A stretch of 64,000 nt of DNA from Candidatus Omnitrophota bacterium. Lineage in GTDB: Bacteria > Omnitrophota > Gorgyraeia > Gygaellales > Profunditerraquicolaceae. The DNA lies in NCBI GenBank assembly GCA_030693145.1, contig JAUYBI010000049.1, positions 7,305 to 71,304 of the forward strand, in the 5' to 3' direction. A program made the translations under genes and the position numbers. The notes under the pieces were generated by a model. It saw only the letters and a program-made list of their open reading frames with translations, made no database searches and was not told the DNA's origin. Within the stretch, counting starts at the first letter, position 1. The number at the start of each line of letters is the position of its first letter. Positions 1-64,000 of the stretch are shown here, piece by piece.

Positions 1-785
1 GTGGGGATATCGAGAATTATACAGGTTATCAATTTATCAGCGGCCCGGAACTGACGCAAAAGTTTGAAGAACATATGCGCAAATACGGCATTGCGCTTAA
101 AGAAAATGAAGAGGTTCTAGGGCTTAAGAAAACTAATGAAGTATTCTTAGTCAAGACTAATAAAGCAGATTATCAGGCCCATAGCGTGATTGTTGCCTCC
201 GGGAAAAAATCAAAAGAGCTGGGGGTTCCGGGGGAAAAAGAATTCAAGAATCACGGTTTGACCTATTGCGCTACCTGCGATGGCCCATTGTTTGCCGGCA
301 AGGTTGTGGCGGTAATCGGGGGCGGTAACTCTGCGCTGGACGCTGCCCTGCAACTGATAAAAATCGCCAAGCAGATCTATATTATAAACAATACAGAGCG
401 GTTGGCCGGGGATGCGATTATGCTCCAGAAGATCCAGGAAGCCGGCAATGTTACAATTTTAAATAATCATCAGATTAGTGTTATTTTGGGAGATAAATTT
501 GTCCGGGCGATTAAAATTAAGCATAAGGATCAGGAAAAAGAGTTAGCCATAGAGGGAGTATTTGTGGAGATTGGGCTTATTCCTAACTCCGGATTCCTTA
601 AGGACATAGAAAAGAACGCTCGGAATGAGATAAATATAAATTTAGATAACCAAACCAATATCCCGGGAATATTTGCCGCAGGTGATGTTACTAATGTTTT
701 AGAGAAACAGATTATCATTGCCGCCGGAGAAGGTGCAAAAGCCGCTTTAAGCGTTTTTCGTTATCTGTCTCAGAAAAAATTTTAG
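1..785 (+). CDS. trxB: thioredoxin-disulfide reductase (5'-truncated at window edge)
   Basis: Open frame from position 3 with no stop before 785. Translation ...IENYTGYQFISGPELTQKFEEHM... followed by GLTYCATCDGPLF redox-active CxxC and GGGNSALDAALQL NAD(P)-binding motif, typical of TrxR/AhpF C-terminus. Confidence 0.8.
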   Translation, partial: GDIENYTGYQFISGPELTQKFEEHMRKYGIALKENEEVLGLKKTNEVFLVKTNKADYQAHSVIVASGKKSKELGVPGEKEFKNHGLTYCATCDGPLFAGKVVAVIGGGNSALDAALQLIKIAKQIYIINNTERLAGDAIMLQKIQEAGNVTILNNHQISVILGDKFVRAIKIKHKDQEKELAIEGVFVEIGLIPNSGFLKDIEKNARNEININLDNQTNIPGIFAAGDVTNVLEKQIIIAAGEGAKAALSVFRYLSQKKF

Positions 786-874
786 AAAATAAGTTGCGGG
801 TAATTCAGGCAGTGGTACAATTAATGTATGCATGCGGCGGGGATAATGCCTTTATTTAAAGGGAGGAAAATAAG

Positions 875-1096
875 ATGAGGGAGAGAATTGAAAAGGCGCT
901 GGATAAAGTCAGGCCGATGTTAATGGCTGATGGCGGGAATGTGGAATTAATTGATGTTACGGCTGAGGGAGTAGTTAAATTAAAACTAAAAGGAAGCTGC
1001 GGGTGCTGCCCGATGAGTTCGATGACTTTAAAAAATGGGATTGAAAAGATCTTAAAGCAGGAAGTTCCGGAAATAAAAGAAGTCATCGCTTTATAG
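875..1096 (+). CDS. NifU-like (Nfu) Fe-S cluster assembly domain protein
   Basis: 73 aa; GSCGCCPMS motif and NifU C-terminal domain pattern; RBS GGGAGGAAAATAAG upstream. Confidence 0.75.
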   Translation: MRERIEKALDKVRPMLMADGGNVELIDVTAEGVVKLKLKGSCGCCPMSSMTLKNGIEKILKQEVPEIKEVIAL

Positions 1097-1109
1097 AATA
1101 AATTTTACC

Positions 1110-1916
1110 ATGGTGCTTCAGGATAAGCTTAATCGCCTTAAGCGTATAATTCTTGCGTATAAATCAACTCTCGTAGCATTTTCCGGAGGCCAGGACAGCG
1201 CGTTGCTGCTAAAGATTTGCGCGTTGGTGTTGCCGCCGGATAAAATTCTGGCCGTTACCGCTGTTTCGGCTACTTATCCTCAAGGTGAGCTAGCCAAGGC
1301 AAAAATGCTGGCTAAAGAGATCGGGGTAAGGTTTGAGGCAATCAATACCCGTGAGCTGGATAATAAAAAGTTTGTGGCTAACCCGGTTAAACGCTGCTAT
1401 TTTTGCAAGCAGGAGCTTTTTTTAAAGTTGATTGCTATTGCCAAGCAGAATAAATTGCATTCTGTTTTGGAGGCAAGCAATCTTTCCGATAAAAAAGATT
1501 ACCGGCCCGGAAATATTGCTAAGCGCCAACTTAAAATAAAATCACCTCTAATCGAAGCGGGTTTTAATAAAGAGGATATCCGTAGATTAAGCAGGAAGCT
1601 GGGCCTTTCCAGCTGGAATAAGCCGAGCCTTGCCTGCCTGGCTTCACGTATACCTTACGGCACTAAAATTACTGCCGGCCTGCTTAAACGTATTGATCAG
1701 GCGGAGGTATATTTGAGCAGCTTGGGTTTTAAGCAGGTGCGTTTACGCCATTATAATGGCCTTTGCCGTATTGAAGTGGATAAAAAAGATATCCCCCGCC
1801 TGTTAAAGAAGCGCCAGGCGGTAGTTGAGCGTTTAAAAGATTTAGGGTATAATTATATCACCTTGGATTTAGAGGGGTATCGTACGGGCAGTTTAAATGA
1901 GGTAATTGCTAGATGA
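1110..1916 (+). CDS. PP-loop ATP pyrophosphatase family protein (LarE-like sulfur-insertion ATPase)
   Basis: SGGQDSALLL PP-loop (SGGxDS) near N-terminus, ~268 aa, conserved C-terminal region of TIGR00268/LarE-like proteins; sits between nfu and nifS. Confidence 0.6.
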   Translation: MVLQDKLNRLKRIILAYKSTLVAFSGGQDSALLLKICALVLPPDKILAVTAVSATYPQGELAKAKMLAKEIGVRFEAINTRELDNKKFVANPVKRCYFCKQELFLKLIAIAKQNKLHSVLEASNLSDKKDYRPGNIAKRQLKIKSPLIEAGFNKEDIRRLSRKLGLSSWNKPSLACLASRIPYGTKITAGLLKRIDQAEVYLSSLGFKQVRLRHYNGLCRIEVDKKDIPRLLKKRQAVVERLKDLGYNYITLDLEGYRTGSLNEVIAR

Positions 1917-3085
1917 AAAAGGTATATTTAGATTATGCGGCAACTACGCCTACGGATCCGGAAGTTATCGCGGCGATGGAACCGTATTTCTTTGAGAAGT
2001 TTGGCAATGCCTCAAGTTTGCATGCTTACGGCCAGGAAGCCAAGAAAGCTCTTGAGGATAGCCGCCAGACACTGGCGGATTTTATCGGCGCAAAACCCGA
2101 GGAGATTGTTTTTACCTCCGGCGGCACAGAGTCGGATAATTCTGCGCTTTTAGGTGTGGCCCACGCTTTAGAGAAAAAGGGCAATCATATTATTACTTCG
2201 GAGATTGAGCATCATGCTATTAGTGAACCGGCGAATTTCCTGGAAAAGAAAGGGTTTAAAATTACTTATCTGGGAGTAGATAAAGACGGACTGGTTTCTG
2301 TCGAGGACTTAAAGAAAGCAATTACCGATAAAACTATTCTGATCAGCGTTATGCACGCGAATAATGAAATCGGCACGCTTGAGCCGATTGCGCAATTAGG
2401 CAAGCTGGCCAGAAATAAAGGAATTTATTTTCATACGGACGCAGTACAGACCGTGGGGCATATTCCGGTAAATGTCGATGAGCTGAATGTGGACCTTTTA
2501 TCGCTTTCAGCCCATAAGTTTTACGGGCCCAAAGGAGTGGGGGCTTTGTATATTAGAAAAGGCACGCGTTTAGAAACATTCTTGCGCGGCGGAGATCAGG
2601 AAAGAGGCCGGCGCGCTTCCACGCATAATATTACCGGAATAGTGGGTTTAGCTTGCGCCATTGAGCTTTGTAAAAATAAAATGGAAGATGAGATTAAATT
2701 TCAGAGCGCCCTGCGCGATAGATTAATTAAAGAAATCCCTGTTAGAATTCCTGAGGTTAGGCTTAACGGGCATCCTACGCAAAGATTGCCCAACAGTGTA
2801 AATTTTTCCATTAAATACATCGAAGGCGAATCCATGCTTTTAAGCCTGGATATGTTGGGGATTGCCTGTTCTACCGGCTCCGCCTGCACTTCCAGCTCTC
2901 TTGCGCCATCGCATGTTTTATTGGCGATTGGTTTAGATCATGAGACGGCGCACGGTTCTCTGAGGATTACCCTGGGGCGCTGGACCCGCCAGAGTGATAT
3001 AGATTATCTTTTGGAAAAATTACCTCTGGTTGTGCAAAAGCTGCGCGCCATGTCCCCGCTTTACCCTTCTAAAGAAAATCACTAA
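1913..3085 (+). CDS. nifS: cysteine desulfurase (NifS/IscS class)
   Basis: 390 aa; SAHKFYGPKGVGALY PLP-lysine motif, C-terminal active-site Cys loop GSACTSSS; start overlaps upstream stop (ATGA). Confidence 0.85.
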   Translation: MKKVYLDYAATTPTDPEVIAAMEPYFFEKFGNASSLHAYGQEAKKALEDSRQTLADFIGAKPEEIVFTSGGTESDNSALLGVAHALEKKGNHIITSEIEHHAISEPANFLEKKGFKITYLGVDKDGLVSVEDLKKAITDKTILISVMHANNEIGTLEPIAQLGKLARNKGIYFHTDAVQTVGHIPVNVDELNVDLLSLSAHKFYGPKGVGALYIRKGTRLETFLRGGDQERGRRASTHNITGIVGLACAIELCKNKMEDEIKFQSALRDRLIKEIPVRIPEVRLNGHPTQRLPNSVNFSIKYIEGESMLLSLDMLGIACSTGSACTSSSLAPSHVLLAIGLDHETAHGSLRITLGRWTRQSDIDYLLEKLPLVVQKLRAMSPLYPSKENH

Positions 3086-3092
3086 TGAAGAA

Positions 3093-4049
3093 ATGAAAGA
3101 AAAAATACTCGATTATTTAAATAAAAAACATGATTATCTTTCCGGGGACCAGATCAGCAAACATCTGGGGATTAGCCGCCAGGGTTTATGGAAGCACATC
3201 CAGGAGCTCAAGGATTCCGGTTACCAGATAGCCGCTGTCCCGCATTTAGGCTATCGCCTTGAATCTTGCCCGGACAGGCTTTTTGTTTTTGAAGTCGCTC
3301 GCTCCCTGAATACAAAATTTGTCGGTAAGAAGATTCATTATTTTGATTATCTGGCTTCTACGATGGATTTCGCCATGCAATTGGGTGTGGAGGGGGCTGC
3401 GGGCGGCAGTTTGGTGTTGGCGGAATCGCAAATTAAAGGCCGCGGTAGATTAGGCCGTAGCTGGTTCTCGCCCAAATACAAAGGAATTTATCTTTCTTTA
3501 ATTTTAAGGCCTAAGATTCTGCCTGCTGCTTGCCCGATATTAACTTTAATGAGCGCAGTAAGCATCTGTGAGGCGGTAAAAGAGGTTATTGATCTGGATG
3601 CGCAGATTAAGTGGCCGAATGATGTGCTGATCCATAATAAAAAGGTTGCTGGTATTTTGACGGAGATGAATGCGGAAGTGGATAAGGTGAATTTTGTGGT
3701 GATCGGTATGGGTTTGAATGTAAATAATGATAAGAAATCTTTGGTTGCCCAGGCTACTTCATTAAAGGAGCAGCAGGGTGAAGAAATAAGCCGCGTGGTT
3801 TTATTGCAGGAACTTTTGCGCCGGATAGAAAGCAATTATCTTCTCCTGGAAGATAAGGGAAGCAGTGAGATCATTAATAAATGGCGTAATTTTAATCTTA
3901 CTTTAGGTACGCGCGTTAAGGTTTGTTACCAGGATAAACATATCGAAGGCCAGGCCACCGATATCGATGCCGATGGCTCCCTGCTTATCCGTAAAGACTC
4001 CGGGTTGATTCAAAAGATTTCCAGCGGAGATGTAATGCACTGCCGGTAA
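3093..4049 (+). CDS. birA: bifunctional biotin--[acetyl-CoA-carboxylase] ligase / biotin operon repressor BirA
   Basis: N-terminal wHTH (LSGDQISKHLGISRQGLWKHIQEL), biotin ligase core (GRGRLGRSW, KWPNDVL), C-terminal SH3-like domain; likely start ATG 3093 (MKEKIL) rather than ORF-track 3030. Confidence 0.85.
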   Translation: MKEKILDYLNKKHDYLSGDQISKHLGISRQGLWKHIQELKDSGYQIAAVPHLGYRLESCPDRLFVFEVARSLNTKFVGKKIHYFDYLASTMDFAMQLGVEGAAGGSLVLAESQIKGRGRLGRSWFSPKYKGIYLSLILRPKILPAACPILTLMSAVSICEAVKEVIDLDAQIKWPNDVLIHNKKVAGILTEMNAEVDKVNFVVIGMGLNVNNDKKSLVAQATSLKEQQGEEISRVVLLQELLRRIESNYLLLEDKGSSEIINKWRNFNLTLGTRVKVCYQDKHIEGQATDIDADGSLLIRKDSGLIQKISSGDVMHCR

Positions 4050-4068
4050 TGTAAACCGTTAGAATAAT

Positions 4069-4123
4069 GGGACCGTTTCTATTTTTCAATCAAGTTAGAC
4101 GAAAGAAAAATAGAAACGGTCCC
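4069..4123. repeat. palindromic hairpin element GGGACCGTTTCTATTTTT/AAAAATAGAAACGGTCCC (copy 1)
   Basis: 18-bp perfect inverted repeat with ~19-nt loop read directly from sequence. Confidence 0.8.
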
Positions 4124-4258
4124 AAGTTTTTCCTAGTTTTTATTTTTAGTTAGATTTCCCCTCTTTTTGCGTCAATTATAGTAGAAGGGGGGATTTTTTA
4201 TGCCAAAACAAGGCAGTAGCTTTTTAATAATAAATAAAAAGTTTCGGGAGGCGCAAAT

Positions 4259-5275
4259 ATGACGAAGATGGTGAGTAGCGAGTATTTAGGTTTATTAAAA
4301 GCAGTCCGGGAACGCGTCCGTTCCGCGCAATATAGCGCGTTGAAAGCGGTAAATAAGGAATTGATACATCTTTACTGGGATATTGGCAAGATGATTGTTG
4401 AACGGCAGTTTAAGCACGGATGGGGCAAAGCTATTGTGGAAACGCTGGCGCGGGATTTGCAAGCGGAGTTTCCGGGGATGCAGGGATTTTCTGCCAGGAA
4501 TATCTGGTATATGCGGATATTTTATGTGACATACCGGAAAAACGGAAAACTGCAACCATTGGTTGCAGAAATAAGCTGGACGAAACATTTGATAATTATT
4601 GACCGTTGCCGCGATGATTTTGAGCGTGAATTTTATATTCGCATGACCCGTAAGTTTGGCTGGACAAAAAATGTCCTGATTCATCAGATAGACAATCAGG
4701 GCTACAAGAAGACAATGGTTAATCAGACGAATTTTGATAAAGCTCTTCCTGAAAAAATTAAAAATCAGGCAAAACTGGCAGTTAAAGATGAGTACACCTT
4801 TGATTTTCTGGAACTTGGAGAAAAGCATAGCGAGATGGAGCTTGAGCGGGCATTGATTGTTAAAGTTAACCAATTTCTTGTTGAAATGGGCGGTACTTTT
4901 GCCTTTATGGGGAATCAGTTTCGGCTGGAAATAGACGGTGAGGAATTCTTTATTGATATTTTACTTTATCACAGGCGGCTTAAACGTCTTGTGGCGGTTG
5001 AGCTCAAGGTGGGTAAATTTCTACCGGAGTATGTAGGTAAGATGCAGTTTTACCTTGCGGCGTTGGACAATATGGTTCGGGAAAAGGGCGAGAATACTTC
5101 TATTGGGATCATTCTTTGCAGAGATAAAAAACGCACGATTGTTGAATACGCACTTAAAGAGAGTAAAAAACCTATTGCGGTTTCTCAATATCGGATTACC
5201 TCGACTTTACCGAAAAACTTACGGAAAGAATTGCCTGCGCCTGAGCAGATACGAAAGCTATTTAATGAGATTTAA
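4259..5275 (+). CDS. YhcG/DUF1016 family protein (PD-(D/E)XK nuclease-like C-terminal domain)
   Basis: 338 aa; N-terminal YhcG_N-like region and C-terminal DUF1016/PDDEXK-like region (EIDGEEFFIDILLYHRRLKRLVAVELKVGKF = D...E-L-K motif). Confidence 0.6.
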   Translation: MTKMVSSEYLGLLKAVRERVRSAQYSALKAVNKELIHLYWDIGKMIVERQFKHGWGKAIVETLARDLQAEFPGMQGFSARNIWYMRIFYVTYRKNGKLQPLVAEISWTKHLIIIDRCRDDFEREFYIRMTRKFGWTKNVLIHQIDNQGYKKTMVNQTNFDKALPEKIKNQAKLAVKDEYTFDFLELGEKHSEMELERALIVKVNQFLVEMGGTFAFMGNQFRLEIDGEEFFIDILLYHRRLKRLVAVELKVGKFLPEYVGKMQFYLAALDNMVREKGENTSIGIILCRDKKRTIVEYALKESKKPIAVSQYRITSTLPKNLRKELPAPEQIRKLFNEI

Positions 5276-5410
5276 GGAATAAGTATGTCACAAAAGAACA
5301 ATATATTGAATTTGTAGTTGATGGCAGTATAATAAATACGCAGAGGCTGCATAGGTAGCAGTTTATCGGTAATCAAGCTTTTGTTCAGGAATCAGAACAG
5401 CTGAAACAAT

Positions 5411-5461
5411 GGGACCGTTTCTATTTATCATTGCAGGGATTGGAAAAATAGAAACGGTCCC
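5411..5461. repeat. palindromic hairpin element (copy 2)
   Basis: GGGACCGTTTCTATTT...AAAAATAGAAACGGTCCC, same arms as copy 1. Confidence 0.8.
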
Positions 5462-5563
5462 ATTATTCGGTAATGTAAACCGTTAAATAAAATTAAGTTG
5501 ACAATAGCCCCACTCTGATTATACTAAATTTAGGGAGTGGGGATTTTTTTTAAAGAGGAGACT

Positions 5564-6481
5564 ATGGAAAAGAAAGATATTGATAAACTTTTGGAATTGC
5601 CTTTAGCCGAACTTATTGCCAGGGCGGATAAGGTACGCAAGCGGTTTGCCGGCAATAAGGTTGAGCTGTGCAATATACTCAATGCCAAGAGCGGTTTATG
5701 TCCTGAGGATTGCAAATTTTGCGCTCAATCCGCTAGGCATAAAACCGGCGCAGGAGCGTATCCTCTAAAAAGCAAAGCGGAGATGTTGGAAGCGGCAAGG
5801 CGCGCCAAAGAGATAGGGGCGGAGAGATTTGATATTGTGACTAGCGGGGATAAATTATCGCCGGAAGATTTTGGCGTTATTGTCGATGCAATTAGGGCCA
5901 TAACCGCGGAGGTTAAAATCAAGATGTGCGCTTCGTTGGGGAGCCTGGGAGATAGAGAGTTCTCTTTACTTAAAGAGGCCGGGCTTTCACGTTATCACCA
6001 TAATCTTGAGAGTTCCCCTCGATTTTTCCCAAAGATAGTTTCCACACATACGTTTGAGGATAGGTTAAAGACGATTAAGGCCGCTAAGAAGTCTGGCCTG
6101 GAGGTTTGTTCCGGAGGCATTATCGGCATGGGTGAAACAATGGATGACCGGATTCAGATGGCGCTGATTTTGAAAGAGCTAAAAGTTGATTCTGTTCCGC
6201 TGAATATATTAGTTCCGATAGCCGGAACACCATTGGCAGATAATCCGGTCTTGTCTGGTGAGGAAGTAATCCGAACCATTGCGATCTTTAGAATTATTTT
6301 GAAAGATAAAATAATAAAAATTGCCGCAGGCCGGGAATCGATATTCAAAGATTTTCAAGCCTTAGGATTTATGGCGGGAGCAAACGGTATGCTTATCGGC
6401 GGGTATCTGACGATTAAAGGAAGGTCTGTGGAAGAGGACCGCAAACTGGTTGACCAGGTTGAGAAATTATGGCAGGCATAG
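5564..6481 (+). CDS. bioB: biotin synthase
   Basis: Radical-SAM CxxxCxxC (CPEDCKFCAQS), ~305 aa, biotin synthase-like C-terminus; start MEKKD after AGGAG RBS. Confidence 0.9.
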   Translation: MEKKDIDKLLELPLAELIARADKVRKRFAGNKVELCNILNAKSGLCPEDCKFCAQSARHKTGAGAYPLKSKAEMLEAARRAKEIGAERFDIVTSGDKLSPEDFGVIVDAIRAITAEVKIKMCASLGSLGDREFSLLKEAGLSRYHHNLESSPRFFPKIVSTHTFEDRLKTIKAAKKSGLEVCSGGIIGMGETMDDRIQMALILKELKVDSVPLNILVPIAGTPLADNPVLSGEEVIRTIAIFRIILKDKIIKIAAGRESIFKDFQALGFMAGANGMLIGGYLTIKGRSVEEDRKLVDQVEKLWQA

Positions 6482-7620
6482 AAGAATTTTTAAAAGAGAG
6501 GCAGGAGCAGGGGTTGCTTAGGAGATTAAAACCCGCCTCTTTGCGCCTGGGAGGTAAGATCTATTTTGAAAATAAAGAATATGTTGATCTTTCCTCCAAT
6601 GATTATTTGGGATTATCCAACCATCCGGAACTAAAAAAAGCGGCAATTGCGGCAATGGCTAAATTCGGCGTGGCCAGTTGCGCTTCACGGTTATTAAGCG
6701 GTGATTCAGCACTCTTCCGGGAGTTAGAAGATGCGGTAGCCAGATTCAAAGGCAAAGAAGCGGCTCTTGTCTTTAATTCCGGCTATCAGGCAAATGTCGG
6801 CATTATCAGCGCGCTTTTTACAAGAGGAGATTGTATTTTTTCCGACCGGCTTAATCATGCCAGCATTATTGACGGGATACTTCTGTCGCAAGCCAGAATC
6901 TTTCGTTTTCAGCACAATGATCCTGGGCATCTGGAGGCGCTTTTAAAAAAAGAAAGAGCTAAATTCAAGAACGCCTTGATTATCAGTGAATCGATTTTTA
7001 GCATGGATGGCGACAGGGCGCCGCTAAAAGAATTGGTGGGATTAAAAGAAAAATATAATTGCCAAATTATGGTTGATGAGGCGCACGCAACCGGGGTTTT
7101 TGGAGAGAATGGAAGCGGTTTGGTTGAAGAGGAAGGATTAAGCGCGAGGATAGATTTGATTATGGGTACTTTTAGCAAAGCCTTGGCTGGTTTCGGAGCC
7201 TACCTGGCTACTTCCCAGAGTATCGTTGATTATCTGGTGAATACCTGCAGGAGTTTTATCTATTCTACCGCCTTGCCTCCGGCGGTGATTGCCGGTAATT
7301 TAGCCAGCCTGAAATTGATTAAGGAAGAGCCGTACCGGCGCAAAACACTTTTGTCGATGGCGAAAATGTTGCGCGATAAATTAAAAGAAAAGGGTTTTTG
7401 TCCTAAAGGCGCATCACAAATTATCCCGTTAATCCTGGGAGATAATTTAAGGGCAGTTGAATTTGCCAAAAAAGTTCAAGAGCAGGGTTATTGGGCTTTA
7501 CCGGTAAGGCCTCCGACCGTACCTGCCGGGCAGGCGCGCTTAAGGCTTTCCTTGAGCTATGATCATAACCAGGAAACTTTAAATAAACTAATCGATGTTC
7601 TCTCTGCAATCAGAATTTGA
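6469..7620 (+). CDS. bioF: 8-amino-7-oxononanoate synthase
   Basis: 383 aa class-II aminotransferase; PLP-lysine region GTFSKALAGFGAY; position in bio operon. Confidence 0.85.
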   Translation: MAGIEEFLKERQEQGLLRRLKPASLRLGGKIYFENKEYVDLSSNDYLGLSNHPELKKAAIAAMAKFGVASCASRLLSGDSALFRELEDAVARFKGKEAALVFNSGYQANVGIISALFTRGDCIFSDRLNHASIIDGILLSQARIFRFQHNDPGHLEALLKKERAKFKNALIISESIFSMDGDRAPLKELVGLKEKYNCQIMVDEAHATGVFGENGSGLVEEEGLSARIDLIMGTFSKALAGFGAYLATSQSIVDYLVNTCRSFIYSTALPPAVIAGNLASLKLIKEEPYRRKTLLSMAKMLRDKLKEKGFCPKGASQIIPLILGDNLRAVEFAKKVQEQGYWALPVRPPTVPAGQARLRLSLSYDHNQETLNKLIDVLSAIRI

Positions 7621-8296
7621 ATTCCGCGACCGGGGTTTTAAGGAGACTTTAGTCTTAATCCCCGGTTGGGCAACTGACTGGCGGATATTTGATGGTTTGG
7701 AATTAGATTATAATTACCTTTTGCCAACCAAGCTAGATACTTCTGATTTTAATCGGCAACTTTTAAGCCGGATGGAGCAACTCAAAATCAGCAAGGTCTC
7801 TGTGCTTGGTTTTTCTTTAGGTGGGTTTTTAGCCACCGAGTTTGCCTCTGCCTATCCTGAGAAAATAACCAAACTTATTCTTTTAGGCGTGCGCAAGTGT
7901 TATACACCGCAATTATTGGGAAATATTAGAAGCCAAATTCAGTCAGACCGGCGGCCCTGGCTCTATAAATTCTATCTTAATTGTTTTTCCAAGGCGGATG
8001 TCTGTGGCCGGGAGTGGTTTAAGAAGAATTTATTAAAAGATTATCTGGATAAGTTAAGCTCCGATGAACTCATCCAGGGGCTGGATTATTTAGCCGCTCA
8101 AACGTTAAACCTCAGGATTCTGAAAAGGATAGAGGATATCAGTATATTCCACGGCAGCGATGATTTGATCGCGCCGGTAGAGGGGGCTTTAGAGATCAAA
8201 GCGGATTTACCACAAGCCAAATTTATGCTGCTTGCGGATAGAGGGCATCTGTTTTTCTTAAGCGGTGATTTTAGGGAAAGGTTCTACCATGGATAA
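7595..8296 (+). CDS. bioH: pimeloyl-ACP methyl ester esterase (alpha/beta hydrolase, BioH-like)
   Basis: GFSLGG nucleophile elbow (GxSxG), ~230 aa, between bioF and bioC. Confidence 0.7.
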   Translation: MFSLQSEFEFRDRGFKETLVLIPGWATDWRIFDGLELDYNYLLPTKLDTSDFNRQLLSRMEQLKISKVSVLGFSLGGFLATEFASAYPEKITKLILLGVRKCYTPQLLGNIRSQIQSDRRPWLYKFYLNCFSKADVCGREWFKKNLLKDYLDKLSSDELIQGLDYLAAQTLNLRILKRIEDISIFHGSDDLIAPVEGALEIKADLPQAKFMLLADRGHLFFLSGDFRERFYHG

Positions 8297-9053
8297 GTCC
8301 AAGATTGCCAATAATTTCTCCCGCTACGCGCATCTTTACGATAAATATGCCGCTGTGCAGAACCAGGCCGCTTTTAAACTGGCAACTTCTTTAAAAAACG
8401 ATAATTTTTCCAAGATCTTGGAGTTGGGTTGCGGAACAGGCAATTATACGCTTATGCTCCGGGAGAGGTTTACCCACGCAAGAATCAAGGCCGTGGATAT
8501 TTCAGAGGAGATGATTTCCTTAGCGCAAAACAAATTAAAGCATAAAAATATTGAGTTTATGGTTGCGGACGCAGAAAAGATAATTCCGGATAAGGATTTT
8601 GACCTGATTACCTCCAACGCCTGTTTCCAGTGGTTAAATGATCTGGCTAAAGCCCTGCGAGGATACGCGAAATCACTGCGCCGAGGAGGATTTATTAATT
8701 TTTCAATATTCGGCCCGGATACTTTTTGTGAATTGAATACGGCATTAAAAAGCGTCCTGGAAGAAAGCCGCCTGGATTCAGTTTATTTTTGTAACCGCGC
8801 CAGCCTCAAGGAAATGCTTAAAGATAATTTTAAATCTGTAAAGGTAAATGAGGTTTGCTATAAAGAAAGCTTTGGGAGCCTGAAAGAATTATTGGAGAAA
8901 ATAAAATATTCCGGGATTAGGGGAAACGGTTTAAGCAAAGAAGTTTATTTTAGCCGCGGGTTGTTAGAGAGGTTGGAAAAGGCGTACCGGGATAGATTCC
9001 AGGAAATTGGCGTTACTTATCAGGTATTTTTTTGCCGGGGAGAAAAACGATGA
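8289..9053 (+). CDS. bioC: malonyl-[ACP] O-methyltransferase
   Basis: SAM-MTase motif I LELGCGTGNYT; ~254 aa; ATG 8289 overlaps bioH stop. Confidence 0.8.
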   Translation: MDKSKIANNFSRYAHLYDKYAAVQNQAAFKLATSLKNDNFSKILELGCGTGNYTLMLRERFTHARIKAVDISEEMISLAQNKLKHKNIEFMVADAEKIIPDKDFDLITSNACFQWLNDLAKALRGYAKSLRRGGFINFSIFGPDTFCELNTALKSVLEESRLDSVYFCNRASLKEMLKDNFKSVKVNEVCYKESFGSLKELLEKIKYSGIRGNGLSKEVYFSRGLLERLEKAYRDRFQEIGVTYQVFFCRGEKR

Positions 9054-9125
9054 CCCATTCGACGCGGCCGCCGACGGCGGCCTTGCTCAGGGTCATGGTG
9101 AACAAGTGAAACGAGTTGAACCATG
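9051..9125 (+). repeat. dispersed intergenic repeat (copy A, bioC-bioD junction)
   Basis: TGACCCATTCGAC...TTGCTCAGGGTCAT..TGA.C...GAGTTGAACCATGA; 5' TGA is the bioC stop, 3' ATG is the bioD start. Confidence 0.8.
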
Positions 9126-9800
9126 AAGGGGATATTTATTACCGGCACGGATACCGGGGTAGGTAAATCCATAGTTACCGGGCTTTTGGCGAAATATTTA
9201 CGGGAAAAAGGCTATAAGGTAGTAACTCAGAAATGGGTGCAGACCGGCAGCCGTTTTAGCGCGGATATTAATCTGCATCTTAAAATCATGGGTGTATCTA
9301 AAGGCGCAATTAAAGATCATCTTGATTGCGTTTGTCCTTACATATTTAAACTGCCTGCCTCTCCGCATTTAGCCGCCAAAGTTGAGAATAAAAAAATCGA
9401 TATCGCCAGGATCAAGCAAAGCTTTAAATCATTATCCGCAAAATTTGATTTTGTGATTGTCGAGGGGATTGGTGGTTCGCTGGTCCCGTTAAATGAAAAA
9501 CGTTTGGTGATTGATATCGCCAGGGAGCTTGGCCTGCCGGTGTTAATAGTAGCGCAAAATAAATTAGGCGCGATAAATCATATCCTGATGACTATTGAAG
9601 TTTTAAAATATAGAAAGATGAAAATTTTGGGCATAGTGTTCAATAATTGCCCAGGCCAGAATAAATTAATCCTTCGGGATAATCCGGAGATTATCCGGAA
9701 AATGACCAAACAAAACATACTGGGTGTTTTACCCCGGAATAATAGGCTGGGTTTATTATACAAAAAATTTTTACCGATAGCCGCAAGGATAATCTTATGA
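9123..9800 (+). CDS. bioD: dethiobiotin synthetase
   Basis: P-loop GTDTGVGKS at N-terminus, 225 aa. Confidence 0.85.
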   Translation: MKGIFITGTDTGVGKSIVTGLLAKYLREKGYKVVTQKWVQTGSRFSADINLHLKIMGVSKGAIKDHLDCVCPYIFKLPASPHLAAKVENKKIDIARIKQSFKSLSAKFDFVIVEGIGGSLVPLNEKRLVIDIARELGLPVLIVAQNKLGAINHILMTIEVLKYRKMKILGIVFNNCPGQNKLILRDNPEIIRKMTKQNILGVLPRNNRLGLLYKKFLPIAARIIL

Positions 9801-11137
9801 AAGATTGGCTGGGCACAGACTTAAAATATGTTTGGCATCCTTATACTCAAGCCAAGGAAGCGTTGCGCCTGAGGCCGGTTTTAATTGAAAGAGCCAAGGG
9901 AATCAAACTCTATGACGTAAAAGGCAATTTCTATTACGATACTATTTCCAGCTGGTGGTGTAATGTCCACGGGCATAATCATCCGCGGATAAAAGCCGCG
10001 ATTAAGCAACAGGTCAATCTTCTGGAGCATGTGTTGTTTGCCGGTTTTACCCACAAACCGGCGATTGAACTGTCCAGCAAGCTGATTGCCCTGACGAAAA
10101 ATAAGTTTAACCGGGTGTTTTTTTCGGATAACGGCTCAACCAGCGTTGAGGTGGCCTTAAAGATGTCATTTCAATATTGGCAGAATATTGGCCGGAAAAG
10201 GAAGACAAAGTTTGTTTCCCTTGATCATGGTTATCACGGAGATACAATCGGCACGATGAGCGTAAGCGGTTTAGATCTTTTTAACGCGGTATTTTCTCCT
10301 TTATTGTTCGCCGCATATAAAGTACCGTCTCCTTATTGTTACCGTTGCCCGATGAAAAAAAGGAGGTTTACTTGTGTGATTGATTGTATAAAACCGTTGG
10401 AAAGATTACTGCAGGAGAAACACGCAGAGATCTGCGCTTTGATCATTGAGCCTTTGGTGCTGGGGGCTGCCGGGATGATTATTTATCCCAAAGAATATTT
10501 AGAAAAAGCTGCTTGTTTGGCGAAAAAATACAAAATCCATCTTATCTTGGATGAGGTGGCTGTTGGTTTTGGCCGTACAGGAAAGATGTTTGCCTATGAG
10601 CATACGCCCGGCATCAAGGCAGATTTTCTCTGTCTTTCCAAAGGCATAACTTCCGGGTATCTTCCACTGGCGGTAACTTTGACTACGGAGGAGGTATTTC
10701 GGGCGTTTTACGGGGATTATGAAAAAAGGAAGACATTTTTCCATGGGCATACTTATACCGCTAATCCGGTTTCCTGCTCTGCCGGCTTGGCGAGCTTGAG
10801 CATCTTTAAAGAAGAAAAAACATTGCCGAAAGCAAGAAAGTTAATGCCTTTTTTTCATCGGGAACTGGAAAAATTCAGGGATTTAGATTTAGTAGGAGAT
10901 GTGCGCTATATCGGATTTATCGGAGCAATAGAATTGGTTAAGGATAAAAAGACAAAAGAGGGTTTTGGGCTTAAAAGAAGGCTGGGTTTAGAAGTTTACA
11001 AGAGAGGGCTTAAAGAACATCTTGTGCTCAGGCCGTTGGGTGATATAATTTATCTGTTTTTGCCGCTTTGTGCGTCTCAGGCGGAAATTAAGGATATTTT
11101 AAAAAGGACTTATTCCGTAATTAAATCTTTATCTTAA
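9797..11137 (+). CDS. bioA: adenosylmethionine--8-amino-7-oxononanoate aminotransferase
   Basis: 446 aa class-III aminotransferase; LDEVAVGFGRTGKMFA PLP-lysine region; start overlaps bioD stop. Confidence 0.85.
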   Translation: MKDWLGTDLKYVWHPYTQAKEALRLRPVLIERAKGIKLYDVKGNFYYDTISSWWCNVHGHNHPRIKAAIKQQVNLLEHVLFAGFTHKPAIELSSKLIALTKNKFNRVFFSDNGSTSVEVALKMSFQYWQNIGRKRKTKFVSLDHGYHGDTIGTMSVSGLDLFNAVFSPLLFAAYKVPSPYCYRCPMKKRRFTCVIDCIKPLERLLQEKHAEICALIIEPLVLGAAGMIIYPKEYLEKAACLAKKYKIHLILDEVAVGFGRTGKMFAYEHTPGIKADFLCLSKGITSGYLPLAVTLTTEEVFRAFYGDYEKRKTFFHGHTYTANPVSCSAGLASLSIFKEEKTLPKARKLMPFFHRELEKFRDLDLVGDVRYIGFIGAIELVKDKKTKEGFGLKRRLGLEVYKRGLKEHLVLRPLGDIIYLFLPLCASQAEIKDILKRTYSVIKSLS

Positions 11138-11157
11138 AAGGCGCGTGGTAATATTTA

Positions 11158-11185
11158 TTGACAAGCAGCCAGATTATTATATAAT
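11158..11185 (+). promoter_or_regulatory. sigma70-type promoter upstream of cspA (TTGACA-16-TATAAT)
   Basis: TTGACA at 11158-11163, TATAAT at 11180-11185. Confidence 0.5.
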
Positions 11186-11220
11186 TTCTTCGTAGTAAGC
11201 AAGGGGGTAGAAGTCTCCAA

Positions 11221-11258
11221 CCGTAAGGAGAAAGAATAACACGCCTTACGGTTTTTTT
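11221..11258 (+). promoter_or_regulatory. hairpin + U-tract in cspA 5' leader (attenuator/thermosensor candidate)
   Basis: CCGTAAGG..CCTTACGG stem followed by TTTTTTT, located between the predicted promoter and the cspA RBS. Confidence 0.4.
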
Positions 11259-11281
11259 GTGGAAAGGAGGAAGCAGAGAAA

Positions 11282-11482
11282 ATGGCAAAGGGTAAAGTAA
11301 AGTGGTTTTCCAATCAAAAGGGTTATGGTTTTATTACTCCTGAGAATGGCGCGGATGTGTTTGTGCATCATACCGCGATTCAGGGTGATGGCTATAAAAC
11401 TCTCGAGGAGGGCCAGGAGGTGGAGTTTGAGATTGAAAAAGGCCCCAAAGGTGAACAAGCTACTAAAGTAGTGAAGTTATAA
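11282..11482 (+). CDS. cspA: cold-shock protein (CspA family)
   Basis: 66 aa, [17 protein letters not shown]-1 and VFVHH RNP-2 motifs. Confidence 0.95.
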
Positions 11483-11501
11483 CCTAATCAGGAATAAATA
11501 A

Positions 11502-11583
11502 AGGGGACGGTTCTATTTTTTATTGCGGTAGGGGAGGTTTAAACCTCCCCTACAGTTGAAAGAAAAATAGAAGCGTCCCTTTT
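11502..11583. repeat. palindromic hairpin element (copy 3) with nested GGTTTAAACC hairpin
   Basis: GGGACGGTTCTATTTTTT ... AAAAATAGAAGCGTCCC arms enclosing GTAGGGGAGGTTTAAACCTCCCCTAC (11527-11553). Confidence 0.75.
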
Positions 11584-11596
11584 ATTTTCTGCTATA

Positions 11597-12673
11597 ATGA
11601 AAATTATGAAAAAATTTGTAGCGGTAGCCATGAGTGGCGGGGTTGATTCTTCAGTAGCCGCAGCTTTATTAAAAGAGCAGGGTTATGAGGTAATCGGCCT
11701 GACTATGTGTTTCAATCTGGCAGAGAAGAATGGCCGCAAACCCAGTTGTTGCGGTTTAACCGGAATTGAGGATGCGCGCCGGGTTTGTCAAAAGCTGGGG
11801 ATTAGGCATTATGTTTTAAACTTGAATAAAGATTTTTCCCGGGAGGTAATTCAAAATTTTTATCAGGAGTATCTTTGCGGCCGGACCCCCAATCCTTGTG
11901 TTCGATGTAATCAATTTATAAAATTCGGCATTTTACTTAAAAAGGCGATTAATTTAGGAGTGCAATTTCTGGCTACCGGCCATTATGCCCGGATTGTAAA
12001 ATCTCCACAGGGATATCTGCTGAAGAAAGCCAAGGACCTTAAAAAAGATCAATCTTATTTTCTCTATCGTTTAACCCAGGCGCAGCTTAAACATGTAATT
12101 TTTCCTTTAGGCAATTTTACTAAACCTAAAGTAAGGCAGTTGGCTTCTGATTTCGGGCTGAAAGTGGCAGAAAAACAAGACAGCCAGGAGATTTGTTTTT
12201 TACCTGACGGCAAATACGGTGATTTTATTAAAGCCAAAGGGCAAGGCGGTGTTCAGCCGGGAAAGCTTATCGATAGAAATGGAAATATTTTGGGTGCACA
12301 TCAGGGAATAGCATTTTATACCATTGGCCAGCGTCACGGACTGGGGATTACTACGGGATATCCTCTCTATGTAACGCAGATTAATGCCCGGGATAATCGG
12401 GTGAGCGTAGGCAGGCGCCAGGAGGTTTATAAAAGTGAATTTATTATAAAAGAGAGGCATTTTTTGGGTAAACCTCCTAAAAAGAAGATTGAGATTAAGG
12501 TGCGGATACGCTATAATCATAAAGAAATGCCGGCCGTTATTTATCCGGCTAAAGATAAGCTCAAGGTAATTTTTAAGCATCCGCAGTTTGCCATCACTCC
12601 CGGACAATCTGCAGTTTTTTACGATAAAGATACAGTTTTAGGCGGAGGAATAATTCAAAAGGTTATTGCTTAA
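11597..12673 (+). CDS. mnmA: tRNA-specific 2-thiouridylase
   Basis: PP-loop SGGVDSSVAA, conserved Cys (CVRCN), ~358 aa. Confidence 0.85.
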   Translation: MKIMKKFVAVAMSGGVDSSVAAALLKEQGYEVIGLTMCFNLAEKNGRKPSCCGLTGIEDARRVCQKLGIRHYVLNLNKDFSREVIQNFYQEYLCGRTPNPCVRCNQFIKFGILLKKAINLGVQFLATGHYARIVKSPQGYLLKKAKDLKKDQSYFLYRLTQAQLKHVIFPLGNFTKPKVRQLASDFGLKVAEKQDSQEICFLPDGKYGDFIKAKGQGGVQPGKLIDRNGNILGAHQGIAFYTIGQRHGLGITTGYPLYVTQINARDNRVSVGRRQEVYKSEFIIKERHFLGKPPKKKIEIKVRIRYNHKEMPAVIYPAKDKLKVIFKHPQFAITPGQSAVFYDKDTVLGGGIIQKVIA

Positions 12674-12674
12674 A

Positions 12675-13592
12675 ATGATCAAGGAAGACAAAAGGTTAGT
12701 CAATAAGATCAAAGAATTAAAGAAAAAACGCAACGCCATCATTCTGGCGCATAATTATCAATTACCGGAGGTTCAGGATATCGCGGATTTCCGCGGGGAT
12801 TCCCTGGAGCTTTCCCGGATTGCCGCCAAAACCGAAGCCGAAGTAATTGTTTTCTGCGGAGTTTATTTTATGGCCGAGACCGCTTCTATCCTTTCTCCGG
12901 ATAAATTAGTAATTATGCCGGATGTGTCCGCGGGCTGCCCCATGGCGAATATGATGAATGCTGATGATTTAAGGAAGCTTAAAAGAGAGCATCCCGGCGC
13001 AGTCGCGGTAGGCTATGTCAATACTTCTGCGGCGGTTAAAGCCGAGTTAGATTATTGCTGCACCTCGACGAATGCGGTGGCGGTAGTTAATGCGCTTAAA
13101 AATGAAAAAGAAATAATTTTTGTTCCGGATAAATATTTGGCCGACTATGTTTCCAAAAAGAGCGGCAGGAAACTAATTTCTTGGCATGGATTTTGCCCGA
13201 CGCATGTTAAAATATTGCCTGAGGATTTAAAGCGGGAAAAAAAGTTTCATCCTCAGGCCAAGGTGATGGTGCACCCGGAATGTTTGGCCTCGGTAGTGGC
13301 TTTAGCCGATGCCGTGCTTTCTACCAGTCAGATGGCCAAATATGCCAGCCAAGATCCGGCGAAAGAATTTATTGTGGGCACGGAGTCCGGGTTGATCTAC
13401 CGGCTTAAGCAGGATAATCCAACTAAAGAATTTTATTTAGCCAGCGAACGCGCGGTCTGCCCGAACATGAAACGCACTACGCAGGAAAAAGTACTTTGGG
13501 CTCTAGAGGAGCTTAAGGATGAAGTCAGGGTTCCTGAAGAGATTAGAAAAAAAGCGCGCCTGGCTATTGAGCGCATGCTAAAAATTATTTAA
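12675..13592 (+). CDS. nadA: quinolinate synthase
   Basis: ~305 aa, ILAHNYQ motif and conserved Cys residues typical of NadA; ATG 12675 (ORF track TTG 12666). Confidence 0.8.
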   Translation: MIKEDKRLVNKIKELKKKRNAIILAHNYQLPEVQDIADFRGDSLELSRIAAKTEAEVIVFCGVYFMAETASILSPDKLVIMPDVSAGCPMANMMNADDLRKLKREHPGAVAVGYVNTSAAVKAELDYCCTSTNAVAVVNALKNEKEIIFVPDKYLADYVSKKSGRKLISWHGFCPTHVKILPEDLKREKKFHPQAKVMVHPECLASVVALADAVLSTSQMAKYASQDPAKEFIVGTESGLIYRLKQDNPTKEFYLASERAVCPNMKRTTQEKVLWALEELKDEVRVPEEIRKKARLAIERMLKII

Positions 13593-14219
13593 TTGAATAT
13601 TCCGGTTATTTTTGAGGATGATTGGCTGTTGGTGGTAAATAAACCCGCGGGATTGTTAAGCGTTCAGACGCCTAAGCATGAAGCGCGTACCCTGACTAGT
13701 ATCTTAAATCAGGATGCAGAAGGCCGGGGCCTAAAGTATCGCCTGCACCCTTGCCATCGCCTGGACCGGGAAACTTCGGGGCTCCTGATTTATGCTAAAG
13801 GCAAGAGTATCGAGCAAAAATTGATCGGCGCCTTTAGAGACAGGTTGGTGGGTAAAAAATATATCGCTTTTGTGCATGGAAAATTATCCCGGAAGCAAGG
13901 AACGATTAGTTCGGCGGTTGAAGGAAAAAGCGCGCTTACCCGCTACAAGGTCATCCAGGAAAAAAGCAATTATAGCGTTGTAGAGGTTTCTCCGGTTACC
14001 GGCCGGACGAATCAGATACGCATTCATTTTAAGAATATTCAGCACCCTCTGGTGGGAGAGGATAAATTTGTTTTTCGTAAAGATTTTGCTTTACGTTTTA
14101 AGCGCGTCTGCTTAGAAGCCCAAGAGTTAAATTTTAAACATCCAGTCACCGGTAAGGACTTAAACATTAGTATTGATTTAGCGCCGGATCTAGCCAAATT
14201 TTTAAAAGAGCATGAATAA
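13593..14219 (+). CDS. pseudouridine synthase, RluA family
   Basis: HRLDRETSGLL catalytic-Asp motif; TTG start directly after nadA stop. Confidence 0.75.
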   Translation: MNIPVIFEDDWLLVVNKPAGLLSVQTPKHEARTLTSILNQDAEGRGLKYRLHPCHRLDRETSGLLIYAKGKSIEQKLIGAFRDRLVGKKYIAFVHGKLSRKQGTISSAVEGKSALTRYKVIQEKSNYSVVEVSPVTGRTNQIRIHFKNIQHPLVGEDKFVFRKDFALRFKRVCLEAQELNFKHPVTGKDLNISIDLAPDLAKFLKEHE

Positions 14220-14676
14220 TATTGCTAATTTAATTTTTATCTTCGGGGCAAAATATTTATACCTGCTGGTGATGGTTATTGCTTTTGTTTGGTTTTGGAT
14301 TCAACCTTGGCCCAGGAAGAAAGAAATCCTGATTATTTTTTGCATTTGCCTGCCGCTGGTTTTTGTCATTTCCAAGATCGCCGGTTATCTTTATTATAAT
14401 CCGCGGCCATTTGTCGCAGGGCATTTTAAACCCTTAATTTACCATATTGCGGATAATGGTTTTCCGTCACACCATACGTTGTTAGTTTCGGCAATTGCGG
14501 CGGTGATTTCTCTCTTTAGCCGGCGCATTGGTTTGATATTGTGGATTTTGGCATTAGGCGTGGGTTTTTCCCGGGTCTATGTTGGAGTGCATCATGTAGT
14601 TGATATCATGGGGAGTATACTAATTTCAATTATTTCGGTAACCTTGGTTTATAAATTTTTCAGGAGGATGAAGTGA
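14212..14676 (+). CDS. PAP2-family membrane phosphatase (undecaprenyl-diphosphatase-like)
   Basis: 4 TM segments; PSHHT and SRVYVGVHHVVD phosphatase motifs. Confidence 0.7.
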   Translation: MNNIANLIFIFGAKYLYLLVMVIAFVWFWIQPWPRKKEILIIFCICLPLVFVISKIAGYLYYNPRPFVAGHFKPLIYHIADNGFPSHHTLLVSAIAAVISLFSRRIGLILWILALGVGFSRVYVGVHHVVDIMGSILISIISVTLVYKFFRRMK

Positions 14677-15572
14677 GCATAATTGTCCTGGGTACTGTGG
14701 CACTGGATAGCGTAAAAACTCCTTTTGGCAGGCGTAAAGAGCTGTTGGGAGGTTCGGCGGCGCATTTTTCGATGGCCGCCAGGCTTTTTACCGGTGTCAA
14801 TTTGATTGCGATTGTGGGCAGTGATTTCCCGCGAAAGCATATTTCCTTCTTAAGGAGTAAAGGGCTTAATCTTAGCTCTTTGATTATGGATAAGGGAAAA
14901 ACTTTCAGATGGGAAGGTGAATATCAGGGGGATTTAAATTCCGCGCTTACTTTAAATACCCAGCTGGGCGTGTTATCCGTATTTAAACCGCAGATCTCCG
15001 AAGCGCAGCGCAAGATCGAGAATATATTCTTAGCCAATGTCGATCCGGATATCCAGGAGCATCTTTTAACGAAGATGCATTCTCCAAAATTAGTGGGCCT
15101 AGACAGTATGAACTATTGGATTAATACCAAGCGCAAAGAGTTGATTAAATTACTTAAGCATATAGATATTTATGTGGCCAATGATCAGGAGGCGCGCACA
15201 TTAAGCGGTGAAAGTAATTTGATTAAGGCGGCCAAGGGCTTGTGTTCTTTGGGGCCGAAGATGGTCTTGATAAAAAAAGGCGAGCACGGGGTTATTTTTT
15301 ACAATAAAAAATTTACTTTTTCTCTTCCGGCGTATCCGGTGGAAAAAGTAATTGATCCTACCGGAGCCGGAGATACTTTTGCCGGGGGGTTTATGGGTTA
15401 TTTGACTAAGGCGGCCAAGGTTAATTCTCTGGCCATCAAGAAGGCTTTAGCCTACGGGACAGTTGCCGCTTCTTTTAACGTGGAAGATTTTGGTTTGTAT
15501 AGGACAAGCAAGCTTACCCGGGGAGATTTAGAAAGGCGCTTAACTAAGTTCAAGGATTGTTTTTCTTTTTAA
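14673..15572 (+). CDS. PfkB-family carbohydrate kinase
   Basis: DPTGAGDTFAGGF signature near C-terminus, 299 aa. Confidence 0.75.
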   Translation: MSIIVLGTVALDSVKTPFGRRKELLGGSAAHFSMAARLFTGVNLIAIVGSDFPRKHISFLRSKGLNLSSLIMDKGKTFRWEGEYQGDLNSALTLNTQLGVLSVFKPQISEAQRKIENIFLANVDPDIQEHLLTKMHSPKLVGLDSMNYWINTKRKELIKLLKHIDIYVANDQEARTLSGESNLIKAAKGLCSLGPKMVLIKKGEHGVIFYNKKFTFSLPAYPVEKVIDPTGAGDTFAGGFMGYLTKAAKVNSLAIKKALAYGTVAASFNVEDFGLYRTSKLTRGDLERRLTKFKDCFSF

Positions 15573-15604
15573 CTTTATCATCAGAAAAGGGGAGGAGAGC
15601 GATC

Positions 15605-16057
15605 ATGTTGGCAGAAAAGATTTTTAATGATTATAAAGAGGCGATGAAGGCCAGGGATACCCTGAAAAGTTCCGTTTTAAGTTTCTTGCGGGCGGACATG
15701 CTTAATCAGGCAACCACCATGAAAAAAGATAAGTTGCTGGATGCGGAAGTTATTGTCGTTATAAAAAAACAAATCAAGCAGCGGCAGGATTCTATCCAAC
15801 AGTTTACCAGCGGCGGGAGGCTGGAAGCGGCAGAAAAAGAGAAGAAAGAATCAGAGATCCTTAAGGGTTATCTGCCTGCGGAGTTATCCGCCGAGCAAAT
15901 TAAGAGCCTGATGGAAGAAGCGATCATTTCCACCGGGGCCAAGGACATAAAGGATATGGGCCGCTTGATGAAAGAGCTGACGGCTAAGCTTGCCGGGCAG
16001 GCTGATGGCAAGTTAGTAAGTGATCTGGTAAAGCAAAGGTTAAGCAGTCCTTCCTAA
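15605..16057 (+). CDS. GatB/YqeY domain-containing protein
   Basis: ~150 aa; start after GGAGGAG RBS. Confidence 0.65.
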   Translation: MLAEKIFNDYKEAMKARDTLKSSVLSFLRADMLNQATTMKKDKLLDAEVIVVIKKQIKQRQDSIQQFTSGGRLEAAEKEKKESEILKGYLPAELSAEQIKSLMEEAIISTGAKDIKDMGRLMKELTAKLAGQADGKLVSDLVKQRLSSPS

Positions 16058-16060
16058 AAT

Positions 16061-16088
16061 AGTAGTGCAGGTTTAAACCTGCACTACT
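16061..16088. repeat. GGTTTAAACC-core hairpin (copy 2)
   Basis: AGTAGTGCAGGTTTAAACCTGCACTACT, perfect palindrome immediately after yqeY stop. Confidence 0.75.
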
Positions 16089-16107
16089 ACTACAAGAAAG
16101 CTTAAGC

Positions 16108-17301
16108 ATGTTTTCTTCATTGAAAGTAAAATATTTCCGGATATATTGGTTGGGTATGTTTGTATCTTTAGTGGGTACCTGGATACAAACCGTGGCGCAG
16201 AGCTGGCTGGTGTTTCAACTTACTAACTCGGCTTTTCTTTTAGGGGTGGTGGGTTTTTTAGGTTCCATTCCGATATTTATTCTTTCCTTATTCGGAGGAG
16301 TTTTGGCGGATAGGATAAATAAAAGAAATATACTAATTTTCACCCAGGCCGCTTTTATGTTGCTGGCATTTTTATTGGCAGTTTTGACCCAATTTAGATT
16401 TATTACGCCGGCGCAGATTATGTTTATTGCCCTGCTTAATGGGGTGATTATGGCTTTTGATGCCCCGGCCAGGCAGTCGATAGTGGTGGAGCTGGTGGGC
16501 AGAGAACATCTTTTTAATGCGATTGCTTTAAACTCGGTGGCTTTTAATTCTTCGCGGATTATCGGCCCGGCGATTGCCGGCGTGTTAATTTCGGTAATCG
16601 GAATGAGCGGGTGTTTTTATTTAAACGGGATTAGTTTTCTGGCGGTAATTATTGCGCTTTTTTATATTAAGTTTGGCAAAAGCACAGTGCGCAACGGTAA
16701 TTCCGCGTTCAGGGACATTAAAGAAGGGTTGGGTTTTGTTAGTGGTAATCGTCTTATTATAGCCTTAATGAGCGTGGTTGCAGCGATGAGCCTTTTTGGT
16801 GTTTCTTATATCATACTTATGCCGGTTTTTGCCAGCCATGTGCTTGGCGTAGGAGTAAAAGGTTTGGGGGTGCTTATGTCCAGCACCGGAATTGGCGCAT
16901 TGGCGGGAGCGTTAGGCTTAGCCAAGCTGGGCGATTTTAAATTTAAGGGCAGGCTTTTGATTTGGTCGGTATTTTTATTTTCTGTTTCCCTGGTAACCTT
17001 TTCATTATCTAAAAATTACCTCCTGTCTATTTTTACTTTAATTTTTGTAGGTGGTTGCAGCGTTATTCCGATTGCCCTAGTGAATACCTTATTGCAGGTT
17101 AATGTGCCGGATGAATTTCGCGGCAGGGTGATGAGCCTGTTTATGATTACCTTTGCCGGGGTGGTGCCGTTCGGGAATTTAATTTCCGGGACACTGGCGC
17201 AATCCTGGGGGGTATCGGCAGCTCTTTTTTTCTGCGGCCTGGTATGCCTGGTATTATTTACATTGATTATTTTTTTGTTTCCGGGGTTGAAAAGATTATA
17301 A
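16108..17301 (+). CDS. MFS transporter
   Basis: 397 aa, ~12 TM helices, GGVLADRINKR loop 2-3 motif. Confidence 0.75.
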   Translation: MFSSLKVKYFRIYWLGMFVSLVGTWIQTVAQSWLVFQLTNSAFLLGVVGFLGSIPIFILSLFGGVLADRINKRNILIFTQAAFMLLAFLLAVLTQFRFITPAQIMFIALLNGVIMAFDAPARQSIVVELVGREHLFNAIALNSVAFNSSRIIGPAIAGVLISVIGMSGCFYLNGISFLAVIIALFYIKFGKSTVRNGNSAFRDIKEGLGFVSGNRLIIALMSVVAAMSLFGVSYIILMPVFASHVLGVGVKGLGVLMSSTGIGALAGALGLAKLGDFKFKGRLLIWSVFLFSVSLVTFSLSKNYLLSIFTLIFVGGCSVIPIALVNTLLQVNVPDEFRGRVMSLFMITFAGVVPFGNLISGTLAQSWGVSAALFFCGLVCLVLFTLIIFLFPGLKRL

Positions 17302-17447
17302 GATGCTTGATTTATTTTTAAATTTTGTTAGAATTAACTTTGATAAGCCTGCCTGCCGGCAGGCAGGGAGGTGAACAGGTTCCGGCAATTTAAAAACAAC
17401 AAAACGTCATAATAATCAATTTGATAAAGTATAGAGAGGAGAGAGGT

Positions 17448-17891
17448 ATGAAGAGGGTATTGAATTTTGGAATAGCGGTTTTAGTTTTGGCAGCATTATC
17501 TGGTTGTAGTAAAAAGCAGCAGGATGAGGAGTTGCAGCCTATTACCATGGAATCTTTAAGTACGGCAGATGGCCCTATTCAGGCTGCGCCGGAGCTCAAG
17601 GCTCCAGAAACTAAAATTTTAACGACGAGTACAACTGCTCCGGCTAAAGAACTGTTGCCTTTACCGCCCTCAGGCCCGTATAAACCGACAGGTATTGAAA
17701 TCCAGACGGCTTTAAAGAACGCGGGTTTCTATGCTGGTAAAATCGACGGAAATATTGGCCCGAAGAGTAAGAAGTCCATCGAGGACTTCCAGAAGGAAAA
17801 TGGTTTAAAAGTTGATGGCAGGGTCGGCCCAAAAACCTGGGAAGCGATGAGTAAATATTCCAATACGGCAGTTAAGCCGGTTAAACGCTAG
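17448..17891 (+). CDS. lipoprotein with C-terminal peptidoglycan-binding domain
   Basis: Signal peptide + lipobox LSGC; C-terminal PG_binding_1-like repeat (IQTALKNAGFYAGKIDGNIGPKSKKSIEDFQKENGLKVDGRVGPKTW). Confidence 0.65.
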   Translation: MKRVLNFGIAVLVLAALSGCSKKQQDEELQPITMESLSTADGPIQAAPELKAPETKILTTSTTAPAKELLPLPPSGPYKPTGIEIQTALKNAGFYAGKIDGNIGPKSKKSIEDFQKENGLKVDGRVGPKTWEAMSKYSNTAVKPVKR

Positions 17892-17988
17892 CCTGAAAGT
17901 TCCATCCGGAGAAATAGTTTTGTTTAAAGATAATCCCAGCATTTTATGTTGGGATTATCTTTTTCCCGGTGCTATAATATAACCCTAT

Positions 17989-19206
17989 ATGCATAAATTT
18001 CCGCAAGCCTTTCTTTGGGGTGCAGCAACTTCGGCGCATCAGGTTGAGGGCCAGAATATTTATAACGACTGGTGGCAAGCTGAGCAGGGCCATTTCTTAA
18101 AAGAAGCTTCCCATTCAGCCTGCAAGCATTATGAACTTTACGCGGAAGATTTCGCCATCGCTAAACAACTTAATCATAACTGTCATCGTTTTTCCATAGA
18201 ATGGAGCCGAGTTGAGCCGTCTGAGGGGAACTTCCAGCCTTTAGAGATCGAGCACTACCGTAAAATTATTGCGGATTTAAAGAGCAAAGGAATAGAGCCG
18301 ATAGTTACCCTGCATCATTTTACCAATCCTATCTGGTTTAGCCAAAAAGGCGGCTGGACTAAATTCAAGCTGCAAAGGTATTTCTTGCGTTTTGTAGATA
18401 AAATAGTCAGGGAGTTTGCGGACCAGGTAAAGTTCTGGATAACCATCAATGAGCCGCTGGTTTATTCTTCACATGCTTATCTCTTAGGTGCTTGGCCTCC
18501 CGGAGAGTGTTCATTATTTAAGACGGCTAAAGTAACCCTGAATTTAGCCCAAGCGCATATTAAAGCTTACCGGATAATACACAAAATTTATCGTCAAAAG
18601 GCCTTAGCCCGTCCGATGGTTAGTATCGCGGCTAATTTACAGGCCTTTGAGATTTGCCAGCCGACATTAAAAAATAAATTGGCCTCCTACCTGCGGAATA
18701 AATTATATAATTTTTATTTTATCGATACACTCCTGCGCGCCAAAACCCTGGATTACATCGGAATTAATTATTACGGCCGGAACCTGGTGGATGCGCGCAG
18801 CTGGCGGATCAGGGATTTATTGCTGCGGACTTGTCAAGATAATCACTATCCGTTGCGTAAAAATTCTTTAGGCTGGGATATCTATCCGGAGGGATTGTTT
18901 AAGTTGCTGATTACCACGAAGAAGTATAATCTGCCAGTTTTGATCACTGAAAATGGTATCTGTACTGAAGATGATGATTTAAGATGGGATTATATTCGTG
19001 AGCATCTGGAGCAGTTGCAGCGGGCTATCGGCCAGGGGGTTAGAGTTTTAGGGTATATTTATTGGTCGCTGATAGATAACTTTGAGTGGGATAAGGGTTT
19101 TGCCCCCCGTTTTGGCCTGGTGCATGTGGATTATCAAAATTATAAACGCACGATTAAAGCCAGCGCGATGAAACTGGCGGAAGTTTCTAAAAGCGGTGAA
19201 ATTTAA
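17989..19206 (+). CDS. glycoside hydrolase family 1 (beta-glucosidase)
   Basis: FLWGAATSAHQVEG N-terminal signature, TINEP acid/base and ITENG nucleophile motifs. Confidence 0.85.
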   Translation: MHKFPQAFLWGAATSAHQVEGQNIYNDWWQAEQGHFLKEASHSACKHYELYAEDFAIAKQLNHNCHRFSIEWSRVEPSEGNFQPLEIEHYRKIIADLKSKGIEPIVTLHHFTNPIWFSQKGGWTKFKLQRYFLRFVDKIVREFADQVKFWITINEPLVYSSHAYLLGAWPPGECSLFKTAKVTLNLAQAHIKAYRIIHKIYRQKALARPMVSIAANLQAFEICQPTLKNKLASYLRNKLYNFYFIDTLLRAKTLDYIGINYYGRNLVDARSWRIRDLLLRTCQDNHYPLRKNSLGWDIYPEGLFKLLITTKKYNLPVLITENGICTEDDDLRWDYIREHLEQLQRAIGQGVRVLGYIYWSLIDNFEWDKGFAPRFGLVHVDYQNYKRTIKASAMKLAEVSKSGEI

Positions 19207-21219
19207 ATGAACCCGGAAAATAAAGAGTTTATTATCAGCGAGCTGTCATTTTTTGCGGGCTTGAGCAAAAAAGAGTTGGCCATCATTAATGCCAAAAGCC
19301 AGGTTATTGAATACCGCAAAGGCCAAATTATTTACGAAGAAGGCTCTGCCCCCAGCGCTTTTTATTGTATTATTTCGGGCCGGGTACAAATTTACACTAA
19401 GGATAAAGACGGTAACCAATTAATTTTAGAATATCTGCACCGGGGTAAATATTTCGGCATTATTTCTTTGCTTACTAATGAAACACATTCGGTTACTAGC
19501 GAAGCAATGAATGATTGTGCTATTCTGGTGATTCAGAGAGATGATTTCAATCCCCTGCTGCAGAGTATTCCGCATTTGGCCATTGATTTAAGCCGCTCCT
19601 TAAGCCGCCGGCTTAAGCGTAAAGACATCCATCAGAAAAAAATATTTGAGAGTACGGTTATTTCGGTGTTTAGCTCTTATGCCCAGGCAGGAAAAACCGT
19701 TTACGCCTTGAATCTCGCGCTTAGCCTTAATCGTGAAACGCATAAATCGGTAATTGTTTTGGATATTTTAGCTAAGGGCAAGATACACACTTTGCCGCAA
19801 AAGCTCCAAATCCAGCAGCCGCCGATATTTGATTTATCCAGCAAGGCCGATATTCATGTTTTGCCCAAAGAGCTTATCTTAAGAAATAACTTTGGTATTG
19901 AACTGCTTTGTTTTTATTATGAGGAGGATAATGATTCTTGCCTTAAAAGATTAATTGAAATATTAAGTATTTTGGTTAATGACTACCATTATATTATTTT
20001 AGATTTGCCTGCGGCGATGGACCGCTCAATCATCAGCATGCTTAATCAAAGCGACCTGATCCACATATTGAGCAGCCCGGATCCTTGCGATTTAAAACGT
20101 ACGAATAACCTGATCAGCCGCTTGAAAAAGGATTTTAATTTTGATCCGGGTAAAATAAAGACCATTATTAATGAATATAAATTATCCAAGATTGGCCATA
20201 GCGGCCAGTTAGAAATCCTGGGCCAGGATATTTTCGCTACTATTCCTAAGATAAAATTTGACGCGCCAGCCCGGTTAATTATTGATGCGCCGGATTGCGA
20301 ATATTCCCAGGCAGTCAGGCGTATTGCCCGGCAGTTAGGGGATTGCCTGGTGGGTTTAGTGCTGGGAGTAGGGGTAGGGTATGGTTTTTGCCATCTGGGG
20401 GTATTAAAGGTTATCGAGGAAGAAAATATTCCGGTTGATATTATCGTCGGCTCCAGTATCGGCGCGCTCATTGCCAGCCTCTGGGCTGTCGGTAAAAGCA
20501 GCAGTGAAATCTTAGAGATCATGCGGGAGTTCAGAGAGCCCAAGCATATTTGGGGCTTGATTGACATAACTTTTCCGCGCCTGGGTTTTATCAAAGGCAA
20601 TAAATTGTACCGGTTTTTAAAGAAGCATCTGGGAGATAAAACTTTTTATGATGTAAAACTTCCCTTAAAAATAATTGCCAGCGATGTGCGGAAGAAAGAA
20701 CCGAAGATTTTAGACAAAGGGCTCTTAGTTGATGCTATAATGGCCTCCTGTTCCATGCCGGGGGTGTTTGCGCCTTTTAAGTTCAAAGAAGAGGTGCTTT
20801 TTGATGGCGGGGTGACCTATCCTTTGCCCACTGAGCCTTTAATGCAGATGGGGATCAAAAAGATTATCGCCGTCAATGTTACCCCCTCCCGGGAGGATAT
20901 TTTAAATCAGCTAAAAAAGCTAAAAGAAGGAGTTCCGCCGGAGTCGAGCGGGGAGATTCAGAAAGCCAGCCGCCCGGGTTTGTTTGGCCGGCTAAAGAAT
21001 TTTTTTAACTTTAATATCGTAGATATTATTTTTAGTAGTGTTGAGGTCTTGCAGTCTGAGGTCGCCAGGCGTGAAGGTGAGTTGGCGGATATTGTTTTAC
21101 ATCCGGATACTACAGGTTTATTCTGGCTGGAACTGCATAAGGCGGATGAATTTGCCAAGCGCGGAGAGGCTGAGGCGCGTAAACATTTAGCGAGGATTTG
21201 GCAGCTGGTCAATGAATGA
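19207..21219 (+). CDS. cyclic nucleotide-binding domain / patatin-like phospholipase multidomain protein
   Basis: N-terminal CAP-type cNMP-binding fold, central region with degenerate P-loop (SYAQAGKT), patatin core with GVGVGYGFCHLG oxyanion/Gly-rich loop, GSSIG serine lipase motif and DGG Asp dyad. Confidence 0.75.
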   Translation: MNPENKEFIISELSFFAGLSKKELAIINAKSQVIEYRKGQIIYEEGSAPSAFYCIISGRVQIYTKDKDGNQLILEYLHRGKYFGIISLLTNETHSVTSEAMNDCAILVIQRDDFNPLLQSIPHLAIDLSRSLSRRLKRKDIHQKKIFESTVISVFSSYAQAGKTVYALNLALSLNRETHKSVIVLDILAKGKIHTLPQKLQIQQPPIFDLSSKADIHVLPKELILRNNFGIELLCFYYEEDNDSCLKRLIEILSILVNDYHYIILDLPAAMDRSIISMLNQSDLIHILSSPDPCDLKRTNNLISRLKKDFNFDPGKIKTIINEYKLSKIGHSGQLEILGQDIFATIPKIKFDAPARLIIDAPDCEYSQAVRRIARQLGDCLVGLVLGVGVGYGFCHLGVLKVIEEENIPVDIIVGSSIGALIASLWAVGKSSSEILEIMREFREPKHIWGLIDITFPRLGFIKGNKLYRFLKKHLGDKTFYDVKLPLKIIASDVRKKEPKILDKGLLVDAIMASCSMPGVFAPFKFKEEVLFDGGVTYPLPTEPLMQMGIKKIIAVNVTPSREDILNQLKKLKEGVPPESSGEIQKASRPGLFGRLKNFFNFNIVDIIFSSVEVLQSEVARREGELADIVLHPDTTGLFWLELHKADEFAKRGEAEARKHLARIWQLVNE

Positions 21220-21239
21220 TTAAAATTAAATAATATAGT

Positions 21240-21361
21240 ATTTCCCCCTCGCGGGAGCTCGGGGTCATTTTTCCCCAAGCGCCGGAGGCTGGGGAAAAAG
21301 TTCTCCCCCTCGCGGGAGCTCGGGGTCATTTTTCCCCAAGCGCCGGAGGCTGGGGAAAAAT
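21240..21361. repeat. 2 x 61-bp GC-rich tandem repeat, each unit containing a 10-bp-stem hairpin
   Basis: CCCCCTCGCGGGAGCTCGGGGTCATTTTTCCCCAAGCGCCGGAGGCTGGGGAAAAA repeated head-to-tail. Confidence 0.85.
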
Positions 21362-21373
21362 GAGGAGCCATAA

Positions 21374-21859
21374 ATGAATAAACGTTTTGTTTCGATCGCT
21401 GTATGTTATTTACTAATTATGGTTTTGTCAGGATGCGCAACAGTCAAAGAGATGGGGAAGGGTTTTATCGGCGTATCTACGCAGGTCTTAGAAGAAAAGC
21501 GCAAGGATGCCTTGAAAAAATCTTTTGCTCTGGGATATAATGACTGCTATGTTAAAGTTAAGGATATCCTGAATACTAAGGATAAAGAATCCAGTATCTA
21601 TGCAGAGGATCTTGAGAAAAAGATGATTGCTATTTATCTTTCTCCCACAGATACTACCCCTGTAGGAATATTCTTTACTGAGGAAACAGGAGCCAGCACC
21701 TTGATTGAAATATCCAGCCCCAGCATTTACGCTAAAGAGGAAATCGCAAATAGAATATTTACCGGTATTGATACGTTACTTAATCCTAAACCCAAGCCTA
21801 ATATTCAAAACCAACAGGAGAAGAAAACTGATGTTAAAGAAAAAGTTATCAATCAATGA
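21374..21859 (+). CDS. hypothetical lipoprotein
   Basis: Signal peptide + lipobox LSGCAT; no recognisable domain. Confidence 0.45.
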   Translation: MNKRFVSIAVCYLLIMVLSGCATVKEMGKGFIGVSTQVLEEKRKDALKKSFALGYNDCYVKVKDILNTKDKESSIYAEDLEKKMIAIYLSPTDTTPVGIFFTEETGASTLIEISSPSIYAKEEIANRIFTGIDTLLNPKPKPNIQNQQEKKTDVKEKVINQ

Positions 21860-22139
21860 TTTAATTAAGGAGTGCCACCGCGTTGCTAAAAGCAAGGGTT
21901 GGTGGGATGATACGCGTAATGACGGGGAGTTAATCGCGCTGATGCATTCGGAATTATCCGAGGCCCTGGAGGCAATGCGCAGTCACGATAAAGAAAATAA
22001 TCTGGCGGAGGAATTGGCAGACTGCTGTATCCGCATATTCGATTATTGCGGCTCGCGAAAAATAGACCTGGAAAAAGCGTTATTAAAGAAAATTGAATAT
22101 AATAAAACCCGTGCTTATCGGCACGGAAAGAAGTTTTAA
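21831..22139 (+). CDS. MazG-like nucleotide pyrophosphohydrolase domain protein
   Basis: ~100 aa all-alpha NTP-PPase pattern (ExxExLExxEAxR ... EELADCxIR); internal ATG 21831 with upstream overlap. Confidence 0.55.
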   Translation: MLKKKLSINDLIKECHRVAKSKGWWDDTRNDGELIALMHSELSEALEAMRSHDKENNLAEELADCCIRIFDYCGSRKIDLEKALLKKIEYNKTRAYRHGKKF

Positions 22140-22153
22140 AAGGGGGGAATATA

Positions 22154-22390
22154 ATGCCATACGATAGCAGTTTGGATACGCAGGTGTTCACGCGGTTTTG
22201 GGAGAATGATTCCGGTAAAATTGTGGTCAGCGTTTATTCTTATAATAAGGGGCCTAAAAAGATTCAAATCGTCAGAGAGGTAAAAGATAGGAACGGCGAA
22301 TATGCTTTCGCCAAACTTGGGCGCCTGGTAAAAGAAGAAGCGGAGGGCGTATTACCATTGATCCAGGAAGCACTTAAATCGATGCAGTAA
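22154..22390 (+). CDS. small hypothetical protein (possible PC4-like/YdbC-family ssDNA-binding fold)
   Basis: 78 aa; GGGGAATATAATG RBS; weak resemblance to bacterial PC4-like proteins. Confidence 0.3.
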   Translation: MPYDSSLDTQVFTRFWENDSGKIVVSVYSYNKGPKKIQIVREVKDRNGEYAFAKLGRLVKEEAEGVLPLIQEALKSMQ

Positions 22391-22391
22391 A

Positions 22392-23948
22392 ATGATGGCG
22401 CAGAAAAAAAAGAGGGATAGCTGGGGGTCACGCCTGGGAATTATTATGGCCGTGGCGGGTTCAGCCATTGGCCTGGGAAATTTCCTGCGTTTTCCGGCTA
22501 AGGCTGCGGCTAACGGCGGGGGAGCGTTCATGATCCCCTATTTTATTTCTCTTTTGCTTTTAGGAATACCCCTGATGTGGATTGAATGGACTCTGGGCCG
22601 TTACGGAGGAGGATTTGAGCATGGCACTGCCCCCGGAATATTCCATAGCCTCTGGCAGAAAAACCGCTTTATTAAATATTTCGGAGTCATCGGAATATTC
22701 GGCCCGCTAGTTATCTTCATCTATTATATCTTTATTGAATCCTGGACTCTGGCTTACAGTTTCTTTGCTTTAACCGGCAGGTATACCGCTCTTCTGGACC
22801 AGCATTCTTTGCGCAGCTTTTTGATCGGTTTTCAGGGGTTAGAGAAAAATCAGTATTTTAATGGCATAGGAACCGCGTATACCTTCTTTTTAATTACTTT
22901 TTTATTGAATGTTTGGGTAATTTTTTATGGAATAAAAGGGGGAATAGAAAAGCTCTGTAAGTGGGCGATGCCGCTATTGTTTATTTTTGGTTTAGTGCTG
23001 ATGATCAGAGTGTTTACCTTAGGGGTTCCGGATTTAAGCAGGCCGGGTTGGAATGTTTCCGCAGGATTTGGTTTTTTATGGAATCCGGATTTTTCCGCGC
23101 TCAAGTCGGCTAAAGTCTGGCTGGAGGCAGCCGGACAGATATTTTTCACCTTAAGTGTGGGTATCGGAGTAATTCTTACCTATGCCAGTTATTTGAAGAA
23201 AGCCGATGATGTTGTGCTTTCCGGGCTTACCGCCTCGGTGACTAATGAAGTTGCCGAAGTCATCCTGGGGGCCAGCATAATTATTCCGGCGGCATTTGTA
23301 TTTTTTGGGCCGGTGGATATTAAATTAATTGCGCAGTCCGGGGTATTTAATTTAGGCTTTGTAACTATGCCGCTGGTTTTAAATAAATTACCCTGGCCGC
23401 AGCTTTTTGGATTCTTTTGGTTTTTTCTATTATTTTTAGCCGGAATAACCTCTTCGGTTTCTTTGGCGCAGCCGGCAGTGGCATTTTTAGAGGATGAGTT
23501 CAATATTAACCGTAAACGGGCAGTTTCCATATTTGGTATAGTTTCGTTCATCTTGTGCCAGCCGGCAATATTTTTTCTGGGCCGGGGAGTAGTTGATGAA
23601 TTGGATTTTTGGGGCGGCACATTTTTTCTGGTAGTTTTTGCTACCATTGAGACCATATTATTTGCCTGGGTATTTGGTATGGATAAAGCCTGGGAGGAGA
23701 TCCATCAGGGCGCGGATATGACGATACCTAAGGTTTATAAATTTATCATTAAGTATATCACGCCTGCATTCTTATTTATTATTTTAGGCCTGTGGTTTGC
23801 GCAAGAGTGGCTGCCGATAATCATGATGAAAAATGTATCCGGCGTAAATAAGCCGTTTATTTTTTGTACGCGTTTGGGTTTATTGCTTGTATTTATAATC
23901 CTGGTGGTTTTGGTAAGGATTGCTTGGAGGCGTAGAAAGCTAAAATAG
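22392..23948 (+). CDS. sodium:neurotransmitter symporter family (SNF) transporter
   Basis: WGSRLGIIMAVAGSAIGLGNFLRFP N-terminal signature, ~12 TM. Confidence 0.8.
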   Translation: MMAQKKKRDSWGSRLGIIMAVAGSAIGLGNFLRFPAKAAANGGGAFMIPYFISLLLLGIPLMWIEWTLGRYGGGFEHGTAPGIFHSLWQKNRFIKYFGVIGIFGPLVIFIYYIFIESWTLAYSFFALTGRYTALLDQHSLRSFLIGFQGLEKNQYFNGIGTAYTFFLITFLLNVWVIFYGIKGGIEKLCKWAMPLLFIFGLVLMIRVFTLGVPDLSRPGWNVSAGFGFLWNPDFSALKSAKVWLEAAGQIFFTLSVGIGVILTYASYLKKADDVVLSGLTASVTNEVAEVILGASIIIPAAFVFFGPVDIKLIAQSGVFNLGFVTMPLVLNKLPWPQLFGFFWFFLLFLAGITSSVSLAQPAVAFLEDEFNINRKRAVSIFGIVSFILCQPAIFFLGRGVVDELDFWGGTFFLVVFATIETILFAWVFGMDKAWEEIHQGADMTIPKVYKFIIKYITPAFLFIILGLWFAQEWLPIIMMKNVSGVNKPFIFCTRLGLLLVFIILVVLVRIAWRRRKLK

Positions 23949-24059
23949 GGGGGTAGAGGTGAAATTAGGAGGATGGATTTTTTTAATTTTTTCCTGGGGA
24001 TTAATTATCGGCCTGACTATTTTCTGTTTTATTAAAGTTTTTTCAAAAAGGGAGCCAAG

Positions 24060-24443
24060 ATGAACAGGTGCTTTGCGGTTATTTTAGTATTATGTTTTCT
24101 TCCATTAATTTGTGGATGCGTGCCTCTGATTATCGGGGCAGCCGCAGGCGGTATGGGGGCATATGCGGTAAGCAAGGATACTGTGCAGGGGGATACGGAT
24201 AAGAATTATGAGGCGCTTTGGGGCTCAGCCTTGAGGGTTGCCAGTGCTTATGGCACAATCCAGCAGGAAAATGCCAGTACCGGTTATATTGAATTAGGGG
24301 CGCAATCCAGCAAAGTTTGGATAAAATTAGTCCGCTTGACTCAGGCGACAACTCGGGTTAGGGTGTCTGCGCGTAAATACCATTTCCCCAACATGGAGCT
24401 GGCGCAGGATATTTTTGTGAAGATTATTACCGGTGTGAGATAA
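24060..24443 (+). CDS. hypothetical lipoprotein
   Basis: Signal peptide with Cys-rich lipobox LICGC; no domain recognised. Confidence 0.4.
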   Translation: MNRCFAVILVLCFLPLICGCVPLIIGAAAGGMGAYAVSKDTVQGDTDKNYEALWGSALRVASAYGTIQQENASTGYIELGAQSSKVWIKLVRLTQATTRVRVSARKYHFPNMELAQDIFVKIITGVR

Positions 24444-24515
24444 GAGATTCCTCGTATTTTTATCTTTTCTTTTTGGGGAATCTGTGTACAATATAACAAA
24501 AGCTTAAAATAATAT

Positions 24516-24531
24516 TTAGCCGAGATAGCTC
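24516..24531 (+). repeat. duplicated 5' fragment of tRNA-Phe (TTAGCCGAGATAGCTC)
   Basis: 16-nt exact copy of the tRNA-Phe 5' end 56 bp upstream of the gene, followed by hairpin TCCGCCACAAAGCGTGGCGGA. Confidence 0.6.
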
Positions 24532-24573
24532 TCCGCCACAAAGCGTGGCGGATTCGCTAAGACATAAAAGTTA

Positions 24574-24645
24574 GCCGAGATAGCTCAGTGGTAGAGCGCG
24601 GCCCTGAAAAGGCCGGCGTGGGGGGTCCGATTCCCTCTCTCGGCA
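24574..24645 (+). tRNA. tRNA-Phe (GAA)
   Basis: Cloverleaf: acceptor GCCGAGA/TCTCGGC, D-arm GCTCAGTGGTAGAGC, anticodon stem CGGCC/GGCCG, loop CTGAAAA (anticodon GAA), T-arm; discriminator A. Confidence 0.85.
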
Positions 24646-24654
24646 TTTAATAAA

Positions 24655-24684
24655 AAGAGGGGTTTTCATAACCCCTCTTTTTTG
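24655..24684 (+). terminator. rho-independent terminator after tRNA-Phe
   Basis: AGAGGGGTT-TTCAT-AACCCCTCT followed by TTTTTTG. Confidence 0.7.
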
Positions 24685-24863
24685 TTTATGTTATGGCGTA
24701 ATTGTGTGGAAAACATACAGTTACGCCTTTTTGTTTTCCTATACTTAATTAGTTAATTTTGTATGAATTTGTATTTTCTTTATAGTTATTGGCTCATTAA
24801 CGGCTCAAACTTATTGAGTCATTGCGAGGAGCCGAAGGCGACGAAGCAATCTCAGGAGGTTTT

Positions 24864-25400
24864 ATGGCCTACGATCACATTAGAATATTAAATACTTTAT
24901 TTGCTAGCGGTGTATGGTATGAAATGACTCTGTCTGAAGTTAGAGTTTATGTCGCTATATGCAGCCACTGGAATTGGCAGAGATTAGAGGCATATCCTGC
25001 CATAAACACCCTTGCTGAAGAAACCCGTCTTTCCCGGCGCGGAGTTATCTATGCCCTAGAGCGGCTAAAAAAGAGGGGCCTCATCAGGGTTATTAAGAAG
25101 GGTCGCAAAAACTATTACCAAATCTTTGATTATCTTTTCAAAATGACTGCAACCTCAATAGGTGCAAAAAGTGCACTAATGGAATGGATAGGTGCAGATT
25201 TCGCTAAAACAGGTGAACAGGAGCGCGTAGATGGGTGCAGCCATATTCACCACCATATTAACTATACAATAAACAATACAACTATAACTAATTCCTTTAA
25301 CGCATCTAGCGAGAAAGCTGAACCTGATTATCTAAGGCAAATGCGTAGCGATCTTTTGGCAAGCGGGAGATATTTCTCGCCTAATCGCATAAAATTGTAG
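24864..25400 (+). CDS. winged-helix/HTH DNA-binding protein (replication-initiator N-terminal-like)
   Basis: ATG 24864 after GGAGG RBS; HTH segment NTLAEETRLSRRGVIYALERLKKRGLIRV. Confidence 0.45.
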   Translation: MAYDHIRILNTLFASGVWYEMTLSEVRVYVAICSHWNWQRLEAYPAINTLAEETRLSRRGVIYALERLKKRGLIRVIKKGRKNYYQIFDYLFKMTATSIGAKSALMEWIGADFAKTGEQERVDGCSHIHHHINYTINNTTITNSFNASSEKAEPDYLRQMRSDLLASGRYFSPNRIKL

Positions 25401-25473
25401 TATAATTAGCTTTACAGTTGAAAGAGTTATTTTTGAATCTAAAAATAGAAAAATTATTGTTGGAGGTGTTGAA

Positions 25474-26565
25474 ATGAAACAGCCTTATGTACCACAGCTG
25501 CTACCGTTAGAATCAGTGGATTGGGTTAGGTTTATTACCTTAATTGGCCAAGCAAATGCTGAGCTGGCGCGATATGACGGTATATTGCAAGGCATCATTA
25601 ATCCGAGAGTCCTTTTGTCTCCATTGACTACTAATGAAGCTGTTATTTCTTCTAAAATTGAAGGAACGCAGGCTTCTTTGGAAGAGGTTTTGAAATACGA
25701 AGCTTCGCCGGATGTAAAAACTGAGAAATATGATGATATTAGGGAAATTATTAATTACCGAGAAGCAATGCGTTTCGCGATTCAATGGATGAAAGAAAAA
25801 CCTATAACGTTAAACCTAATTAAACAAATGCACGGCATGCTTCTTGACAGCGTTAGAGGTAAAGATAGAAGTCGCGGGAGTTTTAGGACTAGCCAGAATT
25901 ATATTGGTAGGTTTGGCTCTACTATTGAACAAGCAAGCTATGTTCCGCCTGAACCAGCGATTCTTATGGAGCATCTTTCAAATTTTGAGAAATATATCCA
26001 TTATGATGAAAAAGATCGCTTGGTACAATTGGCTATTATTCATGCGCAATTTGAAATAATTCATCCTTTTTTAGATGGCAATGGCAGATTAGGTAGAATC
26101 TTAATACCGCTCTTTCTTTATGAAAAGAAAGTGCTTAATTCTCCGATGTTTTATATAAGTGAATATCTTGAGAGTAATCGCGAAGAATATTACGCAAAAC
26201 TGAGGGCAATATCTGAAGATAAAAAATGGGATGACTGGATTGAATTTTTCCTTCGGGCGATCGTCGCGCAAGCAAAGGCCAATAGCGTTAAAGCAAAAGC
26301 GATACTCGAGTTATATGAAATTAAAAAACACAAACTTTCAGAGCTGACGCACTCTCAATATGTCATAAAAGTTCTAGATACGATGTTTGCGCGCCCGCTT
26401 TTTTCAACAACAGATTTTATTAAAATTTCAAAGATACCTAAAGAAAGCGCTATTAGGCTTTTACGACTACTTAAGAAAGAAAAGATACTGACTACGCTTC
26501 GGGAGGGTAAAGGAAGAAGCCCGGAGATACTCATATTTAATAAGCTTTTCGATATTGTGCAATAA
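25474..26565 (+). CDS. Fic family protein (AMPylase/adenylyltransferase-type) with C-terminal wHTH
   Basis: Canonical Fic motif HPFLDGNGRLGRIL (HPFx[D/E]GNGR), 363 aa. Confidence 0.85.
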   Translation: MKQPYVPQLLPLESVDWVRFITLIGQANAELARYDGILQGIINPRVLLSPLTTNEAVISSKIEGTQASLEEVLKYEASPDVKTEKYDDIREIINYREAMRFAIQWMKEKPITLNLIKQMHGMLLDSVRGKDRSRGSFRTSQNYIGRFGSTIEQASYVPPEPAILMEHLSNFEKYIHYDEKDRLVQLAIIHAQFEIIHPFLDGNGRLGRILIPLFLYEKKVLNSPMFYISEYLESNREEYYAKLRAISEDKKWDDWIEFFLRAIVAQAKANSVKAKAILELYEIKKHKLSELTHSQYVIKVLDTMFARPLFSTTDFIKISKIPKESAIRLLRLLKKEKILTTLREGKGRSPEILIFNKLFDIVQ

Positions 26566-26665
26566 TCTTGTGTGTAATAAATGATGCGCTATATAGTTTG
26601 TGTGTCAAAAAATAGATAAAATGACACACAAGTCATTTTGTGTGTAATATATGACACGCAGTAAA
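26566..26665. promoter_or_regulatory. cluster of TGTGTGT(A/C)A / T(G/T)ACACACA repeats upstream of hsdM (operator candidate)
   Basis: TTGTGTGTAATAAATGA (26567), inverted pair TGTGTGTCA-N13-TGACACACA (26599-26631), TTGTGTGTAATATATGA (26638). Confidence 0.45.
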
Positions 26666-26742
26666 ATCTTGTAATAAGACTATTAAGCAATATTCGCTAT
26701 ATAAAGATTCGAGGATTGATACTTGAAGTAAAGGAGATTAGA

Positions 26743-28749
26743 GTGACGATTAATTTTAAAGAGAGTGCAAGTTTTATTTGGAGCATGGCCGAACTTTTGC
26801 GCGGAGACTATAAGCAGTCTGAATACGGCCGGGTGATATTACCGCTTACGGTTTTGCGACGTCTGGATTGTGTGCTTGAGCCAACTAAGGAAGCAGTGTT
26901 GTCATATTTGCCACAAACTAAAGGATTATCGCCAGAAGCCGCCGAGACGGTACTTAAGAAAAAAGCGAAGTTATCTTTTTACAGTAAGAGCAAGTTTGAT
27001 TTTCAGAAACTGGTTGCTGATCCCAATGACATAGCCGCTAACCTAAGAAATTATATCAACGGTTTTTCTAAGAACGCCCGCAGTATTCTGGAACATTTTA
27101 ATTTTAATGATCATATCGAGCGGCTTGATAAATCGAATCTTTTGTATATGATCGTCAAGCGTTTTGCCGAAGTTGATCTGCATCCAGACAAGATTCAAAA
27201 CATTGAGATGGGCTATATCTTTGAAGAGCTTATTCGCAAGTTCGCCGACCTTTCCAATGAAACAGCCGGAGAACACTTTACGCCACGCGAAGTTATCCGG
27301 CTTATGGTCAATATTCTCTTTCTGAACGATAAAGATGTTCTTACTAAAAAAGGTATCGTAAAAACTCTATACGATCCTGCATGTGGAACTGGAGGTATGC
27401 TCTCTGTAGCTGAAGAATATCTTCGTGAACTTAACCCCGGTGCAGATTTACGCGTATTCGGTCAGGAGTTAAATCCTGAGTCTTATGCTATTTGTAATTC
27501 TGACATGCTCATTAAGGGGCAGAATACGGAGCATATTAAGTTTGGCAATTCCTTCACGCAAGATGGACTTAAAGACGAAAAGTTTGACTATATGCTGAGC
27601 AATCCTCCCTTTGGTGTGGAGTGGAAAAAGATTGAGGAGGAAATTACCAAGGAATACGAGAAGTTGGGTTTTTCTGGGCGTTTTGGCGCTGGACTTCCGC
27701 GTATCAGTGACGGCTCTTTTCTATTCTTACAGCACATGATTTCTAAGATGCGACCGGAGAATGGTGGCGCGCGGCTAGGGATAGTTTTCAACGGTTCACC
27801 TCTTTTTTCGGGTGGGGCCGTAAGTGGTGAAAGTGAAATCCGTAAATGGATTATTGAAAATGATATGCTCGAAGCGATTATTGCGATGCCGGATCAACTT
27901 TTCTATAACACCGGCATTTCGACTTACATTTGGATTGTTACGAATCGTAAAGAGAAGGAACGCAAAGACAAGATTCAGTTTATCAACGCGGTTGAGTCTT
28001 TTAGTAAAATGCCCCGTAGCCTTGGGAATAAACGAAATGAAATTAGTGATGAGCATATTACTGAAATTACCAAGATTTACGGAGAATTTAAGGAGTGTGA
28101 ATACTGCAAAATATTTCCTAACGAATATTTTGGCTATACGCGCGTAACAGTGGAAAGGTCGCTTCGGCTTAATTTTCAGGTTTTAAAGGAACGGATTGAG
28201 CGGCTTGATGAGCAGCCAGGACTAATTAATCTGGCTAAATCCAAGAAGAAAGGCAAAGAAGGATTAAGGGAAATCGAGGAAGGCGAAAAACTGAAAAAAG
28301 ATATCAAGGTGATGTTATTAACTTTCGATTCTAAGCTTTATAGGAACCGTGAGAAGTTTATTGAGGTTATCGAGCAAGTTGCAGAAAAATCAAGGCTTGA
28401 GATTAAAGCGCCTGTGATGAAGGCGATCCTTGAAGCTCTATCCGAGCGAGATGGAACGGCAGATATCTGTATGGATAAAGACGGGAATCCGGAGCCGGAT
28501 ACTGATCTGCGGGATTATGAAAACATTCCACTTATGGATAATATTGAGGATTATTTCAAGCGCGAAGTTTTGCCTCATGTGTCTGACGCGTGGATGGACA
28601 GGAGCAAAGATAAAGTCGGCTATGAGATAAATTTTACCAAGGAGTTTTATAAATACAAACCGCTAAGATCACTGAAAGAGATTCGCAATGATATCCTCGC
28701 ATTGGAAAAAGAAACCGAAGGGCTAATGGGGGAGGTTTTGAAAGACTAA
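26743..28749 (+). CDS. hsdM: type I restriction-modification system methyltransferase subunit HsdM
   Basis: HsdM N-terminal domain (FIWSMAELLRGDYKQSEYGRVILPLTVLRRLD), motif I DPACGTGGML, motif IV NPPF; GTG start 26743 after AAGGAG RBS. Confidence 0.9.
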   Translation: MTINFKESASFIWSMAELLRGDYKQSEYGRVILPLTVLRRLDCVLEPTKEAVLSYLPQTKGLSPEAAETVLKKKAKLSFYSKSKFDFQKLVADPNDIAANLRNYINGFSKNARSILEHFNFNDHIERLDKSNLLYMIVKRFAEVDLHPDKIQNIEMGYIFEELIRKFADLSNETAGEHFTPREVIRLMVNILFLNDKDVLTKKGIVKTLYDPACGTGGMLSVAEEYLRELNPGADLRVFGQELNPESYAICNSDMLIKGQNTEHIKFGNSFTQDGLKDEKFDYMLSNPPFGVEWKKIEEEITKEYEKLGFSGRFGAGLPRISDGSFLFLQHMISKMRPENGGARLGIVFNGSPLFSGGAVSGESEIRKWIIENDMLEAIIAMPDQLFYNTGISTYIWIVTNRKEKERKDKIQFINAVESFSKMPRSLGNKRNEISDEHITEITKIYGEFKECEYCKIFPNEYFGYTRVTVERSLRLNFQVLKERIERLDEQPGLINLAKSKKKGKEGLREIEEGEKLKKDIKVMLLTFDSKLYRNREKFIEVIEQVAEKSRLEIKAPVMKAILEALSERDGTADICMDKDGNPEPDTDLRDYENIPLMDNIEDYFKREVLPHVSDAWMDRSKDKVGYEINFTKEFYKYKPLRSLKEIRNDILALEKETEGLMGEVLKD

Positions 28750-28750
28750 A

Positions 28751-29215
28751 ATGCTCATTCTTGTAAAAAGTTATCTGTGTCTATTTAATAAAAATTGGTT
28801 TTTGGATGAATTGGTAAACGTTGATTTTAAGAGAGAATTACTTTCGAATTCTGGATTGCGAGAAGCTAATGAACAACATAAGAATGAAGCTAAAGATCGT
28901 CTGCGTCGCGATACAATAGAACGAAGAAAACTGCTTTATCAGAAAATGATACTTTCATTAGGCTGGATTTTGTTGGCAGCAGTCTCGGGATTGTTAATAT
29001 CGGTGTTCGGCTTCCATAGACAAATTTTTTATGAGAATAAATATGTCGGATTGTTATCTATATTTTGTTTTTCTTGGGCAACGCTTGCTCGCTTAGGATG
29101 GCAAGGGCAAACGTGTGCAGGAGATACTATTTTTGAGAAACTTGATGAAAATATTTTCTGGGTTTTGTATTTTTTTGGCACCCTATTTGGTGCTTTTTCA
29201 ATAATTGCGTCTTGA
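28751..29215 (+). CDS. small 3-TM membrane protein embedded between hsdM and hsdS
   Basis: 154 aa; charged N-terminal ~65 aa then three hydrophobic helices; starts 2 nt after hsdM stop. Confidence 0.5.
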   Translation: MLILVKSYLCLFNKNWFLDELVNVDFKRELLSNSGLREANEQHKNEAKDRLRRDTIERRKLLYQKMILSLGWILLAAVSGLLISVFGFHRQIFYENKYVGLLSIFCFSWATLARLGWQGQTCAGDTIFEKLDENIFWVLYFFGTLFGAFSIIAS

Positions 29216-29219
29216 TTAT

Positions 29220-30530
29220 ATGAAATATTATCCGGCATATAAAGATTCTAAAATTGAGTGGTTTCCTTCGATTCCTAAGCATTGGCAGCTTATTAAGCTA
29301 GGAAGAATAGGCCGTTTTTCTGCCAGCGGTATTGATAAGAAAAGCGATGCAAGCGAACTTCCCGTTAGGATGGTAAATTATACAAATGTTTATGGTAATT
29401 CTAGTTTAGAGATTAAGTTTTCGGAAAATTTAATGGAAACGACAACAACGTTAGAAAAAGTTAGGGAGCATAGTTTAAAAAAAGGAGACATGGTGTTTAC
29501 TCCAAGTTCTGAAACAGCCGAAGATATTGGTTTATCGGCTGTGGTTACAGCAGAGCTTCGTAATACTGTTTATAGCTATCATTTGATTCGTCTAAGGACT
29601 GGTGAGCGTTATAATCTGAATTTAGGGTTTAAGAAATATTTTTGCAATGTTCATGAAGTTTTGAGTCAATTTAGCAAAGCGTGTAAGGGAACGACGCGGC
29701 AAATCTTAGGTCGAGATGATTTTAAAGATATATTAATTCTGCTCCCACCAGTAAGCGAACAGAAAATAATTGCTGAGTATCTTAATCGCAAGGCCGCGCA
29801 GGTTGATGACTTGATTGCCAAAAAAGAGCGGATGATTGATCTTATCAAGGAGGAGCGGGCGGCGATCACCAATCGAGCAGTAACTAAAGGGCTTGATCCC
29901 AATGTCGAGATGAAAGATTCTGGCATTGAGTGGTTAGGCAAAATGCCGAAGCATTGGCAGATGAAAAGATTGAAATATTTAGTGTCCTTAGTTAATCAGC
30001 CGATTGAAGAGGTTAATGGAGCGGAACTGCGTATTGACTTAGAAAATCTTGAAAGCTGGACTGGAAAAACAATTGAGCTTGAGAGCCAAGATCAAAACAA
30101 CGAAGGAATGAAAAGTTTTGCTCCAGGGGACGTGTTGTTCAATAAATTGCGGCCATATCTTGCCAAAGTATATCGAGCAAAAAATTGTGGTGTTTGCGGC
30201 GGGGAACTCTTGGTTCTGCGTCCGACCACATTGATCGATCCGGATTTTCTTTTCTGTAGAGTCCTTTCAAGTGCTTTTATAAATGTGGTTGATGGTTCGA
30301 CCTACGGATCTAAAATGCCGAGGGCAAGTTGGGATTTTATTGGGAATCTCATTGTTCCATTTCCGAGCAAACCCGAACAAATTAAGATCGCAGAATACCT
30401 GCATCAGACCTTACAGAGAATGGATATAATTTTACAGAAATTGGGTTCGGAAATTGAATATTTAAGAGAATACCGCACCGCTTTGATTTCAGAAGTGGTA
30501 ACGGGAAAGATTGATGTGAGGGGGTTTTAG
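29220..30530 (+). CDS. hsdS: type I restriction-modification system specificity subunit HsdS
   Basis: Two target-recognition domains separated by conserved central/distal repeats (LPPVSEQKIIAEYLNRK ... PFPSKPEQIKIAEYLHQ). Confidence 0.85.
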   Translation: MKYYPAYKDSKIEWFPSIPKHWQLIKLGRIGRFSASGIDKKSDASELPVRMVNYTNVYGNSSLEIKFSENLMETTTTLEKVREHSLKKGDMVFTPSSETAEDIGLSAVVTAELRNTVYSYHLIRLRTGERYNLNLGFKKYFCNVHEVLSQFSKACKGTTRQILGRDDFKDILILLPPVSEQKIIAEYLNRKAAQVDDLIAKKERMIDLIKEERAAITNRAVTKGLDPNVEMKDSGIEWLGKMPKHWQMKRLKYLVSLVNQPIEEVNGAELRIDLENLESWTGKTIELESQDQNNEGMKSFAPGDVLFNKLRPYLAKVYRAKNCGVCGGELLVLRPTTLIDPDFLFCRVLSSAFINVVDGSTYGSKMPRASWDFIGNLIVPFPSKPEQIKIAEYLHQTLQRMDIILQKLGSEIEYLREYRTALISEVVTGKIDVRGF

Positions 30531-30532
30531 TC

Positions 30533-31507
30533 ATGAAAGATATAGTTAAGTCATTAAGAAATTCAGTATTTACAACATTTTTTTACATCTTGCTTGATTA
30601 TTATAAGAAACAACGTTCATGGTTTGATTATCTAATCATTTTTTTGATATTGAGTACAACTCTATTATTAGTTTCTTTAACTTGGAACGTAATTAAACAA
30701 TGGTATCTAGACTGGAGAAGAAAACACTTTCCTCGCGTGGGAATACTTAATGGGTCTATTAAATCTCGAACTGTCGAGCATCCATGCAGAAGACAGTGGA
30801 GTGAGATGACGCCGAGCATGTGGTTTGAACAATTAAAAAGGGATTTCAAGAAGCCCTTACTTAGCGAATTGATTCTAATACCAACGTCAGAAATTGACAA
30901 TTCTTGGAGTATAGTTATTAATCCGTTCGGAGAAAACTATCCCGAAGAAAATCCGCGTTTACTAAAAACTTTTAAAGAGATCTGTGAGTATATTAATAAA
31001 GGAGGAATATTTGTAGTAACTGGTAGCGCATTCTTTTATAATCAAAATACCTTTGCTACACCCCAGTCCGAGAGAGTAATAACGCATGTTATTGAAGGTG
31101 TGCAGTATCTTGAATATTCTGTTCTCACTCAAGAGTTTGGAGTTAAATATACAGGTAATATACATGATATTCAGAATAAAAAGGTGCTTTTTGAAGAACC
31201 GGTTGAGATAAATGTTACTCAAACGAGCGACATGGTTAAGATGTGGGGAGATTTATTGCAAGGGATTAACCATTTGAAGAGATTTAGGGCAGCTACTAGC
31301 GAAACTATCGATTATCTTCCTGTTATTATACAGGAAGGTGAGGATCAGTGGAATAAAGGCAAAAAAATATTTCCCATAGCTTTAATTCGATATGGCAAGG
31401 GGGCTTTGATACATGCAGGGTTGCACATACATTCATATAGTTGTGATGAATTTTTAGTTTTGAAGCGTTTAATCTTGAAATTGGCGAAGAATAAGTTTAC
31501 ATTCTGA
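30533..31507 (+). CDS. hypothetical protein with N-terminal TM helix, embedded between hsdS and hsdR
   Basis: 324 aa; TM LIIFLILSTTLLLVSLTW then ~270-aa soluble domain with no motif I can assign. Confidence 0.5.
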   Translation: MKDIVKSLRNSVFTTFFYILLDYYKKQRSWFDYLIIFLILSTTLLLVSLTWNVIKQWYLDWRRKHFPRVGILNGSIKSRTVEHPCRRQWSEMTPSMWFEQLKRDFKKPLLSELILIPTSEIDNSWSIVINPFGENYPEENPRLLKTFKEICEYINKGGIFVVTGSAFFYNQNTFATPQSERVITHVIEGVQYLEYSVLTQEFGVKYTGNIHDIQNKKVLFEEPVEINVTQTSDMVKMWGDLLQGINHLKRFRAATSETIDYLPVIIQEGEDQWNKGKKIFPIALIRYGKGALIHAGLHIHSYSCDEFLVLKRLILKLAKNKFTF

Positions 31508-31530
31508 TAATATAAATTAGGAGTTGCAAG

Positions 31531-34500
31531 GTGGGTATAACTAACGAAAAAGCTTTTGAAGACGCTATCGAACAAAGTTTGATGGATCCTGGCGGATATG
31601 TAAAAGGCGATCCGAATAATTTTAATCGGGATCTGGCGATTGATCAAATGGTTTTGTTTCAGTTTATCAAGGATACCCAGAAGAATGTTTGGGATAGCTT
31701 GGTGGCTATCCATGGCGCAGAGGTCGAGAAAAAGTTTTTATATCGCCTTAATCAAGAGCTGGATGCGCGCGGGATGCTTGATTGTTTGCGCCACGGATTC
31801 ACTGATTATGGCAAGAAATTCACACTCGCCTATTTTAAGCCAGTCAGCAAATTAAACCCGGAAACCCAAAAGTTATTCGATAGAAATATCCTCACCGTTA
31901 CCCGGCAGGTTCATTACAGCATCAAGGATGAAAGCTCGATTGATATGCTTTTGTCTGTCAACGGCCTTCCTGTGGCTACTATTGAATTAAAAAATCCATT
32001 TACCGGTCAGGATGTGGATGACGCCAAACGGCAATATAAATATGACCGCGACGAACGTGAGCTTTTATTTCAGTTTAAGAAGCGTGCCTTTGTCCATTTT
32101 GCTGTAGATACAGACGTCATTTACATGACCACGCGCCTTCAGGGGAGCAAGACAAAGTATCTGCCTTTCAATAAGGGCTATAACAAAGGTGCCGGGAATC
32201 CCCCGAATTCAAGCGGCCATAAGACATCGTATTTATGGGAAGCGGTCTTGGTAAAAGACAGCTGGATGGATATCTTAGGAAGATTTTTGCTTTTAGAAGT
32301 TGAGGAAAAGACGTTTGATGGTAGAAAGTTCAAGATTGAGACAATGATATTTCCACGTTATCACCAACTTGATAGCGTCCGGAAGCTTTCTTCCGATGCT
32401 CTCGCAAATGGAGCAGGAAAGAATTATTTAATTCAACATAGCGCTGGGAGTGGCAAGAGCAATTCTATCGCATGGCTTGCATATCATTTGGCTAGTCTTC
32501 ATGACAAAAACGATAAGAGGTTATTTGATTCGGTGATTGTGATCACCGATCGTATCGTTCTTGATAAACAATTACAAGATACGATTTATCAATTTGAACA
32601 TAAGTCTGGAGTGGTTGAAAAAATTGACAAAGATTCCGCCCAGCTGGCTCAGGCACTCACCAGTGGAACAAATATTATTATCACTACACTTCAAAAGTTT
32701 CCTTTTGTTTTGGATAAGGTTGGGGCACTGCCTAAGCGAAATTACGCGGTTATCGTAGATGAGGCGCATAGTTCGCAGGGTGGCGAATCCGCTAAAAAGA
32801 TGAAAGACGTTCTTTCGGCGGTTGATAAAATCGAGATCGTATCCGAGAAAATCGATGAGGATGACGATATAGAAGATGAAATCCGTGAATCTATGCTTAA
32901 ACGTGGCCCCCGGACGAATTTAAGTTTCTTTGGTTTTACGGCAACCCCAAAAGCAAAAACGCTGGAGTTTTTCGGGCAAAAGGGCATAGATGGAAAACCA
33001 CAACCATTTCATCTTTATTCTATGAGGCAGGCGATCGAAGAAAGATTTATTTTTGATGTTCTTGAAAACTACACCAGCTATCAAACTTTTTTCCAGTTAT
33101 CCAAGAAGATTGAAGACGATCCGAATATGAATAAGAAAAAGGCCGCTTGTGCGATCGCGCGTTTTTTAACACTACACCCCTATAACTTGGCACAGAAAAC
33201 CGAAGTCATGATTGAGCACTTCCGGCAGATCACTTTGAAAAAGATTGGCGGTAAGGCCAAGGCGATGGTCGTGACCGCTTCTCGCGAACACGTGGTGCGA
33301 TATAAACATGAGTTTGATCGGTATTTGAAAGAGAAAGGCTATAAAGATATCAAAGCTCTTGTGGCCTTTTCGGGTACAGTGCTTTTGGATGGTATTCCTC
33401 CGGAATATACCGAACCGGGAATGAATGGTTTTGGCGAAAAAGAACTGCCCCAAAAGTTTGCTACATCCGAATATCAGATTTTGCTTGTTGCGGAAAAGTA
33501 TCAGACCGGCTACGACGAGCCACTTTTACATACCATGTATGTGGACAAGCGGCTTGACGGCGTCAAGGCTGTGCAGACCATGAGCCGGTTAAATAGAACG
33601 TGTCCGGGGAAGGAAGATACTTTCATTTTGGACTTCGTTAATAAGCGCGAAGATATATTAGCGGCGTTTCAGCCGTATTACGAGCAGACACAGTTAAGCG
33701 ATGTTACGGATCCAAATAAGCTTTATGATCTCAAGACCAAACTGGATTCGTTTAAGGTGGTTTATCAATCAGATATCGATGCATTCTGTGCCGTATTTTT
33801 CAGGAATAAAGAATTACAGACGAAGCGCGAGCATGCTCAATTGAATTCAATAGTGGATGTGGCGGTTGAGCGGTTCAAGGCAATTGAAAAAGATGAGCAT
33901 AAAGAAGATTTTGCCAATACGCTGGGTGTTTTTGTTCGCTTGTACGCGTTTTTGGCGCAGATTATGCCATTTCAAGATATTGAACTTGAGAAATTCTATG
34001 CTTATTCCCGACTATTGTTGAAAAAACTTCCGGGGCCTGATGGTGGAGAAAGATATCATTTTGGTGATGAAGTCGCTCTTGAGTATTACCGCTTGCAAAA
34101 AATAGTTGATGGTAAGATTCAATTGCAAAAGGATTCAGGTGCGGCCATTGATCCTATTTCAGAAGCTGGGACGAAGAAGGATAAAGAAGAATACGCTTAC
34201 TTGTCAGAGATAATAAAGTTTTTAAATGACCGGTTTGGAACTGATTTTACCGAAGCTGACAAGCTATTTTTTGATCAGATAGAAGAAGAGATGGTTATGG
34301 ATGAGAAGTTGGGTGTTCAGGCTAAGGCTAACACAATTGATAATTTTAAATATGGATTTGATGACGTTTTTATTGCAAAACTCGTTGAGCGAATGGACCA
34401 GAATCAGGATATTTTTAACAAAATTATGGATGATAAAGTTTTTGCGGCAGTGGTGAAGGATTATTTATTAAAGAAGGTTTATGATCGTTTAAATAAAGAT

Positions 34501-35016
34501 AATAGTGGTTCGGCGGAAGGCATTTTATTTTTTAAGGATGTGATTACGAATGGAGATATTGATGATAATCGTAAATACATAAATTTTCTGCCGGTGTATT
34601 CCTTGCAGGCAGTAGCGACGTCTTTTAAAGAACAATCAACTCCTGAAGTTATTGGTTGGAAACCGATTAGCGGTCGGAAGATCAGCAAAGAAATGTTTAT
34701 TGCACAGGTAATAGGTAAATCTATGGAGCCGACTATTTCGGACGGGAGCTGGTGTTTATTTCGGTTTGAACGCGGAGGATCTCGTAATGGATTAGTGGTG
34801 CTTGTTGAGTCGCGTTTGGTTGCTGATCCTGAAACCAATCAAAAATTTACAATTAAACGTTACAAGAGTGAAAAGGAAGATCTTGGTAACGGTCAGTGGA
34901 GGCACAAAAAAATTATTTTATCCCCTGACAATAAAGATTTTAAGGATATTGTTCTTGAAAATATATCTGGGGAAGATTTTCGAGTTGTGGCAGAGTTTAT
35001 AGAAGCTTTTAAATAA
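31531..35016 (+). CDS. hsdR: type I restriction enzyme endonuclease subunit HsdR with C-terminal S24 (LexA-like) peptidase domain
   Basis: N-terminal PD-(D/E)XK nuclease (VATIELKNP), SF2 helicase motifs (QHSAGSGKS Walker A, VIVDEAHSS DEAH box, YQTGYDEP), then C-terminal ~130 aa with GKSMEPTISDGSWCLF ... FTIKRYK matching the S24 Ser/Lys dyad context (GDSMEPTI.DGD ... VKRL in LexA). Confidence 0.8.
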   Translation: MGITNEKAFEDAIEQSLMDPGGYVKGDPNNFNRDLAIDQMVLFQFIKDTQKNVWDSLVAIHGAEVEKKFLYRLNQELDARGMLDCLRHGFTDYGKKFTLAYFKPVSKLNPETQKLFDRNILTVTRQVHYSIKDESSIDMLLSVNGLPVATIELKNPFTGQDVDDAKRQYKYDRDERELLFQFKKRAFVHFAVDTDVIYMTTRLQGSKTKYLPFNKGYNKGAGNPPNSSGHKTSYLWEAVLVKDSWMDILGRFLLLEVEEKTFDGRKFKIETMIFPRYHQLDSVRKLSSDALANGAGKNYLIQHSAGSGKSNSIAWLAYHLASLHDKNDKRLFDSVIVITDRIVLDKQLQDTIYQFEHKSGVVEKIDKDSAQLAQALTSGTNIIITTLQKFPFVLDKVGALPKRNYAVIVDEAHSSQGGESAKKMKDVLSAVDKIEIVSEKIDEDDDIEDEIRESMLKRGPRTNLSFFGFTATPKAKTLEFFGQKGIDGKPQPFHLYSMRQAIEERFIFDVLENYTSYQTFFQLSKKIEDDPNMNKKKAACAIARFLTLHPYNLAQKTEVMIEHFRQITLKKIGGKAKAMVVTASREHVVRYKHEFDRYLKEKGYKDIKALVAFSGTVLLDGIPPEYTEPGMNGFGEKELPQKFATSEYQILLVAEKYQTGYDEPLLHTMYVDKRLDGVKAVQTMSRLNRTCPGKEDTFILDFVNKREDILAAFQPYYEQTQLSDVTDPNKLYDLKTKLDSFKVVYQSDIDAFCAVFFRNKELQTKREHAQLNSIVDVAVERFKAIEKDEHKEDFANTLGVFVRLYAFLAQIMPFQDIELEKFYAYSRLLLKKLPGPDGGERYHFGDEVALEYYRLQKIVDGKIQLQKDSGAAIDPISEAGTKKDKEEYAYLSEIIKFLNDRFGTDFTEADKLFFDQIEEEMVMDEKLGVQAKANTIDNFKYGFDDVFIAKLVERMDQNQDIFNKIMDDKVFAAVVKDYLLKKVYDRLNKDNSGSAEGILFFKDVITNGDIDDNRKYINFLPVYSLQAVATSFKEQSTPEVIGWKPISGRKISKEMFIAQVIGKSMEPTISDGSWCLFRFERGGSRNGLVVLVESRLVADPETNQKFTIKRYKSEKEDLGNGQWRHKKIILSPDNKDFKDIVLENISGEDFRVVAEFIEAFK

Positions 35017-35115
35017 TAATGAATAATCGTTTCTAATTTTTTTAAAAAACAGTGAAGTAAAGGGAAAACAATTTCTAGTTTCTACAGGTGTGCGAAGGAT
35101 TAAACAGGAGGAGAA

Positions 35116-36273
35116 ATGGCAGATATAAAAAGAGAGTATGAAGGAGATCATGAAGTAGAAGAAGAATATTTGGTTCTTGAATATGATATTACAGCTTCGC
35201 CAAATGATTTTAATATAAAAACCATATTTGATTTTATAGAATCTGGAGCTGTTATCATACCGGAATTTCAAAGGAATTATGTATGGGATATTAGGCGAGG
35301 ATCAAAATTTATCGAATCCCTTATTATGAACTTGCCTGTACCGCAAATTTTTCTCTATGAATCAGGGAGAAATAAATTCAAAGTTATTGATGGACAGCAA
35401 AGATTAATGACAATTTATTATTTTATGAAAAAGAGGTTCCCTTGGAAAGAAAAAAGAATGGAGCTGCGGCGTATCTTTGATAAAGCAGGGAAAATTCCTC
35501 CTGAGGTGTTAGCTGATGATAAATTCTTTTCAGATTTTAACCTCAAATTAGAAAGTAGCGTTGAGGGAGTGACTAGTAGATTAAATGGTTTGAACTATGA
35601 TACGCTCAAGGATTACAAAACCTCTTTTGACCTACGTACTATTAGGAATATTATTGTTAAACAAACTAAGCCAGAAGATGATGATTCTTCTATGTATGAA
35701 ATATTTACAAGATTAAACTCTGGTGGGATTAATTTAACTCCTCAAGAAATTCGTGCGTGTATGTTTCATTCTGATTTCTATGATACATTACATAAAGTTA
35801 ATTTAGATGAGCGTTGGAGAAAAATAATTGGCTCGAAAGATCCAGATCTTCATTTAAAGGATGTAGAGATCCTATTAAGGAGTTATGCTGCGTTAATAAA
35901 AGGAGAAAACTATGCTCCTCCCATGACAAAGTTTCTTAATACATTTTCAAAAGAACGTGAAAAGGAAACTCGTAAAAGCTTAGATTATTACGAAAAATTA
36001 TTTTATTCATTTTTGGATTATTGTTCAGAACTTCGAGAAAAATCTTTCTTTGGTAAAACTGGAAAGTTTAATATTTCTCTTTTTGAAGCTGTTTTCTATG
36101 CAATTTGCGAAAAATCTTATAAAAAGCATTCTTTAGTTGAGGGGAAGATCGAGGCAATAAAATTAAATAGATTAAAAAGAGACAAACAGTTTACGGGTGC
36201 TTCTCAAATGCGTTTATCAAGTAAACAAAATGTCGCTATTCGCCTTGATCGCGCAAGGAAGATTATATTATAA
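35116..36273 (+). CDS. DUF262 (ParB/Srx-like nuclease domain) protein
   Basis: PEFQRNYVW and KVIDGQQRLMTIYYF (DGQQR) motifs diagnostic of DUF262. Confidence 0.8.
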   Translation: MADIKREYEGDHEVEEEYLVLEYDITASPNDFNIKTIFDFIESGAVIIPEFQRNYVWDIRRGSKFIESLIMNLPVPQIFLYESGRNKFKVIDGQQRLMTIYYFMKKRFPWKEKRMELRRIFDKAGKIPPEVLADDKFFSDFNLKLESSVEGVTSRLNGLNYDTLKDYKTSFDLRTIRNIIVKQTKPEDDDSSMYEIFTRLNSGGINLTPQEIRACMFHSDFYDTLHKVNLDERWRKIIGSKDPDLHLKDVEILLRSYAALIKGENYAPPMTKFLNTFSKEREKETRKSLDYYEKLFYSFLDYCSELREKSFFGKTGKFNISLFEAVFYAICEKSYKKHSLVEGKIEAIKLNRLKRDKQFTGASQMRLSSKQNVAIRLDRARKIIL

Positions 36274-36282
36274 AATTTTCAT

Positions 36283-36798
36283 ATGGACAATTCCCCAATT
36301 GATAAGTTATATTTTGAAACTAAGTCGATATTGGATTTTCTTGAAAGAAATAATGAATTATCATTTAAAAGTGATATTGATAATATGTTTAAAAGATATT
36401 TATTATTGGTTTCAGGAGGTTATTTTGAAGAATGCATAACGAATATTTTACTGAATCTTGTATCTAAAAACGTAGATAACAAACTTATCATTGAATTTTT
36501 AAAGAATAAAGGTATTAAAAGACAATACCATACTTATTTTGATTGGGAATCTATTAATGCAAATCAATTCTTTAGTTTGTTTGGGGAAGAATTCAAGGAA
36601 AAGATGAGTCAAGAAGTTAATAATAAAGAAACATTGAAGGTTTCGATAAAAGATTTTATACAAATAGGGCATGCTAGGAATTTACTTGCTCATAAAAATG
36701 CTACTTTAGTTAATCTAGATAAGACTTCGGAAGAAACATATGCTCAATACAAGAGTGCAGAGGAGTTTATTAGTTTTCTTCAAGAGCAACTTTTATAA
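36283..36798 (+). CDS. HEPN-domain protein (Abi/RiboL-PSP-like)
   Basis: 171 aa alpha-helical; C-terminal GHARNLLAHKN = R-[N]-x3-H HEPN catalytic motif. Confidence 0.55.
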   Translation: MDNSPIDKLYFETKSILDFLERNNELSFKSDIDNMFKRYLLLVSGGYFEECITNILLNLVSKNVDNKLIIEFLKNKGIKRQYHTYFDWESINANQFFSLFGEEFKEKMSQEVNNKETLKVSIKDFIQIGHARNLLAHKNATLVNLDKTSEETYAQYKSAEEFISFLQEQLL

Positions 36799-36823
36799 AT
36801 TTTAAATTTAACAAAAATAATGC

Positions 36824-36852
36824 TTGACAGATGTAATTACATATGGTAACAT
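36824..36852 (+). promoter_or_regulatory. promoter TTGACA-17-TAACAT overlapping palindromic operator TGTAATTACA
   Basis: TTGACA 36824-36829, TAACAT 36847-36852, perfect 10-bp palindrome 36832-36841 in the spacer; upstream of XRE gene. Confidence 0.55.
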
Positions 36853-36878
36853 GGGACTAAGCTAAGATAAGGGGAAAG

Positions 36879-37073
36879 ATGACGACGATTGATAGGCAAA
36901 AATTCGCGAGAGCAATTAAGAGGTATAGAGAAGAGAAGGATCTTACTCAGAAGGAATTAGCGGGTAAGTTGATGACTACAACTACAACAGTTGCGCGGTG
37001 GGAATTGGGGATGAGCGTGCCGAAACAAGACAGGGTGATTCAGGAGATAAAGGCATTAGGTATTAACTGGTAA
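36879..37073 (+). CDS. XRE-family HTH transcriptional regulator
   Basis: 64 aa; LTQKELAGKLMTTTTTVARWELG HTH_3 pattern. Confidence 0.75.
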   Translation: MTTIDRQKFARAIKRYREEKDLTQKELAGKLMTTTTTVARWELGMSVPKQDRVIQEIKALGINW

Positions 37074-37099
37074 ATTTTTTTGTCCTTTGAGATTACAAG

Positions 37100-37109
37100 T
37101 GTAATTACA
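37100..37109. promoter_or_regulatory. second copy of TGTAATTACA palindromic operator
   Basis: Identical 10-bp palindrome between XRE gene and xis-like gene. Confidence 0.5.
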
Positions 37110-37135
37110 TACGATATAAGGAAAGGAGTGGCGAC

Positions 37136-37315
37136 ATGGATAGATTATTAACGCCGGAGGAAGTTTGTCAGAGGTATAGCATTAAAAAGAATACGTTTTA
37201 TCAGTGGACTTCAAAAAATTTAATACCATACCTCAAAAGAGGCGGCTTACGTTTTAAGGCGGATGAGCTTGAGAAATGGGAGAGCGGAGAGGTAAACAAT
37301 GTTAAATTAATATGA
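37136..37315 (+). CDS. excisionase-family DNA-binding protein (Xis/AlpA-like)
   Basis: 59 aa (below ORF-track cutoff): MDRLLTPEEVCQRYSIKKNTFYQWTSKNLIPYLKRGGLRFKADELEKWESG; RBS AAGGAAAGGAG; stop overlaps integrase ATG (ATGA). Confidence 0.65.
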   Translation: MDRLLTPEEVCQRYSIKKNTFYQWTSKNLIPYLKRGGLRFKADELEKWESGEVNNVKLI

Positions 37316-38505
37316 CCTATCGTTTAAGGCAATTTAACCTTAAGAGCGTTGTTAAGCGGGGTAAATTTTTTGAGATCCGCTATACTAACCCTCGTACCCA
37401 AAAAAGGGAATATTATAAGTTAGGCATAACACATGATGAAGTAAAAAGGAACCTGCCTGAATTTAATAGAATGTACGCCGGCCTTAAAAGGCAGGTTTTT
37501 TCTTATAGGATTACTGTCAGTCAAGGTGTGCAATCGTGGCTTGAGCAAAAAAGAACTGAATTAAGTAATAAGAAAACCGTGGTTCGGTATGAAGAAATTA
37601 TGAATAATTTCGCGGAATTTCTTAAAGATAAATTCCCGGCTTTAGGATATATGGATGAATTAGCGCAAAAACACTTTGAGGAGTTTAAAGAATACCGCAA
37701 AAATATTAAAGGGAAAAAGGAGAGGACGGTCAATTTTGAATTAGATATGTTAAGTAACTTATTCAAACGTTTGATGGAAAAAGATTATCTTAATTATAAT
37801 CCTTTATCGAAAGTTAAGAGATTGCAGGAACCATATAAAGAAGAGCGTTGGTTTACTGAAGAGGAGATTCGGAAAATTTTTGAAATAGCCAAAAGTGAGA
37901 AAACAAAGATAAATTGGTATGTTATATTCGCTACCTATTATTATACAGGTATGCGTAAAAGGGAATTGATGTCTCTCAGGAAGAAAGATATTGATTTTGA
38001 CAAAGGAATTATACTTATTCGGCACAAAGAGGGGTTTAAGCCGAAAACAGATAGGCCGAGGGCGATTCCTATTCATCCGGAGTTGGTGTCGATTTTGAGA
38101 TTGCTTCGGCCCTTCGGGCCTCGCAATGACACTGGGGACAGTGTTTGCAATGACGAGGGGAAAGTCGTGTCTTGTAATAACCAGGGAGACGGAGATTTTG
38201 TATTTGTTAATTCAAGGGGTAAGCCGTTTTCTAACGACGCGATAAGGCAGAAGTTAAAGAAGTTGTGCCGCAAGGCAGAGATAAAGCCCGGTAAGTTACA
38301 TAGCTTTAGGCATACTTGGACCGCTCATTCTATTATGAAAGGCTGTCCTTCAGATGTGGTTCAGGCGATCGGCGGCTGGAAAGAAAAAGATATGATTGAA
38401 AGATACAAGCACCTTGCGCCGGATTATATGGCTGATATTTATAAGAAAACAATTTTTTTAGGCAGCCAGGCTGAAGATAAAGGCTCTTTAAAGGCTCAAG
38501 ATTAA
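37312..38505 (+). CDS. tyrosine-type site-specific recombinase/integrase
   Basis: N-terminal SAM-like domain, C-terminal catalytic R...HSFRHTWTAH...GGW...RYKHL (R-H-R-Y) motifs. Confidence 0.85.
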   Translation: MTYRLRQFNLKSVVKRGKFFEIRYTNPRTQKREYYKLGITHDEVKRNLPEFNRMYAGLKRQVFSYRITVSQGVQSWLEQKRTELSNKKTVVRYEEIMNNFAEFLKDKFPALGYMDELAQKHFEEFKEYRKNIKGKKERTVNFELDMLSNLFKRLMEKDYLNYNPLSKVKRLQEPYKEERWFTEEEIRKIFEIAKSEKTKINWYVIFATYYYTGMRKRELMSLRKKDIDFDKGIILIRHKEGFKPKTDRPRAIPIHPELVSILRLLRPFGPRNDTGDSVCNDEGKVVSCNNQGDGDFVFVNSRGKPFSNDAIRQKLKKLCRKAEIKPGKLHSFRHTWTAHSIMKGCPSDVVQAIGGWKEKDMIERYKHLAPDYMADIYKKTIFLGSQAEDKGSLKAQD

Positions 38506-38586
38506 AGTTATGGGAGATGTAAATGTTTGATATAGTTAATATTTATGAGAAAAGAAATTCCTTATCCCTCTTTCGGCATTTTAAAT

Positions 38587-38627
38587 AAGAAATGGGGTCA
38601 GATCTAATAGATCTGACCCCATTTCTT
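38587..38627. terminator. bidirectional hairpin between integrase (+) and cspA2 (-)
   Basis: AAGAAATGGGGTCAGATCT-AAT-AGATCTGACCCCATTTCTT, 19-bp perfect inverted repeat with flanking A/T runs. Confidence 0.65.
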
Positions 38628-38646
38628 ATTGACCTTATTTAAAAGC

Positions 38647-38847
38647 TTATATTTTTTTTACGTTAGTTGCCTGGTCGCCTTTGGGGCCTTGAGTAACCTC
38701 AAATTCAACTTCATCGCCTTCTGCTAAAGATTTATATCCTTCTCCGGTGATAGCGCTGAAGTGAATGAAAACATCTTTGCCATCTTCAGAAGTAACAAAT
38801 CCGTAACCCTTTTGGTTGCTAAACCACTTTACTTTACCCTTTGCCAT
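38647..38847 (-). CDS. cold-shock protein (CspA family), second paralog
   Basis: 66 aa, [14 protein letters not shown] / VFIHF motifs. Confidence 0.95.
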
Positions 38848-39096
38848 TTTGTTTCACCTCCTCTTAAGATAAAAAAAAATCCGCAAAGCATGGTTATTTT
38901 TTGTTGCTGCTTTGCGGTTTATACGTGTTACTAATCAATTTCTTTGTTTCTCCTCTAGACTGATCTTATGTAATAAATATATCATGAATTGTCAATTTGT
39001 CAACCCTTTTTCCAATTCTAAGCGAGTAATTGACTATTATCCAGGAATTGGTATAATGTTGAAAAATTGCCGAGTAAGATATTATTGCCGATGTAG

Positions 39097-39169
39097 CTCA
39101 GTTGGTAGAGCAGGACTTTCGTAAAGTCAAGGTCGGTGGTTCGATTCCACTCATCGGCTTAAGTTTAGT
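39097..39169 (+). tRNA. tRNA-Thr (CGU)
   Basis: Acceptor GCCGATG/CATCGGC, D-arm GCTCAGTTGGTAGAGC, anticodon loop TTCGTAA (CGT), T-loop TTCGATT, discriminator T. Confidence 0.75.
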
Positions 39170-39180
39170 TTTCTCACCCT

Positions 39181-40446
39181 ATGGCCAGATTACGCGAAGT
39201 TTTAAAAAATCGCAACTTCTTTTTATTGTGGAGCGGCCAGATTGTCTCCCAGCTGGGGGATAGATTAGGCCAGATGGCCCTGATTGCTTTAGTCTATTTG
39301 CGCGCGCCGGGGTCAACACTGCAAATTGCCAAAATCCTTTCATTCACGATCATCCCGGTATTTATAATCGGCCCTTTAGCCGGGGTTTATGTGGACCGTT
39401 GGGACAGGCGGCGCACGATGTATGTCTGTGATTTCTTGCGCAGTTTACTGGTTTTTACCATTCCTTTATTTTTATTCTATGCTAAAAGTTTAGCCCTCAT
39501 TTATTTGATTATTTTTATTGCTTTTTCTATCGGCAGGTTTTATGTCCCGGCCAAGCTTTCGATTATACCGGACCTGGTGGATAAAAAAGACCTGTTGGTT
39601 GCCAATTCCCTGATTAACACCTCCGGAATGATCGCGGCAATCTTAGGTTTTGGGATAAGCGGCGTATTGGTAGAGAAGCTGGGGGCCAAAAGCGGTTTTT
39701 ATCTGGATTCTTTAAGTTTTTTAATTTCCGGGACATTTATTTTCCTGATCTCCAAGCGGTTTGTGTCCGCGATGGATTTTAAATCCGAATTCCGGCAGGT
39801 AAGTAAAGAGATTGTGGAGGTAATTAGAAAATCGGTATTTCAAGAGATCCGGGAAGGTATCGCTTATTTTATCCGTAAAAAAGATATCCGTTTTACCGCG
39901 GGGATCATTTTTGCGCTTTGGTCAGCTTTAGGAGCGGTTTATGTCGTCGCTATTGTTTTTGTGCAAAAGGCATTGCATTCGGCAACCAAGGACCTGGGGC
40001 TTTTGGTAATGTTTTTGGGAATTGGTTTATTTCTGGGTTCTTTGATTTATGGCAAGTTTGGCCAGCGTGTTTCGCATTATAAAATAATATTTGTCTGTTT
40101 GGTCGCCAGTGGTATAATGCTGGTCGTCTTTGCCTTGGGAATACATTATTATCCTAATTTTATTGTCGCGGCATTTTTGGCTTTGTGTTTAGGTTTGATT
40201 ATTGCCCCGATTATGATTGCTTCCAATACGATCATTCATAATGTCAGCGATAATGAGATGCTGGGCAAGATTTTTAGTTCCCTGGAAATTGTGATGCATC
40301 TGGGGTTTCTTTCGTTTATGTTTATCAGCAGCGTGCTGGCGGAGAAATTTTCGCATGTATTAATTTTGGTTAGCGTGGGTGGTTTATTAAGCGTGCTGGG
40401 TGTAGTCAGTTTGATTTTTAATCGAAAGGCGGCATGGTTAGATTAG
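39181..40446 (+). CDS. MFS transporter
   Basis: 421 aa, 12 predicted TM, GVYVDRWDRRRTM loop motif. Confidence 0.75.
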   Translation: MARLREVLKNRNFFLLWSGQIVSQLGDRLGQMALIALVYLRAPGSTLQIAKILSFTIIPVFIIGPLAGVYVDRWDRRRTMYVCDFLRSLLVFTIPLFLFYAKSLALIYLIIFIAFSIGRFYVPAKLSIIPDLVDKKDLLVANSLINTSGMIAAILGFGISGVLVEKLGAKSGFYLDSLSFLISGTFIFLISKRFVSAMDFKSEFRQVSKEIVEVIRKSVFQEIREGIAYFIRKKDIRFTAGIIFALWSALGAVYVVAIVFVQKALHSATKDLGLLVMFLGIGLFLGSLIYGKFGQRVSHYKIIFVCLVASGIMLVVFALGIHYYPNFIVAAFLALCLGLIIAPIMIASNTIIHNVSDNEMLGKIFSSLEIVMHLGFLSFMFISSVLAEKFSHVLILVSVGGLLSVLGVVSLIFNRKAAWLD

Positions 40447-41702
40447 CGGAAAATAAACATTATTCAGAAAACAAGGCGACGCAGAGTTTACCGCTTCCGC
40501 TGAAAGTTTATCTTCCTTTAATCCAGCATTTAGGAAAGATATGTAATCCGGAAGTAAAAGTTGGCGATACGGTTAGCCTCGGCCAGAAGATTGCCAGCAT
40601 CGCGGCCCATGTTTATGCGCCCATTCATGCCTCGATATCGGGTAAGGTCGTGGCTGTCCAGGATTGGCCGCACCCTGTTTTAGGCAGGGCTAAAGCCGTG
40701 GTCATTGAAGGTGATGGCCAGGATAATTCCGCAGCATTTTACTTGAAAAACCAGCAAGAGATAGATAAATTAACGGCGCAGGATTTGAGAAAAATTGTTT
40801 TAGATGCCGGGATAGTCGGGATGGGCGGGGCGAGTTTTCCCACGCACATCAAACTTAATCCCCCGCAGCCGGTAGACATTCTGATTATTAACGGCGCAGA
40901 GTGCGAGCCGTATTTAACCGCGGACGCCAGGTTAATGGTTGAGAAAACCGCGGAGATATCCTTAGGTATTGCGTTAGTTGCCAGGTGTTTAGGCGTGCAA
41001 AAAATTTATATTGGGATAGAGGAAAATAAACCTGAAGCGATCAAGGTTTTTTCCGGAATTTCCGGTTTCCGGGTCAAAGTTTTGCCGTCGGATTATCCGC
41101 AAGGCGGAGAAAAACAATTAATTCAGAATATATTAGGCAAAGAGATTCCCCGCGGTAAGCTGCCCTTTGATATCGGCGTTTTGGTGCAGAATGTAGCGAC
41201 AGTGTATGCAATTTATGAGGCGGTTTATAAAGGTAAGCCTTTGATTGAGCGGATCGTTACGGTTACAGGCAGTTGCCTGCAAAACCCGAAGAATTTACTC
41301 GTGCGCCTAGGCACACCCATCAAGAACTTGATAGAGTTTTGCGGGCCGCTTAAAGAACCGCCGGCAAAAATTATTATCGGCGGGCCGATGATGGGTATTG
41401 CCCAGTATACGGATGAGGTTCCGATCATAAAATCCAGCGGCGGCCTGTTATTGATGAATAAAAAAGAAGCTAAAATTACAGAAGAAGATCCTTGCATCCG
41501 CTGCGCCGCCTGCGTGCGCGGCTGTCCGGTGGGGCTAATGCCTTGCCAGATTAATTTAGCCTCGGAAAGATTGCTTTGGGATTTAACTAAGGAGTATGGA
41601 GCCAGTGATTGTATCGAGTGCGGTATATGTAATTATGTTTGTCCTTCTAACCGGAGATTGTTGCAGACGATTAAAAGGGCAAAGTTAGAGGTAGCCAAAT
41701 GA
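40434..41702 (+). CDS. rnfC: Rnf electron transport complex subunit C
   Basis: GMGGASFPTHIKL NADH/FMN-binding region, two 4Fe-4S ferredoxin motifs CIRCAACVRGCP and CIECGICNYVCP. Confidence 0.85.
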   Translation: MVRLAENKHYSENKATQSLPLPLKVYLPLIQHLGKICNPEVKVGDTVSLGQKIASIAAHVYAPIHASISGKVVAVQDWPHPVLGRAKAVVIEGDGQDNSAAFYLKNQQEIDKLTAQDLRKIVLDAGIVGMGGASFPTHIKLNPPQPVDILIINGAECEPYLTADARLMVEKTAEISLGIALVARCLGVQKIYIGIEENKPEAIKVFSGISGFRVKVLPSDYPQGGEKQLIQNILGKEIPRGKLPFDIGVLVQNVATVYAIYEAVYKGKPLIERIVTVTGSCLQNPKNLLVRLGTPIKNLIEFCGPLKEPPAKIIIGGPMMGIAQYTDEVPIIKSSGGLLLMNKKEAKITEEDPCIRCAACVRGCPVGLMPCQINLASERLLWDLTKEYGASDCIECGICNYVCPSNRRLLQTIKRAKLEVAK

Positions 41703-41757
41703 CCCATTCGACTTTTGCTCAGGGTCATCCTGAGCGACTGAAAGGAGTCGAAGGATG
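41700..41757 (+). repeat. dispersed intergenic repeat (copy B, rnfC-rnfG junction)
   Basis: TGACCCATTCGACTTTTGCTCAGGGTCATCCTGAGCGACTGAAAGGAGTCGAAGGATGA; supplies rnfC stop and rnfG RBS/start. Confidence 0.85.
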
Positions 41758-42390
41758 AAAGAGATGGCGCGTTACGGTTTCATTTTAGCATTTATTTGTG
41801 TAGTGGCCGCGGGGTTGCTGGCGATAGTGAATACGCTTACCGGCCCTAAAATTATTGCCGCCGCGCAATCCGAGGAACAGGCAGCGCTTAAAGAGGTTAT
41901 GCCTTTGGCTGCCAAATTTACCGCGGTTAAGCCTCCTGCGGCTGAGGAAATATTATATTATAAGGCATTTGACGCCCAAGGTAAGTTAATCGGTTTTGTT
42001 TTTAAAGCCAGCGGTAAAGGATATTCCAGCGTCATTGAAACCTTAGCCGGGATATTCCCGGATGGAAAAATCAGCGCGATAAAAATCATATCTTTGAATG
42101 AGACCCCGGGCTTAGGCATGCGGGTAGCGGAAGATAAATTTACCGCTCAGTTTAATCGTCAGAGTAGTTTGGATTTATTTGGAGTTCAGGCAATTACCGG
42201 GGCAACAATTTCCAGCCGCGCGGTAATGAATTCAGTGATGAAAAAAGCTCAAGAGATAAAAGCATTGATAAAAAATGACCCATTCGATGGTTCGACTAAG
42301 CTCACCATCGACACTGAGCAGGGTCGAAGTGTCGACTCCGCTCAGGGTCATGCTGAGCTAACCAAAGGAGAGTCGAAGCATGACAAATAA
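41755..42390 (+). CDS. rnfG: Rnf complex subunit G (FMN-binding), with repeat-derived C-terminal extension
   Basis: N-terminal TM, FMN-attachment motif GATISSRAV; last ~35 codons are encoded by a copy of the dispersed intergenic repeat. Confidence 0.8.
   Translation: MKEMARYGFILAFICVVAAGLLAIVNTLTGPKIIAAAQSEEQAALKEVMPLAAKFTAVKPPAAEEILYYKAFDAQGKLIGFVFKASGKGYSSVIETLAGIFPDGKISAIKIISLNETPGLGMRVAEDKFTAQFNRQSSLDLFGVQAITGATISSRAVMNSVMKKAQEIKALIKNDPFDGSTKLTIDTEQGRSVDSAQGHAELTKGESKHDK
42276..42383 (+). repeat. dispersed intergenic repeat (copy C, expanded, in-frame within rnfG 3' end)
   Basis: TGACCCATTCGATGG...GAGCAGGGTCGAAG...GCTCAGGGTCATGCTGAGC...GGAGAGTCGAAGCATGA; read through as codons of rnfG, 3' ATG is the rnfD start. 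Confidence 0.8.
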
Positions 42391-43330
42391 TCTTATTGTT
42401 TCCGGTTCGCCGCATATCCATAAACCAGCATCCATTTCCCGGATTATGTGGACGGTGGTAATCAGCCTTATCCCCGCGGGGATTGCGGGTGTAATTATTT
42501 TCGGACTGGATGCTTTATGGGTAACCTTGGTGGCGGTGGCTGCCGCGGTATTAACGGAATTGCTCTTTGGAATATGGACGAAAAAGAAGATTACGGTTCT
42601 GGATGGCTCGGCGGTAATTACCGGTATATTATTAGCTTTTAATCTTCCTTCGGGAGTGCCGTTATGGTTACCGATTGTGGGAGCGGTATTTTCTATTGCC
42701 ATTGGTAAACAGGTTTTTGGCGGTTTAGGGCAAAATATTTTTAATCCGGCGTTGGTGGGCAGGGTTTTTCTGATGGCCTCCTGGCCAAAATATATGACTA
42801 CCTTTACCCAGCCTCTGCGTGCAGCCGGGTATGATGCCATCACTAGCGCTACTCCTTTGGCCATGCTTAAAGAAGGCAAGGTTTTAGAGCACATTCGGTA
42901 TCTGGATTTATTTTTGGGTAAGCACGGCGGATGTATTGGTGAGGTTTGTATCCTGGCATTATTAATCGGGGCAGCGTTACTTTTAATTAAAGGTTATATT
43001 TCCTGGCACATTCCGGTAACCTATATTTTTACCACGGCAGTGTTTACCTATATTTTTGGAGGAAGGCAGCTTTTTGGCGGAGATTGGTTATTTCATATTT
43101 TAAGCGGCGGGTTAATTCTGGGGGCATTTTTTATGGCTACGGATTATGTGGCTACTCCTTTAACGGCCAAGGGCCAGCTAATTTTTGGCCTGGGTTGTGG
43201 CTTGCTTACTGCGGTGATCCGGATTTGGGGAGGCTATCCCGAAGGCGTATCCTATGCCATATTGATGATGAATGCCGCTACACCATTTATTGACAGGTAT
43301 ACTAAGTGTAGAATTTACGGAACAAAATGA
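42380..43330 (+). CDS. rnfD: Rnf complex subunit D
   Basis: 316 aa polytopic membrane protein, NqrB/RnfD family pattern incl. FMN-binding Thr region. Confidence 0.8.
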   Translation: MTNNLIVSGSPHIHKPASISRIMWTVVISLIPAGIAGVIIFGLDALWVTLVAVAAAVLTELLFGIWTKKKITVLDGSAVITGILLAFNLPSGVPLWLPIVGAVFSIAIGKQVFGGLGQNIFNPALVGRVFLMASWPKYMTTFTQPLRAAGYDAITSATPLAMLKEGKVLEHIRYLDLFLGKHGGCIGEVCILALLIGAALLLIKGYISWHIPVTYIFTTAVFTYIFGGRQLFGGDWLFHILSGGLILGAFFMATDYVATPLTAKGQLIFGLGCGLLTAVIRIWGGYPEGVSYAILMMNAATPFIDRYTKCRIYGTK

Positions 43331-43495
43331 CCCCTGGATATCTTTCCCTGGGTCATTTTGAACGAGCGGACATTGGAATAAACCTTGCTGATTTTTATTA
43401 ATTATCAATTACAGTAGGAGAGGTTTAAACCTCTCCTACTGTCGAAAATCAGAAAGTTTGTTACACTATCAACGAGCGAAGCGAGTCGAAGAATG
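43328..43495 (+). repeat. dispersed intergenic repeat (copy D, split/degenerate, rnfD-rnfE junction)
   Basis: 5' part TGACCCCTGG...CCCTGGGTCAT (43328-43357) and 3' part AACGAGCGAAGCGAGTCGAAGAATGA (43468-43495) separated by the GGTTTAAACC hairpin. Confidence 0.6.
43411..43442. repeat. GGTTTAAACC-core hairpin (copy 3)
   Basis: ACAGTAGGAGAGGTTTAAACCTCTCCTACTGT perfect palindrome between rnfD and rnfE. Confidence 0.75.
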
Positions 43496-44086
43496 AAAAA
43501 CCTGATTAAAGAATTTACTAAAGGTATCATTAAAGAAAATCCGACATTTGTCCTGGCTTTAGGCTTATGCCCGACATTGGCAGTTTCTGTATCGGTAGCT
43601 AACGCCATTGGCATGGGAATTGCCGCTACCTTCGTGCTTTTGGGCTCCAGTTTAATTATCTCATTAATCAGAGATTTTATTCCTGACAAGATCCGCATAC
43701 CCTGTTACATTGTGATCATCGCTACTTTTGTTACTATCGCTGAGTTGTGTATGAAGGCTTACAGCCCGGCGTTAGACCGTTCCTTAGGTATTTATGTCCC
43801 GCTGATCGTGGTTAACTGTATAGTTTTAGGCCGGGCAGAAGCATTCGCCTGCAAGAATAATTTAGCGCGTTCATTCTTTGATGGTTTAGGCATGGGCGTA
43901 GGCTTTACCTTGGCGCTGATCCTTATTTCGGCGATCCGGGAATTTTTGGGTTCCGGCCAGATCTTGGGCCATACCTTAGTTAAAGGGTTTGAACCGATTT
44001 TTGTTTTTGGCATGCCTTCCGGCGCCCTGTTAGTCATTGGCCTGCTGTTAGGTTTATTTAATCTCCTTAAGGATAAGAGAGCATGA
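43493..44086 (+). CDS. rnfE: Rnf complex subunit E
   Basis: 197 aa, NqrD/RnfE family 6-TM pattern (LCPTLAV..., GLGMGVGFTLAL). Confidence 0.8.
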   Translation: MKNLIKEFTKGIIKENPTFVLALGLCPTLAVSVSVANAIGMGIAATFVLLGSSLIISLIRDFIPDKIRIPCYIVIIATFVTIAELCMKAYSPALDRSLGIYVPLIVVNCIVLGRAEAFACKNNLARSFFDGLGMGVGFTLALILISAIREFLGSGQILGHTLVKGFEPIFVFGMPSGALLVIGLLLGLFNLLKDKRA

Positions 44087-44691
44087 ACATTCAGGAATTT
44101 TTGACCATATTTATCTCCGCGGTATTTGTCTACAATGTCATCCTTTCGCGTTTTTTAGGTCTCTGTTCATTTATTGCTATTTCCAAAGAGACTAAGCCGG
44201 CATTGGCCATGAGCTCGGCGGTAATGTTTGTTATTGTGATGTCATCGGCAATTACCTGGTTTGTTTATCGTTTTTTACTTTTACCGTTTAATCTTGGTTA
44301 TCTGCGCACTATTTCGTTTATCTTAGTTATTGCTACTTTTGTGCAGCTGGTAGAAATGGTGATTAGAAAGGTAAGCCCGCAATTGTACCGCGCCTTCGGA
44401 ATCTATTTACCCTTAATTACCGTAAACTGCGCGGTATTAGGTGTGGCGGTATTGAATATTGATATGTTTTTTATAAATGGCAAGGCCGTGGCGGGAAGTT
44501 TTTATTATGCTGTTTTTCAGGGTGTATGCGTAGGGTTAGGGTATACTTTGGCGATGCTTTTAATGTCGGGTATCCGGGAAAGATTAGAGCTTTGTAATGT
44601 TCCCAAACCACTCAAGGATTTCCCTTTGGCCTTTATTATTGCTTCGATCTTAAGCTTAAGCTTTATGGGGTTTAGCGGATTTAAATTTTAA
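44083..44691 (+). CDS. rnfA: Rnf complex subunit A
   Basis: 202 aa, NqrE/RnfA family. Confidence 0.8.
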   Translation: MNIQEFLTIFISAVFVYNVILSRFLGLCSFIAISKETKPALAMSSAVMFVIVMSSAITWFVYRFLLLPFNLGYLRTISFILVIATFVQLVEMVIRKVSPQLYRAFGIYLPLITVNCAVLGVAVLNIDMFFINGKAVAGSFYYAVFQGVCVGLGYTLAMLLMSGIRERLELCNVPKPLKDFPLAFIIASILSLSFMGFSGFKF

Positions 44692-44695
44692 TATT

Positions 44696-45484
44696 ATGGA
44701 AATTCTAATTGCGATTCTGGTTTTAGGGATTTTAGGTTTGACCTTTGGCATTGGATTAGCGATTGCTTCCAAGAAATTAGCGGTTCAGATTAATCCCAAA
44801 TTAGACCAGGTGCAGCACCTGCTTCCCGGATCAAATTGCGGGGCATGCGGAAATCCGGGCTGTTTTGGTTTTGCCGAAAGCCTGATAAGCGGAAAGAGCG
44901 CCGTTGAAGGCTGTCGAGTCTGTAATGATGAATCCAGGGAGGAGATTGCTAAAGTTTTGGGCCTGGCGCTGGCCAAACAAAATAAGAAGATCGCTGCCTT
45001 GCATTGTAATGGCGGTTTAAGGGTTAAAGATAAATACTTATATAACGGAGTCAATGATTGTATTGCTGCAAATTTAGTTTTAGGTGGGCAGAAGTGCTGC
45101 GTTTTTGCCTGTTTGGGTTTTGGCACTTGTGTAAAAGCCTGCCTTTTCGGAGCGATTACTATGTCGCCGGAAGCTTTGCCGGTAGTGGATAAAGTTAAAT
45201 GCCGCGCATGCAATAAATGCGTTTTGGTTTGCCCGAAGAAATTATTTTCACTGGTATCTGTAACTTATCCTGTTTATGTCGCCTGCAGTTCGCATGATTT
45301 AGGCAAGGACGTAAAGAATGTTTGTCCTGTGGGTTGTATTGCCTGTAAATTGTGCGAGAAGGCCTGCAAATTTGATGCCATACATGTAATAGATAACCTG
45401 GCGGTAATTGATTATCATAAGTGTACTTCCTGCCAAGCATGCGTAAAGGTTTGTCCCGCAAAAACAATCAGGGTGAGAGCTTGA
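44696..45484 (+). CDS. rnfB: Rnf complex subunit B (ferredoxin-like)
   Basis: N-terminal TM, CGACGNPGC cluster, several CxxCxxC 4Fe-4S motifs. Confidence 0.8.
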   Translation: MEILIAILVLGILGLTFGIGLAIASKKLAVQINPKLDQVQHLLPGSNCGACGNPGCFGFAESLISGKSAVEGCRVCNDESREEIAKVLGLALAKQNKKIAALHCNGGLRVKDKYLYNGVNDCIAANLVLGGQKCCVFACLGFGTCVKACLFGAITMSPEALPVVDKVKCRACNKCVLVCPKKLFSLVSVTYPVYVACSSHDLGKDVKNVCPVGCIACKLCEKACKFDAIHVIDNLAVIDYHKCTSCQACVKVCPAKTIRVRA

Positions 45485-46059
45485 ACCTGGCTATATTTGC
45501 TTCAGGGAATGGAAGCAATTTTGCCGCGCTGGTTAAAGCAGTAAAAGAGAAAAAAATTAAAGTCAAGCTTGTAGTGTTGGTTTGCGATAAACCAGAAGCC
45601 TTTGTCGTTAAGCGCGCGCAAAAAGCTAAAGTTGCAGTAATTTTAGTCAGGCGCGAAGATTTCTCCAGCCGGCTTGATTTTGAAGCAGCGATCATCCAGA
45701 GATTAAAAAACTACAAGATAGATTTAATTGCTTTAGCGGGATTTATGCGTTTACTTAGCCCGGATTTTGTTAAACGCTACCGCAACCGGATAATGAATAT
45801 CCATCCTTCATTGCTTCCTGCGTTTAAAGGCGCTTATGCCATCCGGGATGCCTTCTGTGCCCGCGCGGATTCTACGGGGGTTACGGTGCATTTTATCGAT
45901 GAGGAAATTGACCACGGGCCGATTATTCTGCAGGAGAAGATAAAAATTAGAAGTAAGGATACCTTGGCGTCTCTGGAGAAGAGAATCCATCTTCTAGAGC
46001 ATAAGCTTTACCCCCAGGCAATTAAATTATTTATCAGCGGTAAAATAAAATTCTCCTAA
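45481..46059 (+). CDS. purN: phosphoribosylglycinamide formyltransferase
   Basis: N-terminus LNLAIFASGNGSNF aligns with the PurN start (M-N-I-V-V-L-I-S-G-N-G-S-N) if TTG 45481 is used; NIHPSLLPAF active-site motif. Confidence 0.8.
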   Translation: MNLAIFASGNGSNFAALVKAVKEKKIKVKLVVLVCDKPEAFVVKRAQKAKVAVILVRREDFSSRLDFEAAIIQRLKNYKIDLIALAGFMRLLSPDFVKRYRNRIMNIHPSLLPAFKGAYAIRDAFCARADSTGVTVHFIDEEIDHGPIILQEKIKIRSKDTLASLEKRIHLLEHKLYPQAIKLFISGKIKFS

Positions 46060-46086
46060 AGGGGAGCAAGGGCGGGGCTTAGTTTT

Positions 46087-46986
46087 CTACTTTTTAAAAT
46101 TAGCCAAGATTGCTGTTTGGTTTAAAATTATACTCTTCCCGGTGGCCAGATTCGCCATTTCTACCAGAGCAAAATCTTTAAATTGGTAGGCATCTAAAGT
46201 ATAAGTAACTATCTTTAGGACCTCCTTATCAATATCGACACCGGCGGGAACTTCCGGCTTTTGAAATTTAAGTTTTATCCGGGTTTGAATCTGGTCCGCA
46301 ATAAACTCCTCCAAAGTTATATCCCGGTAATTTAAGTGGCTGCCAGTTTTGTCGCCGATGATTTCCGCGGAAATTGAGGTATCCTGGATAATGCGGTGCT
46401 GGTATTCGGTTTGGGAAATAAAACTATAGGAGAGTTTCTTTAAGTCCAGAAGATAAAAAATCTGTTTTATTTCAAACCCATTCCGAATATCCGCGGTAAC
46501 AATGCAGAAAAATAAAGGGATATCTTTTTTAGAGTTACCCATACTAAAAAGCACGCGGCGGATAACCTGCAATACATTAAAAATCTTTTCGTTAACCGAT
46601 TTATCCAGGGCCATCTCCTGAAGTTTTTCTTTTTCCGTAGTCGGGCGGACAAGGTAATTAACCCTTAATATTTTTTCATTCAGGGAATTCTTTTTGTCTT
46701 CCAATAAGAATCTTTCGACGTACTTTTCCGGTTTGTCGGGTTTAGAGACGATATTTTCAAGGGGCAGATATACCCAAAGAGTGCTGCCGGAAAGTTTGGT
46801 GGAGGTGTCCAGTTTATATTCTTTTTTACAGATATCTTTAACGGCTTGGGTGATATCTTCTTTTAGAAATGACGGCTTAACTGAGGAGTTACAAGCGGAT
46901 AAGAATAAGACTAAAGGGAGGAGCCTAAGGCCGGCTTTTACCAAACTCTTTGAAGATAGCTTCGATTTCATCATAATTAAGTTCAT
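46087..46986 (-). CDS. hypothetical lipoprotein
   Basis: 299 aa; signal peptide with lipobox LSAC; no domain recognised. Confidence 0.45.
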   Translation of the reverse strand: MNLIMMKSKLSSKSLVKAGLRLLPLVLFLSACNSSVKPSFLKEDITQAVKDICKKEYKLDTSTKLSGSTLWVYLPLENIVSKPDKPEKYVERFLLEDKKNSLNEKILRVNYLVRPTTEKEKLQEMALDKSVNEKIFNVLQVIRRVLFSMGNSKKDIPLFFCIVTADIRNGFEIKQIFYLLDLKKLSYSFISQTEYQHRIIQDTSISAEIIGDKTGSHLNYRDITLEEFIADQIQTRIKLKFQKPEVPAGVDIDKEVLKIVTYTLDAYQFKDFALVEMANLATGKSIILNQTAILANFKK

Positions 46987-48574
46987 CTTTGGTTACCAGC
47001 TCTTTGGCCAGCCGGTCCATGAGGGGCTCTTCTTTTTTAAGCAAATCGGTTACTTCATTAAGACAGGTCTTTAATATATCTTGAACATCAGCATCCAGCT
47101 TGGCTTTAACATCTTCGGATATTTTAGCCACAATCTCCCAGTTGCCCAAGAATCCACTTTTACCCATACCGCAAACCCAGACCATATTGTGGGCATGGTG
47201 CATGGCGCTGGAAAAGTCTCCGTATACTCCGCTGGTGGTCGCGTTATATTTAATTTTTTCAGCAGCGTATGAACCAAGGCTAATTTTTATTTTAGCCAAT
47301 AGGTCATTGGAATCTTCGATAAAGGTGTCTTCTCTTTCCGGAATCCAGGTTGCTCCGCCGGTTGGCCCGCGCGGAGTGATGGTTATTTTAAAGACATCTT
47401 TAGAAGGGGCAAGCAGATAGGTGGTAATGGCGTGCCCTGTTTCATGATAGGCAGTCTGCCATTTTTCTTTTTCGCTCAGTTTCACCCTGCGTTTTATACC
47501 CAAGGCGATTCTTTCCCGCGCTTCATCAATTTCTTTCATCGAAACCAATGCATTCTGATTGCGTACGGTAATTAAGGCGGCTTCGTGCACGATATTAGCG
47601 ATATCTGCCGGAGTTTGGCCTACAGTAATGCGCGCCAGCCGGTCAATCTTTACATCCTGGGCGTTGTATTTTATATTTTTTAGGTAATAAGCAAAAAGTT
47701 TAGTGCGGTCCTCAAGATTGGGTTTATCCACGATGATCTTACGGTCAAATCTCCCTGGCCTTAAGAGCGCCGGGTCCAGGTAGGTTTCGGGGGCGTTGGT
47801 AGCGCCGATTAAAATAATATTATAATCTTTATCTTTTAAGCCGTCCATTTCCACCAGCAGTTGATTTAAAGTAGTATTATGCTCGGTGGTCCCGCCAAAC
47901 CCGCGGTCCATCGAGCGCTGCGCGCCGATGGCATCGATTTCATCGATAAAAATAATGCAGCCACCTTCAAGCTCGGCTAGTTGTTGGGCTCTTTTAAAAA
48001 GAGAGCGCACTCTACCTGCGCCTACGCCGACAAACATTTCCACAAACTCCGAACCGGACATGGAAATAAAAGGAAGTTTGGTTTCCGTAGCGATCGCCTT
48101 GGCCAGGTAAGTTTTTCCGCAGCCAGGCGGCCCGAGCATAAGGATGCCTTTTAGGATTTTTCCCCCGATACGCTGGAGGCTCACGCGGTCAGTAATCAGC
48201 TTAACCACTTCCAGGGCTTCTTGTTTGGCCTCATCCATTCCGATAACATCCGCCCAGGTAATTCCGATATCGCCTCCGGAAATGGATTTTTTGCTAGTTT
48301 GGGAAAAGGATGAAGCTCCGCGCTTAAAATAGAGCCAGTACATTAAATAGGTGTAGACAAAACCGAAGATCAGCGCCATGATAATCTGCAGGTATAGCTG
48401 CAGAGGGATCATCGCCAGCTGCGATTGCCTAAGGTAGGATTCAGATTCATTCCAGGCGCGCAGGCCGATAATAATGAAAATCGCCAGGGAGATAGCCAAG
48501 CCGCCCAGAAAAGTAAAGAGCAGCGCTTTTAACCAGTGTAATTTTACGTAGAATCTAAATTTTTTCCAAGTCAT
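46925..48574 (-). CDS. ftsH: ATP-dependent zinc metalloprotease FtsH (short form)
   Basis: Two N-terminal TM helices, AAA+ Walker A GPPGCGKT, Walker B IIFIDEID, SRH, HEXXH zinc site HETGHA. Confidence 0.85.
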   Translation of the reverse strand: MTWKKFRFYVKLHWLKALLFTFLGGLAISLAIFIIIGLRAWNESESYLRQSQLAMIPLQLYLQIIMALIFGFVYTYLMYWLYFKRGASSFSQTSKKSISGGDIGITWADVIGMDEAKQEALEVVKLITDRVSLQRIGGKILKGILMLGPPGCGKTYLAKAIATETKLPFISMSGSEFVEMFVGVGAGRVRSLFKRAQQLAELEGGCIIFIDEIDAIGAQRSMDRGFGGTTEHNTTLNQLLVEMDGLKDKDYNIILIGATNAPETYLDPALLRPGRFDRKIIVDKPNLEDRTKLFAYYLKNIKYNAQDVKIDRLARITVGQTPADIANIVHEAALITVRNQNALVSMKEIDEARERIALGIKRRVKLSEKEKWQTAYHETGHAITTYLLAPSKDVFKITITPRGPTGGATWIPEREDTFIEDSNDLLAKIKISLGSYAAEKIKYNATTSGVYGDFSSAMHHAHNMVWVCGMGKSGFLGNWEIVAKISEDVKAKLDADVQDILKTCLNEVTDLLKKEEPLMDRLAKELVTKDELNYDEIEAIFKEFGKSRP

Positions 48575-48722
48575 TAGTGCTCCCTGCCTGTATTTTTTAA
48601 TCTGAATACTATAGAAATTAACATATCTAGAACTTTAAGTCAATTCTTTTCTTCCTTGACTTAGGTTTCTTTTTGTGTATACTTATTAAGTTCCCTAAAA
48701 AATATTAAAAAAGGAGTTTAAG

Positions 48723-49988
48723 GTGGCTAAAATCAAGCGAGTTTTCGCACGAGAAATCCTAGATTCACGGGGCAACCCCACAATTGAAGTGGATTGTCTT
48801 TTGAGTAATGGTATTTTAGGCCGGGCTGCGGTTCCTTCGGGCGCTTCTACCGGAGATAAAGAGGCTTTAGAGTTAAGGGATAATGATCCTGCCAGGTATT
48901 TAGGTAAAGGGGTATTAAAGGCAGTCGCTAATGTTAACGGCCTGATTAATTCCGCAGTTAAAGGGCGCGCCGCAGATTTTTTTAAGATCGATAAACTTTT
49001 AATTAAACTCGACGGCACGGAGTTTAAGTCCAAGTTGGGGGCAAACGCTATTTTGGGGGTTTCCCTGGCCGTGGCTAAAGCTGAAGCGCTTTCTAAGAAG
49101 CAGCCGCTTTATAAATTTCTGGGAAAAGATAAAGCAAAAATTTTGCCTATTCCGCTAATGAATATTTTAAACGGCGGGATGCACGCGGATAACAATTTAG
49201 ATATTCAGGAGTTTATGATTGCCCCGCAAGGCGCCCCGGACTTTTCCAATGCCCTGCGTATGGCCACCGAGGTTTTTCATAAGTTAAAATCCATCCTTAA
49301 ATCTAAAAAACTTTCTACTTCCGTCGGCGACGAAGGCGGTTTTGCTCCCAACCTTAATTCTAATGAAGAGGCCTTAAGTTTAATTATCGAGGCGATAAAA
49401 GCAGCCGGATACCTTCCGGGTAAAGATATTTCTTTGGCCCTAGATTGCGCGGCCAGCTCTTTTTGTAAAGATGGTAAATATACCTTTGAAGGATCGCCTA
49501 AGAGCTCTGAGGATTTAATCGCTATTTATGAGGGGTGGCTTGAGCGTTATCCGATTTTATCCATTGAAGATGGCCTTTCGGAGCATGATTGGGCGGGTTG
49601 GCGCCAGATGACCGAAAGAATCGGCGGTAAAGTGCAGTTAGTGGGGGATGATATTTTTGTCACTAACCCCAAGATATTCAAAAAAGGGATTGCGGAAAAA
49701 ATAGGCAATGCTATACTAATTAAGGTTAATCAGATCGGCTCATTATCGGAAACGCTGGAAGCGATTGCGATTGCCAAGAAGAATAAATACCGGGCCATAA
49801 TTTCGCATCGTTCCGGGGAAACTGAAGATACGACGATCGCGCACTTAGCGGTGGCCACCGGCGTAGGGCAGATTAAGACTGGGTCTTTGTCGCGCACCGA
49901 TAGGGTTTGTAAATATAACGAGCTGTTGAGGATTCAAGAGGAATTAGGTAAAAAAGCAGTTTATGCGGGGAAGATTTGGAAGAAGTAA
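48723..49988 (+). CDS. eno: enolase
   Basis: 421 aa; [11 protein letters not shown]-terminus, [12 protein letters not shown] and SHRSGETED signature motifs. Confidence 0.95.
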
Positions 49989-50285
49989 ATGCTTTCCACG
50001 TTAAGAAAGTCGCTTTGGCTTTTTAGTTTTGCAGTTTTGCTTTTGATTTTATTCCTGCCGGGTTATACTAAGCTGCAGGAATCAAGAGCCAAGAATCGCC
50101 GGTTGGAAGAGAAGTTTCATAATATGGCTATTGAAAATTCTCTTCTTCAGGAGGAGCTCAAGCGGGTTCAGAATGACCCGTTTTATCAAGAAAAAATTGT
50201 CCGGGATAAGATGGGGGTGGTAAGGAAAGGCGAAATTCCCATTAAGATTTTCTCGGGTAAGAAGCAAGAGAACCGGCTTTGGTAA
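49989..50285 (+). CDS. ftsB: septum formation initiator (FtsB/DivIC family)
   Basis: 98 aa, N-terminal TM then coiled coil, C-terminal FYQEKIVRDKMGVVRKGE motif. Confidence 0.65.
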   Translation: MLSTLRKSLWLFSFAVLLLILFLPGYTKLQESRAKNRRLEEKFHNMAIENSLLQEELKRVQNDPFYQEKIVRDKMGVVRKGEIPIKIFSGKKQENRLW

Positions 50286-50380
50286 ATAAATTAATAAATT
50301 TTTTATACAAATAAGTGATATAATATATCTGTTCTTTAAAAAGTTTCGCGGGGTGGAGCAGCCTGGTAGCTCGCAAGGCT

Positions 50381-51016
50381 CAAATGGATACAAAACTCAA
50401 AGCAGATATTGCAGAATCAGCTGTAACAACTGAGCTTCTTAAAAGAAGCTTTAGGGTGTTACAACCTATAGGAGATCGGCTAGCCTACGATTTAGGAGTA
50501 GATCTTCAAGGTAGGTTGTTGCGCATACAGGTGAAGAGTGCTTGGTTTAACGCCAAAGATAATTGCTATGTTGTTGATGGGCGTAGAACTAAGACAAATC
50601 GCCGGCGTATGTTAAGAAAGCACTACAGCGCTGAAGATTTTGATTTTGCAATTATTTACCTTGCTGATTTGCAAGTGTTTTATGTTATGCCTGTAGCAGT
50701 TTTTTCTAGCTATGGAAGCACAGTAACATTGATAGAAAAAATTAAAAGGCAGCGTAAACCTAAATCAGCAGAGTATAGGGAGCGTTGGGATTTGTTATCC
50801 GATGGGCTCTTCAGCCGGTAACGGTTGAAGGATAACCTGTCAAATTCGGTGAAGCCTTAATTTGCAAAGGTAATACCGAGCCAAGTTCGCCAATATTTGT
50901 GGCGAAAAGGTGTAGAGACTAAACGGCAGGGACCCGCCATAGGATTTTGGCGGGCCAAGATATAGTCCAGACTACGAATTCACTATTTGTGAAGCAGCGC
51001 AAGCTGAAGTAGTAAG
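50381..51016 (+). other. group I (IC3-like) self-splicing intron in tRNA-fMet anticodon loop
   Basis: 5' exon ends in U, insert ends in G (GAAGTAGTAAG). 3' ~195 nt carries bacterial tRNA group I core motifs GTCAAATTCGGTGAAGCCTAA, CCGAGCCAAG, AAGGTGTAGAGACTAAACGGCAGGG as in the Azoarcus/cyanobacterial tRNA introns. Confidence 0.75.
50384..50821 (+). CDS. intron-encoded PD-(D/E)XK-family homing endonuclease (I-Ssp6803I-like)
   Basis: 145 aa ORF filling the 5' part of the intron. E11, D36, Q49-V-K51 match the E/D/QxK catalytic constellation of I-Ssp6803I from the Synechocystis tRNA-fMet intron. Confidence 0.55.
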   Translation: MDTKLKADIAESAVTTELLKRSFRVLQPIGDRLAYDLGVDLQGRLLRIQVKSAWFNAKDNCYVVDGRRTKTNRRRMLRKHYSAEDFDFAIIYLADLQVFYVMPVAVFSSYGSTVTLIEKIKRQRKPKSAEYRERWDLLSDGLFSR

Positions 51017-51093
51017 CATAACCTTGAGGTCGTCCGTTCAAATCGGGCCCCCGCAACCATGTAAATCTCTCGAACTTTAGATTGAGAGATAAA

Positions 51094-51131
51094 AATAGCC
51101 CTGATTAGCTTTGCTAGCCAGGGCTATTTTT
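51094..51131 (+). terminator. rho-independent terminator after tRNA-fMet
   Basis: ATAGCCCTG-loop-CAGGGCTAT followed by TTTTTAT. Confidence 0.7.
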
Positions 51132-51629
51132 ATGTCTTGATGTGTCAAATGGTTAGGACATTATTTATTCTGTCGTTTTGCCATTAGCGAATACCCCCGT
51201 AGGTTCGAAGAAGTCAGCCAAATAAATCTCGTCGAACCATCTCTTTATCTCAGAATTGGCGATTAGTTTCTCGCAGTTAGTGTCGCGCTTATTAGGCTAT
51301 ATATTGAATATTTTGATAAAATAATAGGCGAGAAACTGTAAAATACGTCTTTTTATCTCTGTCGTGCCATATTTCTGAGTGGTCAGGAAGGATATATTAT
51401 TTTTATGGATGGTAGAGTCCAAAAAATCAAGCCATTTTTTGTTGTTAATAGCTTATAATGTGGTACTATAAAGTAAAATTAGATTTAGCATTTTTTAAGA
51501 ATTGGTATAACTTATAGCGTAGGTCCTGAATATTGAATCTAATTTATTGAAAAGCCTAAGAGAATAATTTCAAGTTTCAAGGGTTAACCCTGATGTTTTT
51601 TCTTATACTTATTTCCTCGAGGATCTAAA

Positions 51630-52283
51630 ATGATGTTGTGGCCAAAGTTTTTTGTTATAGTTTGCGCGTCTTATGTCCTTGGGTCTATTCCCTATGGGTT
51701 CATCATCGCAAAATTATTTAAGAAAATTGATATCCGAACTGTCGGATCAGGAAATGTCGGAGCAAAGAACTTGGCACGAGTTTTGGGTAGGCGATGGGGC
51801 ATTATTACTTTTCTGATGGATGCGTTGAAAGGTTCCGTTGCAGTTATTACTGCACATCTCATAATGCGTGAATATAAATATTTTCAACCATCAATTTATG
51901 AAATGGGACTGATTGTTGCCGGCCTTTTTTCGGTTATCGGGCACAATTGGACGATTTTGTTGGGTTTTAAGGGTGGTAAAGGTCTCTCAACTAGCATAGG
52001 AGTTCTTTTAGCTTTAAGTCTATTTTTGCCATATTTGAGAGTTATTTCTTTTGCCGGAATAGGTACTTTTGTCATCGCGTTCCTCGTACTTAAAAATCAC
52101 TTTATATCCGCAAGTCTGGCAATAGTGATCTATTTTTTATTATGTTTTATTTATCCTTTGATTAATATTCAATATAAAATATTTATATTTCTTTTGAGTT
52201 TTATTCTGCTAGTGAGACACACTGATAATTTTAAGGACATAAGTAAAAAATATAGAGCGCAAGCTTTAAAAAATGCTGAATAA
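51630..52283 (+). CDS. plsY: glycerol-3-phosphate acyltransferase PlsY
   Basis: 217 aa, 5-6 TM; SIPYGF, GSGNVGAKN and GFKGGKGL motifs. Confidence 0.85.
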   Translation: MMLWPKFFVIVCASYVLGSIPYGFIIAKLFKKIDIRTVGSGNVGAKNLARVLGRRWGIITFLMDALKGSVAVITAHLIMREYKYFQPSIYEMGLIVAGLFSVIGHNWTILLGFKGGKGLSTSIGVLLALSLFLPYLRVISFAGIGTFVIAFLVLKNHFISASLAIVIYFLLCFIYPLINIQYKIFIFLLSFILLVRHTDNFKDISKKYRAQALKNAE

Positions 52284-52827
52284 ACTTGTATTTAAAATCG
52301 CGGATTGTAAAGAGGAGTTCGAGCAGATTTATCGATTGAATTATGATACTTTTGTCAAAGAAATTCCTCAGCACGCCGGCAATCCCAGTAATCAATTAAT
52401 TGACAAGTTTCATAGTAAGAATACTTATTGCATCGCTAAAGATCAAAAAGAAGTGGTGGGCATGATTAGCGCTTGCGACGATCGGCCGTTTTCAGTGGAA
52501 CAAAAAATAGATAACTTCGATGATTTTTTTCCTAAAAACAGAAAAATACTTGAATTACGCCTCTTAAGTATAAAGAAAAAATATCGTAAAGGACTTGTAT
52601 TCAAAGCGTTGATTAAAACTCTCTATGAGCGCGTTATAAAAGGGCGTTACGAATTTATTGTTATTTCCGGCACATTGAGAGAAGTGAAGCTTTATCAACA
52701 CATCGGTTTTGTCCCTTTCGGAGGACTCGTTGGGTCAAAAGAGGCTCCCTATCAACCCATGTTTATTGAAGAAAAAATGATCAATGTCTTTACTGGTAAA
52801 TTTTTCGATGAAATCAATTCAAACTAA
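52273..52827 (+). CDS. GNAT-fold N-acyltransferase family protein
   Basis: 184 aa; acyl-CoA N-acyltransferase-like core (VVGMISAC ... YQHIGFVPFG); function inferred only from fold-level resemblance. Confidence 0.4.
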   Translation: MLNKLVFKIADCKEEFEQIYRLNYDTFVKEIPQHAGNPSNQLIDKFHSKNTYCIAKDQKEVVGMISACDDRPFSVEQKIDNFDDFFPKNRKILELRLLSIKKKYRKGLVFKALIKTLYERVIKGRYEFIVISGTLREVKLYQHIGFVPFGGLVGSKEAPYQPMFIEEKMINVFTGKFFDEINSN

Positions 52828-53872
52828 AAAAACAAGAAAAATCAATCTTCTCCCAGGTCCTATTTATATTCATGACCGGGTAAAAAGTGATTTTGGTAGA
52901 GTTCCGATCTCTCATAGAGATGATTCTTTTTCTGGTAGCTTAAAAAAGGTCAAAGGATTGCTCCACTCTTTAACTCGTTGTAAAAAAGTGGAAGTTTGTC
53001 TTGGCACCGGTACGCTGGCGAACGATATCATAGCATCTCAGTTATCATTATTGAATAAAAGAGGGCTGATTCTCTCGAATGGAGAATTTGGAGAAAGGTT
53101 GATTCGTCACGCTCAGGGATTTGGGTTAAAATATCAGAATATCAAAATGCGGTGGGGCACCGCTTTTGATTATCAAAGAATCAATTTGACAATAAATAGA
53201 AATAACATCCAATGGATATGGTTTGTTCATCACGAAACATCTACGGGTATGCTGAATGATTTTAACCGGCTCCTGGGCTTATCGAGAAAATTTAAACTTC
53301 TTTTTTGCGTGGACTGCATTAGTTCCATCGGAGCTTATCCCATTAAACTTGCCGAAGTAGACTTTGCTTCCGGAACAAGCGGGAAAGCCATAGGTGCCTA
53401 TCCCGGACTGTCGTTTGTTTTTTATAAAAAGGCATACCTTTCAAAGGCAAGGAATGTTCCGGCGTATCTTGATCTACGGATGTATAGAAAAAAATTCGGA
53501 ATACCATTTACCTCGTCATCAAACTTACTTTCGGCTTTAAAAAATGCTCTTCAACTGCTATTGAGAGACAGAAAAAAATTCCGGAGAATTCAAAAACAAA
53601 ACCAATGGATAAGAAAACAAGTTATTAAGACAAATGTACAGATCCTTGTAGAAAATGAGCGGGAATCGCCGTTGATGACCACGTTTCGTATTCCATCAAA
53701 GGTAGGTTCACATATCATAGGAAAAAATCTAAGGGACCGAGGTTTTCTTGTACATTATCAAGGAGAATATTTGCGTAACAGAAATTGGGTGCAAATAGTC
53801 AGTTTCAGCTTGTATTCCCGGCAGCATCTAAAGCCGATGTTTGACTATCTCAAGAAACGGTTAAAGATCTAA
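52808..53872 (+). CDS. class V aminotransferase (serine-pyruvate/AGXT family-like)
   Basis: N-terminal LLPGPI motif, ~355 aa PLP-fold pattern; ATG 52808 overlapping upstream gene. Confidence 0.55.
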   Translation: MKSIQTKKTRKINLLPGPIYIHDRVKSDFGRVPISHRDDSFSGSLKKVKGLLHSLTRCKKVEVCLGTGTLANDIIASQLSLLNKRGLILSNGEFGERLIRHAQGFGLKYQNIKMRWGTAFDYQRINLTINRNNIQWIWFVHHETSTGMLNDFNRLLGLSRKFKLLFCVDCISSIGAYPIKLAEVDFASGTSGKAIGAYPGLSFVFYKKAYLSKARNVPAYLDLRMYRKKFGIPFTSSSNLLSALKNALQLLLRDRKKFRRIQKQNQWIRKQVIKTNVQILVENERESPLMTTFRIPSKVGSHIIGKNLRDRGFLVHYQGEYLRNRNWVQIVSFSLYSRQHLKPMFDYLKKRLKI

Positions 53873-53876
53873 TCGC

Positions 53877-54440
53877 ATGTCCGACTTGAAGAGAAAGAAA
53901 ATTACGATCTGCCGGCACTTTCGTACTCAAAATACCTCTGATTGGGAATGGATGTCCGCCCAAAAATTCAATGAATGGGTTAGATTCTACGAAAGTTCTC
54001 TCCCTTTAAAAGGGCATAAAGGAGAATCAGACAGTAAAGACTGGGAAATCTGCGTTTCAAGTAGTTTGCCTAGGGCTATCGCAACAGCGCAGATTTACGC
54101 AAAAAACATTCCAATCGAATATAATTCGGATCTCAATGAAGTGCCGTTTGTGCATTTCAATAATAGTTTTTTTTTGCCCAAGGCTGGTTGGCTTTTTATA
54201 AGCCGTCTTTGCTGGTTTTTCGGAAACGGCGAATATGAAAATAGAAAAAAGACAGTTTCTCGTGTAAATAAAGTGATAATGATGCTGAGAGAGAAGAATG
54301 AAAGAAGTATTTTAATAGTCAGCCATGGGTTCTTTATGAATTGTCTTGCTAGAGAGCTTAAATTATTACGTTTTAAAGGACATCTTTCTATCTATCCGAA
54401 ACATGGAAAGTTTTATATTTTTGAGTCGTATTCGATATAA
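53877..54440 (+). CDS. histidine phosphatase superfamily protein
   Basis: ICRHFRT (RHxxT) near N-terminus and IVSHG near C-terminus. Confidence 0.5.
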   Translation: MSDLKRKKITICRHFRTQNTSDWEWMSAQKFNEWVRFYESSLPLKGHKGESDSKDWEICVSSSLPRAIATAQIYAKNIPIEYNSDLNEVPFVHFNNSFFLPKAGWLFISRLCWFFGNGEYENRKKTVSRVNKVIMMLREKNERSILIVSHGFFMNCLARELKLLRFKGHLSIYPKHGKFYIFESYSI

Positions 54441-54524
54441 AATTTCACTTATGTTAATAGCTTAAATTAGTGGTATAATAAGTTTAAAGTAAGTGGATTA
54501 TTTTTTTAAGAGTAGGAGGATCCA

Positions 54525-56189
54525 ATGATGTATTTAGGTATAATAAGCAGCTTGTTATGGTGGGCAGTTATTATTTTCGTTATTGTGAAATTAGCTTCCG
54601 GTAGTCGTAAAAAACATTATTCCTGGTTGCAACGGGAGTTGCCGTTATGGGAAGAAAAAAATATTGTTAACAAAGAGCAAGGCGATGCCGTTTTAAGCCT
54701 TTATAAGCTAAAGAGAGTTACCGCCAGAAAGAAGATGGATATGGTCAAAGTCCTTACTCTTATCGGCGTTATATTTGTGGGCTTAGGCGTTATCTTTTTT
54801 GTGGGTTCTAACTGGCAGAGAATTCCTTCTCACATCAGGACTATTATGCTTTTAGCCATAACTATTACTACATTGTATGAAGGGTACTTCTTTAGTTACG
54901 AAAAAGAGGGCTTTGTTAATTTAGGTAAAAGTTTATTACTTTTAGCCTCACTTTTTTGGGGAGGGACTATAGCGCTAATTGGACAGATTTATAATATTCC
55001 TACCTCTGAAAACTGGTATATCATGCTGCTGTGGGCTTTTCCTATTGTGCCAATTGCCATTCTTTTTAAGAATGATTATGTGCATATTCTTGCGTCTGTT
55101 TTGTTCGTTATCTGGAACTTTCTTTATGGTAGCGATAACAATATAGCTAATTATTATTACCCCAGTATTGTTTTTCTCCTAATGTTACCAACGGCTAAGA
55201 ATTTAATTTTAAGCCGCAGGATTAATATTATCGGCCTACTGTCAGCAAGCCTCTACTGTTGTTTTAATAAATATGAGTGGTTGGCGCTTTTGATAAGCGC
55301 GGGTTTATTGGTCGGCTATCTCGCCCAGAAAGAAGAGCGTGCTTATCTTTATGCCGCTTGTCTTTCGTTTATTTTCTGGGATATTACTTATTTTACCGTA
55401 AGACAACTTCAGCCTAATTTATATTTTCTTCTGCCTTTGGGATTTATGCTTTATTTGACGTACAGAGATAATATAGAGAAAAATTTAGTTTTTTGCCTGG
55501 CAGGTTTAATGATCGGGATAAATTTAGCGCTATCTTCGGTTTCTCAGATAGTCAATTATCCGTTCAACGGGCTACAATTTACAATCTTTCAATTATTGTT
55601 GGGGTTATCTATTTATTCTGTAGGGATTGCTTCCCGGAATAGAGAATATTTATTTCCTGTAATTTATAAAATAATTGGCTACTTGGTTACATTTATTTGT
55701 GTATATCTTTTAGCGTTTAAGGCGCTCTTAGGCGAATGGGGAGGAGCAGCAAACAATGTATATCTATTCGGATCTCTGATTTTAGCGGGGATTATAGCTC
55801 TGCTTGTGGTAGATGAAAGAAGGTCCGGTAATTTCAATAATAAATCTAGCCTTATAGAATTAGCAGCCCTGGTAGTAGCTTTGGTGGGAAGCATTATTTT
55901 ATTGGTTAGTCCACGTACAGTATTGTTGAATACTATAACGATGAATAGTGTTTTGGTAGTTTTTGCACTCAGTAGCATTTTCTTAGGCGTGGAACTGAAA
56001 AAGCCTCCCATTTTTACTTTGGGTATTGTACTTTTTGCCTTATTTATTATTACGCGTTATATTGATGTCACTTGGGCATTAAAAGAAAAATCCCTATTCT
56101 TTATAGTTGGGGGATTGGTTATTTTATTTCTCGGGACGTTTCTAGAGAAACAAAGAAGAAAGATTATAGAAAGGATGAAGCCAGAATGA
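54525..56189 (+). CDS. polytopic membrane protein (DUF2157/DUF4401-like)
   Basis: 554 aa with >12 hydrophobic helices; precedes a GDYXXLXY protein as in the known DUF2157-DUF4401-GDYXXLXY cassette. Confidence 0.45.
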   Translation: MMYLGIISSLLWWAVIIFVIVKLASGSRKKHYSWLQRELPLWEEKNIVNKEQGDAVLSLYKLKRVTARKKMDMVKVLTLIGVIFVGLGVIFFVGSNWQRIPSHIRTIMLLAITITTLYEGYFFSYEKEGFVNLGKSLLLLASLFWGGTIALIGQIYNIPTSENWYIMLLWAFPIVPIAILFKNDYVHILASVLFVIWNFLYGSDNNIANYYYPSIVFLLMLPTAKNLILSRRINIIGLLSASLYCCFNKYEWLALLISAGLLVGYLAQKEERAYLYAACLSFIFWDITYFTVRQLQPNLYFLLPLGFMLYLTYRDNIEKNLVFCLAGLMIGINLALSSVSQIVNYPFNGLQFTIFQLLLGLSIYSVGIASRNREYLFPVIYKIIGYLVTFICVYLLAFKALLGEWGGAANNVYLFGSLILAGIIALLVVDERRSGNFNNKSSLIELAALVVALVGSIILLVSPRTVLLNTITMNSVLVVFALSSIFLGVELKKPPIFTLGIVLFALFIITRYIDVTWALKEKSLFFIVGGLVILFLGTFLEKQRRKIIERMKPE

Positions 56190-56701
56190 ATAAAAAACTT
56201 ATTTTTATTGCAGTGAGTTTTTTATGGATCGCGGTAGCAGTTGGGTTAATCATTTCCAAACAGCACATTATACGGACAGGGAAAACCATACTTTTAGAAA
56301 CTGTTCCTGTGGATCCCCGAGATTTTTTAAGGGGCGATTATGTTATTTTGCGTTATAAAATAAGTACAATTGATTTGCAGCAGATACAAAGTGAAAAATC
56401 TTATTATGGACAAGGCGAGAAGGTTTATGTAAAACTTGAGCCAAAGGAAAGATTTTGGGAAGCCATAGCCGTTAAAACAAAAAAACCTGTTTCCGATAAT
56501 GGGGTATATATAAAAGCAAAAGCTAAATATTGTTACAATAAGAAATTAGAACTTAATTATGGCATTGAGAGTTATTTTGTTCCGGAGGGTGAGGGTAAAG
56601 ATATTGAGAAAAATATGCGGGGGAATAAGAGTTCGGTAGAGGTTGAGATTTTGGTAGATACATCAGGAAATGCTCTAATAAAAAAAGTATTTGCACAATA
56701 A
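56186..56701 (+). CDS. GDYXXLXY domain-containing protein
   Basis: N-terminal TM then LRGDYVILRYKIS (GDYxxLxY) motif; ATGA overlap with upstream gene. Confidence 0.55.
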   Translation: MNKKLIFIAVSFLWIAVAVGLIISKQHIIRTGKTILLETVPVDPRDFLRGDYVILRYKISTIDLQQIQSEKSYYGQGEKVYVKLEPKERFWEAIAVKTKKPVSDNGVYIKAKAKYCYNKKLELNYGIESYFVPEGEGKDIEKNMRGNKSSVEVEILVDTSGNALIKKVFAQ

Positions 56702-56729
56702 ATTTAATCTGTTTATAAAGGTAGAAGAT

Positions 56730-56764
56730 GTGGAATGTCCGCCTCTCAAGGGCGGACATTCCAC
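56730..56764. terminator. 14-bp-stem hairpin downstream of GDYXXLXY gene
   Basis: GTGGAATGTCCGCC-TCTCAAG-GGCGGACATTCCAC. Confidence 0.45.
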
Positions 56765-57028
56765 ATTCAGTTATCTCTCAATCAGTTACGTCATTTCCAG
56801 CCAAAAAATACCGGACAAAACGGACATATTTTCACCTAACTTTATCTCTGATTAGGGCAAATTTCTCGGTATTTGCCCGATTACCTATATAATCAGCTTG
56901 TGAGTATTAAGAGATATAGTTATAAAGTATACAAACATGGGCAACCAATTAACCCGCTAGGGAAACTTAGCGGGTTTTTTGTTGTTTTTATGCCTGATTA
57001 GAGGTATAATAATAATCAGGAGGGCAAA

Positions 57029-57352
57029 ATGAAAAAAATCATTGTGTTATTGTGTTTAGGGCTAATCGGCTGCGCCACGGTAACCAAAGAAAGTAAAACG
57101 CCGCCTCCGATTATAGAAAAACCAAGAGTAGTTAATGAAGCGGAGATAAATAGTATTATTTCTATATTTAGCGAAGCCATAAAAAAGACGCCTAATTTCG
57201 CCGGGGGCTATTATAATCGGGCGGTTGCTTATTTTTATAAAAATAACTATGAACAATGCTGGCAGGATGTCTATATGGCAGAGTCCTTAGGTTGTAGATT
57301 CAGTGCTAATTTTATCGAATCGTTGAAAAAAGCTTCCCGTAGAGAAAAATAA
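57029..57352 (+). CDS. TPR-like lipoprotein
   Basis: Signal peptide + lipobox LIGCAT; TPR-like helix pair (GGYYNRAVAYFYKNNYEQCWQD). Confidence 0.5.
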   Translation: MKKIIVLLCLGLIGCATVTKESKTPPPIIEKPRVVNEAEINSIISIFSEAIKKTPNFAGGYYNRAVAYFYKNNYEQCWQDVYMAESLGCRFSANFIESLKKASRREK

Positions 57353-57395
57353 ATATCCTATCCATTGCTTAGGGTAATTACAGAGGAGGAAAATT

Positions 57396-57545
57396 ATGGC
57401 AGTAGTTAATTATTCATTTCAAAAGAATCTCAAAGAACAGGCAAGAAAAAAGAAACAAGAGGCGAAAAGATTATTGAAATTAAATAAGAAGATGGCCAAG
57501 TTAAATGAAGGCTCAGCACCGGTTATTCCTCAGGATAGGGCTTAA
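57396..57545 (+). CDS. small basic hypothetical protein (49 aa)
   Basis: Strong RBS GGAGGAAAATTATG; MAVVNYSFQKNLKEQARKKKQEAKRLLKLNKKMAKLNEGSAPVIPQDRA; below ORF-track cutoff. Confidence 0.3.
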   Translation: MAVVNYSFQKNLKEQARKKKQEAKRLLKLNKKMAKLNEGSAPVIPQDRA

Positions 57546-57659
57546 GTTTTTACCGCGCTGCCTAATTGCCCGCCAGGAAATTTATAATTTAGCAAAATTT
57601 TTCTCATAACCTTTTAAATGCCCTTGAAACTAAAAGAGCTTAGGTTAATTTAAATTCCG

Positions 57660-60329
57660 ATGGAAAATAATTTATATAATTTTACGGATGATTCAGGCAG
57701 CTTTAAATCTTTCTTTGCGCATAAGATAAAAAGCCTGTATTTACCGCTGTGCAATGAATTACTGATGTCTTCCGTAACCGCGGATTTACATGGAGATATA
57801 AAAAGCGGCCAGAATAGTTTTTTACTTGAGCCGGTCAGCAGAGCCGGTCTTTCTCTTTCCAGGGCTTCCCGGAATTTTTGGGTTTACGTAAATAAAGATA
57901 AGGTTTGGTCCGCCGCAGGAGTTTCTAAAGACTATCAGCAGATGCGTCAGGACGAATTTATCCTGGAAGCCGGGCAGCTTTGGCAGAGGATCAGCCGTAA
58001 AAATGAAAAAGTAGGTTTAAAATCTGAAATCTTATCTTTTATTCCTATGGGGCCGGAGGCATTGGAGGTGATGCAGGTTGAGATCACGAATGTCAGTGAA
58101 AGAAAAATAAGTTTTATTCCTTACGCGGCCATACCTTTGTATGCCCGCAGCGCCGATAATTTACGCGATCATCGCCAGGTGACTTCGCTTTTAACCCGGA
58201 TTAAAGAGGAAAAATATGGAATGAAGATCAAGCCGACATTGCTTTTTGATGAATCCGGGCATCGGCCGAATAATACGGTTTACTATGTGGCTGCCTGTGA
58301 TCAAAAAGGGAGGGGGCCGCAGTATATTTATCCTACGCAGGAAATTTTTTGCGGAGAATCCGGAGATTTAGAATACCCGGAGGCTATTTTTGAAAATAAA
58401 CTTCCTTTGGCCCGGAAAACATTCCTCCAAGGCAAAGAGCCAATGGGGGCAATGCGTTTTGCTAAGATTACCCTGCCGGCGAAAGCCCGGGTAACTTACA
58501 CGATGATTATGGGCATTGCCCAAGAGGATTGTAATTTAAGCCGGCTGATCAGTAAATTTAATCAGCGCGCAAAAGTAAGTACGCATTTTGAAAAAACCAG
58601 CAAGTTCTGGCAGGGCCAATCCCGGTTAATCGAGGTGGACAGCGGCAATAAGCATTTTGATAATTGGCTGCGCTGGGTAAGCATTCAGCCCAGCTTGAGA
58701 AAAATATTCGGCTGTTCATTTTTACCGGATTTTGATTATGGCAAAGGCGGCCGGGGATGGCGTGATCTTTGGCAGGATTGCCTGGGGCTTATTTTAAATA
58801 ACCCGCAGGCAGTGCGGCCGCTTTTAATCAATAATTTTTGCGGGGTAAAAATCGATGGGTCAAATGCCACCATCATCGGCAAAAAATCGGGAGAATTTAT
58901 CGCGGACCGCAATAATATCAGCCGGGTCTGGATGGACCATGGGGTCTGGCCTTTGATTACTCTGGATTTATATATCCAGGAGACTGCTGATTTGGGGATT
59001 TTATTTGCGCCGGCTACTTATTTTAGGAATCATCAAGTAAACCGCGCCGGCGGCATTGATTATCGCTGGAGCCCGGCATATGGGAACCGGCTAAAAACAA
59101 AATCCGGGAAGATTTATTCAGGTACGGTACTGGAGCATTTATTGGTTCAGAATCTGGTGCAGTTTTATAATGTCGGCGCGCATAACCATGTCCGGTTAGA
59201 AGGCGCGGATTGGAATGACGGCCTGGATATGGCCAAGGAACACGGAGAGAGCGTGGCTTTTTCTTCAATGTATGCCCAAAATCTTTCTACTTTAGCGCAA
59301 CTGTTGCTTAAATGCGGCAGAAAAGAACTGGAGGTTGCCGAAGAATTAAAAATTTTACTTACGGATTTTAATTATCAGGATATAGCGCAAAAACATAAGC
59401 TATTGGAGAGGTATTTTTCTAAAACCAAAGAAAATCTTTCAGGCAAAAAAATTCGCCTGGAGGCAGTGGCGTTAAGCCGTATTTTAAGCAAAAAATCTCT
59501 TTGGATGAAAAAATATATTCAGAAGAGCGAGTGGTTGAAAGAAGGGTTCTTTAACGGATATTATGATAATCGTAAGAACAAGGTAGATGGTAAAAAAGGA
59601 AATCTCCTGCGGATGACTTTGGCCTCTCAGGTATTTCCGATTATGAGCGGGGTAGCCAGCCCCGGGCAAATAAAGAAAATTTTAGCCAATGTTTACCGGC
59701 ATTTATATGACACTTCTCTGGGTGGTATTCATTTGAACACGGATTTTAAAGAAGAACAGCATGATTTAGGCCGGGCATTTTCTTTTGTTTACGGAGATAA
59801 AGAAAATGGCGCGGTGTTTAGCCACATGGTGGTGATGTTTGCCTATGCTTTATATAAACAGGGTTATGCTCAAGAAGGGTGGAGGGCTTTAAGTTCGCTA
59901 TATAAGATGGCGGCTAATACCGCCAGAAGCAAGATTTATCCCTGCCTGCCGGAATATTTTGATCTTAGCGGCCGGGGGATGTATACCTATCTTACCGGTT
60001 CCGCCAGCTGGTTTATGCTTACTTTGCTTACGCAATCATTCGGGGTTAGAGGGCAAAACGGGGATTTGCTGATTGCACCCAAATTTTCCGGTGAACAATT
60101 TCAATCGGTAAACAAATTAAGTATTACGCGTGTTTTTGCCGCCAGGCGCCTAAAAATAATTTTCTTAAATCCTAAACGCCTGGAGGAAGGCAAATACCGT
60201 ATCCAACGCTTCAGGCTCAACGCAGAGCGGTTTCCGATTCAAGAAACCGCCCGGATAGTTGTGCCCAGAGAAGTTATCACCAGCCTGCCAAAAGATAAGC
60301 TGAATATAATTGAAGTACATTTAGGATAA
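57660..60329 (+). CDS. (alpha/alpha)6-barrel glycoside hydrolase/phosphorylase, GH94-like
   Basis: 889 aa; GGRGWRDLWQD and GADWNDGLDM motifs resembling the catalytic region of cellobiose/chitobiose phosphorylase-type enzymes. Confidence 0.45.
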   Translation: MENNLYNFTDDSGSFKSFFAHKIKSLYLPLCNELLMSSVTADLHGDIKSGQNSFLLEPVSRAGLSLSRASRNFWVYVNKDKVWSAAGVSKDYQQMRQDEFILEAGQLWQRISRKNEKVGLKSEILSFIPMGPEALEVMQVEITNVSERKISFIPYAAIPLYARSADNLRDHRQVTSLLTRIKEEKYGMKIKPTLLFDESGHRPNNTVYYVAACDQKGRGPQYIYPTQEIFCGESGDLEYPEAIFENKLPLARKTFLQGKEPMGAMRFAKITLPAKARVTYTMIMGIAQEDCNLSRLISKFNQRAKVSTHFEKTSKFWQGQSRLIEVDSGNKHFDNWLRWVSIQPSLRKIFGCSFLPDFDYGKGGRGWRDLWQDCLGLILNNPQAVRPLLINNFCGVKIDGSNATIIGKKSGEFIADRNNISRVWMDHGVWPLITLDLYIQETADLGILFAPATYFRNHQVNRAGGIDYRWSPAYGNRLKTKSGKIYSGTVLEHLLVQNLVQFYNVGAHNHVRLEGADWNDGLDMAKEHGESVAFSSMYAQNLSTLAQLLLKCGRKELEVAEELKILLTDFNYQDIAQKHKLLERYFSKTKENLSGKKIRLEAVALSRILSKKSLWMKKYIQKSEWLKEGFFNGYYDNRKNKVDGKKGNLLRMTLASQVFPIMSGVASPGQIKKILANVYRHLYDTSLGGIHLNTDFKEEQHDLGRAFSFVYGDKENGAVFSHMVVMFAYALYKQGYAQEGWRALSSLYKMAANTARSKIYPCLPEYFDLSGRGMYTYLTGSASWFMLTLLTQSFGVRGQNGDLLIAPKFSGEQFQSVNKLSITRVFAARRLKIIFLNPKRLEEGKYRIQRFRLNAERFPIQETARIVVPREVITSLPKDKLNIIEVHLG

Positions 60330-60401
60330 TTTTTGCTTTACAATCTAGGTTAATCTGGGTATAATAAATTCTCCGAACTTTTTATTTAAAAAGGGAAAAT
60401 A

Positions 60402-61286
60402 ATGAAAGAAAAAATCTTAAAACTAGGGCTTCCTAAAGGCAGCCTCCAGGAAGCTACCTTCAGGATGCTTAAAAAAGCCGGATTTAATGTAAATCTCTCT
60501 AGCCCGCGTTCTTATTTTCCGTCAATAGATGACAGCCAGATTCAGCCGGTTCTCTTGCGGGCACAGGAGATGTCACGCTATGTTCAGGATGGGGCATTGG
60601 ATTGCGGGATTACCGGCAATGATTGGATCCTGGAGAATAAATCTGATGTCGTGAGGGTCACGGATTTAACTTATGCCAAGCAAAGTTTAAATAAGGTCCG
60701 CTGGGTTTTAGCGGTACCGGCGGATTCCGGAATAAAAAAAGTTAAAGACTTAAACGGCAAGCGCATTGCCACCGAATTAGTCAATGTAACTAAAGAGTAT
60801 TTCCAAAAGCATAAGGTTAAGGTGGAGGTAGAGTTCAGCTGGGGGGCAACCGAGGTTAAGGTTTCCGGAGGCCTGGTGGATGCGATTGTTGAGCTGACCG
60901 AAACCGGCAGCTCTTTGCGGGCGAATAAATTAGTTGAAATTGCTACTCTTTGCGAGTCTACCACTCAATTTATCGCCAACATTGGCGCTTATAAGGATAG
61001 CTGGAAGAAAGCGAAGATGGAGCAGATTGCCCTCCTTTTAAAAGGAGCGATTGCCGCGGAAGATAAAGTCGGGCTAAAGATGAATGTGAAAAAAGAAAAT
61101 CTTAAAAAAGTTATAGCGAAGTTACCGGCTTTAAAAAAACCCACAATTTCCGGTTTAAGTGATGACGGCTGGTTTGCTATTGAGACGATTATAGACGAGA
61201 AAATTGTCCGAATACTTATCCCTGAATTAAAGGCTGCGGGAGCCCAAGGGATTATTGAATATCCGTTAAATAAGGTTATTTATTAA
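60402..61286 (+). CDS. hisG: ATP phosphoribosyltransferase (long form with regulatory domain)
   Basis: [23 protein letters not shown]-terminus, 294 aa. Confidence 0.8.
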
Positions 61287-61304
61287 TTAAGGAAAGAGGT
61301 AGTT

Positions 61305-61415
61305 ATGCCTTGTGGAAAGAAAAGAAAAAGACAAAAGATCAAAACCCATAAGCGTAAGAAATTACGCCGTCGTCTGCGCCACTTGAAGAAAAGAGCTTGG
61401 GGTGGTAAAGGTTAA
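61305..61415 (+). CDS. bS22-like tiny arginine/lysine-rich protein (36 aa)
   Basis: MPCGKKRKRQKIKTHKRKKLRRRLRHLKKRAWGGKG, RBS GGAAAGAGG; pattern resembles ribosomal protein bS22 (KKRRKRMxKKKHRKLLxRTR). Confidence 0.4.
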   Translation: MPCGKKRKRQKIKTHKRKKLRRRLRHLKKRAWGGKG

Positions 61416-61436
61416 ATCTTGTTTTCTCTTAGAAGG

Positions 61437-62420
61437 ATGCTTTTGAAGTTTAAATATCTTAACAGTGTAATCTGCTTTTGCCTTACATTGGCCTCAAGCG
61501 TTTTATCCGCGCAGGCTCAAGATACGCATAAAGAAGATTCCAGAAGTTTAAGCCACTATATTTCAGGAGTTTATTGCGAAGGCCTCGGGGATTTAGAAGG
61601 GGCTATCCAGGAATATCGCAAGGCGTTAGAAACTGACCCTGGGAGTTCTTTGCTGCATTTGAATTTGGCATCAGTTTTCATCCAAAAAGATAATCCGGCT
61701 CAAGCGGAAGAAGAATTAAAGCAGTCTATTCGCCTTGCTCCGGAAGCTGTGCAGCCGCACGCGTTATTGGCTTTAGTCTACGCCTCCCAGAATAAAGCGG
61801 ATCTGGCGGCCGCCGAATATATTCTGGCACTGGAAAATGCCACCAAGTCCGAGCCGAAGAATATTGATATTTATAAGGGTTTAGGCGCGATTTATCTGCA
61901 GCAGAAGAAATTAAAACAAGCCGAGAGTATTTTTAAACTGATTCTAAATTTGGATCCGGCAGATCCCCAGGCGCGTTTTTATCTGGGTAATATTTATTAT
62001 AATTTAGAAGATTATCCTTCTGTAGAGAAAGAGCTAAAGACCGCGGTAAAATTAAAACCGGATTATCATGAAGCCCTGAATTTCTTAGGGTATTTTTATC
62101 TGGAACAGGATAAGAATATTGATCAGGCGGGCTTAATGATTAAGCAGGCTTTAGTTTTTGAGCCGGAAAACGGCGCTTACCTGGATAGCTTAGGCTGGTT
62201 TTATTACAAAAAGGGAAAGTTCAAGGAAGCAGTGACGCATTTAGAAAGAGCAGCATCTTTTCTAAGTGACCCGGTGATTTATGATCACCTGGGAGATGTT
62301 TTTTTGAAATTAGGTAATGCCGGCAGCGCAAAATTGAATTGGGAGAAATCCCTGAAATTAGATTCTCAAAGCGCTAAGGTAAAAGCAAAACTGCTCAAGC
62401 TTACTAATCATGGCAAATAA
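61437..62420 (+). CDS. tetratricopeptide repeat protein (secreted)
   Basis: Signal peptide ending SAQA, then >=7 TPR units (e.g. AIQEYRKALETDP, ALNFLGYFYLEQ). Confidence 0.7.
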   Translation: MLLKFKYLNSVICFCLTLASSVLSAQAQDTHKEDSRSLSHYISGVYCEGLGDLEGAIQEYRKALETDPGSSLLHLNLASVFIQKDNPAQAEEELKQSIRLAPEAVQPHALLALVYASQNKADLAAAEYILALENATKSEPKNIDIYKGLGAIYLQQKKLKQAESIFKLILNLDPADPQARFYLGNIYYNLEDYPSVEKELKTAVKLKPDYHEALNFLGYFYLEQDKNIDQAGLMIKQALVFEPENGAYLDSLGWFYYKKGKFKEAVTHLERAASFLSDPVIYDHLGDVFLKLGNAGSAKLNWEKSLKLDSQSAKVKAKLLKLTNHGK

Positions 62421-63231
62421 GCAATTAACCATTGAAGAATTAGTTGTTCAGGCCCGCCAAATCCGGCGTTTAATAATTCAGATGATCGCGCAGGCTGGTT
62501 CAGGGCACCCCGGAGGAAGCCTTTCTGCCGCAGATTTAATTACCGCGTTATATTTCAATGTTTTACGCTTTAATCCCGGCGTTCCCCAGTGGCCGGATAG
62601 AGATCGATTTCATATGTCGAAAGGCCACTGTTGTCCGCTTTGGTATGCGGTATTAGCTCAGGCCGGTTATTTCCCGCAAGAAAAATTATTCACCTTGCGG
62701 CAATTTGGTTCAATCCTGCAAGGGCATCCGGATCGTAAAACCCCGGGTGTAGAATCTGCTTCCGGTTCACTTGGCCAGGGGCTTTCCATTGCTTTAGGGA
62801 TGAGCCTGGCGGCAAAAGTAGATAAAAAAGATTATCGGGTTTATGTTTTATTAGGCGACGGAGAAGTGCAGGAGGGTAATGTTTGGGAGGCGGCGATGGC
62901 CTGCGGACATTTTGCCTGCGGTAATCTCTGCGCGATTTTGGATTTTAATGGTTGTCAGATTGACGGAAGATGCCAGGATATTATGGGAATAGAGCCTTTA
63001 GCTGCCAAATGGCAGGCATTTGGCTGGCATGTCATTGAGATTAACGGGCATGATATGCAGCAGATTCTAGCGGCGTATGCACAAGCTAAAACAATTAAAA
63101 ATAAGCCGACCATGATTATCGCCCGGACCGTAAAAGGCAAGGGAGTTTCTTTTATGGAGGGAGTAGTGGGTTTTCATGGCCGGGCTCCTACTCCGGAAGA
63201 AGCCCAGAGGGCTTTAAAGGAATTAGCATAA
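62410..63231 (+). CDS. transketolase, N-terminal (TPP-binding) subunit
   Basis: GHPGGSLS and LLGDGEVQEGNVWEA TPP-binding motifs, 273 aa split-gene form. Confidence 0.85.
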   Translation: MANKQLTIEELVVQARQIRRLIIQMIAQAGSGHPGGSLSAADLITALYFNVLRFNPGVPQWPDRDRFHMSKGHCCPLWYAVLAQAGYFPQEKLFTLRQFGSILQGHPDRKTPGVESASGSLGQGLSIALGMSLAAKVDKKDYRVYVLLGDGEVQEGNVWEAAMACGHFACGNLCAILDFNGCQIDGRCQDIMGIEPLAAKWQAFGWHVIEINGHDMQQILAAYAQAKTIKNKPTMIIARTVKGKGVSFMEGVVGFHGRAPTPEEAQRALKELA

Positions 63232-64000
63232 TGGCAGAGCAAATCTATCAAAGAGATGTTTACGGAAAGACATTAGTAAAGCTGGGGTCACTGGATAAAA
63301 ATATTGTGGTTCTGGATGCGGATCTTTCCAGTTCTACCCGCACTAATCTTTTTGCCCAGCAATTTCCGGATAGATTTTTTAATTTTGGAGTTGCCGAGCA
63401 AAACATGATGGCCGCGGCAGCGGGTTTGGCTTCCTGCGGCAAGACAGTATTTCTTTCCACTTTTGCCGTATTTGCCGCCGGCCGCGCCTGGGATCAGGTG
63501 CGGGTCTCTATAAGTTATAATAATTTTAATGTTAAAATCGTCGCTACGCATGCCGGCATTACCGTCGGACCGGATGGAGCCAGCCATCAGGCTTTGGAGG
63601 ATATCGCGCTGATGCGCGTACTGGCGAATATGAATATTATTGTTCCTGCCGACGGCCCGCAGACAGAGGATGCGGTAATGGCGGCTGCGAATAATCCCGG
63701 GCCTTTTTATATCCGCTTAGGTAGATGCAAAGTTCCGACTATTGAGAATAAAGGCGAGTTTAAATTTGGCCAAGGGCAATTGATCTCTGAAGGGCCGGAT
63801 GCGACGATTGTTGCTTGCGGGATAATGGTCACCCAGGCGCTTTTAGCGGTAAAAAATTTGGCGGCCAAAGGTATTCAGGCGCGCTTGATTAACCTGCATA
63901 CTATCTGGCCCCTGGATAATGCCATTATCCTTAAGGCGGCAAAAGAAACCAAATTGATTATTGTTTGTGAAGAGCATAATATTATCGGCGGTTTGGCTTC
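63231..64000 (+). CDS. transketolase, C-terminal subunit (3'-truncated at window edge)
   Basis: ATG overlaps upstream stop (TAATG); open to window end; pyrimidine-binding domain motifs FNFGVAEQNMM, EDIALMR. Confidence 0.8.
   Translation, partial: MAEQIYQRDVYGKTLVKLGSLDKNIVVLDADLSSSTRTNLFAQQFPDRFFNFGVAEQNMMAAAAGLASCGKTVFLSTFAVFAAGRAWDQVRVSISYNNFNVKIVATHAGITVGPDGASHQALEDIALMRVLANMNIIVPADGPQTEDAVMAAANNPGPFYIRLGRCKVPTIENKGEFKFGQGQLISEGPDATIVACGIMVTQALLAVKNLAAKGIQARLINLHTIWPLDNAIILKAAKETKLIIVCEEHNIIGGLA

Follow-up and report, generated by a model that had tools for sequence, protein, structure and literature searches.

The window analyzed here is a stretch of 64,000 nt from a Candidatus Omnitrophota bacterium (GenBank assembly GCA_030693145.1, contig JAUYBI010000049.1, positions 7,305 to 71,304), and all coordinates below are counted from its first nucleotide. 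Two co-oriented genes lie on the forward strand at 35116–36273 (gene A, 385 aa) and 36283–36798 (gene B, 171 aa), separated by 9 nt according to the ORF list. The product of gene A has a PD-T4-2_A/NsnA-like architecture with a DUF262 domain and is predicted to be an NTPase and DNA sensor; that of gene B is a HEPN protein of the RiboL-PSP family and a predicted RNase effector. A Shine-Dalgarno-like AGGAGG was read from the sequence at 35106–35111 (forward strand), 4 nt ahead of the ATG of gene A, and a separate one was sought upstream of the gene B start, where none was seen. Both proteins were 100% identical to NCBI entries of a Candidatus Omnitrophota metagenome-assembled genome (MAG). An earlier reading, made from the sequence only, had described a two-gene DUF262-HEPN module at this position, and the profile searches bore it out, with domain matches to both predicted proteins far beyond chance (PF03235, E = 6.7e-33; PF18735, E = 6e-17).

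The pair resides in a 13.9-kb island inserted at tRNA-Phe, with att repeats matching at 16 of 17 positions at its two ends, a score reached by none of 300 shuffles. The left repeat (TCCCTCTCTCGGCATTT, 24632–24648, forward strand) is the 3' end of the tRNA gene (24574–24645), and the right one (TCCCTCTTTCGGCATTT, 38565–38581, forward strand) is located 60 nt past the stop codon of a tyrosine integrase gene (37312–38505, forward strand; PF00589, E = 7.1e-31). The integrase-bearing island of the sequence-only reading was thereby confirmed. The island genes are ordered as HTH_36, Fic, type I restriction-modification (R-M) operon, DUF262-HEPN pair, HTH_3 (36879–37073, PF01381), a HTH_17 Xis-like gene directly ahead of the integrase (37136–37315, PF12728), and the integrase. 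The R-M operon (26716–35016, forward strand; Pfam and PADLOC) comprises hsdM (26716–28749), hsdS (29205–30530), and hsdR (31531–35016), all on the forward strand, as well as two embedded genes of unknown kind. Even inside the island, the pair is compositionally distinct: the GC content is 31.7% in gene A and 26.6% in gene B, compared with 37.7% in the island, 40% in the R-M operon, and approximately 43% in the flanks. No Rfam families, significant tandem repeats, or terminators were detected within or beside the pair, and a good promoter-like site was found downstream of it, ahead of the HTH_3 gene.

A separate observation was made on the neighboring HsdR (1161 aa), which carries a C-terminal S24 LexA-like peptidase domain with the Ser and Lys motifs present. 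Close homologues of this domain (55–80% identity) were fused to other restriction or defense domains: the HsdR C-terminal domain PF11867, Methylase_S, Mrr, DpnI_C, a TnsA-like endonuclease, and a DUF2075 helicase. No description of fusions between S24 peptidases and restriction enzymes was found in a literature search, and this arrangement may be more unusual than the DUF262-HEPN pair itself.

The N-terminal part of the gene A protein matched the Pfam family GmrSD_N/DUF262 (PF03235) over aa 34–216 (Pfam envelope, nt 35215–35763, forward strand). All three DUF262 motifs, as defined in PMC12065111, were present: QRNYVW (aa 52–57), DGQQR (aa 92–96), and FTRLN (aa 197–201). They were essentially invariant among 73 homologues, with DGQQR invariant in all 73 pairs, and aligned weakly, motif by motif, with those of BrxU (7p9k). 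The remainder of the protein (aa 217–385, nt 35764–36270, forward strand) had no Pfam match and was purely helical with high pLDDT in the AF2 secondary structure; it is the likely counterpart of the DNA-binding domain of NsnA, for which the term ParBDB was introduced in PMC12065111. For the whole AF2 model (pLDDT 82), the top PDB fold matches were BrxU, DndI, and ParB/Noc CTPases. In PADLOC, the best match was NsnA (6.8e-60, full length, aa 22–384), followed by PD-T4-2_A (1.7e-43). DUF262 had previously been labeled here as a nuclease domain, a label that was not upheld: no Pfam match to DUF1524/HNH (PF07510) was obtained, no histidine was invariant anywhere in the protein among 30 homologues, and the domain is predicted from sequence to serve as a ParB-like NTPase/sensor domain.

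The gene B protein matched HEPN_RiboL-PSP (PF18735) over nearly its full length with 62.6 bits, against a gathering cut-off of 28.4, so that the HEPN assignment proposed for the small ORF held in the profile search (E = 6e-17). Its match to the PADLOC model PD-T4-2_B was modest (1.8e-6, 26 bits). The AF2 model was all-alpha with a pLDDT of 92.7. The Rx4H catalytic motif, R132-N-L-L-A-H137, was read from the sequence at 36676–36693 (forward strand), within GHARNLLAH (aa 129–137, nt 36667–36693). The motif had thus been recognized correctly by the sequence-only reading and misplaced slightly, since it falls within the final quarter of the sequence and not at the very end. R132, N133, and H137 were invariant in an alignment of homologues (29/29) and in all 73 paired homologues, and E49 was likewise invariant across the 73 intact pairs. 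A second conserved motif specific to the family, QYHTYFDW (aa 81–88, nt 36523–36546, forward strand), contains the invariant H83; its conservation is to be read with the motif having been among the patterns used for retrieving the loci. The HEPN family of gene B comprises approximately 900 clusters at 50% identity.

Conservation of the pairing was assessed from both genes. In the scan based on gene B, one genome per species was searched (185,579 species); relatives were found at 195 loci in many bacterial phyla and in methanogen/ANME archaea, and 80 of these loci were fetched. A gene A homologue (E from 1e-36 to 1e-146) was located upstream on the same strand at 76 of the 80 loci, that is, at 76 of the 78 that could be evaluated, and the gap between the two genes was mostly −13 to +21 nt. 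At two of the four other loci the contig did not extend upstream, and the last two were orphan HEPN genes, neighbored by an AAA_21 and DUF4276 pair in one case and by PPK2 in the other. The DUF262 gene was frameshifted, truncated, or displaced at 5 of the 76 loci. An intact HEPN gene was present at four loci with a truncated or frameshifted DUF262 gene and at two loci without DUF262; some of these DUF262-broken or DUF262-less loci are possibly assembly errors.

The reciprocal search, based on gene A, was carried out in the viral and proviral sequences of IMG/VR and yielded full-length relatives at 35 loci, 33 of them evaluable. A RiboL-PSP HEPN gene was directly downstream of DUF262 at 30 of these 33 loci. 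The HEPN belonged to the same family as gene B in 23 cases; in the other seven, the DUF262 protein was only 31–35% identical and the RiboL-PSP HEPN scored above the Pfam threshold. At the remaining three related loci, three small unknown ORFs occupied the place of the HEPN gene. Co-occurrence was therefore 97% when counted from HEPN (76/78) and 91% when counted from DUF262 (30/33), and the association expected by the sequence-only reading was recovered in both directions. The two proteins were also co-inherited: in a mirror-tree comparison of 73 intact pairs, their pairwise identities correlated with r = 0.78 (Mantel p = 0.001). Further copies of the pair were found in the Akkermansia phage Chambord, in E. 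coli and Klebsiella P2-like phages, and on an Exiguobacterium plasmid. It occupies the hotspot beside gpA in the E. coli P2-like phage and adjoins a tyrosine recombinase gene on the plasmid.

The flanking genes were not conserved, and the pair is thus regarded as an autonomous module. Homologues of the HsdM, HsdS, and HsdR of the window (E < 1e-4) or of its HTH genes were found at none of the 80 related loci. A conserved mini-element consisting of the pair and an integrase was considered and rejected, as homologues of the window integrase were present at only two of the 80 loci, on the opposite strand. The position next to the R-M operon, which had been pointed out earlier, is real in that the two adjoin each other in the island, and it is incidental in light of the 80 related loci.

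Taken together, the two genes are likely to make up an anti-phage module of the PD-T4-2 type that is self-contained and moves horizontally, and in which DUF262 would be the sensor and HEPN the RNase effector. The coupling of the two is proposed on the basis of the operon organization and the co-inheritance. In this model, gene A, with its ParB-like DUF262 NTPase and helical ParBDB domain, would act as a sensor or switch and bind DNA, probably phage DNA that bears a modification foreign to the host or some other feature specific to infection. A change of conformation that depends on NTP, of the kind seen for DUF262 of GmrSD, BrxU, and SspE, would then license the separate HEPN protein, probably dimeric and with a composite active site, to cleave RNA, by which translation would be shut down and phage production stopped. 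We infer which protein senses and which one acts, as well as the trigger, the RNA that is cut, and what becomes of the cell. Protection against T4 comes from the literature on a system of E. coli in which both Pfam families recur, and its extension to the window pair is by analogy. The defense-type interpretation given earlier is in keeping with this, the pair belonging by its predicted domains to a class for which activity against phages has been demonstrated.

A variant of this model was also considered, in which the clade of the pair is a mechanistically distinct, under-annotated DUF262-HEPN branch. Its ParB-type NTP-switch DNA clamp would sense a general infection cue, such as replication intermediates or DNA ends, rather than a specific modification, and would allosterically license the HEPN RNase acting in trans. 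Within the clade, the DUF262 protein has approximately 56% identity over at least 190 species of bacteria and archaea, and the PADLOC PD-T4-2_B model missed many of the members. We consider this variant doubtful; if true, control of an RNase by a ParB-like nucleotide switch would have been shown for the first time.

HEPN domains are the toxins of HEPN-MNT and related toxin-antitoxin systems (overview in the DARNA preprint). The pair could by the same token be an addiction module, with HEPN as a constitutive RNase toxin and DUF262 as its antitoxin, serving mainly to stabilize islands and plasmids and not to defend against phages. The tight coupling of the genes, 9 nt apart, and their location on mobile elements beside recombinases (the island of the window as well as the Exiguobacterium plasmid) are consistent with this. 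However, a protein of 385 aa with an NTPase domain and conserved catalytic motifs is atypical as an antitoxin, and the E. coli representative protects its native host against T4. The HEPN gene is also intact in genomes with a broken or absent DUF262 gene, a state expected to be lethal if the antitoxin were essential, although this argument is weak and assembly errors may account for some of the cases. Addiction as the main role is therefore considered unlikely. The HEPN-MNT type in particular was rejected, as HEPN is accompanied by DUF262 here and Pfam revealed no nucleotidyltransferase domain in the neighborhood. An AbiF-type RNA antitoxin or repeat component was sought and rejected as well: there was no Rfam match and no meaningful tandem repeat, and the spacers of 99 and 9 nt leave no room for one.

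The genomic setting could also suggest that the pair is an accessory to the type I R-M genes next to it, a second-line suicide module that acts when restriction fails and depends on Hsd or on methylation. The pair follows hsdR on the same strand after a spacer of 99 nt in which no terminator was detected, and DUF262/COG1479 has been described within type I R-M loci and in fusions to HEPN, where a cell-death module tied to DNA modification was proposed (Makarova 2013). In some relatives, such as that in Akkermansia phage Chambord, the gene immediately upstream encodes a DNA methyltransferase, and a homologue of the Chambord methyltransferase was present in the flanks at 3 of the 80 loci. The lack of Hsd homologues at all 80 related loci (E < 1e-4) speaks against such dependence, as do the GC content of the pair (27–32%, compared with 40% in the R-M operon) and its occurrence alone in phage hotspots and on plasmids. 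With the flanks unconserved, functional coupling to the type I R-M operon was dismissed as a general rule, and the accessory role is very unlikely for the window pair. Even less credence is given to an action on DNA and not on RNA, whether as a type IV restriction system like GmrSD that has been split or as a degenerate Menshen, which we regard as highly improbable. NsnA is indeed the best PADLOC match of gene A, and BrxU, a member of the GmrSD family, is the closest solved fold. However, gene A lacks both DUF1524/His-Me finger and an invariant histidine, no NsnB ATPase or NsnC effector is nearby, and its partner carries an invariant HEPN RNase motif. Moreover, the NsnA profile outscored PD-T4-2_A on every DUF262-HEPN pair tested; it is a broad profile, and its top score is thus not diagnostic. 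The preferred reading remains that of a PD-T4-2-type defense module.

Among the known DUF262 systems, GmrSD, BrxU, and SspE share with gene A a DUF262 NTPase domain that is N-terminal and contains DGQQR, and the solved structure closest to gene A is BrxU. DUF262 is in these systems an NTPase by which modified DNA is recognized and the nuclease fused to it is controlled (reviews: PMC10952713 and PMC12065111). Their effector is a DUF1524 His-Me finger DNase or nickase fused in cis, whereas that of the window pair is a predicted HEPN RNase encoded in trans. Restriction of the GmrSD type was rejected, with gene A having neither DUF1524 nor an invariant histidine, and the distinction from GmrSD drawn in the sequence-only reading stands. 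Menshen (NsnABC; Millman 2022; Li et al. 2025) was considered, as NsnA was the top PADLOC match. Gene A has the NsnA architecture, with ParB-DUF262 and a helical ParBDB-like C-terminal domain, and the predicted logic is shared, a DUF262 sensor with an RNA-targeting effector. The locus differs from Menshen in that it has neither the ABC-type ATPase transducer NsnB nor NsnC (inPIN and nuclease), with a small HEPN gene directly downstream instead. No matches to an ATPase, NsnB, or NsnC were found in the neighborhood by Pfam or PADLOC, the genes following gene A being HEPN, HTH_3, HTH_17, and the integrase. Menshen was rejected on the absence of NsnB and NsnC and the breadth of the NsnA model. Dazbog was rejected too, neither protein matching a DzbA or DzbB model (PADLOC, E ≤ 0.1).

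Related pairs were found in tblastn searches of phages and plasmids, none of them identical to the PD-T4-2 of ECOR65. The pairs of the P2-like hotspot (Peduovirus P24B2 gp44/gp43 and Klebsiella phage ST16-OXA48phi5.4 gp38/gp39) have the same order, DUF262 followed by HEPN, and their HEPN proteins belong to the RiboL-PSP and MAE_28990 families with an ARNxLAH-type motif. They differ from the window pair in that DUF262 is only 27–29% identical and the HEPN is longer (220–239 aa) and belongs to a neighboring subfamily. The combination was already listed in the HEPN survey of Anantharaman et al. 2013 (PMC3710099), where a Ribo L-PSP-HEPN entry is given in an operon with ParB. This entry has the same HEPN family and the same class of partner (ParB-like/DUF262), and it is part of a computational catalogue without a system-level definition; the present numbers (97%, 91%, and r = 0.78) are added to it. 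They give quantitative support to DUF262 and RiboL-PSP-HEPN as a tightly co-inherited autonomous two-gene cassette in bacteria, archaea, phages, and plasmids.

The nearest defined system is PD-T4-2 from E. coli ECOR65, annotated as 'DUF262, HEPN' (Vassallo et al. 2022, PMC9519451). Its locus is QOYX01000002:338334–339873, and its proteins are RCO39066.1 and a partner that carries no annotation. In HHpred, the top hits of its two proteins were PF03235 for 2A (99.7%) and PF18735 for 2B (97.8%), and plaquing of T4 was restored when PD-T4-2 was deleted from ECOR65 (Vassallo et al. 2022, PMC9519451). No description of its mechanism was found in the literature. The likeness of the window pair to this system was judged by profile models and the published family annotation. 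Both are two-gene operons of DUF262 (PF03235, without DUF1524) followed by a small RiboL-PSP HEPN (PF18735), their total sizes are similar (approximately 1.54 kb in PD-T4-2 and 1.68 kb in the window), and both are located in accessory or mobile DNA. The window proteins matched PADLOC PD-T4-2_A and PD-T4-2_B, the B match being modest and the A match outscored by the broad NsnA model. The differences are the divergent sequences, the Omnitrophota MAG as the host, and a gene B that is strong to PF18735 and modest to the PD-T4-2_B profile. Judged from these matches, the window pair shows each feature that defines the PD-T4-2 type and could be tested, and it is assigned to this type as a divergent member. 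The clade is broadly distributed and only partly captured by current defense-system models. As a class, the system is a reasonable target for biochemistry, regarding the trigger, the RNA target, and the communication between NTPase and RNase; the Omnitrophota instance raises no new question. The novelty implied by the sequence-only reading is not sustained: the operon was catalogued in 2013 (PMC3710099) and validated as the defense system PD-T4-2 in 2022 (PMC9519451), and both window proteins match its PADLOC models. The architecture is already known, and the window holds an ordinary further example of it, from Omnitrophota.

The restriction subunit of the type I R-M operon in the island (hsdR, window 31531-35016, + strand) carried a C-terminal LexA-like Peptidase_S24 domain (aa 1035-1155, about 34633-34995). 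Its Pfam score was 29.5 bits (cut-off, 23.3), and it contained the motifs GKSMEP (Ser) and FTIKRY (Lys). hsdR and the S24 domain formed one continuous ORF, whereas a separate 140-aa S24 peptidase is given instead in the NCBI annotation. Close homologues of the S24 module shared 55-80% identity with it, and many of them were from Omnitrophota. These homologues were joined to further restriction or defence domains, namely PF11867 (HsdR C-terminal domain), Methylase_S, Mrr, DpnI_C, TnsA-like and DUF2075 helicase domains. No description of S24 fusions to restriction or defence domains was found in a full-text literature search. One possible reading is that the domain on HsdR acts as a self-cleaving switch that couples restriction to RecA/SOS, i.e., restriction alleviation.

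The R-M operon also held two embedded genes of unknown function. The first (28751-29215, 154 aa) separated hsdM from hsdS, with an 11-nt overlap into the latter; judged by eye, its product appeared hydrophobic and is possibly membrane-spanning. The second (30533-31507, 324 aa), between hsdS and hsdR, had a hydrophobic N-terminal stretch. No credible Pfam match was obtained for either protein, and the 324-aa protein likewise had no match in PADLOC or NCBIfam.

At the other end of the island from the integrase, the tRNA-Phe gene was adjoined by the genes of an HTH_36 protein (24822-25400, 192 aa) and a Fic/DOC-family protein (Fic_N + Fic; 25474-26565, 363 aa). A 23-nt duplicate with 91% identity (24509-24531 and 24564-24586) was observed here, taking in the first 13 nt of tRNA-Phe; it was located 55 nt upstream of the tRNA-Phe gene and followed by a GC-rich hairpin. 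The duplicate may be a remnant of earlier recombination at tRNA-Phe. Downstream of the island, a second low-GC stretch (51000-58000; GC 0.33-0.39 versus about 0.43) may be another horizontally acquired region.

Two copies of a 22-nt repeat (36827-36848 and 37095-37116, 82% identity), which includes the palindrome TGTAATTACA, were positioned immediately upstream of the HTH_3 gene and of the HTH_17 (Xis-like)/integrase genes. A promoter-like site (TTGACA-17-TAACAT) was overlapped by the copy at 36827-36848, and the repeat is probably an operator for the island repressor.

Close homologues of the DUF262 protein (45-47% identity) were also encoded with no HEPN gene behind them, in three related IMG/VR viral loci (L098, 4240-5384; L104; L105). 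There, DUF262 was followed by a trio of short ORFs (about 80-104, 81-104 and 154-155 aa), which had no Pfam or PADLOC match and might represent an alternative effector set. Among the 80 genome loci fetched for HEPN relatives, only 3 had a methyltransferase homologous to that of Akkermansia phage Chambord within 6 kb of the DUF262-HEPN pair. In Chambord itself (L083, 1842-4652), the DNA methyltransferase gene overlapped the start of DUF262, resulting in a three-gene arrangement with the DUF262-HEPN pair.

Follow-up and report, generated by a model that had tools for sequence, protein, structure and literature searches.

An Omnitrophota initiator tRNA gene split by a probably mobile group I intron with a PD-(D/E)XK endonuclease ORF, as in Synechocystis tRNA-fMet

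The window, by which we mean the whole 64-kb stretch of Omnitrophota DNA analysed here, carries on its forward strand an initiator tRNA-Met(CAU) gene that is split in two. Without the insert the gene is 77 nt long, and its halves lie 636 nt apart at 50347-50380 and 51017-51059. The 5′ exon (CGCGGGGTGGAGCAGCCTGGTAGCTCGCAAGGCT; 50347-50380) covers tRNA positions 1-33 and ends on U33, as assessed from direct reading, from ARAGORN run with introns allowed and from a tRNA call on the joined exons; in the intron-less loci L111 and L205 the same sequence recurs with 100% identity and runs directly into the 3′ exon. The 3′ exon (CATAACCTTGAGGTCGTCCGTTCAAATCGGGCCCCCGCAACCA; 51017-51059) covers positions 34-76, beginning with the CAU anticodon and ending with an encoded CCA, and was placed by direct reading, the joined-exon call and the intron-less alleles. 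When the two exons were joined in silico, the product was called as a 77-nt tRNA-Met(CAT) with a C1xA72 mismatch, which together with the A73 discriminator and the encoded CCA is of the initiator type. An earlier note, made from the letters of this DNA without database searches, had described initiator tRNA halves 636 bp apart with C1:A72 and CAU, and had proposed a tRNA call on the spliced sequence as a check; direct reading and the call bore this out. Its GGG/CCC anticodon stem, in contrast, has to be corrected. The actual stem is CAAGG/CCUUG, with A29:U41, G30:C40 and G31:C39, and has two G:C pairs where the canonical stem has three. Uninterrupted tRNA genes of the initiator type often have this A29:U41 stem, and the uninterrupted site GGTAGCTCGCAAGGCTCATAACCTTGAGGTC was found in at least 120 metagenome contigs.

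The split gene was missed by standard ARAGORN and by the Rfam tRNA model. With introns allowed, ARAGORN returned a split tRNA at exactly 50347-51059, labelled tRNA-Leu(CAA) with the intron forced to the eukaryote-style position 37/38; this label was rejected in favour of a tRNA-Met interrupted at 33/34. The tRNAscan-SE 2.0 paper likewise states that introns of this type hide fMet tRNA genes. In genomes of this kind the initiator tRNA is therefore overlooked by standard finders and mislabelled by the intron-aware one, so that completeness estimates and tRNA inventories of Omnitrophota MAGs are affected. Neither ARAGORN nor the Rfam tRNA model found a second tRNA-CAU within the 64-kb window, in which the only other tRNAs are tRNA-Phe at 24574 and tRNA-Thr at 39087, and the split gene is indeed the sole initiator tRNA of the window, as had been suspected. 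Since about 90% of intron-bearing bacterial tRNA genes in complete genomes are without an intron-less twin (Nakagawa et al. 2025 preprint), it is plausible that the host depends on splicing of this gene.

The insert is a group I intron of 636 nt (50381-51016, forward strand) located between tRNA positions 33 and 34, with the omega-G at 51016. It is exactly absent from L111 and L205, and its boundaries are common to 66 relatives. Of the metagenome contigs with the uninterrupted site, about 18 also have, immediately upstream of it, the enolase and FtsB/DivIC genes known from the window; in L111 the encoded proteins are 86.9% (Eno) and 83.9% (FtsB) identical to those of the window. The tRNA genes of L111 and L205 are each identical at 77/77 positions to the predicted joined exons. 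Pairwise alignment of these two loci with the window was 100% and unbroken over 50345-50380 and 51017-51059, and 50381-51016 were absent. L111 gave an ordinary Rfam tRNA match and no intron match.

These alleles set the boundaries up to a CA repeat. The intron and the 3′ exon both open with CA, which is the usual P1-extension/P10 mimicry and leaves the junction ambiguous by itself. In two relatives, L038 and L043, the intron opens with TGGAA; because it opens with T, C34 must come from the 3′ exon alone, giving the junction U33|C34. The published site of tRNA-fMet introns is also 33/34 (Nakagawa et al. 2025 preprint). The insert is preceded by T and terminated by G, the two group I rules on which the earlier note had relied. 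The predicted junction is fixed at U33|C34, the position preferred from the start, by L038 and L043, the U/G rules and the published site.

A covariance search confirmed the proposed class of the intron. Rfam Intron_gpI (RF00028) matched at 50784-50989 with 69.2 bits (gathering score 50; E 1.8e-15), and eight relatives also scored above the cut-off, at 62-77 bits. The generic model fits P3-P9 well, and the 5′ portion was defined from relatives; the two 5′ hairpins of the Rfam alignment, fitted onto the end of the ORF, were discarded and replaced by a comparative assignment of P1 and P2. In ORF-less relatives the intron opens with CA(A/G) and a few bases, followed by (A)UGGGC(U/G) and then a hairpin capped by a GNRA loop. 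The same arrangement of AUGGGCU and hairpin lies at 50802-50830 in the window. The internal guide sequence was thus read directly as AUGGGCU (50802-50808, forward strand); at this place GGG is followed by C or T in 66/66 relatives, and in the ORF-less ones it lies 4-8 nt past the 5′ splice site. The whole pattern of CT before the 5′ splice site, G at the intron end, CATAA at the start of the 3′ exon and a GGG(C/T) guide is kept in 66/66 relatives.

By direct reading, a pair between U33 (50380) and G50805 is possible within GCU/GGGC, and P1 consists of G30.U50808, G31-C50807, C32-G50806, U33.G50805 and the intron pairs C1-G50804 and A2-U50803. It is a short helix of 4-6 bp that closes over ~420 nt. 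The guide is complementary to the joined exons GCU|CAU, and P10 was read as C34-G50804, A35-U50803 and U36-A50802; of these 3 bp, relatives do not conserve A35-U and U36-A. Directly after the guide comes the P2 hairpin, CUUCAGCCG-GUAA-CGGUUGAAG (50809-50830, forward strand), with a GNRA loop and with compensatory changes in 9/9 pairs across 66 introns. The ribozyme portion spans ~215 nt (50802-51016). The conserved core had been assigned to the last ~195 nt; the core is present, but that length is too short, and the first core motif, quoted one letter off, reads GUCAAAUUCGGUGAAGCCUUAA.

The catalytic core (50836-51013, forward strand) was drawn by hand on the window and tested on an alignment. 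Its helices are P3 (50836-41/50925-30), P4 (50845-51/50874-80), P5 (50855-58/50867-70), P6 (50881-82/50909-10), P6a (50886-92/50900-06), P7 (50915,50917-20/50964-68), which forms the pseudoknot and the G-binding helix, P8 (50933-39/50948-54), P9 (50971-75/51009-13), P9a (50979-83/50989-93) and P9b (50995-98/51003-06), the last with a GCAA loop. The P2-P9 drawing was projected onto 66 related introns aligned with plain MAFFT. Standard pairs occupied 93.1% of the alignment cells, compared with 29-43% when the 3′ partners were slid by 1-3 columns; because the drawing itself came from one of the aligned introns, the paired-cell figure is inflated, whereas the counts of compensatory changes are free of such bias. 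Changes on both sides were found in 43/61 pairs, amounting to 698 cells. The covariation score was 0.449, against no more than 0.112 for the slid controls; 0/500 shuffles reached the observed values. Among the 66 introns, P2, P6a, P8 and P9a are free to vary in sequence with pairing kept, P6 and P7 are invariant, and the L2 and L9b loops are nearly always GNRA.

The P1 loop holds a 145-aa homing-endonuclease ORF of the I-Ssp6803I/PDDEXK_5 family (50384-50821, forward strand), identified by an ORF call, PDB and Pfam matches and a family alignment. It spans intron nt 4 to 441, and over its final six codons it runs into both the internal guide sequence and the 5′ arm of P2; because of this overlap, ribosomes at the end of the ORF would compete with the folding of P1 and P2. 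The protein matched the I-Ssp6803I structure PDB 2OST over residues 2-138 (E 2.8e-46), to which enzyme it is ~55% identical, and Pfam PF11645 (PDDEXK_5) with 145.4 bits (cut-off 26.1; E 1.4e-42). No NCBIfam model matched it, and NCBI records name its relatives 'group I intron-associated PD-(D/E)XK endonuclease'. D36, Q49 and K51 are invariant in 14/14 aligned sequences and E11 occurs in all the natural ones, so that the E11/D36/Q49xK51 reading of the 145-aa ORF as an I-Ssp6803I-like enzyme stands. We take these four to be the catalytic residues of an I-Ssp6803I-type enzyme, whose E...D...QxK set was reportedly worked out by Zhao and colleagues in 2007. Between the window's endonuclease and eight relatives dN/dS was 0.07-0.16; the endonuclease is under purifying selection.

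That standard tRNA finders do not call the gene might be expected of a dead tRNA pseudogene with a decaying insertion, or of an assembly artefact. However, the exons match intact alleles at 100% identity, the catalytic core does not vary and its helices are kept by compensatory changes, the ORF is intact and selected, and the same arrangement recurs in ~58 independent assemblies. We regard a pseudogene or an artefact as scarcely credible; the element is real and probably active.

The nearest homologues of the endonuclease, with 74-94% identity, are in Candidatus Omnitrophota MAGs, and one such MAG locus (L002) has an enolase 92% identical to the window's. A scan with one genome per species revealed relatives of the endonuclease in 358 species genomes from several phyla. 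The best 80 of the 358 are mostly Omnitrophota and also include MAGs labelled Deltaproteobacteria, Bacteroidota, Patescibacteria, Margulisiibacteriota, Melainabacteria and Cyanobacteria, with MAG labels accepted as given. The Bacteroidota relatives include the cultured Arcicella. In ~58 of the best 80 of 358 the ORF lies within a tRNA-fMet intron, as in the window. At 17 related loci the intron is without an ORF and a free-standing endonuclease gene lies just downstream of the same tRNA gene. Five IMG/VR contigs carry a relative of the endonuclease, and a tblastn search of 50,697 GenBank phage records found none. The order eno-ftsB-tRNA-fMet with intron was found at more than 50 divergent Omnitrophota loci, at which enolase identity ranges from 60% to 92%.

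A recent one-off lateral transfer of an intron/endonuclease pair from cyanobacteria would agree with the ~55% identity to I-Ssp6803I and with the literature. A 2012 review describes close I-Ssp6803I homologues as generally cyanobacterial, and among 4,934 complete genomes tRNA-fMet introns bearing a homing-endonuclease gene were reported from two Cyanobacteriota only (Nakagawa et al. 2025 preprint). That survey of complete genomes does not mention Omnitrophota, and among the other papers searched, Omnitrophota appears alongside group I introns in one unrelated paper only. The distribution of the relatives, with Omnitrophota predominating among the best 80 of the 358 and many of their proteins 74-94% identical to that of the window, stands against such a transfer. 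So does the tree: in quick neighbour-joining trees the window's endonuclease groups with those of L026, L001, L002 and L003, nested deep in an Omnitrophota-dominated clade, and the endonucleases of Cyanobacteria and Bacteroidota form a separate clade. A recent cyanobacterial origin is thus highly improbable. The earlier note was right that the host is not a cyanobacterium, it being an Omnitrophota bacterium, but its 'lateral occurrence' of a cyanobacterial pair is too narrow for a deep Omnitrophota clade with more than 50 same-locus genomes. Endonuclease identity is weakly correlated with host enolase identity (Spearman rho 0.40, p 0.0125, n=39), with clear outliers, and because the correlation is weak, vertical descent and transfer are not cleanly separable. 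The picture suggested by these comparisons is one of long residence in Omnitrophota plus exchange within the phylum, and not a single cyanobacterial arrival.

The intron is present or absent at one single locus among relatives, since metagenomic relatives that share the eno-ftsB neighbourhood have an uninterrupted tRNA gene identical to the predicted joined exons. At the eno-ftsB-linked tRNA gene L111, L205, L186, L188 and others are intron-minus, and L001, L002 and L026 are intron-plus. The coexistence of both alleles and the strong purifying selection argue for ongoing mobility.

It might be supposed that the intron still splices but that its endonuclease no longer drives homing, the intron being fixed and vertically inherited or the protein co-opted, for example as a splicing helper. 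That more than 50 divergent Omnitrophota genomes carry the intron at this one eno-ftsB-linked position, and that endonuclease and enolase identity are positively correlated, would fit inheritance by descent, and strong purifying selection is also expected of a co-opted protein. But intron-less relatives are as close to the window as intron-bearing ones (Eno 86.9% in L111 versus 86.7% in L001), and some pairs are discordant in both directions, with Eno 63% and endonuclease 85% in L007, and Eno 80% and endonuclease 69% in L036. All catalytic residues are kept. As to a helper role, ORF-less introns exist that are splice-competent by structure, so that the fold does not require the protein. We therefore consider loss of homing unlikely, and retain the reading in which the endonuclease would still drive it.

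The target of the enzyme co-varies with one of its residues. T, S or N at residue 113 goes with an A29:U41 target, and G or E with a G29:C41 target, in 76/76 loci, with approximately four independent switches. The window's endonuclease has T at this position. Its predicted target, the intron-less tRNA-fMet site, is TCGCAAGGCTCATAACCTTGAGG; the cyanobacterial/E. coli-type version of the site is TCGTCGGGCTCATAACCCGAAGG. Free-standing copies of the endonuclease include phage-borne ones beside intron-less tRNA-Met genes. A tentative proposal, on which we remain rather doubtful, is that the Omnitrophota branch of the I-Ssp6803I family is an actively homing, phylum-wide element, that its specificity has been re-tuned to the unusual initiator-tRNA anticodon stem of the host, and that free-standing copies could be vectors between phyla. 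If true, this would amount to a series of naturally occurring switches of specificity within a PD-(D/E)XK homing endonuclease, and re-tuned homing across a phylum would contradict the view of bacterial tRNA introns as largely immobile.

Candidate expression signals flank the gene. An extended -10 promoter element, TGATATAAT (50316-50324, forward strand), may lie 22 nt upstream of tRNA position 1; it was picked out by eye, and a consensus scan found no full sigma-70 -35/-10 promoter upstream of the tRNA. Downstream of the tRNA, a terminator-like hairpin, ATAGCCCTG...CAGGGCTAT, is followed by a T run (51095-51131, forward strand); the inner stem (51106-51126) and the T run came from a scan and the outer stem was added by eye.

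Taken together, we consider it likely, with a probability of roughly 0.85, that this Omnitrophota initiator tRNA gene houses a mobile, self-splicing intron of group I, of the Synechocystis tRNA-fMet type, whose ORF drives homing. The comparisons establish the intron family, the conserved fold, the exon boundaries, the endonuclease homology with its catalytic residues intact, the purifying selection and the presence or absence of the intron at one locus; self-splicing, cleavage specificity, ongoing homing and the cell's dependence on splicing are what we infer. In this model the gene would be transcribed as a precursor of ~713 nt, most likely from a promoter with the extended -10 element; transcription would probably end at the hairpin and T run near 51095-51131. 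The intron RNA would fold into a compact core of the tRNA-intron type, and the guide (50802-50808) would pair with G30-U33 across the ~420-nt ORF loop, setting the U33.G wobble at the 5′ splice site. Free guanosine would attack after U33, and the 3′-OH of U33, once freed, would attack after omega-G 51016; this second step would be aided by the short P10 (CAU with AUG) and probably also by anticodon-stem pairing of the exons. Splicing would yield a normal 77-nt initiator tRNA. The product of the P1-loop ORF, a PD-(D/E)XK endonuclease, would cut intron-less tRNA-fMet genes near the anticodon loop, and repair from an intron-bearing copy would spread the intron.

The window brings no new mechanism. 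To our knowledge, the I-Ssp6803I family is the only PD-(D/E)XK family of intron endonucleases; it is now placed firmly outside the cyanobacteria, and the host phylum is new.

The tRNA-fMet intron with I-Ssp6803I is an element type known since 1994-2007. Enzymes of this type work as tetramers and cut the intron-less tRNA-fMet gene in its anticodon region. The Synechocystis intron and its enzyme were reportedly described by Biniszkiewicz and colleagues in 1994, by Bonocora and Shub in 2001 and by Zhao and colleagues in 2007. The window's insert lies in the same host gene and at the same 33/34 site, and its endonuclease shares the family and the catalytic residues of I-Ssp6803I. It is also of similar size, with 636 nt and a 145-aa ORF against the 655 nt and 150-aa ORF of the intron in Synechocystis sp. 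PCC 6803 (PMC1995217). Like the Synechocystis-type locus L086, whose protein is 95% identical to the 2OST sequence, the window has its ORF in the L1/P1 loop, running into the guide and ending inside P2. The differences from Synechocystis lie in the host phylum, in the protein, only ~55% identical, in the target stem (A28, A29/U41, U42 in the window; C28, G29/C41, G42 in Synechocystis) and in endonuclease residue 113, which is T in the window and E in the Synechocystis enzyme.

The compact group I introns of bacterial tRNA genes in subgroup IC3 include those of Azoarcus tRNA-Ile and Anabaena/Synechococcus tRNA-Leu (Ikawa et al. 2000, cited in PMC3984707). Like them, the window's intron has a small core, a guide followed directly by P2 with a GNRA loop, a short P5 and a P9 with a GNRA loop, and from this architecture we judge it to have a compact core of subgroup IC3. 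Its conserved core stretches are GUCAAAUUCGG, CCGAGCCAAG and GGUGUAGAGACUA, which are presumably common to the window and the Azoarcus intron. Unlike the window's intron, the IC3 introns lie at 34/35 or 36/37 of other tRNAs and have no ORF. In collaborative homing, a free-standing endonuclease acts together with an ORF-less intron, as with F-CphI and the cyanophage psbA intron. The 17 related loci with an ORF-less intron and a free-standing endonuclease resemble this arrangement, whereas the ORF of the window lies inside its intron.

The identity of endonuclease residue 113 partitioned perfectly with the pair 29:41 of the host tRNA (76/76 loci). In the intron under study, this residue is T113, encoded at window positions 50720-50722, and the corresponding tRNA pair is A29:U41 (50376 and 51024), part of the presumed target site of the endonuclease. 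When the pair was A:U, residue 113 was T, S, or N, and when it was G:C, the residue was G or E, the latter being the residue of I-Ssp6803I. A tree that left this alignment column out showed about four independent switches. Part of this pattern may be explained by shared ancestry; the pattern suggests that the cleavage specificity of the endonuclease co-evolves with the anticodon stem.

The A29:U41 stem (CAAGG/CCUUG) was also common in the initiator-type tRNAs of metagenomes, well beyond Omnitrophota, among the contigs found to carry the uninterrupted tRNA site (L087-L206), indicating that environmental bacteria often depart from the 'three G:C pairs' rule. In the same set, one identical 77-nt initiator-type tRNA occurred on dozens of contigs without the eno-ftsB synteny, in which the enolase and FtsB/DivIC genes lie just upstream of the tRNA-fMet gene. 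The Omnitrophota eno-ftsB-tRNA-fMet synteny was also present in many MAGs whose records are titled 'uncultured Planctomycetia' or 'Planctomycetales' (loci L010, L011, L014, L017, L021, L026, L027, L029, L030, and others), and these MAGs grouped among Omnitrophota in the endonuclease tree. The taxonomy given in such titles is probably coarse or out of date.

Two features of the database sequences were also noted. Position 11 is Q in the crystallised I-Ssp6803I (PDB 2OST) and E in all natural homologues seen, including the protein of the Synechocystis-type locus L086, which is 95% identical to the 2OST sequence; Q11 was probably put in to inactivate the enzyme for crystallisation. In addition, many database entries for the endonuclease, including P0114, P0116, and other entries of 155-210 aa, are N-terminally extended by a sequence ending in RGVEQPGSSQGS. 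This peptide is the in-frame translation of the tRNA 5' exon (CGC GGG GTG GAG CAG CCT GGT AGC TCG CAA GGC TCA); the exon is not annotated as tRNA, and gene callers read across it.

Elsewhere in the window, a low-GC stretch (26716-38505; 32-39% versus ~43%) was flanked by tRNA-Phe (24574-24645) and tRNA-Thr (39087-39159). Its genes included hsdM, hsdS, and hsdR of a type I restriction-modification system, a GmrSD-like gene, a HEPN RiboL-PSP gene, and, next to tRNA-Thr, that of a tyrosine integrase. The stretch has the appearance of an integrated defence island. Its HsdR, of 1161 aa, was unusual in having a C-terminal Peptidase_S24-like domain.

Free-standing relatives of the endonuclease were present on five IMG/VR viral contigs, with 50-64% identity. 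In four of them (L081, 2284-2782; L082, 3001-3500; L083, 3001-3495; L084, 3001-3497), an intron-less tRNA-Met(CAT) gene followed the end of the endonuclease gene by 4-9 nt, in one case within an 11-tRNA array; the sequence of the fifth, L085, stops within the endonuclease gene. Nearby genes matched phage families (DnaB-like helicase, anti-repressor Ant, and HNH endonuclease), and a tblastn search of 50,697 GenBank phage records found no endonuclease relatives. The viral copies might act as vectors of spread, or they might represent homing without an intron.

Among the best 80 of the 358 species genomes with a relative, 17 loci had a short, ORF-less tRNA-fMet intron of 202-325 nt, and the I-Ssp6803I-like gene stood free downstream of that tRNA gene, in most cases within 60-330 nt (L003, L045, L049, L051, L056, L057, L058, L060, L063, L065, L067, L070, L071, L073, L076, L077, and L078). 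In L071, for example, the tRNA gene spans 2150-2447 and the endonuclease gene 2501-2920. The hosts included cultured Arcicella, Saprospiraceae, a cyanobacterium, and Margulisiibacteriota. The layout of these 17 loci resembles the pairs of 'collaborative homing', in which an ORF-less intron adjoins an endonuclease gene.
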